Assembly: GCF_006345805.1 (NCBI RefSeq)
Contig: NC_043014.1
Coordinates: 44,020,001 to 44,084,000, forward strand
DNA from: Octopus sinensis
Taxonomy: Eukaryota
Direction: 5' to 3'
DNA length: 64,000 nucleotides
Part shown: positions 1 to 64,000 of the stretch, in pieces
Numbering within the stretch: the first letter of the stretch is position 1
How the letters are laid out: every line of letters begins with the position of its first letter
The notes under the pieces: generated by a model
What the model saw: only the letters and a program-made list of their open reading frames with translations
Databases searched by the model: none
What the model was told of the DNA's origin: nothing
Made by a program: the position numbers and the translations under genes

Positions 1-47
1 GGACCTTTGTTTAAGCAAAGTCTAACCTATCTACAGATTAGTCATAG

Positions 48-672
48 AGAGTGTGTGTGTGTGTATGTGCGTGTGTGTGTGAGTGTGTGTGTGTGTGTGA
101 GTGTGTGTGAGTGTGTGTGTGTGTGTGAGTGTGGTGTGGTGTGTGTGTGTGTGAGTGTGTGTGTGTGTGTGAGTGTATGTGTGTGTGTGAGTGTGTGGTG
201 GTGTGTGTGAGTGTGTGTGTGAGTGTGGTGTTGTGTGTGAGTGTGTGTGTGGTGTGTGTGTGAGTGTGTGTGGTGTGTGCGTGTGTGTGAGTGTGTGTGT
301 GGTGTGTGTGTGTGTGTGTGAGGTGGTGTGTGTGTGTGAGTGGTGTGGTGTGTGTGTGAGTGGTGTGTGGTTTGTGTGTGTGAGTGTGTGTGTGTGTGAG
401 TGGTTGTGTGTGGTGTGAGTGTGTGTGTGTGTGAGTGTGTGTGTGTGTGTAGTGTGTGTGTGTTGTGTGAGTGTGTGTGATGTGTGTGTGTGTGTGTGAG
501 GTGTGTTGTGTGTAGTGTGTGTGTGAGTGGTTGTGTGGTGTGTGTGAGTGTGTGTGAGTGTGGTGTGAGTGTGTGTGTGTGTGTGATTGTGTGTGTGTGT
601 GTGTGTGAGTGTGTGTGGTGTGTGTGGTCAGTGTTGTGTGTGTGTGTGAGTGGTGTGTGTGTGTGTGTGTGT
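48..672. repeat. (GT)n-rich microsatellite field
   Basis: Direct observation. Confidence 0.95.
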
Positions 673-953
673 AGTATGTTGTCGTTATTTCAATGTCTGT
701 TCTCTCCTATGCTGCCTACCATAGGCTGGGTGCTTGCGCAACACCATATTACATTCACAGGGCCTTGTATGTTCTTAATTCCTTTCCATTTGCAATTGGT
801 GCCTATTCTTATACGTTTAGTTACTGCTACATTTTGTCACCTAGAATACTTTGACTATTCATATAACAAATTTGTACATTGCTTGTGAGATTTTAGTTGT
901 GTTATCTTTGTAGTAATTTAATGTTATATATTATATATATGTATGGTAATATA

Positions 954-1006
<53 letters not shown>

Positions 1007-1076
1007 CTTCACAGACCCCAGTAGAACCGTCCAACCCATGCTAGCATGGAAAACGGACGCTAAACGATGATGATGA

Positions 1077-1116
<40 letters not shown>

Positions 1117-1125
1117 TGTTGTGTC

Positions 1126-1276
1126 TGGGGAGAATCATTTTCTTTTTGTGCCTTATAATTTAACACACTCACCGGTAAAATTTCCACATTTCTTTTTTTT
1201 TTATTTTCCTAAAAGTGGAAATTTTACCAGTGAGTGTGTTAAATTATAAGGCACAAAAAGAAAATGATTCTCCCCA
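1126..1276. mobile_element. Fold-back insertion in microsatellite (62-bp arms, 27-nt spacer)
   Basis: Arms 1126-1187 and 1215-1276 are reverse complements with one mismatch; flanked by (TA)n and TA/CA microsatellite. Confidence 0.75.
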
Positions 1277-1357
1277 CATGTATACACACACACACATATA
1301 TATACACATGTATATATACACATATATATACATATATATATGCATATGATGATGCTG

Positions 1358-1407
<50 letters not shown>

Positions 1408-2260
1408 TACATATACACATACATACATATATACATACACACACATATATATATATACACATGCATACATACACACATACATATACATACATACACACAT
1501 GCATATATATATATATATATATGCGCACACACACACATATATACACACACACACATATTGTCATCATAATCATTTTAACATCCATTTATCCATGCTTCCT
1601 TGGGTTAGACAAAGTTTACTGAAGAAGATTTTCTATGGCCAGGTGGCACTTTCTGTTGCCAACCCTCATCCAGCTGTAGAGAGCAAGCCAGTGTCAGACT
1701 GGATCCTGGTGCAGCTCTCCAGCCTGCCACTTCCAGTCAAACACCCTAACCCATGCCAACATGGAAAGCAGATACTAAATGATGATGATGATATATGTAT
1801 CATTCTAGAATATATTCTTTAGGAAAGTGTTGTTTGCAATTCATTTGCCTCACCAAAACTGGTCCCTCGTAAACTGGTCCCCAAATCTGATACCAAAACT
1901 GGTCCACCATTTTGGTGTTATAAAAAAGTACCTGTGTCAGTGCCATGTAGAAAAGTGCCCTAGCTGGTGTCATGTAAAAAGCACTCATAGTGATCCTGCA
2001 TGAAGAGGGCCACTCCCTGCTGGTGCCACATAAAGATGGTCCACGCCAGTTCCACGTATGAAGCACCCATGCCGGTGCCATGTAAAAAGCACCCAGTACA
2101 CTCTGTGAAGTGATTGGCTTTAGGAAAGGCATCTGGCCATACAAAACCACGACAAAACTGGCTAGTGGAATATGGACAGCACCCCGGGTGGCCAGCTCCT
2201 GTTAAACTGTCCAACCCGTGCCAGCATGGAAAGCAGATGTTAAATGATGATGATGATGAT

Positions 2261-2463
2261 TCACATTCTCTGGTAATGAATTCTCAATGGTGAACACAAT
2301 GGCAACATCGGCCTGCGCCGATGGAACCGTGACTGGCTCCCTATCACCAGTGAACTGGCGCAGGACCGTCTTGCATGGGCTGCCATGGTTCGAGATGCCT
2401 CGAGGGTGGTAGAAGAAGCCGACTCAACCCGCCTAGGGTGAATGTCGCCACAAGTACAAGTAA
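2261..2463 (+). mobile_element. 3' end of a second RTE-type LINE
   Basis: GLRRWNRDWL...ELAQDRLAWAAMVRDA...* followed by caagtacaagta tail. Confidence 0.7.
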
Positions 2464-4180
2464 TGCACAGGCGGCGAGCTGGTAGAATCGTTGGCACGCC
2501 GGGCGAAATGCGTAGCTGTATTTCGTCTGCCGTTACGTTCTGAGTTCAAATTCCGCCGAGGTCGACTTTGCCTTTCATCCTTTCGGGGTCGATTAAATAA
2601 GTACCAGTTACGCACTGGGGTCGATATAATCGACTTAATCCGTTTGTCTGTCCTTCTTTGAACTCTCTGTGTTTAGCCCTTTGTGGGTAGTAAAGAAATA
2701 AGTACATGAATCAGGTGTTTACTTGAAGTTGGAGGCTGTCTAGAGCTTGAAACGTGTAAACTCTAAAAGCTGCTGCTCGAGTTAATAGTGTACTGGTGTT
2801 ATTAACAGCAGCAGCCTTGGCACTAGGCTAGGTTGATCTGACCCAATGTATTAATGCCAGCCTTAGAAAATCATGCATAAAAATGACAACTGTATTTTTA
2901 ATTTAAGCATTATCCATATTTTATTGCTGATCAGTTTTTATGGCTGCAAAAACTGGGTTTCTTTCCTGATTCTTTTAGATTTTTTTAATGTTTTTTTGAA
3001 GGCATATAGTTTATTGGTTAGGGCATTCAGCTCTCGATCGTAAGGTCACGATTTCAATTCTCAGTGGTTTGTTGTGTCCTTGAGCAAGACACTTTATTTC
3101 ATGTTGCTCTAGTCCACTCAGCTGGCAAAAATGAGTTGTAGCTGTAATTCATAGGGCCAGTTTTTTTGCCCAGTAGTTAGGGCAGCGGACTCACAGTCGG
3201 AGGATCGCGGTTTCGATTCCCAGACCGGGCGTTGTATGTGTTTATTGAGTGAAAACACCTAAAGCTCCACGAGGCTCTGGCAGGGGTGGTGGCAACGCCT
3301 GTTGTACTCTTTCGTTTCATGTTTCTTGAGTAATGCTGCTATGGACTGGTGTCCCATCCAGCTGGGGGGAACACATACGCCACAGAAGCCAGGAAACCGG
3401 GCCCATGAGCCTGCCTAGGCTTGAAAAGGGCGCATAAATAAAAAGTAAAATTTACTCACAAGGCATTGATTGGCCTGAAGCTTTAATAGAACACACTTGC
3501 TGAAGGTGTCACACAGTGGGACTGAACCCTAAACCGTGTAGTTGCATAACTGGCTTCTTAACCGCACAGTTATGACTGTGTCTCTATATTTGTCCTTTTT
3601 TTTTTATTATGATTTGTATGAATTACAAATTTTGTGGTTAAGCTGTTGTATGAGACGTTTGATGACAAACATCAGGGTTTGCGGTTCAAACCCTACTATG
3701 CCATCCACATCAAATATAGAAAGCTGGCAGAGTTGTTAGCACTCTGGGCAAAATGCTAACCAGCATTTCATCTTTATGTTCTGAGTTCAAATTCCGCCAA
3801 GGTCGACTTTTCCTTTCATCCTTTTGGGGTCAGTAAAATAAGTACCAGTTGAACACTGCGGTCAGTGTAATCGACTTACTCCTCCCCAAACTTGCTGGCC
3901 TTGTGCCAAAATTTGAAATCAATATTATTACTATTATTATTATTATTATTATTATTATTAAGGTGGCGAGCTGGCAGAATCATTTGCAAGCCAGGCAAAG
4001 TGCTTAGTAGCAGTTCATCCATCTTTACTTTCTAAGTTCAATTTCCATCAAGGTTGACTTTGCTTTTCATCCCTTTAGGGTCGATAGAATAAGTACCGAT
4101 TAAGCACTGAGGCTGGTGTAATCAACTAACCCCATCCCCCAAAATGTCAGGCCTTGTGCCTATAGTAGAAAGGACTATTG

Positions 4181-4216
<36 letters not shown>

Positions 4217-4850
4217 TATTATTATTCAAATCTATTGCATTTCATGCCGCATATTGGCGCTTGTGCGTCAAACATCTGCCAGTTTGGGGCTTATTGAGAA
4301 TCTGGTCCTGTTTTGCTAATGTAGGAAACTTGGAACCTTTATTTCTATCGATTGTTGTTGGTTCCATAATTAATTTTTTTTTTTTTTTTTTTTTTTGGCT
4401 TTGTTTTATTTCCTCCAGAAATATTTTATTAGTTTATTTCTAATGAAAAGCTCCCGTAATTAAATTACATTTTCGAAAATCACCGAATCTCTGTAAATTG
4501 CAATTTACCGAAAAATTTTCCTCTTTGTTTAAGCGACCGATTGACGACGACTGCAAATTCTGCTTCAATGGGGTGGGGGGGTAGGGTAGGACTGCACACT
4601 GCTCTTCATGAGACGCAACGCTGTTTGTAATATAACTAAACTTGGCCTTTAAGTGCTACCATCTTGGGAATTTGGTGGATATTAATTTGATCATTTGTAT
4701 TATTTCTTGTTGTAATCATTGGTATCCTTTTATCTAACTGCATATGATTTTGCGTTATTAATATCATCGTCTCATTGATCATTTCTGTATGATTGTGATA
4801 TAATTTTATTATTAGTTTCCCTTCTTTTCCTCCTCCAATTCCGACTCCGA

Positions 4851-5220
4851 CTCCCACCTTATCTCTACTCAACTGCAGCACCACCCCACACCCCGTTCTT
4901 AACTGCCTCTGCTTTTCCTCCTCTGACTCCCACCTTATCTCTACTCAACTGCAGCACCACCCCACACCCCGTTCTTAACTACCTCTGCTTTTCCTCCTCT
5001 GACTCCCACCTTATCTCTACTCAACTGCAGCACCACCCCACACCCCGTTCTTAACTGCCTCTGCTTTTCCTCCTCTGACTCCCACCTTATCTCTACTCAG
5101 CAGCACCACCCCACACCCCGTTCTTAACTGCCTCTGCTTTTCCTCCTCTGACTCCCACCTTATCTCTACTCAACTGCACCACCCCCACACCCCGTTCTTA
5201 ACAACCTCTGCTTTTCCTCT
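4851..5220. repeat. 76-bp minisatellite, ~5 copies
   Basis: ctcccaccttatctctac recurs at 4851, 4927, 5003, 5079 and 5152. Confidence 0.85.
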
Positions 5221-5546
5221 TCTTTGTTGCAACGACTATCTCTCTCTCTCTTTCTCTCTGTCTGTCTCTCTCTCTCTCTCTTTCTCTCTGTCTCTCTCTT
5301 TCTCTCTCTCTCTCTCAGACCAGCTGGCTGGTAATTATGATCACTAGTGGGGGGCGAGGAAGAGACAATAAAAACAGCACACCAGACACTCATTTGGAAA
5401 GTTACTAAACGAAGAAACATAATCAACTTATGATGATGACATGCAATAATACTAAACAGTCTGGGTAGCCATGAGATGACCATCTAATGACATTGTTTGA
5501 ACATGGCTAACTTACTAAGTGTATTAATACAACAAAAAAAAAATGT

Positions 5547-6480
5547 ACGCTTTCTTGAAAGGAGAAGATTCTGCTTTGAGCTACCATAATCATTATCATC
5601 ATTAAGCTTGGCTTGGCTGTGTGGTTAAGAAGTTTGCTTTCCTAACTAGGTGGTCTCTGGTTCAGTCCTATCGTGTGGCACATTGGGCAAGTTTCTTCTG
5701 TTATAACCCTACACTTTCTTGAAAGGAGAAGATTCTGTTTTGAGCTGCCATTATCATTATCATCGTTAAGCACAGGCTTGGCTCTGTGGTTAAGAAGCTT
5801 GCTTCCTAACTATGTGGTCCATGGTTCAATCCTATTGTGTGGCACGTTGGGCAAGTTTCTTCTGTTTTGAGCTGCCATTATCATCGTTAAGCACAGGCTT
5901 GGCTGTGTGGTCAAGAAGCTAGCTTCCTAACTATGTGGTCCCTGGTTCAATCTAATTGTGTGGCATGTTGAGTATGTTTCTTCTGTTATAACCCTACGCT
6001 TTCTTGAAAGGAGAAGATTCTACTTTGAGCTGACATAATCATTATCATTGTTAAGCACAGGCTTGGCTGTGTGGTTAAGAAGTTTGCTTCCTAATTATGT
6101 GGTCCCTGGTTCAGTCCTATTGTGTGGCACATTGGGCAAGTTTCTTATGTTATAACCCTACACTTTCTTGAAAGGAGAAGATTCTACTTTGAGCTGCCAT
6201 AATCATCATCATCATTAAGCACAGGCTTGGCTGTGTGGTTAAGAAGCTTGCTTCCTAACTATGTGGTCCCTGGTTCAATCCTATTGTGTGGCACGTTGGA
6301 TAAGTTTCTTCTGTTATAACCCTACGCGTTCTTGAAAGAAGATTCTGTTTTGAGCTGCCATAATCATTATCATCATTAAGCACAGGTTTGGCTGTGTGGG
6401 TCAGTTTCTTCTGCTATGACCCTAGGCTGGCCAGTGCCTCGTGGGTGGATTTGGTAGACAGAAACTGAAAAAAAAAGTCC
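5547..6480 (+). repeat. Tandem array (~164-bp unit, 5-6 copies) of SINE A head plus unique flank
   Basis: ggagaagattc recurs at 5561, 5725, 6010, 6174 and ~6338, with one shortened unit. Confidence 0.8.
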
Positions 6481-8481
6481 AGCACTTACTCTTTTACTCA
6501 TTTACTTGTTTCAGTCATTTGACTGCGGCCATGCTGGAGCACTGCCTTTAGTCGAGCAAATCAACCCCAGGACTTATTTTTTGTAAGCCTAGTACTTTTC
6601 TATCAGTCTCTTTTTGCCAAACCGCTAAGTTACAGGGACGTAAACACACCAGTATTGGTTGTCAAGCGATGTTGGGGTTCAATGTTGAGATGGGTTGGTT
6701 CTAAGATACATCCGGGAAGCATGTTCTCTTATCTTATAGATAATGTCTTGTATCTCAATAATATGCACTCTGCTTATGAAAATGATGGGTGACAGGTATT
6801 AATGCAACTATTTGTTCCTTCTCGAGCCATGCCAGGTCATAAGGGCTGGTTTCCCAGCTTCATCGGCATATAGGTTCCCCACCTGGACGGGACGCCGGTC
6901 CGTCACAGGTGAGCTGCAAGATGCAGGAGGAAAGAGTGAGAGAAAGTTGTGTCAAAAGAGTCAGCATAAGTTCGCCATTACTTTCTGCTGGAGCTGTGTG
7001 GAGCTTAGGTGTTTCACTCATAAAAACACACATTGCTCGATCTGAGATTCGAACCCATGACCGCGAGTCCACTGCTCTAACCACTAGGCTATGAGCCTCC
7101 ACTATGCAACTATATGTCCTTCCTGTTATCAATTGTTATGGCAGTGCAAGTCTGGTGTTTTCAGCTATGATTACCAGCTCTTCAGAAATCATTTTTCTAT
7201 ACTTGTTGCTTCTTTCACTCTATATTGGTCCTTACTGTTAGGAACGAAAATGGTTAGTTAGTTCTATTATATTTACCAGCTCAAGAAAAGTTAGTCTTAG
7301 ACTTGGGGGTGGTCTCCATGCCATATTAGTTTATTTTTGGATGACTGATCTTCATGTACAAAATTGGCTTTCTGGGATGTCCTGTAACCATATACCTTTA
7401 CTTTTTCTTTTTTTGTCCCTTACCCATCTCTATATAAAAAAAAAAAAGAAAATAAAACATTTATGGCATTTATATAAAGCATTCTTACACTTCACTAATT
7501 ACACTTTAACCAATTACGTGGAGTTAATTACACTTAACTAATTAAATGTTGCTAATTCTAGTGCTGATACCCAATGACATCAGATAATTGTATTGTGTTG
7601 TAGCTTTCAAAGAGAGGAATGCCATAATTACTGTGCGGAATTATGACATTCCACTCTTTGAAGATTGGGAGACGTCCAAATACCAAAGCAAGGATTTCTG
7701 TCTCTTTTATATGACGTTGTTTCATCTCAGTCGGCTCTGATTGCCCAGATTTATGAACAAAAGCATTCCAGCCATGACCTTCCCGCTTTTATTTTTATAT
7801 TCAGTATTGCTTTGTCTGGTGTGTTTGTGTCTATTTTTAAGAATGTAAAGTGTCATTTGAGGTAGATTTGACAGTTCTTTCTAGCAGGTTAGACAGCCTC
7901 ATGCATGCCCCTTTATTCTCAGTTGGTGTGTTTGGTGTGATTGAATTGCGCAGATCCAATTTGGAAAAGTAGACTTTAAATAGACATAGGTGTAGGAGTG
8001 GCTGTGTGGTAAGTAGCTTACTTACCAACCACATGGTGCTGGGTTCAGTCCCACTTCATGGCACCTTGGGCAAGTGTCTTCTACTATACTCAGGCTGACC
8101 AAAGCCTTGTGAGTGTATTTGGTCGATGGAAACTGAAAGAAGCCCATCATATATTATGTATGTATGTATATGTTTGTGTGTCTGTTTGACCCCACAACAT
8201 CACTTGACAACTGATGCTGGTGTGTTTACATCCCCATAACTTAGCGGTTTGGCAAAAGAGACCGAAAGAATAAATACTTGGCTTACAAAGAATAAGTCCT
8301 GGGGTTGATTTGCTCAACTAAAGGCAGTGCTCCAGCATGGCCACAGTCAAATGACTGAAACAAGTAAAAGAGTAAAAGAATACAATCATAAAGAATCTTT
8401 AGAGTTCATCCGAGTTTTCAATGTTTACCATTTTCGTCTTACCTGAGCATGGCATCGGAAGCCATCAAGAACTATTAAACA

Positions 8482-8869
8482 ACTAGCAGTATCGCCCAGC
8501 GTTGCTCGGGTTTGTAAGGGAAATAACTATATAAGCATTTTTAGAGAGTTATAGCCAAAAAATAGCAAAAAATGCATTAAAAATGGGGAAAAAATTATGG
8601 TAAATTTTTTTTTAAATCGTAGACATTTTTAGAGAGTTACTTCCCTTATATAATATCGAAAAAATGCATCAAAATGGAAAAAAATGATGGTAAATTTTTT
8701 TTTAAATCTTAGACTCATCGTAGACGCGCGCTAATACCCAGAAGAGCTCGATATGAATCACTACTATAAGATACCCGGTTTTGGTTTAACTGCACTGCAA
8801 AATGTGGGAGTAGTTAGGAATCTAAATCGTAGGAGACACACACACAACTTCACTTTTATATATAAAGAT
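8482..8869 (+). mobile_element. Helentron/HINE-like non-autonomous element
   Basis: Starts ACTAGC...gcccagcgttgctcggg (subterminal hairpin), ends aacttcacttttatatataaagat; related ends in opposite orientation at 37143-37551. Confidence 0.5.
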
Positions 8870-8958
8870 AACAACCATTATAAAGTTAAAGAATTTAGGG
8901 AAGGAAGAGCTGTTTACACAGTGTCATACCTGTATCTGAAAGTTGATAGGAATTGGTA

Positions 8959-11206
8959 TTAACCCTTTTGTTTCTGTATTTATTTAGGGATACTCTGTGT
9001 GTCTCTCAATTATTTTAGATATAACAAAGAATTTAGTAAAATATGTTAGTTCTCATTAAGTTAGTGTTAGGAACATAAATTGTGACTAAGGTTTGGTGTG
9101 GAAGATTTTAATTCAAAACTTATGAAAACAAGACATTTGTACTACAGAGCCAGAGCCGGTTTCAGCCAGGTTGGTAATAAATGGGTTAATATAACAAAGA
9201 ATTTAGTAAAATAAGTTATCATTAAGCTAGTGTTAGGAACATAAATTGTGACTAAGGTTTGGTGTGGAAGATTTTAATTCAAAACTTATGAAAACAAGAC
9301 ATTTGTACTACAGAGCCAGAGCCGGTTTCAGCCAGGTTGGTAATAAATGGGTTAAATATAACAAAGAATTTAGTAAAATAACTTAGTTATCATTAAGCTA
9401 GTGTTAGGAACATAAATTGTGACTAAGGTTTGGTGTGGAAGATTTTAATTCAAAACTTATGAAAACAAGACATTTGTACTACAGAGCCAGAGCCGGTTTC
9501 AGCCAGGTTGGTAACGAATAGGTTAAATATAACAAAGAATTTAGTAAAATAAGTTATCATTAAGCTAGTGTTAGGAACATAAATTGTGACTAAGGTTTGG
9601 TGTGGAAGATTTTAATTCAAAACTTATGAAAACAAGACATTTGTACTACAGAGCCAGAGCCGGTTTCAGCCCGGTTGGTAACGAATAGGTTAAATATAAC
9701 AAAGAATTTAGTAAAATAAGTTATCATTAAGCTAGTGTTAGGAACATAAATTGTGACTAAGGTTTGGTGTGGAAGATTTTAATTCAAAACTTATGAAAAC
9801 AAGTCATTTGTACTACAGAGCCAGAGCCGGTTTCAGCGGGGTTGGTAACAAAAGGGTTAAATATAACAAAGAATTTAGTAAAATAAGTTATCATTAAGCT
9901 AGTGTTAGGAACATAAATTGTGACTAAGGTTTGGTGTGGAAGATTTTAATTCAAAACTTATGAAAACAAGACATTTGTACTACAGAGCCAGAGCCGGTTT
10001 CAGCGGGGTTGGTAACAAAAGGGTTAAATATAACAAAGAATTTAGTAAAATAACTTAGTTATCATTAAGCTAGTGTTAGGAACATAAATTGTGACTAAGG
10101 TTTGGTGTGGAAGATTTTAATTCAAAACTTATGAAAACAAGACATTTGTACTACAGAGCCAGAGCCGGTTTCAGCGGGGTTGGTAACAAAAGGGTTAAAT
10201 ATAACAAGAATTTAGTAAAATAACTTAGTTATCATTAGCTAGTGTTAGGAACATAAATTGTGACTAAGGTTTGTGTGGAAGATTTTAATTCAAAACTTAT
10301 GAAAACAGTCATTTGTACTACAGAGCCAGAGCCGGTTTCAGCCGGTTGGTAATAAATGGTTAAATATAACAAAGAATTTAGTAAAATAAGTTATCATTAG
10401 CTAGTGTTAGGAACATAAATTGTGACTAAGGTTTGGTGTGGAAGATTTTATTCAAAACTTATGAAAACAAGTCATTTGTACTACAGAGCCAGAGCCGGTT
10501 TCAGCCGGGTTGGTAATAAATGGGTTAATATAACAAAGAATTTAGTAAAATAACTTAGTTATCATTAAGCTAGTGTTAGGAAATAAATTGTGACTAAGGT
10601 TTGGTGTGGAAGATTTTAATTCAAAACTTATGAAAACAAGACATTTGTACTACAGAGCCAGAGCCGGTTTCAGCCGGGTTGGTAATAAATGGGTTAAATA
10701 TAACAAAGAATTTAGTAAAATAACTTAGTTATCATTAAGCTAGTGTTAGGAACATAAATTGTGACTAAGGTTTGGTGTGGAAGATTTTAATTCAAAACTT
10801 ATGAAAACAAGTCATTTGTACTACAGAGCCAGAGCCGGTTTCAGCCCAGTTGGTAACGAATAGGTTAAATATAACAAAGAATTTAGTAAAATAAGTTATC
10901 ATTAAGCTAGTGTTAGGAACATAAATTGTGACTAAGGTTTGGCGTGGAAGATTTTAATTCAAAACTTATGAAAACAAGACATTTGTACTACAGAGCCAGA
11001 GCCGGTTTCAGCGGGGTTGGTAACAAAAGGGTTAAATATAACAAAGAATTTAGTAAAATAACTTAGTTATCATTAAGCTAGTGTTAGGAACATTAAACGT
11101 GACTAAGGTTTGGTGTGGAAGATTTTAATACAAGACTTATGAAAACAAGTCATTTGTACTACAGAGCCAGAGCCGGTTTCAGCCGGGTTGGTAACGAAAG
11201 GGTGAA
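8959..11206 (+). repeat. piggyBac-like MITE whose right ~168 bp is tandemly amplified (13 units)
   Basis: Begins TTAA-CCCTTTTG; units start near 9019, 9189, 9356, 9527, 9694, 9861, 10028, 10199, 10364, 10528, 10698, 10869 and 11036, most ending ...(A/T)GGG-TTAA or ...TAGG-TTAA. Confidence 0.8.
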
Positions 11207-11769
11207 ACCGATTAAATCTAATGGGTTCCTCTTGAAATGGTTTTGCCAGACTTTGAAGAATGGCTCATTCCATGGTGTGTAATAGCTCTCCATGAGTCAC
11301 TTTTCTATCTGAATTTGGGTATTAGAGAATTATTTCAATGTTCGATGTATGGAGGATTGAAGTCCTTAGCTATGCGCGCGTACACACCCACACATGCGTA
11401 TATATTCTGTGACTGTACAAACACTTTTATAAATAAATATTTGCATGCTTAAATCTCTGTAAATATTACCTGGATAATCATAATGATGGTTGCATGTTAG
11501 TTGTGTGAGTGTGTCAAATACAGTTGATTTAGAAGGACCTGTATAAGCTGTTTGTGTCAGGCTCTCTACACCATATTCTTCTGTGCCTCCACCATACTCA
11601 GTGTGTGTATGTGTGTGTGTGTGTACATGTTTGTGTGTGCGTTTCATCTTGTCTGCATATCTGCACACGTTTTCCACTCACAAATTCCTGAAACACATTA
11701 TTATCTACCTCTATTTCAATAACTGGTTGTTGGCTGTCAATTAGGGCTTTTTTTTATTGACAAAGATAG

Positions 11770-11802
11770 TTTCTGTTAAAACAAAAGAAAAACTTCACGC
11801 TG
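11770..11802 (+). CDS. Candidate 33-nt upstream micro-exon ([11 protein letters not shown])
   Basis: ctttttttattgacaaagatag| ... ctg|gtaaat; phase 0-0, would join MEKVVQ; only weak resemblance to the basic helix upstream in NUGGC proteins. Confidence 0.3.
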
Positions 11803-11854
11803 GTAAATATATCATCTATTATGCATGTGCCTCTCTGTGTGTGTGTCTCCTTAT

Positions 11855-12428
11855 ATGTATATATATATATGTATATACATATATATATATATATATATAA
11901 TATATACATATATAAATACATATATATACATATATAAATACATATATATACATATATACATATATAAATACATATATATACATATATACATATATAAATA
12001 CATATATATACATATATAAATACATATATATACATATATAAATACATATATATACATATATAAATACATATATATACATATATAAATACATATATATACA
12101 TATATAAATACATATATATACATATATAAATACATATATATACATATATACATATACATATATACATATATAAATACATATATATACATATATACATATA
12201 CATATATACATATATATATACATATATACATATATATATACATATATACATACACATACATATATATATACATATATATATACATATATACATACACATA
12301 CATATATATATACATATATATATACATATATACATATATATACATATATACATATATACACATATATATACATATATGTGTATATATATATGTATATATA
12401 TATATTTATATATGTATGTATATGTATA

Positions 12429-12469
<41 letters not shown>

Positions 12470-12618
12470 ATGTATGTATATGTATATATATGTGTGTGTG
12501 TGTATGTATTTATATGTATATATGTGTGTGTATATATATGTATATGTATATATATATATGTATATATATGTGTGTATATATATGTATATGTATATATATA
12601 TATATGCATATGTGTGTG

Positions 12619-12664
<46 letters not shown>

Positions 12665-12715
12665 ATATATGACTGTCTTTGTTGAAATGCACACACACAC
12701 ACACACACACACACA
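11855..12715. repeat. (TA)/(TACA)-rich microsatellite field; similar fields at 1280-1560, 13078-13300, 21105-21405, 22250-22720, 29960-30600, 33375-33780, 35040-35580, 37930-38235, 54170-54520
   Basis: Direct observation; source of the YI/CV pseudo-ORFs. Confidence 0.95.
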
Positions 12716-13077
12716 TTCATTCTTGACACTACTCAGATTCTTGCTTGTTTTCTGAGCAAACGTTTTAATAAATAATCTTAAATTGTGATTTGTGTATGAA
12801 TGTATGTGTGTATGTGTAAAACTTAATGGCTGGAAGCGTTCGACTCGTGATCACAAGTTCATGGGTTCCCCCACCTAGACCAGGCAGCACATTGTCCTCG
12901 TCTGTATGTATAAATGCATCATTTGTGTGTGGTTTTTTTCTGGTAGATAAAAAACAGAGGCTTATGATATACCACTGTGCTAGAAATGTACTGGGTATTT
13001 TTTATACGTTTCCCATCTGTTGAGTAAATTATTACTGGCAGAACCAAGTTTTCATTCAGTTAATCTTTTGGCTGGAC

Positions 13078-13110
<33 letters not shown>

Positions 13111-13299
13111 GTATACATATGTATATATATATATGTATATGTATACGTATGTATATATATATATGTATATGTATACATATGTATATATATGTGTACATAT
13201 GTATACATATGTATATATATGTATATATATGTGTATATATGTGTATATATGTGTACATATGTATACATATATATACACATACATACATACATACATACA

Positions 13300-13515
13300 T
13301 ACTTTATTTAAAGCAGCAGAAAATTCAACAAAATCTGTTACTCTGAGTTTCTCATTGCCGTTCATCAAAAAACTGTCTGATGAACGGCAACGAGAAACTC
13401 AGAGTAACAGATTTTGTTGAATTTCCTGCTGCTTTAAATAAAGCATATTACTCTACCACTGGTATTTGAGTACTCTTTTTTTCCACCTTGTTTCACATTT
13501 ATGTGTTTACTCCAG
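13300..13515. mobile_element. Fold-back, PLE-like non-autonomous element (~67-bp arms, 10-nt loop)
   Basis: Arms ~13300-13367 and 13378-13445; hammerhead at the junction; microsatellite flanks. Confidence 0.7.
13373..13410 (+). ncRNA. Minimal type I hammerhead-like motif in fold-back element
   Basis: ctgt CTGATGA a-cg-gcaa-cg-a GAAA ctc-a-gag TA acag: stem I ctgt/acag, stem III ACTC-A-GAGT, predicted cleavage after GUA (13406); stem II is weak. Confidence 0.6.
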
Positions 13516-13518
13516 TAT

Positions 13519-13562
<44 letters not shown>

Positions 13563-13568
13563 TATATA

Positions 13569-13752
13569 TATCTGTAAATATAATATGTGACAATTATTCG
13601 GTAGCCAAGATAAAACTCTGAGTTTCGGCATCCAAAACTCAGAGTTTTATCTTGGCTACCAAATAATTGTCACATATTATATTTACAGATAAATTCCTCT
13701 ATTTACATAATATCGAGGTCTCTTTCTTTCTTTTGCTATCTTACCATTTTTA

Positions 13753-13760
<8 letters not shown>
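13569..13760. mobile_element. Fold-back element (~57-bp arms)
   Basis: Arms 13569-13625 and 13635-13691; the junction carries GAAACTCAGAGTT on the minus strand; (TA)n on both sides. Confidence 0.7.
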
Positions 13761-13787
<27 letters not shown>

Positions 13788-14089
13788 CACAGGCATGGCT
13801 TGCCTCCCAACCACATGGTTCCAGGTTCAGTCCCACTCCATGGCATTTCGAGTAAGTGTCTTCTACTATAGCCTCAGGCCAACGAATGCCTTGTGAGTGG
13901 ATTTGGTTGACGTAAACTAAAAGAACATATACATACATATACCCAGGCCTATTCCCCATTTTTTGGGGGAGTGGGTAGCCACAACAAGACACACCAAGCA
14001 TTCCATTCATTTCCCACCTCAAAGGGAGTGTATGTGTACATGTTTGTATACACACAGAAAACTGAAAGAAGCTTATTACATATATATAT

Positions 14090-14392
14090 GTGGAGGCGCA
14101 ATGGCCTAGTGGTTAGGGCAACGGACTCGCGGTCGTAGGATCGCGGTTTCGATTCCCAGACCGGGCGTTGTGAGTGTTTATTGAGCAAAAACACCTAAAG
14201 CTCCACAAGGCTCCGGCAGGGGGTGGTGGCGATCGTTGCTGTACTCTTTCGCCACAACTTTCTCTCACTCTTTCTTCTGTTGGCCTGCTCGCTTAGCCAG
14301 CGGGGTGGCGTCATTTGAAGGCTAAAAAAAACAATGCGAAGCGCATTGTGACCAGCGATGTGTAACAACATCTGATGACCTGGTTGGTCACG

Positions 14393-14397
<5 letters not shown>
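14090..14397 (+). mobile_element. SINE family C (tRNA-like head ggaggcgcaatggcctagtgg)
   Basis: A/B-box-like head; related copies at ~3170-3440(+) and ~6790-7105(-). Confidence 0.7.
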
Positions 14398-14427
<30 letters not shown>

Positions 14428-14645
14428 GGAACAAAAACGCAATAGAGGGCATTAAAACGTTCAGACAGATAGAGAATACAAAGGCGGACAAGAGAAACAA
14501 CAACTAGAAGGACAGGCAAAAAAAAGACGGGTCATTCTTGGCTTTCTTTCATCAGTCATGACCATTTCATGCAGTTGACCGCGTGTATACCGTTGGCAAT
14601 TTTTTTTTCTCCGTCTTCCCTTCTTTGGATCTTTCCTTTTCCTAT

Positions 14646-14680
14646 GTTTCTGACGAAGAGCTCCGCTCGAAACGTTAGAC
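14646..14680 (+). ncRNA. Minimal type I hammerhead motif (Penelope-like element type)
   Basis: gttt CTGACGA a GAGC-tcc-GCTC GAAA CGT T agac: palindromic ACGT stem III, 4-bp stem II, stem I gttt/agac (one G-U). Confidence 0.7.
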
Positions 14681-15428
14681 CCCCCTCCTTTCCTGAGTGT
14701 CCAATAATACTATATTTGTTCCACGTCCTCGCACTGTTGTGTTTTCATGTTTGGATTAACTATGTATGTATGTATGTATATATATATAATGTGTGTGTAT
14801 ACGTATATGCTTGTGTGTCTGGGTCTGTCTCCCCAACATCGCTTGACAACCGATGTTGGTGTGTTGACATCCCTGTAACTTAGCGTTTTGGTAAAAGAGA
14901 CCAATAGAATAAGTACTAGGCTTACAAAGAATAAGTTCTGGGGTCAATTTGTTTGACAAACGGCCATTTAACAGACGTTAAACGATGATGAGGATGGTGA
15001 TGATTATGATGGTTGGTTAAATAAGCAATGTGCTGAAACTTAAAATTTAACTCTCCTTTCAGCATTGAGACTTTTCACCAATAAACATTCTGTTGTTATT
15101 CTTAAAATTGCTTTTAAAATTAACAGTAAATAACTACACACACACACATTTGTACTATATTAGAATAAATTTAGACATTAATACATGATATGTCAAAACA
15201 GTATAGTAAAGCATTTCGCATCCAATTTACAGTCCAAATTTAGAAAGACAGAAAGAACAAATGAATTTTAATGAAAGAATTCCTCATGACTAACAGAGAA
15301 TGAATGAGTCAAAACCAACATCACCTGCTAAAGGGTAGAAGATAGATAGATAGATTGGGAATCTTGCGACTTATAATTCATAACCATCATAATATTTCAT
15401 AGAGATATATCTATATACATATTCTCAG

Positions 15429-15446
15429 ATGGAAAAAGTTGTACAG
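15429..15446 (+). CDS. NUGGC: 18-nt coding micro-exon (MEKVVQ)
   Basis: attctcag|ATGGAAAAAGTTGTACAG|gtaaca; phase 0-0; extends the NUGGC-like alignment (recalled human LTASVQ) without a gap. Confidence 0.65.
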
Positions 15447-18400
15447 GTAACATCATCATCATAATCATCATCATCGTTTAGCGTCCGCTTTCCATGCTGG
15501 CATGGGTTGGACGGTTCAGCTGGGGTCTGGGAAGCCAGAAGGCTGCACCAGGCCCAGTCTGATCTGGCAATGTTTCTACAGCTGGATGCTCTTCCTAACG
15601 CCAACCACTCCATGTATGTAGTGGGTGCTTTTTACGTGCCACCGGCACAGGTGCCAGATGAGGCTGGCAATCGGCCACAATCAGATGGTGTTTTTTACGT
15701 GCCACCGGCACGGAGGCCAGGCGAGGCTGGCAACAGCCACGATCGGATGGTGCTTTTTACGTGCCAGTCAGGGCGGTGCTGAATAATAATAATAATAATC
15801 CTTTCTTATTTCTTTACTGCCCACAAGGGGCTACACACAGAGGGGACAAACAAGGACAGACAAATGGATTAATTCAATTATATCGACCCCAGTGCATAAC
15901 TGATACTTATTTAATTGACCCTAAAAGGATGAAAGACAAAGTGGAATTTGAACTCAGAATGTAACGGCAGACGAAATACTGCTAAGCATTTCACCAGGTA
16001 TGCTAACATTTCTGCCAGCTCGCCACCTTTCTAATATAGACACCAGGCCTGAAATTTTGGGGAAAGAGGCTAGTCGATTAGATTGAGCCTAACTAGTACT
16101 TAATTTATTGACCATTAATAAGAATAATGAAATACCAGGTAGTGGCTCTCATGGCTTCTGATCTTAACTGATTAGAAGTGTTATCATGTACATATTTTGT
16201 CTTGGTGTAAGAGATGAGCTACAGCAAATATTCTGCTCAATACCACGGATTTGCTTGTCATTTATTTGACCGTAACCAGTTGAGCATGTTCCTTAGTGGC
16301 TGACGATATGTGCATCTCTGATCATGAGCAGAAGTAGTGGGGGAAGCATCGTTGAGAGGAATTCTTTGGGGTTTGAATAATTCACCTCTGGAAACATGGG
16401 TATTTTGTTCAACATCCTTAAACGACACATATTCAAGGACCTTTTGAGTGAAATGGGTACTTGACCTGAAAAAATTCTAACTGGGCTCCACCTGCAAGGT
16501 CATGTGCTGTTCATATTGATATGAGATCACCATATCATGAACATATGGTTGTGATACATGTGCCTGGTGTGCCCTTATCAAACAGGGAATCATGATGGGT
16601 ATACTGGTCTTTGTATATTTTACCCCATATCATTGTGCTAGCACACACGGCTCTCTCACTCAATAATAATAATAATGATGGTTTCAAATTTTGGTACAGG
16701 GTGAGCAGTTTCAGGAGAGGAGTTAAGTTGATTATATTAACCCCCAACGCTCAACTGGTACTTATTTTATTGACCCTAAAAGGATGAAAAGCAAAGTCAA
16801 CCTCAGCGGAATTTGAACACAGGATATTAAGACAGACTAAATGCTGCTAAGCATTTTGCCTGGCATGCTAACACTTCTTCTGGTTCACTGCCATAATAAT
16901 AATAATAATAATAATAAGGATTATATATTCAGAGATTTATTATTGCTTGTTTACACTTTTTCAAGATCAGTGATGAAAAGTCACTGGAAAAAGGATATAT
17001 GTATTTGCATTGGGACCCCTTCACATCGAAAACCGGTGATTGTCATGCACTGATAAATACCCAGAAACCTAGGTCCGTACGTATCATGTCAGGTCGACGA
17101 TGGGAAGGATGTCTTCCCTTTGCAAATACCGATAGGGCACAGAAAGTGTGCCAATAGCCAGCTGAAGAAGATGTTCTCCTGGGGCTACAAGCTACAGTAG
17201 CATCCACCCTTAGTGGTTAACCACATTTAATTGGCAAATATGCTTCACATTGTCATGCAGTTACTGTTTATACCTGATTTAGATATTTAGATATATATAT
17301 ATTCTTCCTTTTGACTCTTTTACACTTTACTTTGTATGTATGTGTATATATATATATATATATATAATGCAAATGCAAGCTTTAATAGCAAATCTCATTT
17401 GTTTAACACTAGACACCATTGTCAAGTTGCTGACTTAACATTTCTATATCATCATGTATAAGATTATCTTTTACAATTACTACAGAATTAAATATTTTTC
17501 AGTGACAGCTGTTTGTAGGTACCTCCTCAGGTGGAATGCTATTAAGTACTATCGGATTTCTTTGAGTTTCCTCAGATATACCATGTCTGTTACTCTCCAC
17601 CAATAAGTTCATTAGATTCTGTGCGACACAGATTATTGTGGTATTAAAGCCTGCTATTTCCCATCTCCGTGTTATATTATTCTTATATAAATCCTCTACA
17701 ATAGTGGGGTTTCACATGTTTATCCAGCCTTGGAAACGATCCTACTGTAGAGTGACAGTATAGGGGCTTTTTAATGCAAGTTATGAGGTTACTACCTGAA
17801 TTGTACTAAATATTTATATGCCAGCCTCCCCTTGCACCTGTGCCGGTGGCACGTAAAAAGCACCCACTACACTCATGGAGTGGTTGGCATTAGGAAGGGC
17901 ATCAAGCTGTAGAAACACTGCTAGATCAGACTGGAGCCTGGTGCAGCCTCCTAGCTTCCCTGACCCCGGTCGAACTGTCCAACCCATGCTAGCATGGAAA
18001 ATGGACGTTAAACGATGATGATGATGATATGTATATATATATATATATATATATACTAGATATATGTCTGTTTTCCATGTTGGCATGGGTTGGACAGTCT
18101 GGCAGGGGCTGACCAGCTGAAGGGCTATTCAGGCTCCATGTTTGTTTTACCATGGTTTCTTTGGCTGGATGCCCTTCATAATGCCAGCCCCTTTACATAG
18201 TGTACCAGGTGCTTTTACACAGCACCAGCACAGGTGCTTTTTGTGTGGGCCCCTGCACTTAACGAACCCGCAAGACTAGGGATGTTCAGCTGGAGAGAGT
18301 TGCAGGGGACGATCCTGTATGCAAAGGCTGCTATGCTTTTACTTAGTTTGACATTCTTTTCAAGCACAGCAAACCAACAGGAATCTAGATATATAGATAG

Positions 18401-18968
18401 ATAGATAGATGGAGTGGCTGTGTGGTAAGTAGCTTGCTTACCGACCACATGGTTCCGGGTTCAGTCCCACTGCATGGCACCTTGGGCAAGTGTCTTCTAC
18501 TGTAGCCGCGGGCCAACCAAAGCCTTGTGAGTGGATTTGGTAGACGGAAACTGAAAGAAGCCCATCCTATATATGTCTATATGTGTGTATATATATATGT
18601 GTGTGTGTGTCTGTGTTTGTCCCCAAACATCGCTTGACAACCGATGCTGGTGTGTTTACGCCCCCATAACTTAGCGGTTCGGCAAAAGAAACCGATGGAA
18701 TAAGTACTAGGCTTACAAAGACCAAGTCCTGGGGGTCGATTTGCTCGACTAAAGGCGGTGCTCCAGCATGGCCGCAGTCCAATGACTGAAACAAGTAAAA
18801 GGGTAAAAGCGATAGATAGATAGACGGACAGACAGACACTCACTCACTCACTCACATGTGTACATACTTACATACATTAACCTTCTATGAATTAGACCAG
18901 TAATATACCTTGTATTTTTGGAAGGAAACATAATCAGACACAAAGCATGTATATATGAATAGTTAGCT

Positions 18969-19004
<36 letters not shown>

Positions 19005-22000
19005 TCACACAGTTTTACCTATCTTTAATTTCTGGCAGGGAACAATCATGCTCAAAATACACGTTCGTAAATATCTTCAAACTTCTTTTCTCCCTCTCTC
19101 TCCCTCCCCCTCTCTCTCTTGTACACACACACAAACGCACACATGATTTTATTACTCATACTCTGGTTTCTCTTCACCCTAAACGACTTAACCTTTTGCC
19201 TTCTAGTAAAGACAAGTGATTATTCTTCGTCTGCTAGCCTTGTCTGGCACCTGTGTCGGTGGCACATAAAAACACCATCCGAGCGTGGTCGTCTGCTAGC
19301 CTTGTCTGGCACCTGTATCGGTGGCACATAAAAACACCATCCGAGCGTGGCCGTTCGCCAGCCTCGTCTGGCACCTGTGTCGGTGGCACATAAAAACACC
19401 ATCCGAGCGTGGCCGTTCGCCAGCCTCGTCTGGCACCTGTGTCGGTGGCACATAAAAACACCATCCGAGCGTGGCCGTTTGCCAGCCTCGTCTGGCACCT
19501 GTGTCGGTGGCACATAAAAACACCATCCGAGCGTGGCCGTTCGCCAGCCTCGTCTGGCACCTGTGTCGGTGGCACATAAAATCACCCACTACACTCTCGG
19601 AGTGGTTGGCGTTAGGAAGGGCATCCAGCTGTAGAAATACTGCCAGATCTGACTGGCCTGGTGCAGCCTTCGGGCTCCCCAGACCCCAGTTGAACCGTCC
19701 AACCCATGCTAGCATGGAAAGCGGACGTTAAATGATGATGATGATGATGATGTTGATCACTTCAAACTTGTATTTACAAATACCTTCACCCATACTAATA
19801 GGCGTAGGAGTGGCTGTGTGGTAAGTAGCTTGCCTATGAACGACTTGGTTCCGGGTTCAGTCCCACTGCGTGGAACCTTGGGTAGGCAAGTGTCTTCTAC
19901 TATAGCCTCGGGTCGACCAAAGCCTTGTGAGTCGATTTGGTAGGCAGAAACTGAAAGAAACCCGTCGTATGTATATATATGTGTGTGTGTGGTGTGTGTG
20001 TATGCTTGTCCCAATATCGCGGTTCAGCAAAAGAGACCGATACAATAAGTACTAGGCTTACAAAGAATAAGTCCTGGGGTCGATTTGCTCGACTAAAGGC
20101 GATGCTCCAGCATGGCCGCAGTCAGATGACTGAAACAAGTAAAAGAGTATTGCCAATGTATATGTAATATGTGTCTGAATTACAGATCTACATTTCCTTC
20201 AAGAAATGTAAGATATATTAGTGTTGTATACAATACTACCAGTCTGGTTTATGGAGGGTTTAATGTATGTAAGTATATAATATATTTACTGGACATTTTA
20301 ACTAACTTCATGTGAATATGTATACAAATACACACACACATATACACAAAGATGGAAAAAACAGGCCTTAATTGTCTAATTGCAGATTACAACATTTGTT
20401 TCTGTGCCAAATACCAGCTTTAAGTTGCTGAATTTTCATTCATTTACTATTACTCTTTTACTTGTTTCAGTCATTTGACTGTGGCCATGCTGGAGCACCA
20501 CCTTTAGTCGAGCAAATCGACCCCAGGACTTATTCTTTGTAAGCTTAGTACTTATTCTATCAGTCTGTTTTGCCGAACCGCTAAGTGACGAGGACGTAAA
20601 CACACCAGCATCGGTTGTCAAGCGATGTTGGGGAGACAAACACAGACACACAAACATACACGCACACATATATACATATATACAACGGGCTTCTTTCAGT
20701 TTCCGTCTACCAAATCCACTCACAAGGCTTTGGTTGGCCCAAGGCTATAGTAAAAGACACTTGCCCAAGGTGTTACGTAGTGGGACTGAACCCGGAACCA
20801 TGTGGTTGGTAAGCAAGCTACTTACCACACAGCCACTCCTGCACCTATTGTTTAAAGTTATTTTATAAATATGAATGAATACTCAGGAACTCCAACCCGA
20901 TGTCTGGTACAGAAGCAAATGTAGTTTGCAATTAAAGCCTGTTTTTTTCCATCTACATAAATTTGATCTTAATCGTATACCATAGTGGAATTCCATATGT
21001 TTATCCAGTTCAGGGAAAAACTTAGCTGTAAGATGGCATATGGTAACCAATTACAACCTAGGAGTTTTTAAATACATGTTATGAGGTTATTACCAGATTA
21101 CATTTCGTGTATATATATATGTGGTGTGTGTATGTGTATATGCATGTGTGTATATGTATATATATGTATATATATATACATATGTATATATATGTGTGTA
21201 AATATATGTGTATATATATGTATGTGCATGTGTATATATATGTGTGTATGTATATATATATGTGTGTATATATATGTTTATATATATATGTTTATATATG
21301 TGTATGTCTATGTATATATATATATGTGTGTATATGTATATATATATATGTATATGTATATATGTGCATGTGTGTGTATATGTATATATATATGTATGTA
21401 TATATACCTACTACATATGTGGGAAATTCTGTCTGTGGATGTGTTTGTGGAGTTGTTAGCTAACTCTTACATTATTGTATCAATTTTGATGAAATTTGAC
21501 ACGTGAGTAGAACACATGTCAGGAAACCTCATGGCATACTCAGATTGTTGAAAAAAAAATCAATAATAGGGCTCCTAGAAGGAATCCTTGTATATAACCA
21601 AGGGAAATAACTAATTCATGTTCCTAAATGATTTCGTAAAAATGAAATTGAATATGCTTATTTCTTAGTACTTGAACTGTTAGAGTTATTTTCGCAATTT
21701 ATCCAGTACAACCCTTAAACAAGAAAATAGTATTTTCCTAAACAATAGATCCACTTATTTCAGTTAGTGACTTATTCACGAATATACCAGCACTAACGCC
21801 CCTGGGGGTAATATTCTCTGGAAACGCACAAAAGTCCTTTTCAGAGTTATTTATTTGGAATTGTTATTATCTCATATCTGATTAGCCTGTTATTACATAA
21901 CATGCTTCACAATTTTAGTATACGTACCTTATTAGTATTTCCTCCTATGTTCTATATACTCTGGGAATGCATTAAAGCCCTTTTCGGGGCTACCTTATTC

Positions 22001-22275
22001 AAATTCTTACTATTGTGTAACTAATTTCATGTTATTACATAACTGATTCACAATTTGGGTATTCGTAACTTATTGGGAATTCTTAAAAACAAGATCCTGT
22101 GTAAGACAATTCGATATTCTCTGTATATGCACAAAAACCATTTTAAGGGCTACATAGTTTGTATTGTTGTTATTGGATTAGCGAAACAATTATGAAAATG
22201 GAACCAAGGGATAAACCCTGCTTTCCCGGGAATTACTGGGTACGTCAGCTAGCATATATATATATATACATACAA

Positions 22276-22313
<38 letters not shown>

Positions 22314-22639
22314 ATATACATATATATATATATACACATATACATATATATATACACACATACACATATACATATATACATACACATACATATACGTACA
22401 TACATATATATTTCTATACATACATACATATATATACATACATACATATGTATATATACATACATATGTATATATACATACATATATATATATACATACA
22501 TATATATTATATACATACATATATATATATACATACATATATATATATACATACATATATATATATACATACATACATATATATATACATACATACATAT
22601 ATATATACATACATATATATATATACTTACATATATATT

Positions 22640-22715
<76 letters not shown>

Positions 22716-24990
22716 CACATTAGTACATAAAACTAATATGGTATTGAATCATGCCACATAATTCACTAGCTACTTTTATTTAATAATATTCTCCATTTGA
22801 GTCTTCCTTTCTCTGTTTACTGCAGGTTTGTTCTTTCCTATGAATTTATTCATTCTTTCTATGTAAAATTTAATTATAAATGGATGTATACCATCTTAAC
22901 TATACTATTTTAATATGTTAATGCTGGAATTTATTTCACTAACGGTACGCATCTTTTTAAATTACCTGAGATATTGTATCTGACAATCTCCATTGAGTGA
23001 AAGCAGAATAAATCTGTAATACATATTGAACCAATGTTTCACACACACACACACACACACTAGGGAGAGTGAGAGAGTTCCACTATTGTTTAATGAATGG
23101 ATCTATACACCTTGTGCTCATAAAGATTTTCAACTAATGTCTTACCTGTGTCCAGTGTGTGTTTATATATATAGATAATATATATAGGTTAAAGACAAGT
23201 GTTCTCTATATAGAATACACTCCGAAGTCCTTAAGATATTTGAACTTGAGTAAGTAGAGAAGTAAATATAAGGACAAGTTAGGCAAGTTGATTTACACAG
23301 AATATTGGATACATTTAATACAAAAAATGTACGTGTGTATGAATATAAAGTAATCCAACTTGAACAGAATATAAATGATATCAGGAGTTGAATGGGTTGA
23401 GTTTTATGAGACCGACAGCTGTTTCTGAGTTACTTGGGTCCATCATCAGATAACACTGCCTCCATTTGTCCATCCTTAAACTCCATCCTGTCAACAGCTT
23501 AAATGTGTAAAGCTCTCTCCTGAAGACGGAAGCAGTGTTATCTGATAACAGAATAAAGTAACTGTCACTATTCCAGACCAGCAAGCTCCCAGAAACAGCT
23601 GTTAGACTTGTAAAACTCAACCCATTCAACTCCTGATATTTATATTCTGTGTAAGTTGCACTATTTTATATTCATACTCACATGCATTTTTTTGTATTAA
23701 GGTATCTAATATTCTGTGTAAATCGACTTGCCTAACTTGCTTGTCATTACATTTACCCCTATATATATATATTGTGTGTGTGGTTATAATTTTTCAGCAT
23801 AAATATTCAGGTCACGTCTGGTTAGTATGTCCATACATATATATGACTTATTTTCAATGGGGCATTAATAATGGTCAAAGTTATTTGGGTTTCATAATTC
23901 CAAGAGAATTCTTTCCCAACACCCTCCTTTCTGTTAACATTTCAACATTTTTTTCTTAAAGAACTATTTATAAACAATTTCTTTTAAAAATATTTAATCA
24001 CATTTAATCCATTTTTTTTTTCTTCTCTATATCTCTCTATCTCTATTTTTAAACCTTAATCTGTTTGGTAAAAATCTTTCTAGTTTTTGTACTCTGCTTA
24101 CTACTGTGGTGTGCGTGTGTGTTGCAGGAGTCGATGATCAACATATATTCTGACTGTGGGGAAGCAAAAGGCAAGGGCATGTTCCAAAGAGTCAAAACTA
24201 TCGTAAATCAAGGAATAGACACCAATCGGATGTTTATGTTCGATAATGCATCTGAACTTCTCGTTAGCCAAATGCGCATTTTGCAGGTGGGTCAACTTAC
24301 ATTTCATTACCTGTTTCTCTTCTCTCATTCAGCCAAAATGTCATTGCCAATTTGTCTTCCGTCTCATGTCTTGTTGATGGTGCGCCTGACTACACACACG
24401 CACGCACGCATGCATGCATGTTTTCACTTACTATCACACAAACACACTCTTACTCTCTCTCTCACACACATACACATAAATGTTTTGCTATGATTTTTCT
24501 AGTGCATCAGTATCCCCTACCCATGCTCACACTTTAATATTTAGTACTAATCATTTTGCAATGTAGTAGCTAATTCTGATTATTCGTTATTGTCCACATT
24601 AGAAATTCATTGCTTTCATTAATTATAATCATTCGGAATATTTTTTTCTTTGTTTTTGTAATAATTTTATTTGTTTTTTTTTTTCCTATATCCTTCAGAC
24701 TTAAAACCTTATTTACCTCTAACAATCTTTTTTTGAGTGAAAGCTAAGATTCTTTGTTATGGCATAAAATATATAAATATTTTAATAAATATTTGCTGTG
24801 CATGATATATATATGTGAGTGTGTATGTGTGTGTGTGTATGGTTGTGTGTGCACATGCACAAATGCATCCCCCACACATAAGTGAGGAGAGACCCACCAC
24901 TGTTTAATGGACCAAAATACTTTGTTCTGGTAAAAATGTTTGTGATGTGTGTAAAAATTGCTGCTATTCTTTTAGTATGAATCTAGATTA

Positions 24991-25024
<34 letters not shown>

Positions 25025-26834
25025 AGCAGCTAGCTGGCAAAGTCGTTTGCACGCCAGACAAAATGCGTACCAGTATTTTGTCCATCCATACATTCTAAGT
25101 TCAAATTTTCCAAGGTCGACTTCGCCTTTCATCCTTTCGGGGGTCAATAAAATAAGTACCAGTGAAACACTGATGTCAATGTAATCCACTAGTCCCCTCC
25201 TCCAGAATTTCAGGCCTTGTGCCTTAAGCAGAAAAGATTATTATTATTATCATTAAGGCAGTGAACTGGCAGAATCATTAACATGTTGGGTGAAATACTT
25301 GGCAATATTTCATATCCCGTTACATTCTGAGTTCAATTTCCAGTAAGGTCGACTTTACCTTTCATCCATTTGGGGTTGATAAAATTGAGTACTGGGATCG
25401 ATGTAAGCGACTATCCCCAAAATTCAAGGCCTTGTGTCTATAGTAGAAAGGATTATGATTATTATTATTATGGTGTGAAGGTGCATGGCTCAGTGGTTAG
25501 AGCGTAGAGCTTACGATCGAGAGGTTGTGAGTTCGATTCCTGGACTGGGCTGTATGTTGTGTTCTTGAGCAAGACACTTTATTTCATGTTGCTCCAGTTC
25601 ACTCAGCTGAAGAAATGAGTTGTGACGTCACTGGTGCCAAGCTGTATTGGCCGTTGCCTTTCCCTTGGATAACACGCATGGCGTGCAGAGGGGAGGCTGG
25701 TATGCATGAGTGACTGCTAGCCTTCCACAAACGACCTTGCCCTGACTTGTGCCTCAGAGGGTAACTTTCTAGGTGCAATCCCATGGTCGTTCATGACTGA
25801 AGGGGGTTTCCTCCTGTTATTATGGTGAGCTGGCAGAATCATTAGTGTGTCAGGCAAAATGCTTAGTGGTACTTATTTCAGCTCTTAGTATCTTGAGTTC
25901 AAATCCCGGCATAATCAATTTTGCCCTTCATCCTTTCTAGGCAATAAAATAAAGCACCAGTCAAGTAACTGACTTGACCCCTTCCCCTCAAAATTACTGG
26001 TCTTGTGCTAAAATTAGAAAGAATTATATCATGTCCATATTAGGGCAGGAAATTGGTAGAATCATTAGATCATCAGAAAAAATGCCTTGCAGTATTTGTT
26101 CTGGGTACTTGACATTCTGAGGTTCAAATCCTTTCCAGGTCAACTTTGCCTTTCATCTTTCTGGAGTCAGTATGATAAAGTACCAGTCAAGGAAACTCGA
26201 TATAATGCCATTATGATAAACATGGCTGTAGCTCTTTTGAGACACTAAATCGGAAGAAAGGCATTCATCATCAACTTCATTTAATGTCCCTTTTTTTGCT
26301 GTGCTGGCATGGATGGGATGGTTCAACAAGAACCAATAAGCCAGAGGACTATGCCAAGGTCCAATGTCTACTTTGTATGATTTCTACAGCCGGGTATCTT
26401 TCCTAATACTAACAAATTTACAGAGTGTACTGGGTGCACCAGCACTTGTGGGGTCGCTAAGTACCCACAAAACAAGGCCCCCCCCCACTTCAGTAAGTTG
26501 TGCATAGCATGGAAGAGGTTAATGTATGGCATCCCCACTCTGGAAAGAGATTGCTTTTACCTTTCTGTGGTTCTGATTGCTGCTGCTGCTACTACTACTA
26601 CTAATGGTAATACTAATACTACAGTTTTAAACATGTTTACCTCCTCCCCTTGCTACCTAATGAACAATATTGGGATCAAATCTTTATGGTGATATCTGTT
26701 ACCTCCATTCTCCCTTGGTCTTGTGCCAACATTGATGCTGCTGAAATGCTTCAGCATTTGCTATTAATGAGACAATATCTACCCAATGTCTCTCTTTCTT
26801 CCCCCACTCTCTCTCTATACACACACACACACTC

Positions 26835-26865
<31 letters not shown>

Positions 26866-28428
26866 TTAGGGAATAAATCCAAACTTACAGGGAAAAATCA
26901 GATTTAGGATTGAATCCAATTTTATAGTAAAATATTATATTATATTAAATTAGAGATAAAACCACTATTAGGCAAATCGATTTGCCTAATAGTGGTTTTA
27001 TCTCTAATTTAATATAATATATATATATATATTCGTTAATGTAATTTGATGTAATACTCAAAATCTAAAAAAGAAGACCTGATCCAAAACTGGGTCATCA
27101 CGACTTCAACACTTATATTTGATGAGGCAGGTGTAAATATATATATGTCTATCACTCTGCAGAAAACTGTTATTGATTATTTTTTCTTCTAGTTCTATCT
27201 ATTTAGGTCAACATGGTAGAAGAGATATCTGGAACGGCATGTAGATAACTGATTTGATTTCGCTTCTCCGAAAGTCTATCAGTTAAAGAGGTGTGGCTGT
27301 AGATTCACTCGATCAAGCCGATCCCCTTTGTATGTTAACGAGGCTTACTTTCACTTTACCAACAGTGGGCAGTGGAGGGTGGCATAGAATGTGAGGCTCG
27401 GTTGACGCTGATGTGATTCAAATACTGAAATGGATGTGTGGCATTAGGAAGAGAGAGAATCTCAACAACATTGAAGCTTTGGTTAATCATGCCGTGCATT
27501 CCTAAGATATACAAATGAATGTCAATAACAGACCAGATTTTAATGTATGTCTCACAATTTTGTGAAATACAAGCAGAATGAGGATATTTACATATGGCAC
27601 ATATGCTATCATCATCATCATCATTTAACGTCTGCTTTCCATGCTAGCATTGGTTGGACGCTTTGACTGAGGTCTGGTGAACCAGATGGCTGCACCAGGC
27701 TCCAATCTTGATCTAGCAGAGTTTCTACAGCTGGATGCCCTTCCTGACGCCAACCACTCCAAGAGTGTAGTGGGTGCTTTTACGCGACACCGGCACGAGG
27801 GCCCGTCAGGCGGTACTGGCAATGGCCACGCTCAGATGGTGCTTTTTATGTGCCACCTATACAGGAGGCAGTCCAGCGGCACTGGCAAGCTGGCTTCCCT
27901 TCCTAACGCCAACCACTACGAGAGTGTAGTGGGTGCTTTTACGTGACACCGGCACAAGGGCCAGTCAGGTGGTACTGGCAATGACCACGCTCAGATGGTG
28001 CTTTTTATGTGCCACCTGTACAGGAGCCAGTCCAGCGGCACTGGCAACGATCTCGCTTCGAATGTTTTTCACGAGCCAGCATCACAGGTGTTAGTAAGGC
28101 GACGCAAGTAAATATTGTCCTGAGTACTGGGGCCGGTTACATGGTTTTCATGGTTTGAGTGTAACCAAGATCGCAATGTCTCCCTTAACATCATATCAGT
28201 CTGTTACAAGAGGAAATGGAAAATAGTGTTTTTTGCTCAAGAATACTTACCACACAGGCGCAGGAGTGGCTGTGTGGTAAGTAGCTTGCTTACGAACCAC
28301 ATGGTTCTGGGTTCAGTCCCACTGCGTGGAACTTTGGTCAAGTGTCTTCTACTATAGCCTCGGGCCGACCAATGCCTTGTGAGTGGATATGGTAGACTGA
28401 AACTGAAAAGAAGCCCATCATGTATATG

Positions 28429-28463
<35 letters not shown>

Positions 28464-30312
28464 CTGTGTTTGTCCTCCCAACATCGCCTGACAACCGATG
28501 CTGGTGTGTTTACGTCCCCGTAACTTATCGGTTCGGCAAAAGAGACTGATAGAATAAGTACTAGGCTTACAAAGAATAAGTCTTGGGGTCGACCTACTCG
28601 ACTAAAGGCGGTGCTCCAGCGTGGCCGCAGTCATATGACTGAAACAAGTAAAAGAGAGAGAGTAAAGAGTAATACAATGCACTACCTGAGCTGGGAATTG
28701 AAACAGTGATCTTGCAGCTGTTAGTGCAACACCCTAACCACTAGACCACACGACATATATATCCTTCTTCAATCATACAGCTTTGGTTTTTGTTGGAAAT
28801 TGCATGCTCTGACTTAGTTACCAGGTGTCACCCTCTTACTCCTGCTGTCTGTTATTGCCAGGAATTATTTAATCTGGTGCTTTACCATTTTCCATTGTAC
28901 TATCCATGTGGGAATTTACCCCATGCAAACTATTAAGGGGAAAAAGTCTATATAAGCTTTCCCTAATGAAAGATACTAGAGGCTGATATACTATGTTATG
29001 AGTTAAGTTACTGGGATGGAATGAAATTTATCAGCCTAATTCAGTTCTCTTTTGTTCTATCCCTCCCTCCATTCACTCACTCCACTCACCTCACTCACTC
29101 AACTTACTCTTACTCGTTCCACACACTCCACCCATTCTCACTCACTCACTTCTTGCATGCCACTAACTTACTCCACTCACTCACTCCCCTACACTCCACT
29201 CACTCACTCATTCCCCTGCACTCCACTCACTCACTCATTCCCCTGCACTCCACTCACTCACTCATTCCCCTGCACTCCACTCACTCACTCCCTTGCACTC
29301 CACTCACTCACTCCTCTACACTACACTACACTACACTACACTCACTCCCCTACACTCCACTCACTCACTCCTCTACACTACACTACACTCACTCACTCCC
29401 CTACACTCCACTGCACTGCACTCACTCACTCCCTTGCTCTCCACTCACTCACTCCCCTACACTCCACTCACTCACTCACTCATTCCCCTGCACTCCACTC
29501 ACTCACTCCCTTGCACTCCACTCACTCACTCCCCTAACTCACTCCCTTGCTCTCCACTCACTCACTCCCCTACACTCCACTCACTCACTCCCCTGCACTC
29601 CACTCACTCACTCCCTTGCACTCCACTCACCCACACCCCTACACTCCACTCACTCACTCACTCCCCTGCACTCCACTCCACTCTCTTCTCTACCTCTCTC
29701 TCTCTCTGTCTCTTGTAGGAATTTTAAAGCAAACACTTTGTTGTTTGTCATGTTTTTGTTGTTTGTTTTGTTCTTATTCCATTCCAAAACAATTTCCTAG
29801 CATCATGCTGGCCATTATCTCCAGCATCCAGTTCTCCCATATCTTCTATCTATCCAATCAACCCACTTCTATTACATTCTACAAAGTTATCTAAAGTAAT
29901 GTTGCAAAGATATAATCTCCTCCCAGAAAGGCGGCATTACTAGATTTTGTCTAATATTCCCATAACTGCACACGCACACACACACACATGCACACACATA
30001 CATATGCACACACACACACAAACACATTCTTGCACATGTAGATACACATATTTATGCTCAGACACAGACACACACACACACACACACTCTCTGCCTTTCA
30101 TATATATGTATACATACTTATGCATACAGGGGCACGCACATACACACACACACACATACACATGAACACACCTAACAAAATCCTGCAACCATTCAGACTT
30201 ACATACATACACACACACACACACACATACACACATACATACACACATACACACATACATACATACACACATACATACATACATACATACATACATACAT
30301 ACATACATACAT

Positions 30313-30349
<37 letters not shown>

Positions 30350-30386
30350 TACACACATACATACATACATACACACATACACACAC

Positions 30387-30429
<43 letters not shown>

Positions 30430-33400
30430 TACATACACACACACACATGCACACACATACATACATACATACACACATACATACACACACATACATACAC
30501 ACACACACATATATACATACATACACACATACATATACACACACACACACATACATACATAAATATGCACACACACACATTTACGCATGTACAGACACAC
30601 ACCTGCACACAGACGTCTTCCTAATTATTTATTAACATTTTCTATTTGCTGAATACCTGTTAAGTGCCTGATTATATAAGAAGAAATTCTTCTGTCGCAG
30701 TGTGTTGCGATAAACTCTGGCAGGCATGGGGGGGGCGGAGGGGCGGCATGGGGCAGGATGTAGAATGTTGACCAACCTGTAGGCATGTGGCCGTATCTTG
30801 TATTACATCATCTCTCAAGTGTAATACATATCGATACATAGAAAACAGCTGCCCAATACATATTGGTTGGTCAATAAGGTGGCGAGTTTTTCAGAATCGT
30901 TAGCAGGAGGCGCAGAGTGGCTGTGTGGTAAGTAGCTTGTTTACCAACCACATGGTTCCGGGTTCAGTCCCACTGCATGGCACCTTGGGCAAGTGTCTTC
31001 TACTATAGCCTCGTATATGAAAGAAGCCCGTCGTATATATATATATATTTATATGTGTGCGTGTATGTATGTGTGTCTGTGTTAGTCCCCCTAGCATTGC
31101 TTGACAATCAATGCTGGTGTGTTACGTCCCCGTCACTTAGCGGTTCGGCAAAAGAGACCGATAGAATAAGTACTGGGCTTACAAAGAATAAGTCCCGGAG
31201 TCAAGTTGCTCGATTAAAGGCAGTGCTCCAGCATGGCCGCAGTCAAATGATTGAAACAAGTAAAAAAAAAGAAATGCCAGGCGATATGCTTTGCAGCATT
31301 TTATTCATCTTTACATTCTGATTTCAAATACCAAGAAAATATGTACCAGTCGAGCACTGTAAAGTTACCGTCTCGAGTCATGCTGACCCATGAGGGCTGG
31401 TTTCATGGTGTATAAATTCCTCACCTGGACAGGATGCTGGTCTGTCATAGGCTTACTCATTTTTGCCAGCTGAGTGGACTGGAGCAATATCAAACGAAGT
31501 GTTTTGCTCAAGAACACAATGTGTTGTCCAATCCGGGAATCAAAGCCACATTCTTACAATCACGAGTCCAATACCCTGACCACTAAGCCATGTGCCTCCA
31601 CTGGGGTTAATGTAATCTACTTACCACCCCCATTCTCTGTAAGTCTTGGCCTTGTGCCAAACTTTGAAACCAATGCCTGTTGAACTATTATTATTCTTTT
31701 CTACTTAAGGTACAAGGCCCGAAACTTTTGAAGGTGGGGGCCCAGTCGATTAGATCAACCTCTGTCGAAGCATCCAACCCATGCCAGCATGGAAATCAGG
31801 TGTTAAATGATGATGAAGACTATGAGGCTTGTTTTGGCCGGAGTCTATAGTAGAAGATACCTGCTCTAGGGAGCAATCAGTGTAATCAAATCTACCAGGG
31901 GTCTGTCAATTGTCTGACAAACTTTCATAACTACTCAGTCATTAAGCTACCTATTTCTTTACTACCCACAAGGGGCTAAACACAGAGGGGACAGACAAAC
32001 GGATTAAGTTGATTACATCGACCCCAGTGCGAAACTGGTACTTTATTTATCGACCCCCGAAAGGATGAAAGGCAAAGTCGACCTCGGCGGAATTTGAACT
32101 CAGAACGTATCGGCAGACGAAATACCTATTTCTTTATTACCCACTAGGGGCTAAACACAGAGGGGACAAACAAGGACAGACATAGGTATTAAGTCAATTA
32201 CATCGACCCCAGTGCGTAACTGGTACTTAATTAATCGACCCCAAAAGGATGAAAGGCAAAGTCGACCTCAGCAGAATTTGAACTCAGAACGTATCGGCAG
32301 ACGAAATACCTATTTCTTTATTACCCACAAGGGGCTAAACACAGAGGGGACAAACAAGGACAGACATAGGTATTAAGTCAATTACATCGACCCCAGTGCG
32401 TAACTGGTACTTAATTAATCGACCCCAAAAGGATGAAAGGCAAAGTCGACCTCAGCAGAATTTGAACTCAGAACGTATCGGCAGACGAAATACCTATTTC
32501 TTTATTACCCACAAGGGGCTAAACACAGAGGGGACAAACCAGGACAGACATAGGTATTAAGTCGATTACATCAACCCCAGTGCGTAACTGGTACTTAATT
32601 AATCGACCCCGATAGGATGAAAGGCAAAGTCGACCTCGGCGGAATTTGAACTCAGAACGTATTGGCAGACGAAATACCTCCAAGCATTTCGCCCGGCGTG
32701 CTAACGATTCTGCCAGCTCGCTCACCACCATTGCCTAAAATACTAACATTTCATCAGAATCCTCAACAGCCACCGTTGCTAAAATGGCAAGTATTATTAG
32801 AATGTCTGATAATAGAAATCTTCTTTGGGGGATTTATGGTTCCATTTTAAAAAGCTGCTAAAGAAGGAATTAGCTTCATTAGAATGTATGGAAAACTGAT
32901 TTTCTGTGGCTATCCGTGGAACACCTTGAATTATTTGCTAATTCACATCTGAATGGTTTTAGCGAGTGTCGGTGGTTTTAGATGGTTTCACATCAACTCA
33001 ATTAGGATGAATGAATCTAAATAAATTGCATGTTATTGTGTGTGTGTGTGTGTGTGTATGTGTGTAGCTTGCATCTTGGGTGTCTCTACATTTCCTCCAG
33101 AACTTCATCTCATTCACTCTCCTTTTCCTCTCCCTGCCCCCGCCCCCCATCTCTCGTTTTATGTGTCCATGTCTGTGTGTCTGTGTGCTCCTCTCACTGT
33201 CAGGTCTGCATTTTTTTTTTGTCTATGTGTTTGTATCTGTTTGTGTGTGATATTTCTCTATTCATATTAGTATATCCCTATGTTATTACATATGTATATA
33301 TATATATTTAATTTATTAACTTTATTTATTCCTCTTATTTTCTTCTTCACATCTCACTGTTTTCCATTTGCAGGTGTGTGAATGTGTATATATATATATA

Positions 33401-33460
33401 TGTATGTATATATATATGTATGTATGTATATATATATATATATATATATATGCATGTATG

Positions 33461-33527
<67 letters not shown>

Positions 33528-33551
33528 ATGCATGTATATATATATATTATG

Positions 33552-33584
<33 letters not shown>

Positions 33585-33699
33585 ATATATTATATATATA
33601 TATATATGTATGTATGTATATATATATAATATGTATGTATATATATATATATATGTATGTATATATATATATATATGTATGTATATATATATATATATC

Positions 33700-33733
<34 letters not shown>

Positions 33734-33929
33734 TCTATATATATATATATGTATGTATATATATATGTATGTGTGTATATTGTATTGAGTAACATTGAAT
33801 TAACCCATACCATGTGTTTTATTTCAATTTTCACCATTATAAGCTCCTGTCTCGTGCATCTCTCCCCCCTTTCCCAACCCTATTTCTTTACATATACCAG
33901 ATGTTTAGTAAAAGAGTTAAAAACGTACA

Positions 33930-33962
<33 letters not shown>

Positions 33963-34136
33963 CCACACACACACACATCTTCTTCTTGCTTTATCTCCCT
34001 TGTCAGCTCTTCAACCAACAACACTTCCTCTGTTGTGTAATTTCATGTCATTCCATTTGTACTTCTTTATTCAGACATTTCCATTAATAAATATTTAGAG
34101 CAGTTTCGCAACTAAAAATGTTTCCTTAACACCAAC

Positions 34137-34190
<54 letters not shown>

Positions 34191-35042
34191 CTATCATGGG
34201 TTCTAGGCAGTCTGTAATTATATAATAAAAATTCCAAAATTTATTTCAAACTCAACTTGTGTGTCTTTCAATTACTTTCTGAAACGTTTCCTGTACATAT
34301 ATTATCCACTTAAAAAAAAAAAAAAAAAAAAAAATCTGTCTCCGATGTGATTTAAAACTTTCCCATCAGCTGCTACGTTGCATCTACATCATGTCAGACA
34401 TATCCGAAGCCCTGTTTTGCGTTCCTAATTTTTGACCTCCATTCTCGTATACCTACTAAACTCTGCTTGATATAAATCCTAATCCTACCAATCCTAATCC
34501 TACCAAGATTTACAGCAAACCTCTTAGAATTTTCTCTCTGAGATTCCAATTTAATTAGAAACTTTTCTTTGTTCTGCGGCACATAAATGTAGATTGATTT
34601 TTCCTTAATCCTTGTTTCTAATCCTAGTTCTTTTCCAATTGTCTTTTCTTATGACCCAATATTTAAATGATGCAGATTATCACTCACACAGTCTGGTTAT
34701 TACTTTCTATATCTACTTCGCTAAGCTATAATGCTTGGGATATGGCTTAGGAGAGATGGTGACTGGATTAAATTACTGACAAATAATGCTATTAGGGAAT
34801 TCTCTCTCTCCCGCTCACCGTTGCTGTCTTTGTCATCATTATTGTTGTTGTTGTTGTTGTGGCAGTGCTGGTGATGGTGGTGGTGGTGGTTAATGCTGAT
34901 CTGAAGGAGTTTTGAAAAATGGATAATGCTTTATGGCAGTTTCTAGAATTCAGACTGTTCTAAAACACATACATACATACATACACCATACAATGGGCAT
35001 TATATTTGAGAGAACATTTGTATGTGTGTATAAATAGCTAGA

Positions 35043-35094
<52 letters not shown>

Positions 35095-35096
35095 AC

Positions 35097-35129
<33 letters not shown>

Positions 35130-35173
35130 AACATATACATTTATATATGGACATATACATACATGTATCTGTT

Positions 35174-35204
<31 letters not shown>

Positions 35205-35271
35205 GTATGTATGTATGTATGTCTATATATATATACATTTATATATGGACATATACATACATGTATGTGTT

Positions 35272-35314
<43 letters not shown>

Positions 35315-35366
35315 CTATATATATATGCATTTATATATGGACATATACATATATGTATGTGTTTGA

Positions 35367-35411
<45 letters not shown>

Positions 35412-38400
35412 CACACATATATATATACATTTATATATGGACATATACATACATGTATGTGTTTATGTATATATATATATATACATATATATGTATGTAT
35501 ATATATATATATATATACATACACACACACACACACACATACATACATACATACACACATGCATACATATACATACATATCAGTTACAGTTCAACTCCGT
35601 ATTTCTTCCATTTCTGACTCAGTTAAGCCTTCTTCAAAACACTATATATAAGCTCTCGGTGTTGTTGTTTCTAGTATTGTTCTCTCTCAAATATAAAGTC
35701 CATTGTTACACTCGAAAGTAGGTTACACATTAATTCGGCGGGGGGGGGGGGAATCATTGGATAAATCTACAGCTATTTCAGATATAGCAGATATGGATCA
35801 ATATAAATACATATTTATTCTATATCTTCCTTGCTGGTTCTTCAGCAATATAGGGCTGGTGGTTTTATCTCGCTACCAAAGCCATTTTTTTTTCTTCATT
35901 TATTTCATGTATTTTTCAATAAATTAAACGTAGAGAGATAAAATTGATCTATCCAAGTCAGTTGCATATTAAAGTTGGTTCCATATTTTTCATTACATAA
36001 TCAGTCAAAAAATTCCTCGCTCAATGCTTGCGTTGCACCGTACTCTTCGTTTATTGCACATGCACATGTACCAGACCATACCGTACTAATTTCACCATTC
36101 TCGATATATATCCTTTTTATTTGTTTCTGTCATCTGACTGCAACCATTCGGGGTACCGCCTTGAAGAATGTTTAGTCAAATTAACCGACACCCCGGGACT
36201 TATGTTTTTAAGCCTGGTACTTATTCTGTCGGTCTATTGGCCCAACTGCTAAGTTATGGGGGCACAAACACACCAAAACCAATTGTCAAGCAGTGGTGGA
36301 GGGACAAACACAGACAGAAAGACACACATATATTTATATTTACATATAGGCGCAGGAGTGGCTGTGTGGTAAGTAGCTTGCTAACCAACCACATGGTTCC
36401 GGGTTCAGTCCCACTGTGTGACACCTTGGGCAAGTGTCTTCTACTATAGCCTCCGGCTGACCAAAGCCTTGTTAGTGGATTCGGTAGACAGAAACTGAAA
36501 GAAGCCTGTCGTATATATATATATTGTGTGTCTGTGTTTGTCCCCTCAACATCGCTTGACAACCGATGGTGGTGCGTTTACGTCCCCGTAACTTAGCGGT
36601 TCAGCAAAAGAGACCGATAGAATAAGTACTAGGCTTACAAAGAATAAGTCCTGGTGTTGATTTGCTCGACTATGGGCAGTGATCCGGCATGGCCACAGTC
36701 AAATGACAGGTTGAATGTCCACTCAGCCATTCCAAATAGTCTGCAACCAACAGCAATACCAAATTGACCTCATATCACACAGGGGTATTGTAGACAGATT
36801 TGTGAACAGTAAACAGTACTCGTTAAGTGTCGGTGCCCAAAGAAGAGAATGGAAACTGTTCGATTATAAAACGGCTTGAAGTAGACAAAGCCTGGGGAAA
36901 GTCTATGCTGGCTGCACATCATAATAACTACTTCTTGAATGCCTGCTTATCAACTGTTGGGGTGTTGAGGTTTAATTTAAATAAAAAGAAATAACAAAAG
37001 CAACAAAATCTTCTTTACAGCAAGGCTAGGTATCTTTACACATAAATGTATATACTTAGATCAGGTTTCAGCCAATATTGGTCCAGCTGTCTAATTTAAT
37101 AGCATCATCAAATAATTACATAAGGAAATTTATCTATCTATCTATCTATCTCTCTATATATATATATAAAGCTGAAGTTGTCTGTGTATGGCAGGTTTGG
37201 TAACCTTCAACTAACACTATCTCCTCCAAGACACTGCGGCACAAGTTGACCAAAATTGAGAGTATGATAGAAGAAGACTTGCTCTTCCTTCCCTAGAAGA
37301 AAAAATTCAAATCAGACCATGTTAACACCAAAAATTATTTACCACAAAAAAGTGCTTTTTTTTCTATGAAAATCCCTATTTTTTTACGATTTTTTGACTG
37401 CTGTGTCGCCCTTTTTCTGTGTATTTCAACCAGAAAAATTGTTCACTTAAAGAGAATAACAAGCTACATAATGCAAATTTTTTTTCTTTTCCAAAATTCC
37501 AATTCTAAAGGGTCGAAACAAACCCGAGCAATGCCGGGCGATACTGCTAGTAAGGAAATAAAACTATATTTCAGAAATTTCAATGCTTCCATTACTTACT
37601 ACCACCACCACCACCATCGTCATCATCATCGTCATCATCGTCATGTAACATTGCTTTATCTTTGTGACAAAACCAATTTAACTTAGTCGTTTTCTCTACT
37701 TATTGCAGAATGTTGTTGTAGAGCATGTCCGTATGGTCATTGACCTCCTGTGTAAAGATATTAAAAGTGCATACGAACCTCTCTGGGAAATGCCGTGTCA
37801 CACAAGAATACTGAAAGATGCTTTAATGGAAAGTAAGTTACAAATGTAATCGCTTTTAATTCCTCCTCCACTTCTAACCATCTCTAACCTCATCTCTCTT
37901 TTTCTCTCCATCTGTCTGTATGTCTGTGTGTATACAAGCACATACCATACACATATATATGTGCACATATATATATACACAGACATATATATGTGTGCAA
38001 GTGTATGTGTATATATAAATATATACATACATATATATAAATACACACATACATACATATTTATATATACATATAAAATATACACACTCACATACATATT
38101 TATATATACATATAAAATATACACACTCACATACATATTTATATATACATATAAAATATACACATTCACATACATATTTATATATACATATAAAATATAC
38201 ACACTCACATATAAATACATACACACACATATATATTTGTGTACTCTTTACTCTCTTTTACTCTTTTGCTTGTCTCAGTCATTTGACTGTGGCCATGCTG
38301 GAGCACTGCCTCTTAGTCGAGCAAATCGACCCCAGGACTTAGTACTTATTCTATCAGTCTCTTTTGCTCAACCACTAAGTTATGGGGATGCAAACACACC

Positions 38401-38655
38401 AGCATCAGTTGTCAAGCAATGTTGGAGGAACAAACACAGTACACACACACACATATATACATATATACATATATACTATATATATATATATATATTAGAT
38501 ACATATATACGACGGGCTTCTTTCAGTTTCCGTCTACTAAATCCACTCACAAAGCTTTGGTCGGCCTGAGGCTATAGTAGAAGACGCTTGCCCAAGATGC
38601 CACGCAGTGGGACTGAACCCGGAACCATGTGGTTGGTAAGCAAGCCACTCCTGCA

Positions 38656-38695
<40 letters not shown>

Positions 38696-40635
38696 AACAT
38701 ACATACATATAAATATACACACACACATATATGTATATATTTGTGTGTGTATATATATCTTACATAATGCAAATATTATGTAGAAAGCTGCACAACCGTG
38801 GTTTACGTCTGAAGGAAGCAATTCATGTGGACGTATTGTACGAAAATGCACAGAAGACCATCAGCAGCAAATAAAAACCATCCCACAGCAGTGATGAAAT
38901 TCCTGCATCCAGATTTCTGTGGCACCACCACTGCGGGACAATTTGCAGCTGCTACTGGCCTTCTGTGCCTTTTAGTAGTAGTTTACATCTGTACGAGATG
39001 CCTCCTCAAGATAATTACTGCAGATCTGTGACTTCCAACACTAATAATGAATATTAAGTAGCTTGCTTACCAACCACATGGTTCCGGGTTCAGTCCCACT
39101 GCGTGGAATCTTGGGCAAGTGTCTTCTGCTATAGCCTCGGGCCGACCAAAGCCTTGTGAGTGGATTTGGTAGACGGAAACTGAAAGAAGCCTGTCGGATA
39201 TATGTATTTATATATGTATGTTTGTGTGTGTGTCTGTGTTTGTCCCCCCTAGCATTGCTTGACAACTAACTGATGCTGGTGTGTTTACGTCCCCGTCACT
39301 TAGCGGTTCGGCAAAAAGAGACCGATAGAATAAGTACTGGGCTTACAAAGAATAAGTCCCGGGGCCAAGTTGCTCGATTAAAGGCAGTGCTCCAGCATGG
39401 CCGCAGTCAAATGACTGAAACAAGTAAAAGAGAAAAGAGAAATACAAAATTTAGAGGAATGATCACTAAAGTGGACATCCTTTATGCTAAACATAGATGT
39501 CAAATTGCCAATACTACGAAGAATGGCAATTTGACGTCTATGTTTAGCAGGAAGGTTGTCCACTTTAGTGGTCAGTCCTCTAAATTTTGTATGTAACACA
39601 ATTTTTAATCTTTGGATTTTTTAAATATGCTAAGTCATTGGTTTTAATTGATTAATATCAATTCCTACCCTTATTATTTAATTTTAAATCATCAGCATCG
39701 TTTAACATCCGCTTTCCATGCTGGCATGGGATGGACGGTTCAACTGGGGTCTGGGAAGCCGGATGCCCTTCCTAACACCAACCACTCCGAGAGTGTAGTG
39801 GGTGCTTTTTACGTGTCAGGCAGTACTGGCAACGGCCTTGCTTGAATCTTTTATGCATGCCACCGGCACAGGTGCCAATAAGGCAATGTTGGTAACGATC
39901 ACGCTCAAATGGTGCCCTTTTACGTACCACCGGCACGTAGCCAGTTGGCTGCTCTGGCAACGATCACGCTCAAATGGTGCTCTTGGTACCCTACTAGCAC
40001 GGGTACAAGTGCCGGTAAGGCAACGCTGGTAACGATCACACTCGAATGATGCCCTTTTACGTGCCACCGGCACGGAAGCCAGTTGGCTGCTCTGGCAACG
40101 ATCACGCTCAGATGGTGCTCTTGGCAACGTACTAGCATGGGCACAAATGCCAGTAAGGCGACGCTGGTAACGATCACACTCGAATGGTGCCTTTTATGTG
40201 CCACTGGCACAGAAGCCTGTTAGCCGCTCTGGCAACGATCATGCTCGTATGGTGCTCTTTGCACCCCTCTAGTACGGATGCTAGTCATCGAATGTGATTT
40301 TGATTTTGATTTCACTTGCCTTCGTCTTTTATTTCATTGACTTGTGTCGGTTGATAAAACTAATTCTTCACCTTTTTTCTTTCTTTTTTTCTTTTTGTTT
40401 TTGTTTTAAAGGTATCGGAGATGCTTGTGTTCAAGTCCGAGAACTTTTCAAAGAAGCAGATTTACAAGTGCCAGAGTTTAAGATTCCCCCCAAACTCTCT
40501 GATCTGCCGCCACCGATCGTTCCTGAAATTCCCAAACTCGAATCCATGCAATCAACCAATCTGCCTTCATGTTTGAAATTCTCTCCAAACAGCAAAGAGT
40601 TCCAACAACAGTTAGTAGAAACGCTTTCCAACCAA

Positions 40636-40699
<64 letters not shown>

Positions 40700-41476
40700 A
40701 GCAACAACACCATCAACAACAACAGCAGCATCATCATCATCAACAACAGCAACAGGTATTACAGACATCGCAAGCCATGAATGTGGGGAACATTCCTGGC
40801 ATACGACAACTGGGTATTCCGCAGCTTGCCATGAACTCCCTGCCGCAGGTCCAGCAAGGGGCTGCGACCCTTCCACCGCCTTCACACGCTTCCCAGCAGT
40901 TCCCGCATCACCTTCAGCAGCAGCAACAGCAGCAAGTGGTTGCGCATCAACTGCCGCCTCATCAACAGCTCCAACAGCAATCACAAATGCAACACATGCA
41001 GCTGCACCCCAATGCGCCGCCCGGGATATCGTGGCCCGCCGTCGTCATCAAGAAGGAGCCCGGTTTGTCCGAGCCAGTTCGAACAAATGTCGGTAACAGC
41101 CTAGACCCCAGTTTTTCAATGTCACAGCAAGAACAGTCAAATAACCAGGTACCGTGGCTATCAGACAACAGCCAGCATCAAAGCCTATTCACTTTACAAC
41201 AACAAATGCGACCTCCAGCGCACGAACGGCCTCATTCGAATCCACAGTTTGCAGCCCCAGTCCCTCCATTTCCAGGTTAGTATTGTTCTGTTCCTTGTTT
41301 ATCCATGGAGACATCCACCTTTCTAATTAACATTACATTCATTATGTTTCCAGGCCCAAACATGTCTGTATAGTTAAGAAATTTGCATCTCAGTCACATA
41401 GTTTTGCCTTCCACCTTAGGTAAGTGGATTTGGTAGGCAAAAACTCAAAGTGCATATGTGTGTATGTGTATGTATG

Positions 41477-41510
<34 letters not shown>

Positions 41511-41524
41511 TATAAATAAATATG

Positions 41525-41580
<56 letters not shown>

Positions 41581-42412
41581 TATTTGATTTAGATGTATTT
41601 CTCCATTTTCTTATCTTGTATTAGTAATTTGTGGTAAATCATTTTACCTTTGCCCATATAATACAGTAAATGAATTGATTGCATCGCAATCATTAACATT
41701 TATGTATTAACTTTGTTGGGTACTTCACTAGCAGTATATTGGATATATGTTATCCCATGGAGGGTTGCATTTACAACCCCTATCTCAATTTGTATATATA
41801 CATATATATATATAAATAAATATATATATATATATATATACATATAAATAAATAAATATATACATATATAAGTAAATGCGAATTCACTGTTTACTAAGTG
41901 CAGACACGATAGCGTGGTTAAGAAGCTCACCTCCCAGCCACATGGTTTCAGGTTCAGTCCCACTGTGTGACACCTTAGCCGAGTGTCTTCTAGTATATGT
42001 ACCAGAGCTAGCCAAAGCTCTGTGAGTGAATTTGGTTGATGGGAGTTGAAAGAAGCTCGTTGTGTGTAAATGTAATGTGTGTGTGTTTGCGTTACAAGTA
42101 TATTTTTGTTTGTCACTTCTGTCAGCAAAACTGTATGTTTGCTTTGGAGACATGTAAAGTAAGAACTACCTTACTTGAGAAACAAATAAGGGAAAACAGG
42201 AAGCGCATGCATCTGTGAAACGGTGCCTCGATAATATATTCATCTAACCCATGCTACTATGGAAAAACAGATGTAAAACAAATGATACCACATGAAACAT
42301 AACACTATAAACTAATTGACTCTGTGCCTGTGTTTAAATGCTTGATATTATTTTTTTTACACATGTTTGTTAATTCATGTATAAATCCTGTTTACATGTT
42401 TGCATATATGTG

Positions 42413-42443
<31 letters not shown>

Positions 42444-45400
42444 ATATATATGTATATATATGTGTATATATATGTATATATATGTGTATATATATATATG
42501 TGTATATATGTTTGTATATATGTAGTTGCTGATATTGTGTTTTTTTAAGTGATTTGTATTAAAATATTTCTCTTAATTTTTCAGGTGCTGTTCAAATAAA
42601 AAGGGAGCCCACAGATTTCTCATGTTCTACAAATCAAGGTAACCCTGGCCCCCTCGGCAGCCTCGCTGCGTTAACGGCACAAGTGAGCTCCAGCCAGACG
42701 TCTTCTATGAACACCCCTACATATCTTCCAACCTCTCAGGCCATCCCAACATATCCATCAGCCACCGTGGTCGCTCCCCCACCCATCAAGCTGGAGCGCA
42801 TGTCACCAGGTAACGGCCCTTTTAGCTGCATGCAGCCAGGAGGTCCACCCCAGCCAGGCCCACCGTCCCAAGCTCAGTTGCAGTCAGTGGCTCTCCATGG
42901 CAACCGTAGTGACTGCCGTTATCCTGGAACCAACACGATGGGCAGCTTGAACATGTATGCACAAATAACGGGTGCACAGCAGCACGCAGCCAATAGAGGA
43001 GAGTTCTTCAGAGAGATCGACAACCTCCAAGCTGCTCAGGCGCAGGCCGCACAAGCGCAGGCCGCACAAGCGCAGGCTGCGCACCAAAGGACGTCGCCGT
43101 TTCGCAAAAGCGGGAGCAACCCGCTGAAGAACCTGGCCCTCATGACCAAATCATCCCCGCCGTTGTTCGTAGCGCCGCAGCCACACCCCGCCGCCGTACA
43201 GATCAAACAGGAGCCCGTCGATTCGTTAATCGGCAGCCCGGCTGTCGTCACGGCCGCGGCGGTACAGCGAAACCAAGGGGCCCACGTGATGAACCCCGAA
43301 CTGTTTGCGCCCCAGGCCACAGGCTTGCCTCGAGGATCGATACCGAGTGGGGCTTTCCCCCCCACCGGCAGCGTCAGTCCTGTCACATTGCAACAGCAGC
43401 TGACGCACTCTCAGCTGTCACCGCACCAACAGCAGCAACAGATTCAGCTGCAGTTACAGCAGCAGCACCTCCAACAGCAACACCACATTCAGCAGCAACT
43501 GCAACACCAACAGCTGCAGCACCAACAGTTACAGCAGCAGCATCAACAGTTACAGCAGCAACTAGAGAGCCGGCGGATACGAAGACCATCGAGTGCTGAG
43601 AGGAGACAATATTGTAAGCACATTTATCTCCCTTTAACTCTGTTTAAAATAATAATGAAATTATTGTATACAGTGCTCAGGTGCACCACAACTTGTCAAA
43701 AGTGCATATAAAGCATATGCAGTAATGTACAAATGTCTGGGAAGTGAACAGTGTATGAGTCAGATACATGCTTGCGAGTGTATGGAGGGGAGAAAATCAG
43801 GTGTAGTGTTGGCGAATCTCGGGAAGCATGGAAGTTTTGAAGGATGCAGTGCTCCGACAACTAACAACTGATGCTGGCAGTTTGTTCCATTCTTCAGCAA
43901 CTCTTAGCATGAAAAAATGTTTCCGAAAGTCATGGGAGCTGTGTTGTTTTCTGAAACATGTCCACGGGTGTTAGACGAGTGGAGTTTGAAAAGGTGCTCA
44001 GAGTTATTGTTTGTAAGATGGTTAATAATTTTATGGGTGTCTGCCAAGTCAGCTGCCAGACGTAGGAGTTTCAACGTATCCATGCTCAGGGAAGGAAGGC
44101 ATTCAGAATATGTCAAATGCCTGATGGAGGGGATATTCTCTTAGTAAATGATAACTTTTACAATAAATAAATCCCAATAACTTTTGAGTAATATGTCGGC
44201 TTTTTACATTAAAGACAAATGGCCTCACTTTTATGGGGAACTAAGTAGGATGTTGTGACGTTCATACCTTTCCTATTAATGTCAGACAAAATATTTATGG
44301 AATTTGTAACATCCCTTTACAATTTAGGTTCAAAATCTCATCACCAGTGTTCCTCAACCCTTATACCCCTGCGTAACACTTAAAATAAATCCCATATCTC
44401 AAGGAACCTCGGCACAAAAAAAATTATATACTCCTAGGCTTACGAACCACATGGTTCTGGGTTCAGTCCCACTGCGTGGCACCTTGGGCAAGTATCTTCA
44501 ACAACCAGTTTTGTTGTGTGATGGAATCTGAGTACTTACAGAGGGGAAATATTTTGAAATTTGCTTAGACCATTCCTGCACAGATTGCAATGTGTCTGCT
44601 TAAAGGCGCAGGAGTGGCTATGTGGTAAGTAGCTTGCTTACCAACCACATGGTTCTGGGTTCAGTCCCTCTGCATGGCACCTTGATCAAGTCTCTTCTAC
44701 TATAGCCTCGGGCCGACCAAAGCCTTGTGAGTGGATTTGGCAGATGGAAACTGAAAGAAGCCCGTCGTATATATGTATATGTATAAGTATATATATGTGT
44801 GTGTTTGTCTCCCCAACATCGCTTGACAACTGATGCTGATGTGTTTTCGTCCCCGTAACTCAGTATTTTGGCAAAAGAGACCGATAGAATAAGTACTAGG
44901 CTTACAAAGAATAAGTCATGGGGTAGATTTGCTTGAGTAAAAGCAGTGCTCCTGCATGGCCACAGTCAAATTACTGAAACAAGTAAATGAGTCGAAGGGA
45001 TTTCTTTCTCATATTTTTTTCATCATAGTTTGTATGGTAAATATATATACATAAATATATAGGGTATCCAGAAATTACAGACATCACTAAATATATCCTC
45101 AATGGCTGTTATATTTTTTTTGATAGCATAATAGGTTAGATAGGATGATATCTATATTACCATATCACAATAACCGATAATGTATTGTGCATGCATAGTA
45201 ATATTATGATCATGAAATTAGCATTAGCTTATCTCACTCTTTCTCACAGAACCCTAAGGTTCTGGTGAACCCCGGTTGAGAAACATGACGAGTCATCACA
45301 GTCAAATTAGCCTTTGATCCTCACTCATCATCATCATCATGTTGGCATGGGTCGGATGGTTTGAATGAGCTGGCGTTAGGTTCCAGTCCTCCGTTTTGGC

Positions 45401-48400
45401 ATGGTTTCTATAGCTGGGTACACTGTGCGGCACAAGTGCTCTTTCACGTGGCACTGGCTTGGGTGCTTCTTTACCTGGCTGTGGCACAGGTGCTTTTTTC
45501 ACGTGACAACAATATGGGTGCTTTCTATGTGGTACCATCACATAAGGATCAAAAAAAAGAAGTACAAGTGAAGTACTGGCATCAATTGATATTCCTATAA
45601 TACATCTTGGATATCAATGAAAGTAAATAGAAGGAAGCTTAAGATGTGAATCAGTTAAAATCAAATATGAAGACAGAGAGGAACACAGTCTTTTCTTGCT
45701 AATGACTCATGTCTTCTCTGCAATTTTTATATTGGAGGGAGATGGTATAGTTTAATCAATCAATCCTCCATATATAACTGGTACTTGCTTTATCAACTTC
45801 CAGATTGCTGTAAAATAATAATAATAATAATAATAATAATAATTGTGTACAGTGCTCAGGTGCACTACAACTCATCTAAAGTGTATATATAATCAGGTGT
45901 AGTTTCGGCGGATTTCGGAAAGCATGGGATCCTGATGGAATGCAAATGTAGAACAGTAGAACAAAGGGGCAGAAGTCTGACTGCTACTACAAGTCATCAC
46001 AAGGGAGCTTCTATGTGGTTGCTGGACCTACTAGAAATAGCAGTCAAGTGTCTCTCTAAATCTAGTTTCCTCTTCCCTGCCTTTATTTTTCTTTTATGAC
46101 ATCCTTTTTTTTTTATGTGACATATTTAACTTGATGCAGGCCACATTCCTGTTGAGATTATCTTTATATATACACACACACATTGTATGAAGAGATGTAA
46201 AAAGAAGTTTGGGCAAATTTGTTCTATGATACAAAGTTACTTCCCTTGTTTACTGTTTCCTAATGCTGCCAGTTTGCCATTTGCATATAATTACAATGTA
46301 GTTCAGTGGGATAGTTATGACTGGAATGCCTTTGAGCATATGTCTGCTCATTTAGAGCTGACTTGGGTCTAAACAACAACACATATTACAAGACATTTGG
46401 TATGGATTCCACCACGTCTCTTTGATCTGTTTAATATACTAAAGAGTGACGTTCCATTGATTACAGTTAGGTCTAACAGTATTAAAATCAAAGATTTTGT
46501 TGATGTCCTTCTTTTAATTCTATATTATTTTCTTTATATTTATTGTCTGAATATGAAAATAGTACAGCTGAAAGGTGTTGATCATCTCCACTAAATTGGA
46601 TTAAAAGTTTTTAAGGGAAAACAAGGCTTATATATTTGAAGGGAGTGGTGAAAGGGTTAAATAGTTCTGTTAAAAGTTAGATTAAATAATTCAAATTCTT
46701 TAAATGAAATTATTGCTTTTAATGTTTTAAAGATTCTTCTTGAGTTTTGTAATGTTTTGAGGTGAATCTTTGAAGGAAATTAAAATTTCAACCCTTTGAT
46801 GTAATATTATAGGATATTTATCTATCTATCTATCTATCATCATTCATCTTGGGCTTCTTTTCTTTCTTTCTTTCTTTGCACAGAATGTTCCTGGCACAGG
46901 TAATTTTCTCTTTTCATATTTTTCTTTTAAAGATATTATTAATTTCATTATTATTATTATTGAGTGAGAGAGCAGTGCATGCCATCAAAGTGACACTGGG
47001 GTAAAATATACAAAGCCCAGTAAACCCATCATGACTGCTTGTCTCATAAGGGTACACTAGGCACATGCATCACAACCATATGTGCGTGACATGGTGATCT
47101 CATATCGAGAAAAACAGCACATGACCTTGCAGGTGGGGCTCAGTTAGAAATTTCTTAAGGTCGAGTAACCCATCTGGCTCAAAAGGTCTTGAGTAACCCA
47201 TCTAGCTCAAAAGGGCTCAGTTAGAAATTTCTTAAGGTCGAGTAACCCATCTGGCTCAAAAGGATGTTGAATGAAACATCCATGGTACCAGAGGTGAATT
47301 ATTCAAACCCCAAGGAATCCCTCTCAATACATGGCTATGATGCTCCCCTACTACTTCTGCTCATGATCAGAGAGGCACATATCGTCAGCCACTCAGGGAC
47401 ATGCTCAACTGGTTATGGTCAAACAATTAGCTAGCAAATATGTGGTATTGAGCAGAATATTTGCTGTAGCCCATCTTTTATACCAAGACAAAACAACATA
47501 CATGATAACACTTCCAATCAGTTAAGATGAGAAGCCATGAGAGCCACTGCCTTATACTGCATCAGGGAATTCATTATTATTATTATTATTAAGGCAATGG
47601 GTAATAGAAGTAGTAGAGTAATAACCAAAATATTGTGTTATTTACTTACGTTCTTTTTAGTTCTGAGTTCAAATTCCTGCCAGCATTCACTTTGTTTTTC
47701 ATTCTACTGTGCTAACCTACCACTTCATATTCACCTTACCTTAATAGTATTAATCTAAATCACTTGAGATACTCGTTCTGCCTTGGTTTTGCATTTTCCT
47801 CTAATATAATATATATATATATAGGCACAGGAGTGGCTGTGTGGTAAGTAGCTTGTTTACCAACCACATGGTTCCGGGTTCAGTCCCACTGCGTGGCACC
47901 TTGGGCAAGTGTCTTCTACTATAACCTCGGGCCGACCAAAGCCTTGTGAGTGGATTTGGTAGACGGAAACTGAAAGAAGCCTGTCGTATATTTATAGATA
48001 TATATATATATATATGTGTGTGTTTGTGTTTGTCCCTCTAGCATTGCTTGACAACCGATGCTGGTGTGTTTATGTCCCCGTTACTTAGCAGTTCGGCAAA
48101 AGAGACCGATAGAATAAGTACTGGGCTTACAAAAGAATAAGTCCCGGGGTCGAGTTGCTCGATTAAAGGCGGTGCTCCAGCATGACCGCAGTCAAATGAC
48201 TGAAACAAGAGTATATATATATATATAATAAAATATTAGGGAATAAATCCAAACTTACAGGGAAAAATCAGATTTAGGATTGAATCCAATTTTATAGTAA
48301 AATATATATATATATATTATATTAAATTAGAGATAAAACCACTATTAGGCAAATCATACAATGAAAAACTTAAGCCAATACATAAGATTAATTAATTTAT

Positions 48401-49025
48401 ATTATTTAAATATATATCAAAATTATTAAAAAAGATAATTAATATAACACTACGATCGAAGAATGACTGTAACTCGAAAATTTTAAGAATTGAACAGCCA
48501 TGAAACGATCGTAGTGTTATATTAATTATCTTTTTTAATAATTTTGATATATATTTAAATAATATAAATGAATTAATCTTATGTATTGGCTTAAGTTTTT
48601 CATTGTATGATTTGCCTAATAGTGGTTTTATCTCTAATTTAATATAATATATATATATATATTTATATATATAAACATTAAAATTGCGAAAGCATGTGAC
48701 TCAATGAATTCTTGCGGTGAAAATAGTGAAAAAGGCACTAAATTTAGTACGAAAGGCACAAAGTTGGCAACCCTGGATGAAGCCTGTCATGAACTCCGAT
48801 ATGTGCAAGCATTGTAAAGACTACTGTGAAAACTTCATAGGGGAGGTAACTCTTTAAAGCTACATAACTCTTGTGGACTTAACTAATTCAAATATTACAA
48901 TGAATACCAAAAATAAGTAGTGGAGTTGATATAATTTATTAAAAGAATTTTAATTTAATACTTACTACTCATTTCTAAATCTCTGCTACACGTGTTTCTT
49001 GAGGTTTATAAAATATATATATGTG

Positions 49026-49092
<67 letters not shown>

Positions 49093-49416
49093 ATAATAAA
49101 TATTAGGGAATAAATCCAAATTTACAGGGAAAAAATCAGATTTAGGATTAAATCGATTTTATAGTAAAATATTATAAAATATTATTAGAGACAAAACCAC
49201 TATTTTGCAAAACAAACAAGGAAAGACTTAATCAATACATAAAATTTTAATAAATAGTCAAAAAAACCGCCACTACAATCGTTTCTTGTCTTGATCGACA
49301 ATCTTCAGGTGGACTTCCAATAATTCAGTGTCAAATTATTTATTAAAATTTTATGTATTGATTAAGTCTTTCCTTGTTTGTTTTGCAAAATAGTGGTTTT
49401 GTCTCTAATAATATTT

Positions 49417-49454
<38 letters not shown>

Positions 49455-49548
49455 CATGTAAAAGAATTTTTATCATTTGTTATATATCTTCTTTTATTTG
49501 TGATCTTTTTCAGTGAGATTTGTTCAGCGCACAGATGGAGGTAACTGA
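15429..49548 (+). CDS. NUGGC: Spliced gene model (5'-incomplete): NUGGC/SLIP-GC-like dynamin-related GTPase C-terminal helical region plus long Q-rich tail
   Basis: Exons 15429-15446 (18 nt), 24128-24286 (159), 37709-37832 (124), 40412-41275 (864), 42585-43613 (1029) and 49514-49548 (35) all have AG/GT boundaries and compatible phases (0,0,1,1,1), total 2229 nt = 742 aa + stop. The joined peptide [73 protein letters not shown] matches the recalled NUGGC-family pattern Y-x-x-[CA]-x4-G-x-G-x3-R-[MV]-K...MF. Family assignment is from memory and needs a BLAST/HMM check; no P-loop is seen in the window. Confidence 0.6.
16125..16680 (+). mobile_element. ~550-bp interspersed element with (AAT)n tail, inserted in AAT-rich tracts
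   Basis: Homologous copies at ~46945-47575(-) and ~58145-58745(-) share near-identical 5' and 3' boundaries. Confidence 0.7.
19232..19585. repeat. 62-bp tandem array (~6 copies) from RTE 3'UTR
   Basis: Unit ccagcctcgtctggcacctgtgtcggtggcacataaaaacaccatccgagcgtggccgttcg. Confidence 0.85.
23274..23740. mobile_element. Diverged fold-back element (~165-bp arms)
   Basis: caagttaggcaagt...gggtc versus gacc...acttgcctaacttg are reverse complements with scattered mismatches. Confidence 0.7.
23414..23449 (-). ncRNA. Degenerate hammerhead-like core
   Basis: Minus strand CTGATGA tgg...tca GAAA CAGCTG TC; palindromic stem III ACAGCTGT; stem I is poorly paired. Confidence 0.4.
24128..24286 (+). CDS. 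NUGGC: Coding exon [23 protein letters not shown]...SQMRILQ
   Basis: gtgttgcag| acceptor, cag|gtgggt donor, 53 codons open, complex unique sequence. Confidence 0.85.
25475..25810 (+). mobile_element. SINE family D (tRNA head, gagcaagacactttatttc segment)
   Basis: Related copies at ~52154-52480(-), partial ~3000-3160(+) and ~31360-31600(-). Confidence 0.7.
26865..27025. mobile_element. Fold-back family copy ending in an 84-bp perfect spacer-less palindrome (26937-27020)
   Basis: ...ccactattaggcaaatc|gatttgcctaatagtgg...; the same left end as 48232 and 49097. Confidence 0.8.
29060..29690. repeat. Compound (CACT)n/(CACTA)n minisatellite
   Basis: Repeated cactccactcactcactcccc-type units; explains the THS/LTPLH ORFs. 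Confidence 0.9.
31950..32725 (-). repeat. Tandem array of four SINE B copies (~184-bp unit)
   Basis: tatttcttta(t/c)taccc recurs at ~31952, 32127, 32311 and 32495. Confidence 0.85.
37143..37551 (-). mobile_element. Helentron/HINE-like non-autonomous element
   Basis: cccgagcaatgccgggcgatactgctagt is the reverse complement of the 8482 start; tatatataaagctgaagttg at the other end. Confidence 0.5.
37709..37832 (+). CDS. NUGGC: Coding exon [41 protein letters not shown]
   Basis: tttctctacttattgcag| acceptor, gaaa|gtaagt consensus donor, phase 0-1. Confidence 0.85.
39830..40260. repeat. ~137-bp dimeric tandem repeat within RTE 3'UTR
   Basis: ggtaacgatcac recurs at 39891, 40028 and 40166; each unit has two related subunits. 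Confidence 0.7.
40412..41275 (+). CDS. Large exon: end of helical region then polyQ/P-rich low-complexity region
   Basis: Long T-rich tract plus ttttaaag| acceptor in phase 1 (a|gt = Ser), ORF 40294-41280, donor ccag|gttagt; Q25 tract at 40633-40707. Confidence 0.9.
42585..43613 (+). CDS. Large exon: P/Q/A/S-rich low-complexity region
   Basis: tcttaatttttcag| acceptor in phase 1 continues into ORF 42683-43711; donor tatt|gtaagc; GC-rich codon-like composition against an AT-rich background. Confidence 0.9.
43660..44125 (-). mobile_element. CR1-type LINE 3' fragment
   Basis: Minus strand translates [17 protein letters not shown]...LFKLHPSNTRGH, the CR1 ORF2 C-terminal pattern; same 3'UTR as 63180-63440. 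Confidence 0.75.
44345..45288. mobile_element. hAT-like MITE with nested SINE insertions
   Basis: TIR-like cagtgttcctcaacc ... ggttgagaaacatga; SINE pieces at ~44437-44500 and 44605-44990 lie inside. Confidence 0.5.
46884..46899 (+). other. Candidate 16-nt cassette micro-exon
   Basis: (CTTT)n polypyrimidine tract plus gcacag|AATGTTCCTGGCACAG|gtaatt; splicing from 43613 creates T|AA, a stop codon. Confidence 0.45.
48232..48655. mobile_element. Fold-back family copy (145-bp arms, 47-nt spacer with truncated hammerhead core)
   Basis: Arms 48314-48458 and 48506-48650; spacer and junction read GAAGA atgactgt...acagccat GAAACGATCGTA gtgt. Confidence 0.8.
49097..49420. mobile_element. Fold-back family variant (84-bp arms, 80-nt spacer containing a hammerhead)
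   Basis: Arms 49173-49256 and 49337-49420; flanked by long (TA)n tracts. Confidence 0.8.
49270..49312 (-). ncRNA. Minimal type I hammerhead, near-intact, in the loop of a fold-back
   Basis: Minus strand ccac CTGAAGA ttgtc-gatcaa-gacaa GAAA cgattg TA gtgg: stem I 4 bp, stem II 5 bp, stem III near-palindrome ACGATTGT. Confidence 0.75.
49514..49548 (+). CDS. Probable last coding exon ([11 protein letters not shown])
   Basis: ttgtgatctttttcag| acceptor; phase 1 from 43613 gives an open frame to TGA at 49546-49548, followed by a long TE-free 3'UTR-like region. An internal gag|gtaact donor at 49540 is an alternative. Confidence 0.55.
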
Positions 49549-52050
49549 ATTCATGCTTGCTGTAAAGGTAAAAAAAAAAATTCGAAGAAGGAAAGAAACA
49601 GCCATGTGATATGAAAGACTACTCGGTTGACTCACTCTGCTGGATGACAAGGTCATGGAAAGCAACAAGCACAAAATAAAGAAATCCTATGGAAGAAATT
49701 GGATCGAAACCACACATACATAAAAACAAAAAAAATTAAATAAATTGAAGTATTTTGTACTGAGAAGAAAGATAAAAAAAAAAACGAAAATATTCAAAGA
49801 AACTAATTAAATACCTTTAACTGGTCAGATGAACAACTTTCAAAAAACAAAAAGCGAAAAAAAAAAAGGCTGTGTCCACTGAACCGAGGAAGGATTTATG
49901 GGCAATAATTCCTCTTCAGTGATTGGTTGAATATAGTTTGACATGTGACCTCAGTGATTAGTGTGGTATTATATATATGTTTATATATATATACGTATAT
50001 ATATCATTTCTACTGCATGGCTTTGGTTTTGAAGAATAATTTTACAAATACACCCACGGACACTTTTAACGTGTGTACGTGCACTCACATTCAATCACAC
50101 CAAGACATATCTATCTAATCTTCTCAGTGACCATTTGTTGATCATCTCTGATCAAAGACTTGTGAAATACACCACCACCCTCTTCAGTGTTTGGTCTATT
50201 CAGACAGCATGTTAACTGCCCTCTCAACGTGCTTACACTTCATTGTTCTGTTATATTCTGAACAAATTCTCTACCTTACCCTTGCAAAAATATGACAAGA
50301 AGCAAAGTGAAAGTGAAAGTTGAAATTTAAATATAAAAAGCAAAAAAATTCAATGAAGAAATAATGTCCTCATTTGTCTTGTCTCCCCTTCCATACCATT
50401 TTTTTATAAGAGAAAACAAAAACAAACAAACAAGCATATTTTAAAAAGAATTCAGAAAAACAAAAACATTTCAAAATGACGTTTTGGGTGTATTTTTTTT
50501 TGTCTTTCTCCCCACCATTCACAAATCTGTATTTTCAAGCCGTATTACTGTCTGGTCAGTATTGGGTGATAATTTGAGGGGAGGGGGTGTGCTGAAAATG
50601 CTACATAGTAAAATCTTTTTAAATCCCCCCCCCCCATGTTTTTTTGTTTGTTTTTTTACTAAACATTGACAAACATCTGAATATTCTTTTTTTTTTTTTT
50701 TAAATCACAAAAATATAAATTTCTTCTGCAAAAAAAAAAAAAATTAAAGTGAAGAAAAAAAAACTAAAAATAAAGTGGATACTACATTCTTTGAATCAAG
50801 CCTGTTGATTATTATAATGATGTGATGATTAATGAAATGAAGTTTAATAACTTTTATCAAATGAAATGGACTTCTTTGAGAAGAAGACGAATTTTTACCA
50901 CTGGTATTGAAGTTTGATTTCTTCAGATACATTTAAAAAAAAAAAATTCGAAAACCCTACATTAATAAACAGATGTATACATACACAAATCAACTGTAAG
51001 CATGTATGTATACGTGTGTGTATATGTACACATATATATAAATATATATTTACATATATATACTCATTCAAAAACACACACATTATTTTATCACATGAAA
51101 TTCATCTGTTGTTGGTTTTTTGTCCTAATGGTTTTTACTTATTTATTTTTTCACATTTTTCATGCAAATTTATTTTGTATTCTTCCCTTCTTAAGTATTC
51201 TTCGTGTTTTTATTTTGTTTTTTTTTATAATTAATTTTAAAGTATTTGTTTCGTTAAGTTTTTGTTATCTTTTTTCTAATCCCTTCCCCCCATCCATCAA
51301 TGTTAGAAAAATATCCCAAGCCATTTAAGGCCATCATGCCGCTTCCCTTTTCCATAGTATCTACCAACCAACCAACCAGCCATTCATTCAAGCGCCCAAC
51401 CATTCTATGTCTGCTGCTGTCCTCAAACAAACCCAACCCAATGCAATTCCTTGTTTTTTTTTTTGTTATCATCCTTTCCCTTCTCTCTCTCTCTATATAT
51501 ATATATATTAAATAACTTTACCTTGTTTCGTCTGTCCCTTACGCCCCCTCAGATATTGCCAACTATTTGTAAAAAAAATATAATTAAAAAAGAAAAAAAG
51601 TATATAAAGGTTATAAAAAAAAAACAACACCACCACCACCACATTCTAAAAACTAAAAAAATTATCCACAGATTTGCTAAGAGAAAGTCACTTCCTATCT
51701 GTCTTAGTTCTTACTCTATATTCTGTTGATTCAAAGACGGTTGGAAGGGCAATCTTCCTTCCAACCTGCAATTTACAGCAATTACAACAGATTAAACAAA
51801 CTAACAAAAAAAAAAGTGAAAACAAAATAAAAAAAAAATAAATATATAAAGTGTAGAGTGAAGGACAGATTGTTTTTGACTGGCAAAATGTGTAACGTTG
51901 TACAGAGGTGTCAGATAGAAACAGGTGGTTACTTGTAGCAATGATTTCTTGTGGAAAATATATTTAATGTAAAAAGCAATGTCAAGACAGAAAAAATAAT
52001 TACAAAATAAGTTAATAAATCAACTTTGCCAATATATGTGTGCTTTTTTT
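49549..52050 (+). other. Probable 3'UTR with poly(A) signal AATAAA at 52014-52019
   Basis: About 2.5 kb with no SINE/LINE copies, A/U-rich; AATAAA followed by a U/GU-rich downstream element; repeats resume at ~52150. Confidence 0.5.
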
Positions 52051-52799
52051 TCTTTTTCATTGATTATCTTGTTTTCTTTCCCCTTTTTATTATCAAAACA
52101 TCAGTAAATGTACTACTATTTGCTGTTTATATATATGTATGTATGTATATAAAGACCCCATCCTTCAGTCATGAATGACCATGGGATTGCACCTAGAAAG
52201 TTACCCTCCAAGGCACAAGTTCAGGCAGGGTTGTTTTTATGAAAGACCAGCAGTCACCCATGCAGACCAACCTCTCATCTCCACGACACCGATGTTATCC
52301 AAGGGAAAGGCAAAGGCTGATTTCAGCTTGGCACCAGTGACAACACAAACTCATTTCTACAGCTGAGTGAACTGGAGTAACATAAAGTGTCTTGCTCAAG
52401 AGCATAACACACAGCCTAGTCCAGGAATCAAACACACTACCTCATGATAGTTAGCCTGACGATCTAACTACTGAGCCACAACAACATCATCATCATCATC
52501 ATCATCGTTTAACGTCCGTTTTCCGTGCTAGCACAGGTTGGACGGTTCGACCAGGGTCGGGGAAGCCAGGAGGCTGCACCAGGCTCCAGTCTTATCTGGC
52601 AGTGTTTCTACAGCTGGATGCCCTTCCTAACGCCAACCACTCTGTGAGTGTAGTAGGTGCTTTTTACGTGCCACCGGCACAGAAGCTAGTCAAGGCGGCA
52701 CTGGCATCAGCCACATTTGGATGGTGCTTTTTATGTGCCACCTGCACAGGTATCACAACTACAATTTCCATTTGATATTTATTTTGATGTTGATGATAT

Positions 52800-53319
52800 A
52801 TATATATTTAGATTCAGATGAATATGGTACTTAAGTTAAAGGCACCAGAATTTAGTATGGTATTATCCATATAATTTAAAATAAGGTGTTATAATCAAAA
52901 TAAGCAATAAGGGTATCCAGAGGTAATGCAGTGCGGTTGTTTCATGCAACTCCATTTAATTGAACAATGCAAATATTACATCAATTTAAAATGTAGAGCA
53001 ATCTTCAGCTGCACAAAAAACATAGAATTTAATTAAATTTGAAGGACTCCTTAGTATAATTTTATCCAAAATCTCCAAGAAGATAAGGAGATAGACAAAG
53101 AACATGTTTTACCAACAACATCACAGTTGTAACTCCTTATCCTCTTGGAGATTTTGGATAAAATTATACTAAGGAGTCCTTCGAATTTAACTAAATTCTA
53201 TATTTTTATGCAGCTGAAGATTGCTCTACATTTTAAATTGATGTAATATTTGCATTGTTCAATTAAATGGAGTCACATGAAACAATCGTACTGCATTACC
53301 TCTGGATATCCTTGTTGCT

Positions 53320-53322
<3 letters not shown>
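52800..53322. mobile_element. Fold-back element (~190-bp arms, 42-nt spacer)
   Basis: Arms 52900-53090 and 53133-53322; a hammerhead-like motif in each arm; TA flanks. Confidence 0.75.
53209..53295 (+). ncRNA. Hammerhead-like motif with extended stem II region
   Basis: tgcag CTGAAGA [58 nt] GAAA caatcg TA ctgca: perfect 5-bp stem I, stem III one change from ACGATCGT. Confidence 0.55.
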
Positions 53323-53351
<29 letters not shown>

Positions 53352-54428
53352 ATGGCTGTCCACTCATGACCAAGGAAGACTCATTGACCACTGCTCATGC
53401 ATGAGGTTATTGTTCCAGCAATCACCTTCACCTGAGTTTTCACCTGCCACTTCCATGCTCACCTTCTCAACCAGTCATTTAGTATTTGCTTTGCCAGTGA
53501 TTGCACAAACTAAAACTTTAGGTCCAATAAGAGTTTCACATACCCTCTCCACCCAATGACACAATCCAAAGACAAGCTAGGACAAGATATCCAGTGCTAA
53601 TATGGGTCACAGGCTCAGGAATGTGGGAGTGCTATGTTCTCAAATACAAGCCAAAGATCCCTATAATGTTCTACGCCATTCCCTGCATATCTGGTTTTAT
53701 ATCAGAGTGACCTTTTTCTAAAGACTTGCTTTAACAAAAGCTAAGGGGTACCTCCATCTTAGCGGTCTTCCAGCAGGCTGGGCATCAACACAGAATTTCT
53801 GAGGGCCTGTGCTTTTGCTGGATAGTTGTTGAACCTACACTAGGTTCATCCATCCTTTTGATAGGTCTACTGGGTTTCGAGCAACCCAGGTCGAGGTGAT
53901 GGTTTAGTTACCAACAACCCAACCATGCAACAGGTTGTACAGCATTCCATGTTACCTGTAGCATTCACAAAAGACCTCACAAATAACTTGATATATATAT
54001 ATATATAGGTTTTATCTTTTACTTGTTTCAGTCATTTGACTGCAGCCATGCTGGAACACCGTGCTGGAATTTCAGTCGAATGAATGAACTGAACCTAGTA
54101 TTTGTTTTTCAAGCCTGGTACTTATTCTATCATCTCCTTTTGCTGAACCTCTAAGATATGGGGATGTAAACACACACACATATATATATACATACATACA
54201 CACACACACATATATATACATACATACATACACACACACATATACACACACACATATATACATACACACACATATATATATATATACATACATACACACA
54301 CATATATATACATACATACACACACATATATACATACACACACACACACTATATACACACACACACACACACACATATATACACACACACACACACATAT
54401 ACATACACACACACACACATATATACAT

Positions 54429-54459
<31 letters not shown>

Positions 54460-54466
54460 TATACAT

Positions 54467-54520
<54 letters not shown>

Positions 54521-54661
54521 CTTTAGCTAAATAAGTCAACCCCAGGACTTATTTTTTGTAAGCCTAGTACTTATTCTAATGGTCTCTTTTGCCGAACCAC
54601 TAGGTTACAGGGAAGTAAACACTCCAGCATCAGTTGTCAAGTGAAGGTGGGAGGTACAAAC

Positions 54662-54713
<52 letters not shown>

Positions 54714-55084
54714 TCACATGACAGGCTTATTTCAGTTTCTGTCTACCAAATCCACTCACAAGGCTTTGGTCGGCCTGAGGCTGTAGTAAAAGACACTTGC
54801 CCGAGGTGCCACGCAGTAGGACTGAACCCAGACATATGTTGTTGGGAAGCTAACTTTTTACCTCACAGCCATGCCTACATATACACATATTCTTTTATTT
54901 GTTTCAGTCATTTGATTGCAGCCATGCTGGAGCACTGCATTTAGTCGAGCAAATCAACCCCAGGACTTATTCTTTGTAAGCCCAGTACTTATTCTATCAG
55001 TCTCTTTTGCTGAAACTGCCAAATTACAGGGTATGTAAACACACCAGCATCAGTTGTCAAGCTGTGTATGTGTGGGAAAGACAA

Positions 55085-55128
<44 letters not shown>

Positions 55129-55294
55129 GACAGGTTTCTTTCAGTTTCTGTGTACCAAATCCACTAACAAGGCTTTGGTCGGTTCGAGGCTATAGTAGAA
55201 GACACTTGCCCAAGATGCCATGCAGTGGCACTGAACCCGGAACCATGTGGTAGGTAATCAAGCTACTTACCATGCAACCATTCCTATGTGTGTG

Positions 55295-55332
<38 letters not shown>

Positions 55333-57358
55333 TACTCTTTACTCTCTCTTTGTGTGTCTGTGTTTGTCCCCCTAGCATTGCTTGACAACCGATGCTGGTG
55401 TGTTTATGTCCCCGTTACTTAGTGGTTCGGCAAAAGAGACCGATAGAATAAGTACTGGGCTTACAAAGAATAAGTCCTGGGGTCGATTTGCTCGACTGAA
55501 GGCGGTGCTCCAGCATGGCCGCAGTCAAATGACTGAAACAAGTAAAAGAGTAAAAGAGAGTAAAGAATATGTATGTATGTGTGTGTGCGTGTATAGTTAA
55601 AATTGTAATGATTAAAGAAACGGAAATGATCTAATTATCAGTAGGATCTTTAAATGACTTGGCATGTGTATACACATATTCATACGTATGCCGTCCATCG
55701 CCATTTTAATGGCCTCACGCGCGCGCGTCATTGTTACTCAAGGGAGGTAACTCTTGAAAAATAGTTAAACTGAGCCGTTTTATTACTCTTTTACTTGTTT
55801 CAGTCATTTGACTGTGGCCATGCTGGAGCACCGCCTTTCGTCGAGCAAATCGACCTCAGGACTTATTCTTTGTAAGCCTAGTACTTATTCTATCGGTCTC
55901 TTTTGCCGAACCGCTAAGTTACGGGGAAGTAATCACACCAGCATCGGTTGTCAAGCAATGCTAGGAGGACAAACACAGACACACAAACATATACACACAC
56001 ATACATTATATATATGTGTGTGTGTATATATATACATATATATATATATATAATATATATATATATACACACACACATAAACGACGGGCTTCTTTCAGTT
56101 TCTGCCCACCAAATTCACTCAGAAGGTTTTGGTCAGCCTGAGGCTATAGTAGAAGACACTTGCGCAAGGTGCCACACAGTGGGACTGAACTCAGAACCAT
56201 GTGGTTGGTAAGCAAACTACTTACCACACAGCCACTCCTACGGATATAATTAGTCCAGTATTTGTTTATGCAAATAATTAGCTAAAACTTTTGATGTCTA
56301 TCGTCCAGTAACCAAAGCCACTAAATGAATAAAAGAATATTTAAATGTCTCTTTACTTAGGCGCGGGAGTGGTTGTGTGTTAAGTAGCTTGCTTACTAAC
56401 CACATGGTACCGGGTTCAGTCCCACTGCGTGGCACCTTGGGCAAGTGCCTTCTAACATAGCCTCGGGCCAACTAAAGCCTTGTGAGTGGATTTGGTTAAT
56501 GGAAACTGAAAGAAGCCAGTTGTATATATGTTTATATATGTGTATGTGCGTGGATATGTTTGTGTGTCTGTGTTTGTTCCCCCCCCACCCAACATCGCTT
56601 GACAACTGATGCTGGTGTGTTTACGTCCCCGTAACTTAGCAGTTCGGCAAAAGAGACTGAGAGCATAAGTACTAGGCTTACAAAGAATAAGTCCTGTGGT
56701 CGATTTGCTCGACTAAAGGCGGTGCTCCAGCATGGCCATAGTCAAATGACTGAAACAGGTAATAGAGTAAAAGAGTAAAATACCATACATCAATAATATA
56801 TCATTATCCAGAATCAAGTAGATTTGAACTTGCATCTCTATAGAGTTTATTTTATAACTTCTTTAATCAACCATTTCACTGCCACACCAAAAACAGAGCT
56901 GAAAATTCTTTAGAATATTTATCCATTCCACCACACATGTTACTAATAATTAGTTAACTACTTGATGCTGTCTGAGTAGAGATCTTCATCATCATCCTCG
57001 TTTTAATGCCCACTTTTCCATGTTTGCACAAGTCAATCAGGATTTGTCAGTGCAGATTTTCTAAGGATGGGCACCCTTCCTGTTACAAACCTTTCATTTG
57101 TTTCTATGCAAGGTAATATCTCTTTAAGGGCTGACACATTTTTCATGGAAGATCGGAAATGAACAAAGCTAAAATACAACTATTGCATGATGTCATGACA
57201 GGGTTTCATTCAGTTTCTGTCTACCAAATCCACTCACAAGGCCTTGAGAAGCTTGGGGTTACAGTCGAAGACATTCAAGGTTCCACACAATGGAACTGAA
57301 CCTAGAACTGCACATTATTTACATTTGATGAATATTTGTCCTCATCTTGTTTGTTGCT

Positions 57359-57404
57359 AGCACAACATTTCGGCTGATATACCCTCCAGCCTTCGTCAGG
57401 TGTC
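57359..57404 (-). ncRNA. Hammerhead motif in tRNA-headed element (left copy)
   Basis: Minus strand gacac CTGACGA a GGCTG-gagggtatat-CAGCC GAAA TGT T gtgct. Confidence 0.65.
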
Positions 57405-57696
57405 CTGGGGAAATTTCGAACTTGTGCTCTCATTCCTAAGGTATTTTTCGATGTTGATGTTATTGTTATTATGATTCAGGTCACTGCCTGGAATCGAACT
57501 CAGAATCTTGGGGTTAGTAGCATGCGCTCTTAACCACTACACCATATGCCTGTAGTGGTTAAGAGCACAGGCTACTAACCCCAAGATTCCGAGTTCAATT
57601 CCAGGCAGTGACCTGAATAATAATAATAATAACAATAATAATAATAACATTGAAAAATACCTTAGGAATGAGAACCCAGGTTCGAAATTACCCCAA

Positions 57697-57737
57697 GACA
57701 CCTGATGAAAGCTGGAGGGTATATCAGCTGAAACATA
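57697..57737 (+). ncRNA. Hammerhead motif in tRNA-headed element (right copy, 3' side damaged)
   Basis: gacac CTGATGA a AGCTG-gagggtatat-CAGCT GAAA cata; the stem I partner appears deleted. Confidence 0.5.
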
Positions 57738-58741
57738 TTAACAACAAACAAAATGAGGACAAATATCTGTCAAATGTAAATTATGTACATAATTCCTCAT
57801 CTCTTAAATATAGAACTGTATTATCTAAGACTGCATGGTTGGGAATCAAGTTTCTTAGCCATACAGCCATACTTGTGCCTTCATGTTCACTTATTTCATA
57901 TTACAATTTTGTAAGCAATAGCATCATTGGTTACAAGTTTCAATAAGCCTGCAACTGGTTCATTACAGTTAAGATAACAATAGTGAGAAGGAACTGTTTC
58001 TACAATTTGAGTGGAACAAATGTTATAAGGGGTTATCATTCAAAAGCACAGGGTTATCACTGAATCTCCAGCAGTTAACTGTTTATCCTAGTATTGTATA
58101 AAATAGATATTCAAATGATTTTTCAAACACTTATTATTTAATTATTATTATTGTGTGAGAGAGCAGTGCGTGCCTTCAAAGTGACACTGGGGTAAAATAT
58201 ACAAAGCCCAGTATACCCATCATGACTACCTGTCTGATAAGGGTACACCAGGCACATGCATCATAACTACGTGTGTGCGACATGGTGATCTCATATCAAG
58301 ATAAACAGCACATGACCTTGCAGGTGGGGCCCCAGTTAGAGTTTTCTTCTGGTCGAGTAACCCATTCTGCTCAAAAGGTCCCTGAATAAAGGTTGTTTAA
58401 GGATGTTGAATGAACCACCCATGTTTCCAGAAGTGAATTATTCAAACCCCAAAAGAATCCCTCTCACCACATGGCTATGATGCTCCCCCGCTACTTCTGC
58501 TCGTGATCAAAGATGCACATATCGCCAGCCACTAAGGGACATGCTCAACTGGTTAAGGTCAAACAACTGACAAGCAAATCTGTGGTATTGAGCAGAATAT
58601 TTGCTGTAGCCCATCCGTTATACCAAGACAAAACAATGTACATGATAACACTTCCAATCAGTTAAGATCAGAAGCCACGAGAGCCACTGTCTGTTACTGC
58701 ATCAGGGCATCACCACTGTCTGGTACTGCATCAGGGCATTA

Positions 58742-58777
<36 letters not shown>

Positions 58778-60346
58778 GTGAAAGTTGTTGTCTAGATCAA
58801 TCTGAGTGGCTATAAAATGAGTCATGAAACATCTAAGCAATTTGAGTTGAAGAAGCAGAATAATAAAAAAAAATTCTACTCTACAACCAACAAACACATT
58901 TGTCCAATCCCAGACAAAAATCAAAATTAGCAGATTCGTAAACACACAGGACAAAGAACCTGTAAAATCATTTGTCCTGTCCGCTTACGAACCTGTTAAT
59001 CAACCCCACCCCCTAATGCAGTCCTCTACAAACCTCTAATAAAATGTGGCTGCCACTGCTGGAAGGTATTTGACCTTAGATCTGTTCTATCAGAATTGAC
59101 CAGCAGCTGTAATACTAAAATGTAAAGCTATGGACTTAATCATCATCATCGTTTAACGTCCGTTTTCCATGCTAGCATGGGTTGGACGGTTCGACCGGGG
59201 TCTGGGAAGCCAGGAGGCTGCACCAGGCTCCAGTCTGATCTGGCAGTGTTTCTACAGCTGGATGCCCTTCCTAACGCCAACCACTCCGTGAGTGTAGTGG
59301 GTGTTTTTTACGTGCCACCGGCACCCAAAATCAAAAACATTAACTGAAACAGTCTAATCACTAGAAATATAGTCAACAGTGATTCAGCAAAGAAAGGGTC
59401 TTAGTAACCCAGAACCAAAATTAATTTTAATGTCCCCCACCTTAATTAGAGGGTGGAGAAAAAAAAATTATAACCAGAAATGATTATCCTTATTCACCCT
59501 CCCTCTGGTACATCTCGGATTATCAAGGAAAAGATTAAGCTATAACCAGGGTAGCAGACAACCCCCACTACACACATGAGTTGGCTAAAGCTTTTCATAT
59601 GCAAACCAGTGGGGCCTGTTCTGAACATTTTAACATTTTCACTGTGCTTTCTAACCTTTTGATCATCAAACATTTCTTTGATGAGGAGTCAAATTAGCTA
59701 ATATCCCTTCTTAAATTTTCCTCAGTGGTTATTAAAGCCAGGCGAAGTTTAATTTGAATTTGTTTTTATATATTTTCAGTTCCTACTCAAATGAATTTTA
59801 GCCCTCCCCAATCTGACTGAGAAACTGCACAATAGGAAAACAAAGTCCTTCAGTGGTGCTCCACTAGATTGTAGGGTTTGTACTTACACTTACACATAAG
59901 GGGCCAACTGTGGCAGGCAGTTGTTGGGAGGGTTCTGAAATTCATTAGACAAACACAACTTTCAGCTGACATGGTCAATATAAAAAGATGTCCTATATGG
60001 TACAGAAGTGGCTTTATAGGTGTAGGAGTGGCTATGTGGTAATAAGTTTGCTTCCCAACCACATGGTTCCAGTTTCAATCCCACTGCATGGCACCTTGGG
60101 CGAATGTCTTTTACTATAGCTTCAGGCTGACCAAAGTGTTGTGAGTGGATTTGGTAGGTGGAAACTGAAAGAAGCTGTCATGTGTATGTGTGTGTGTGTC
60201 TGTCCCTTACCACTGCTTGACAACCAGGGTTAGTAAAATGTTACCTTCCTGAGTCATACCAACTCATAAGGGCTGGTTTCATGGACAGGACCTGGATGGG
60301 ACACCGGTCCATCACAGGAATACCCATTTTTTATATATATATATAT

Positions 60347-61314
60347 ATCATCATCATCATCGTTTAACGTCCGTTCTCCATTCTCCATGCTAGCATGGGT
60401 TGGATGGTTCAACCGGGGATCTGGGAAGCCAGAAGGCTGCACCAGGCTCCAGTCTTATCTGGCAATGTTTCTACAGCTGGATGCCCTTCCTAACGCCAAC
60501 CACTCCATGAGTGTAGTGGGTGCTTTTTACGTGCCACCTGCACAGGTGCCAGGCGAGGCTGGCACGGATTGGTGCATTTTACGTGCAACCAGCACGGAAC
60601 CCAGTCGAGGCGGCACTGGCATCGGCCACGGTTCGGATGGTGCTTTTTACGTGCCACCGGCACGGAAACCATTCGAGGCGGCACTGGCATCGGCCACGAT
60701 TCGGATAGTGCTTTTTATGTACCACCAGTCCAGGGGTCCTAGCATCTGCCAGGTGCCAGTCATAGGATTGGTTCAATTTCGATTTCGATTTCACTTGCCC
60801 CAACAGGTCTTCGCAAGCAAGGGTGCCTGTCGTCGGATGAGGTTCGATATCGACTTCGCTTGCCTCAACAGGTCTTTGTGTGTCCAAGGGAGGAAAGGCA
60901 TGCATAAGTGGGCTGGACTCACTTGTCCTGCCTGGTCTTCTCACGCACAGCATATTTCCAAAGGTCTCGGTCGCTGGTCATTTCCTCAGTGAGGCCTAAA
61001 GTTCGAAGGTCGTGCTTCACCACCTCGTCCCAGGTTTTCCTGGGTCTACCTCTTCCACGGGTTCCCTCAACTGCTAGGGATTGGCACTTTTTCACACACC
61101 TATCTTCATCCATTCTCGTCACATGACCATACCAGCGCAATCGTCTCTCTTGCACACCACAACTGATGCTTCTTAGGTCCAACATTTCTCTCAAGGTACC
61201 AACGCTCATTCGAGTATGCACACTGACATTACACATCCATCGGAGCATACTGGCTTCATTCCTCACGAGCTTACGCATGTCCTCAGCAGTCACGGCCCAT
61301 GTTTCACTGCCATA
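60347..61314 (-). mobile_element. 5'-truncated RTE-clade LINE (C-terminal ORF fragment, 3'UTR, (GAT)n tail)
   Basis: 60919-61314 translates YGSETW...EASMLRWMC...[11 protein letters not shown]...RGRPRKTW...DRDLWK, typical of the RTE C-terminus; the 3'UTR has gtgccaccggcac repeats and ends in a (GAT)n tail. Confidence 0.9.
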
Positions 61315-61453
61315 TATATATGGATGGATGGATGGATGGATGGATGGATGGATGGATGGGTGGGTGGGTGGGTGGGTGGGTGGGTGGGTGGGTGGGTGGG
61401 TGGGTGGATGGATGGATGGAGGATGGATGGATGGATGGATGGATGGATGGATG

Positions 61454-61485
<32 letters not shown>

Positions 61486-62509
61486 TAAATGACGGGCTTC
61501 TTTCAGTTTCTGTCTACCAAATCCACTCACAAGGTTTTGGTCAGCCTTATGCTGTAGAAGACACTTGCCCAAGGTGCCACAAAGTGGGACTGAACTTGGA
61601 ACCATGTGGTTGGTAAGCAAGCTTCTTACCACACAACCACATCTGGGAAGAAAAACAGAAGACCAAGTCTTTCTTTACCTTAGGAACTTGTACTGTAAAA
61701 CACTTTCTTTTTTTCTATCTGCATTTAGTGAATGTTAAAAGATTTTTTTCCAATGGAGAAGTGAACAACCATGAAATGAAGTTATGCCAGACTAAAACTC
61801 TGAATTGATGAATCCCAGCATCACTTTGCTGGTTTTGGTTCCCTATTGGTGAATAGTTAGGGTATTTTTTTTTATGTGAAAATCATTAATATTCACTTCC
61901 ATTATTTAGCTATCCACCACCCAGAGCTAAAACGTTTTTCATCTGATCTCTTCAGATTCAGAAAGGTTAAACAACAATTTCTTCTGAAATTAAGAGAAAT
62001 TATTCATTTTTTTTCTCTCATAGCAGACAGAGAGTTAATAAGAGATTGTATTGAATCTCTTTCAATGACCTGAGGTTAAGTAAAGTAATTTAATTTCTAT
62101 AAATGGTTGGAGGTTAAATAACAGAAAATGAGGTTACTCACAGCTTAAACACGCCAAGTATTCGAGTCATTATCAACAGCAAGTTGCCATCCACCAATCT
62201 TGGAGAATCTAAGGGGGAAAAAATGGCTAATATTCAAATGGAATTTATGAAAAAAAAACAAATCTATTAGATTTTCATCTCACAGCTAGAGGTAAAAATA
62301 ACAAAATATTCAGTCAAAAAAACAATGTTGGTGAAAATAATATCTCTTGTATTCTGCCCACTGCCTTTTAAAGTTTTAGAATAGAATCCTTCAGGCCAAG
62401 AATATTGGTCTCTGATGTTGAAATAGATGTGGCCCTCAACTTGAAGCTCCATTCAAGCATGAATCGAAAAGCAGAAGTTTAACATCTGAAAATGCAACAA
62501 AAAATGAGA

Positions 62510-63442
62510 GCTTGAAAAGCAAACTCCACCCATCTAACACCCGTGGACATATCCTTTTCAAACTCCACCCATCTAACACCCGTGGACATATCCTTTTCAA
62601 ACTCCACCCATCTAACACCCGTGGACATATCCTTTTCAAACTCCACCCATCTAACACCCGTGGACATATCCTTTTCAAACTCCACCCATCTAACACCGTG
62701 GACATATCCTTTTCAAACTCCACCCATCTAACACCCGTGGACATATCCTTTTCAAACTCCACCCATCTAACACCCGTGGACATATCCATTTCAAACTCCA
62801 CCCATCTAACACCCGTGGACATATCCTTTTCAAACTCCATCCATCGAACACCCGTGGACATATCCTTTTCAAACTCCACCCATCTAACACCCGTGGACAT
62901 ATCCTTTTCAAACTCCACCCATCGAACACCCGTGGACATATCCTTTTCAAACTCCACCCATCGAACACCCGTGGACATATCCTTTTCAAACTCCACCCAT
63001 CGAACACCCGTGGACATATCCTTTTCAAACTCCACCCATCTAACACCTGTGGACATATCCTTTTCAAACTCCACCCATCGAACACCCGTGGACATATCCT
63101 TTTCAAACTCCACCCATCTAACACCCGTGGACATATCCTTTTCAAACTCCACCCATCTAACACCCGTGGACATATTTACAAAGTCAGAAAACAGCACAGC
63201 TCCCTTGACTTCAGGAAACATTTTTTCACGCTGAGAGTTGCTGAAGCATGGAACAAACTGCCGGCATCAGTCGTTAGTTGTCGGAGCACTGCATCCTTCA
63301 AAACTTCCATGCTTCCTGAGATTCGCCAACACTACACCTGATTTTCTCCCCTCCATACACACACAAGCATGTATCAGACAATTGTACATTACTGCATATA
63401 CTCTATACGCACTTTCTGACAAGTTGTGGTGCACCTGAGCAC
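62510..63442 (+). mobile_element. CR1-type LINE 3' fragment with internal 39-bp tandem array (~17 copies, 62520-63175)
   Basis: Unit catatccttttcaaactccacccatctaacacccgtgga (HILFKLHPSNTRG); continues into [32 protein letters not shown]; its tail resumes at 63988 after SINE/RTE insertions. Confidence 0.85.
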
Positions 63443-64000
63443 TTTACTTCTACTTGTTTCAGTCATTTGACTGCGGCCATGCTGGAGCACCGCCTTTAGT
63501 CGAGCAAATCGACCCCGGGACTTATTCTTTATAAGCCCAGTACTTATTCTATCGGTCTTTTTTGCCGAACCGCTAAGTGACGGGGACGTAAACACACCAG
63601 CATCGGTTGTCAAGCGATGCTAGGGGGACAAACACACACACACACATACATATATCATCGTCGTTTAACGTCCGTTCTCCATGCTAGCATGGGTTGGACG
63701 GTTCGACCGGGGTTCTGGGAAGCCAGAAGGCTGCACCAGGCTCCAGTCTAATTTGGCAATGTTTCTACAGCTGGATGCCCTTCCTAACGCCAACCACTCC
63801 GTGAGTGTAGTGGGTGCTTTTTACGTGCCACCTGCACAGGTGCCAGGCGGGGCTGGCAACGGCCACGGTCAGATTGGTGTATTTTATGTGCCACCGGCAC
63901 GGAAGCCAGTCGAGGCGGTGCTGGCATACGACAGGCTTCTTTCAGTTTCCGTCTACCAAATCCACTCACAAGGCATTGGTCGGCCCGTATACAATAATTT

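What the first reader, a model, noticed from the sequence alone, without database searches (positions are those of the whole stretch)
40412..43613. NUGGC-like GTPase fused to a ~600-aa polyQ tail with four psi-K-x-E motifs
After the NUGGC-like helices the protein continues through two large exons with Q25 and further Q/H tracts, an (AQAAQ)n repeat, many S/T-P sites, and IKKE(P) 41047-41058, IKRE(P) 42596-42607, IKLE 42785-42796 and IKQE(P) 43202-43213. These are canonical SUMO-acceptor motifs typical of transcription and chromatin regulators. The vertebrate NUGGC I recall ends shortly after the helical region, so this may be a lineage-specific, condensate-forming nuclear dynamin-like GTPase.
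Basis: partly seen in the sequence, partly recalled or inferred. Interest (0 to 1): 0.7.

Follow-up and report, generated by a model that had tools for sequence, protein, structure and literature searches.

The report
Q-rich SUMO-motif tail of octopus NUGGC-like GTPase
The two glutamine-rich exons are the real C-terminal tail of one very large cephalopod gene for a nuclear dynamin-like GTPase (FHA domain + NUGGC/SLIP-GC-type GTPase); the tail carries four conserved SUMO-acceptor-type motifs, an interesting but not startling variant of an uncharacterised, widely conserved animal protein family.

Summary
Observation confirmed. Every coordinate is exact: Q25, the AQ repeat, and IKKE(P), IKRE(P), IKLE, IKQE(P). 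Four IKxE in the 630-aa tail compare with 0.013 expected by shuffling (0 of 20,000 shuffles reach 4). S/T-P sites (8) are not enriched.

The upstream exons do belong to a NUGGC/SLIP-GC-like GTPase. Composite scores are Dynamin_N 64 bits and DUF7605 34.5 bits, both above cut-off. The best hits are bivalve, annelid, hemichordate and non-mammalian vertebrate "SLIP-GC-like" proteins.

Exons 24128-24286, 37709-37832 and the first 22 codons of exon 40412-41275 align without a gap to those orthologues. One uninterrupted exon therefore carries both the family's last conserved helix and the polyQ/IKKEP region.

Sepia esculenta cDNA confirms the 41275/42585 junction. It also confirms the end of the protein (…RRQY, stop completed by a 16-nt micro-exon at 46884) and conservation of all four motifs (about 75% identity; dN 0.17, dS saturated).

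The gene is single-copy, spans at least 247 kb, and has an upstream FHA domain and an acidic N-terminal disordered exon.

The tail's sequence is cephalopod-specific. However, long tails with ψKxE(P) motifs recur in orthologues, so it is not a new architecture. SUMOylation and condensate formation remain inference. No transcript yet bridges 37832 to 40412.

The parts
24128..24286 (+). Coding exon (53 codons, phase 0/0) encoding the C-terminal end of the DUF7605 domain of the NUGGC/SLIP-GC-like GTPase
   Evidence: Pfam DUF7605 positions 148-183 of 183, E 9.4e-5 alone and 34.5 bits in the composite. tblastn hits from 11 orthologues at this position. Canonical AG/GT splice sites.
37709..37832 (+). 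Coding exon (41 codons + 1 base) encoding the conserved helix ...[27 protein letters not shown]
   Evidence: tblastn hits from Saccostrea, Sinanodonta, Ptychodera, Saccoglossus and Capitella. It forms the middle part of the gapless phmmer alignment. Splice sites.
40412..41275 (+). Large exon B. Its first 22 codons (40414-40479, [22 protein letters not shown]) are the family's last conserved helix. Then come a ~50-aa linker, Q25 (40633-40707), Q/H tracts and the conserved island [26 protein letters not shown] (41005-41082) containing IKKE at 41047-41058.
   Evidence: One uninterrupted ORF. The orthologue alignment runs across the 37832/40412 junction into this exon. The island is conserved in Sepia cDNA. 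Single copy in the genome apart from CAG/CAA-repeat matches.
42585..43613 (+). Large exon C. Features: IKRE(P) 42596-42607; [11 protein letters not shown] 42776-42808 (ψKxExxSP phospho-dependent SUMO motif); near-invariant 47-aa block [47 protein letters not shown] 42890-43030; AQ repeat 43034-43081; IKQE(P) 43202-43213; Q/L-rich predicted helix 43424-43567; C-terminal [15 protein letters not shown] 43568-43612.
   Evidence: Sequence. The B/C junction and motif conservation appear in Sepia esculenta RNA-seq contigs. AF2 gives mostly disordered, with helices at residues 117-162 and 279-329. Coordinates.
46884..46899 (+). 16-nt micro-exon AATGTTCCTGGCACAG. Its first two bases complete the stop codon (T|AA); the rest is 3' UTR, followed by another donor.
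   Evidence: Exact 16-nt match to the Sepia cDNA immediately after ...RRQY. AG acceptor and GT donor flank it.

Best explanation
Window 40412-43613 encodes the roughly 600-aa intrinsically disordered C-terminal tail of one single-copy cephalopod gene spanning at least 247 kb. The inferred domain order is: FHA domain; a ~680-aa acidic, serine-rich disordered region with an NLS-like basic cluster; a NUGGC/SLIP-GC-type dynamin-superfamily GTPase (Dynamin_N + DUF7605 + C-terminal helices); then this Q-rich tail.

Shown: the exon structure, family membership, continuity of the tail with the last conserved helix inside one exon, the C-terminus, and strong purifying selection on the tail between octopus and cuttlefish.

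Inferred mechanism: the protein is a nuclear GTPase. Its FHA domain reads phospho-threonine marks. Its two disordered arms carry nine ψKxE SUMO-consensus lysines. The four in the tail are proline-flanked 'synergy-control'-type sites, and one (IKLERMSP) is a phospho-dependent site. SUMO conjugation at these lysines, together with the Q25 tract and the Q/L-rich C-terminal helix (a likely coiled coil), would give regulated multivalent self-association or recruitment to nuclear foci. This would resemble the speckled nuclear pattern that gave SLIP-GC its name. The conserved C-terminal RRxRRPSS motif would add a basophilic-kinase switch.
For: Family membership. The P-loop exon matches Dynamin_N. The composite of mapped exons scores Dynamin_N 64.3 bits, DUF7605 34.5 bits and FHA 56.7 bits, all above cut-off. 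G1 GDTGAGKS, G3 DLPG and G4 TKSD are intact. One hundred homologues were found, the best being SLIP-GC-like proteins at E 1e-54. The exons are collinear on one strand and no second locus exists.

Continuity with the tail. phmmer aligns residues 2-118 of the three-exon composite without a gap to Sinanodonta 902-1018 (E 7e-21), and likewise to Ptychodera, Capitella and Saccoglossus. The alignment crosses both junctions and ends about 22 aa into exon B. Exon B is one ORF running from that helix through Q25 to IKKEP.

Transcript support. Sepia esculenta RNA-seq contigs join exon B to exon C to the micro-exon and stop after RRQY.

Selection. Identity over 417 aligned aa is 75%, with dN 0.17 and dS saturated. 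All four motifs are conserved with their flanks.

Motif statistics. Four observed against 0.087 expected, with 0 of 20,000 shuffles reaching 4. The N-terminal disordered exon has 5 against 1.04 expected, P = 0.004. Orthologue tails total 9 against 2.2 expected; Ptychodera has VKREP, VKQEP and IKLE with 0 of 5,000 shuffles reaching 3.

Motif definitions. ψKxE and the PDSM with serine five residues after the lysine come from PMC3395311. The SC motif, a SUMO site flanked by Pro or Gly, comes from PMC3554661.

Disorder. 200 of 342 residues in exon C have pLDDT below 50. A Q/L helix has pLDDT above 90.
Against: No transcript or protein record was recovered that bridges 37832 to 40412, or that joins the helix to the polyQ. 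The cuttlefish contigs all break inside the polyQ. Searches with the N-terminal 72-115 aa of that region found nothing. Records of this genome and its near relatives may also be withheld from the tools.

The tail has no detectable sequence homologue outside cephalopods, so its function cannot be transferred from any studied protein.

SUMOylation, nuclear localisation, GTPase activity and self-association are all untested. The AF2 run used a single sequence. Assigning the FHA exons, which lie 66-150 kb upstream, to the same gene rests only on collinearity and on orthologue architecture.
Confidence: 0.72

Rival explanations
1. The Q-rich exons are, wholly or also, a separate transcription unit. 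An internal promoter or alternative first exon would produce a stand-alone Q-rich, SUMO-regulated co-regulator. On this view the fusion to the GTPase is an artefact of reading open frames.
For: No bridging transcript was found. The cuttlefish contigs begin inside the polyQ, and the gene caller starts the protein at an internal Met. There is an in-frame Met (LESMQS) upstream of the polyQ in exon B.
Against: Exon B starts at a strong acceptor in the correct phase. Its first 22 codons are homologous to the family's terminal helix, continuing a gapless alignment from the previous exon. No stop separates helix and polyQ. Contig breaks at a CAG/CAA repeat are the expected assembly artefact. Orthologues in other phyla also carry long tails directly after this helix.
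Confidence: 0.1
2. The tail belongs to the GTPase, but the IKxE(P) islands are not SUMO acceptors. They would instead be conserved short linear motifs for another partner or modification (acetylation, ubiquitin, a peptide-binding domain). The main function of the tail would lie in the invariant 47-aa block and the Q/L coiled coil.
For: The most conserved element is not a ψKxE site. It is [45 protein letters not shown], which is predicted to be partly helical. Conservation around the motifs extends well beyond four residues, for example [25 protein letters not shown]. A consensus match does not prove modification (PMC3395311).
Against: Four of the 14 lysines sit in the exact ψKxE context, all with Pro flanks, and one has the ψKxExxSP spacing. 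Non-homologous tails of orthologues in other phyla independently carry VKREP, VKQEP and IKQEP. This points to selection for the motif itself rather than for its flanks.
Confidence: 0.15
3. The tail is neutrally evolving low-complexity sequence produced by repeat expansion, with no function of its own.
For: The tail is 22% Q, contains a CAG/CAA run and an AQ repeat, shows no homology outside cephalopods and is mostly predicted disordered.
Against: Amino-acid identity between octopus and cuttlefish is 75% while synonymous sites are saturated (dN 0.17). Several blocks are invariant. The frame is kept open over 630 codons.
Confidence: 0.03

Closest known systems
Mammalian NUGGC / SLIP-GC (nuclear GTPase, germinal-centre associated)
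   Same: Same Pfam architecture of the core (Dynamin_N P-loop GTPase + DUF7605) and the same C-terminal helical region. The family name is attached by NCBI and UniProt to the nearest homologues.
   Different: The octopus protein is far longer. It has an N-terminal FHA domain, a ~680-aa acidic disordered region and a ~600-aa Q-rich tail. Whether mammalian NUGGC falls inside the clade of long vertebrate forms or outside it was not tested, because no mammalian sequence was in hand. A divergent clade labelled 'SLIP-GC-like' (turtle, teleosts) lies far from the octopus gene in the tree.
Long 'SLIP-GC-like' / FHA-domain GTPases of bivalves, annelids, hemichordates and non-mammalian vertebrates (e.g. 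Saccostrea 1148 aa, Dreissena 1910 aa, Capitella 1443 aa, Ptychodera 2083 aa, Protopterus 1936 aa, Alligator 2005 aa); all uncharacterised predictions
   Same: Best sequence matches, at 48-57% identity over the G domain. The octopus gene groups with the bivalve members (support 87/95). Shared features are the FHA domain, an N-terminal disordered region, the GTPase and a variable C-terminal tail; several tails carry ψKxE(P).
   Different: The tails share no alignable sequence. Tail length ranges from 69 to 855 aa. Only the cephalopod tail is glutamine-rich (22% against 2-12%), and it has four proline-flanked IKxE sites plus a Q/L helix.
Synergy-control / SUMO-consensus motifs of transcription factors (GR, AR, Nurr1, ERR, HSF1, MEF2)
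   Same: The pattern is identical: ψKxE flanked by Pro within a few residues. IKLERMSP fits the phospho-dependent ψKxExxSP form.
   Different: The host protein is a GTPase with no recognisable DNA-binding domain. Modification is not demonstrated.
Bacterial dynamin-like protein (Nostoc BDLP, PDB 2J68)
   Same: The only solved structure detected by sequence, through the G domain.
   Different: The match is very weak (E 5.6e-4, 22 bits). BDLP is membrane-associated and has no FHA domain or disordered tails.

Membership tests
NUGGC/SLIP-GC-like dynamin-superfamily GTPases | Dynamin_N-type G domain with intact G1 (GxxxxGKS), G3 (DxxG) and G4 (T/NKxD) | tested here: met
   PF00350 scores 64.3 bits against a cut-off of 27 on the exon composite. 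GDTGAGKS, VDLPG and TKSD are read directly from the translations. These exons lie upstream of the window, at C18:43975018-43982295.
NUGGC/SLIP-GC-like dynamin-superfamily GTPases | DUF7605 domain after the G domain | tested here: met
   PF24564 scores 34.5 bits against a cut-off of 27 on the composite. Only its last 36-38 positions lie in the window, in exon 24128-24286. The composite lacks some middle exons, so the domain is only partly covered.
NUGGC/SLIP-GC-like dynamin-superfamily GTPases | Conserved C-terminal helices (…[FY]EPLW[ED]…) collinear with family members | tested here: met
   Gapless phmmer alignments to Sinanodonta (E 7e-21), Ptychodera, Capitella, Saccoglossus and Saccostrea across exons 24128-24286, 37709-37832 and 40412-40479.
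NUGGC/SLIP-GC-like dynamin-superfamily GTPases | Nuclear, speckle-like localisation and GTP hydrolysis | not testable with these tools
   The only indication is an NLS-like basic cluster (RKRKAAMAAANASSSKKLK) in the N-terminal exon.
Orthologue of mammalian NUGGC proper | Falls in the same clade as mammalian NUGGC in a family tree | not tested
   No mammalian NUGGC sequence was obtained. In the tree the octopus gene groups with bivalve long forms. The vertebrate long-form clade includes amphibian records named 'nuclear GTPase SLIP-GC'.
FHA-domain proteins | FHA domain profile match | tested here: met
   PF00498 scores 56.7 bits against a cut-off of 20.7 on the two exons at C18:43820130-43820327 and 43904806-43904922. 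Their assignment to this gene is by collinearity and orthologue architecture only.
SUMO substrates with consensus / synergy-control sites | ψKxE consensus, Pro/Gly-flanked (SC motif) | tested here: met
   [30 protein letters not shown] and [10 protein letters not shown]. Definitions. Enrichment. Conservation.
SUMO substrates with consensus / synergy-control sites | Covalent SUMO attachment to the motif lysine | not testable with these tools
   Needs a biochemical assay.
Phospho-dependent SUMO motif (PDSM) | ψKxExxSP, with Ser five residues after the Lys | tested here: met
   IKLERMSP at 42785-42808, identical in Sepia. The other three motifs do not have this spacing.
PolyQ / Q-rich coiled-coil self-association domains | Long uninterrupted Q tract and an adjacent helical Q/L heptad-like region | tested here: inconclusive
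   Q25 is present. The Q/L-rich segment is predicted as a helix with pLDDT above 90. That model used a single sequence, and no oligomer prediction or experiment was done.

The most novel reading that the evidence does not exclude
Bilaterians share a so-far unstudied nuclear 'FHA-NUGGC' GTPase whose disordered arms are dedicated SUMO-acceptor platforms. In coleoid cephalopods the C-terminal arm would have been rebuilt into a polyQ / coiled-coil, four-site SUMO module. That module would turn the GTPase into a phospho- and SUMO-switched scaffold of nuclear bodies. Mammalian NUGGC would be a truncated remnant of this ancestral protein.
Probability: 0.2. Interest if true: 0.6.

Novelty: new variant of a known kind. 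Interest (0 to 1): 0.35.

Why it matters
NUGGC/SLIP-GC is a poorly understood nuclear dynamin-superfamily GTPase, known only from mammalian germinal-centre B cells. This locus shows that the invertebrate relatives are much larger, with an FHA phospho-reader and long disordered arms. It also shows that the arms are under selection for SUMO-consensus lysines. That gives a concrete, testable hypothesis for how the family is targeted within the nucleus. It also provides a clean example of a fast-evolving disordered tail that keeps its short motifs: four IKxE sites, a 47-aa invariant block and a C-terminal RRxRRPSS are conserved between octopus and cuttlefish while synonymous sites are saturated. 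For genome annotation, it documents a gene of at least 247 kb whose stop codon is split onto a 16-nt micro-exon. Automatic pipelines could easily truncate such a gene or split it at the polyQ.

Tried and rejected
1. My first guess was that the Q-rich exons belonged to a transcription factor (MITF/TFE-like, a nuclear receptor or similar) with a DNA-binding domain downstream. I rejected this: the cuttlefish cDNA stops right after RRQY, and the downstream window holds no further coding exon.

2. Pfam scans of the tail exons found no family.

3. A word-index search with the N-terminal 115 aa found nothing among proteins of 370-1176 aa.

4. A full HMMER scan of 1.84 billion representatives with exon B found only the cuttlefish tail fragment plus three polyQ chance hits.

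5. A search of the own genome with the DUF7605 profile found nothing, and its controls were also silent, so it was uninformative.

6. The genome search with protein ids failed twice. It worked with plain letters.

7. A 23-nt pattern for the 3' UTR exon failed, because only 16 nt form the micro-exon. blastn found it.

8. phmmer of the tail against 104 family members found no similarity to any non-cephalopod tail.

9. dN/dS could not be expressed as a ratio because dS is saturated.

10. Loci taken from the own genome were not readable in scripts at first, so upstream exons were read with the ORF listing and translate.

Full report
**What is in the sequence**

The window is G000:C18:44020001-44084000 of a 2.7-Gb genome. 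It is AT-rich and full of SINE-like copies and microsatellites. The nearest transcript relative comes from a cuttlefish, so this is a cephalopod, most probably an octopod.

On the + strand there are two large open exons, 40412-41275 and 42585-43613. Both have canonical AG acceptors preceded by polypyrimidine tracts and GT donors. Joined to the small exon 37709-37832, they read in one frame...[27 protein letters not shown]... Q25 ... IKKEP ... [13 protein letters not shown] ... IKLERMSP ... (AQ)n ... IKQEP ... Q/L-rich ... [15 protein letters not shown].

So do the Q25 run (40633-40707, mixed CAG/CAA) and the AQ repeat (43034-43081).

**Is it more than chance?**

The 630-aa tail is 22% Q and 11% P and holds only 14 lysines. 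Four of those lysines lie in IKxE. Composition-preserving shuffles give 0.087 [VILMF]KxE and 0.013 IKxE on average, and none of 20,000 shuffles reaches four. The 'many S/T-P sites' amount to eight, about what the composition predicts. That part of the description is overstated.

**Where the protein ends**

A homology search restricted to the non-Q part of the tail found one protein, P0001 (440 aa, 68% identity). It is encoded on about 1.5-kb Logan contigs from at least four sequencing runs. One of those runs, SRR31864754, is RNA-seq of Sepia esculenta, so these contigs are cDNA.

The contig L009 joins the equivalents of exon B and exon C directly (PPFPG|AISIKREP). It ends its reading frame at ...RRQY followed by TAA.

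In the window, exon C ends with CAA TAT T|gtaagc. The 16 bases that follow the T in the cuttlefish cDNA, AATGTTCCTGGCACAG, occur exactly once downstream, at 46884-46899. They sit between an AG acceptor and a GT donor. The stop codon is therefore split (T|AA) onto a 16-nt micro-exon, and the protein ends at RRQY.

**What the upstream exons are**

Exon 24128-24286 matches the last 36 positions of Pfam DUF7605. A Dynamin_N profile search of the whole genome found a P-loop exon 45 kb upstream of the window, at C18:43975072-43975206 on the + strand. It reads ...RTVIAVVGDTGAGKSSLLNALLD....

A search with these exons returned 100 homologues. The best are named 'nuclear GTPase SLIP-GC-like' or are unnamed, and all carry Dynamin_N + DUF7605:
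- Saccostrea, E 1e-54
- Capitella, with an FHA domain
- Sinanodonta
- Ptychodera
- Saccoglossus
- Protopterus
- Xenopus
- Dreissena, with an FHA domain
- Alligator.

Using the Saccostrea core as a probe, eight further exons map collinearly on the same strand between 43975018 and 43998716. No second locus appears in the genome. Their translations carry G3 (VDLPG) and G4 (TKSD).

The composite of mapped exons scores Dynamin_N 64.3 bits and DUF7605 34.5 bits, both above the curated cut-offs.

Upstream of the P-loop exon lies a 678-codon acidic, serine-rich exon with an NLS-like basic cluster. Two exons further upstream, at C18:43820130-43820327 and 43904806-43904922, are 62-68% identical to the Dreissena FHA region. 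Together they score 56.7 bits on Pfam FHA.

The inferred gene therefore spans at least 247 kb. Its domain order is FHA, acidic disordered region, NUGGC-type GTPase, Q-rich tail. Assigning the FHA exons to this gene rests on strand, order and orthologue architecture, not on transcripts.

**Does the tail belong to that gene?**

Direct transcript evidence is missing. The cuttlefish contigs all break inside the polyQ. Searches with the N-terminal part of exon B found nothing.

The homology evidence is nevertheless strong. I concatenated exons 24128-24286, 37709-37832 and the start of exon B. phmmer aligns residues 2-118 of that composite without a single gap to Sinanodonta 902-1018 (E 7e-21). It does the same with Ptychodera, Capitella, Saccoglossus and Saccostrea.

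The alignment crosses both exon junctions in the right phase and runs about 22 residues into exon B ([22 protein letters not shown]). So exon B begins with the family's last conserved helix. Without a stop or a splice, it continues into the linker, Q25 and the IKKEP island. The cuttlefish cDNA then ties the polyQ to IKKEP, exon C and the stop.

I put the probability that the tail is part of the GTPase protein at about 0.85-0.9. The remaining doubt is an additional internal promoter or an unusual splice.

**Is the tail functional?**

Octopus and cuttlefish tails are 75% identical over 417 aligned residues. In the non-polyQ part, dN is 0.17 while synonymous sites are saturated.

Conservation is blocky. 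The conserved blocks are:
- [25 protein letters not shown]
- PSNPQFA.P.PPFPGA..IKREP.DFS
- [13 protein letters not shown]
- [21 protein letters not shown]
- the near-invariant 47-aa block [45 protein letters not shown]
- [29 protein letters not shown]
- the C-terminal [14 protein letters not shown].

A single-sequence AlphaFold model of exon C is mostly disordered, with 200 of 342 residues below pLDDT 50. It has two helices. One covers the end of the invariant block plus the AQ repeat, with moderate confidence. The other is a 50-residue Q/L-rich helix with pLDDT above 90. A neutral low-complexity explanation is therefore excluded.

**The motifs**

All four sites are ψKxE, the canonical SUMO consensus (PMC3395311). 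All four are proline-flanked within four residues: [30 protein letters not shown] and [10 protein letters not shown]. This is the synergy-control arrangement, described as a SUMO site flanked by Pro or Gly (PMC3554661).

IKLERMSP also has the serine five residues after the lysine, followed by proline. That is the phospho-dependent PDSM form.

The N-terminal acidic exon has five more ψKxE against 1.04 expected (P = 0.004).

The C-terminal RRIRRPSS fits a basophilic-kinase (RxRxxS) pattern. That assignment is from general knowledge and was not tested here.

**Comparison with relatives**

The nearest relatives are instead long proteins of 1,100-2,100 aa.

In a maximum-likelihood tree the octopus gene groups with the bivalve members (support 87/95). 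Long forms from skate, lungfish, coelacanth, amphibians and reptiles make a well-supported vertebrate clade (99/100). A divergent group of turtle and teleost 'SLIP-GC-like' proteins lies far away. I had no mammalian NUGGC sequence, so its position is untested.

After the shared EPLW helix the orthologues have tails of 69-855 aa. None of these is alignable to the cephalopod tail, nor was any homologue found in 1.84 billion representative proteins.

Several of the tails nevertheless contain their own ψKxE(P) sites:
- Ptychodera: VKREP, VKQEP and IKLE (3 against 0.10 expected; 0 of 5,000 shuffles)
- Sinanodonta: IKQEP and VKVE
- Leucoraja: LKKE twice
- Protopterus: IKVE
- Alligator: VKRE.

Summed over nine tails, that is 9 observed against 2.2 expected.

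The architecture 'NUGGC-type GTPase + disordered tail with SUMO-consensus sites' is thus older than cephalopods. What is cephalopod-specific is the sequence itself, the glutamine richness (22% against 2-12%), the Q25 tract, the Q/L helix and the invariant 47-aa block.

**Mechanism proposed**

Shown: family membership, intact G motifs, gene structure, the C-terminus, motif enrichment and purifying selection.

Inferred: the protein is a nuclear GTPase. Its FHA domain binds phospho-threonine ligands. Its disordered arms are SUMO-modified at ψKxE lysines, one of them under proline-directed phosphorylation control. The polyQ tract and the Q/L helix add homotypic association. Together these would give regulated recruitment to, or assembly of, nuclear foci. 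This is consistent with the speckled nuclear pattern for which SLIP-GC was named (general knowledge).

None of this was or could be tested here. There is no solved structure for the family; the only PDB match is the bacterial dynamin-like protein 2J68 at E 5.6e-4. No paper in the searched library deals with the long FHA-bearing form.

**Verdict**

The assignment to a NUGGC-like GTPase is right, and the fusion is very probably real. The 'lineage-specific' claim holds for the sequence of the tail but not for the architecture. 'Condensate-forming' is a reasonable but untested hypothesis.

It is a new variant within a known, poorly studied family. It is useful for annotation and as a lead for SUMO biology of nuclear dynamin-like GTPases, but it is not a categorical novelty. 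Interest: 0.35.

Noticed in passing
window 46884-46899: A 16-nt micro-exon (AATGTTCCTGGCACAG) carries the last two bases of the stop codon and is followed by another intron. It is identical, base for base, in Sepia esculenta cDNA. Gene predictors could easily miss it; they would then read through 43613 into 32 spurious codons (…CKHIYLPL…).
   Followed up: yes
G000:C18:43970710-43972812 (locus L018:710-2812), upstream of the window: A 678-codon acidic, Ser-rich exon of the same gene. It has an NLS-like cluster (RKRKAAMAAANASSSKKLK) and five ψKxE motifs against 1.04 expected (P = 0.004).
   Followed up: partly
G000:C18:43820130-43820327 and 43904806-43904922, upstream of the window: Two exons encoding an FHA domain (Pfam 56.7 bits), 62-68% identical to the FHA of the Dreissena orthologue. 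If they belong to this gene, its introns reach 66-85 kb and the gene spans at least 247 kb.
   Followed up: partly
window 42890-43030: A 47-aa block ([47 protein letters not shown]) is almost invariant between octopus and cuttlefish, more so than the SUMO-type motifs. It matches no known family. Its end is predicted to be helical.
   Followed up: partly
window 9015-11207: A tandem array of 13 copies of a 167-bp unit (95% matches) lies inside the large intron region upstream of exon 24128. Nature unknown.
   Followed up: no
window 62520-63175; also 31989-32679, 4845-5223, 19236-19586: Further minisatellite arrays: 39 bp x 17, 184 bp x 3.8, 76 bp x 5 and 62 bp x 5.7.
   Followed up: no
window 36254-36577, 39041-39265, 44618-44965, 47801-48037 and many others, both strands: Numerous copies of a SINE-like element, whose pseudo-translation recurs as …[11 protein letters not shown]… / …[19 protein letters not shown]…. 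They fill the introns of this gene.
   Followed up: no
window 60919-61674 (- strand): A 251-codon open frame resembles the C-terminal part of a LINE reverse transcriptase (…[19 protein letters not shown]…[15 protein letters not shown]…). It is interrupted by an (IHPS)n repeat and is probably a decayed retrotransposon.
   Followed up: no
G000:C19:46686000-46687500, C14:57394000-57395100 and other loci: Large CAG/CAA-rich arrays elsewhere in the genome match the Q25-coding stretch at 80-88% identity. These are repeat similarity only, not paralogues of the tail.
   Followed up: no
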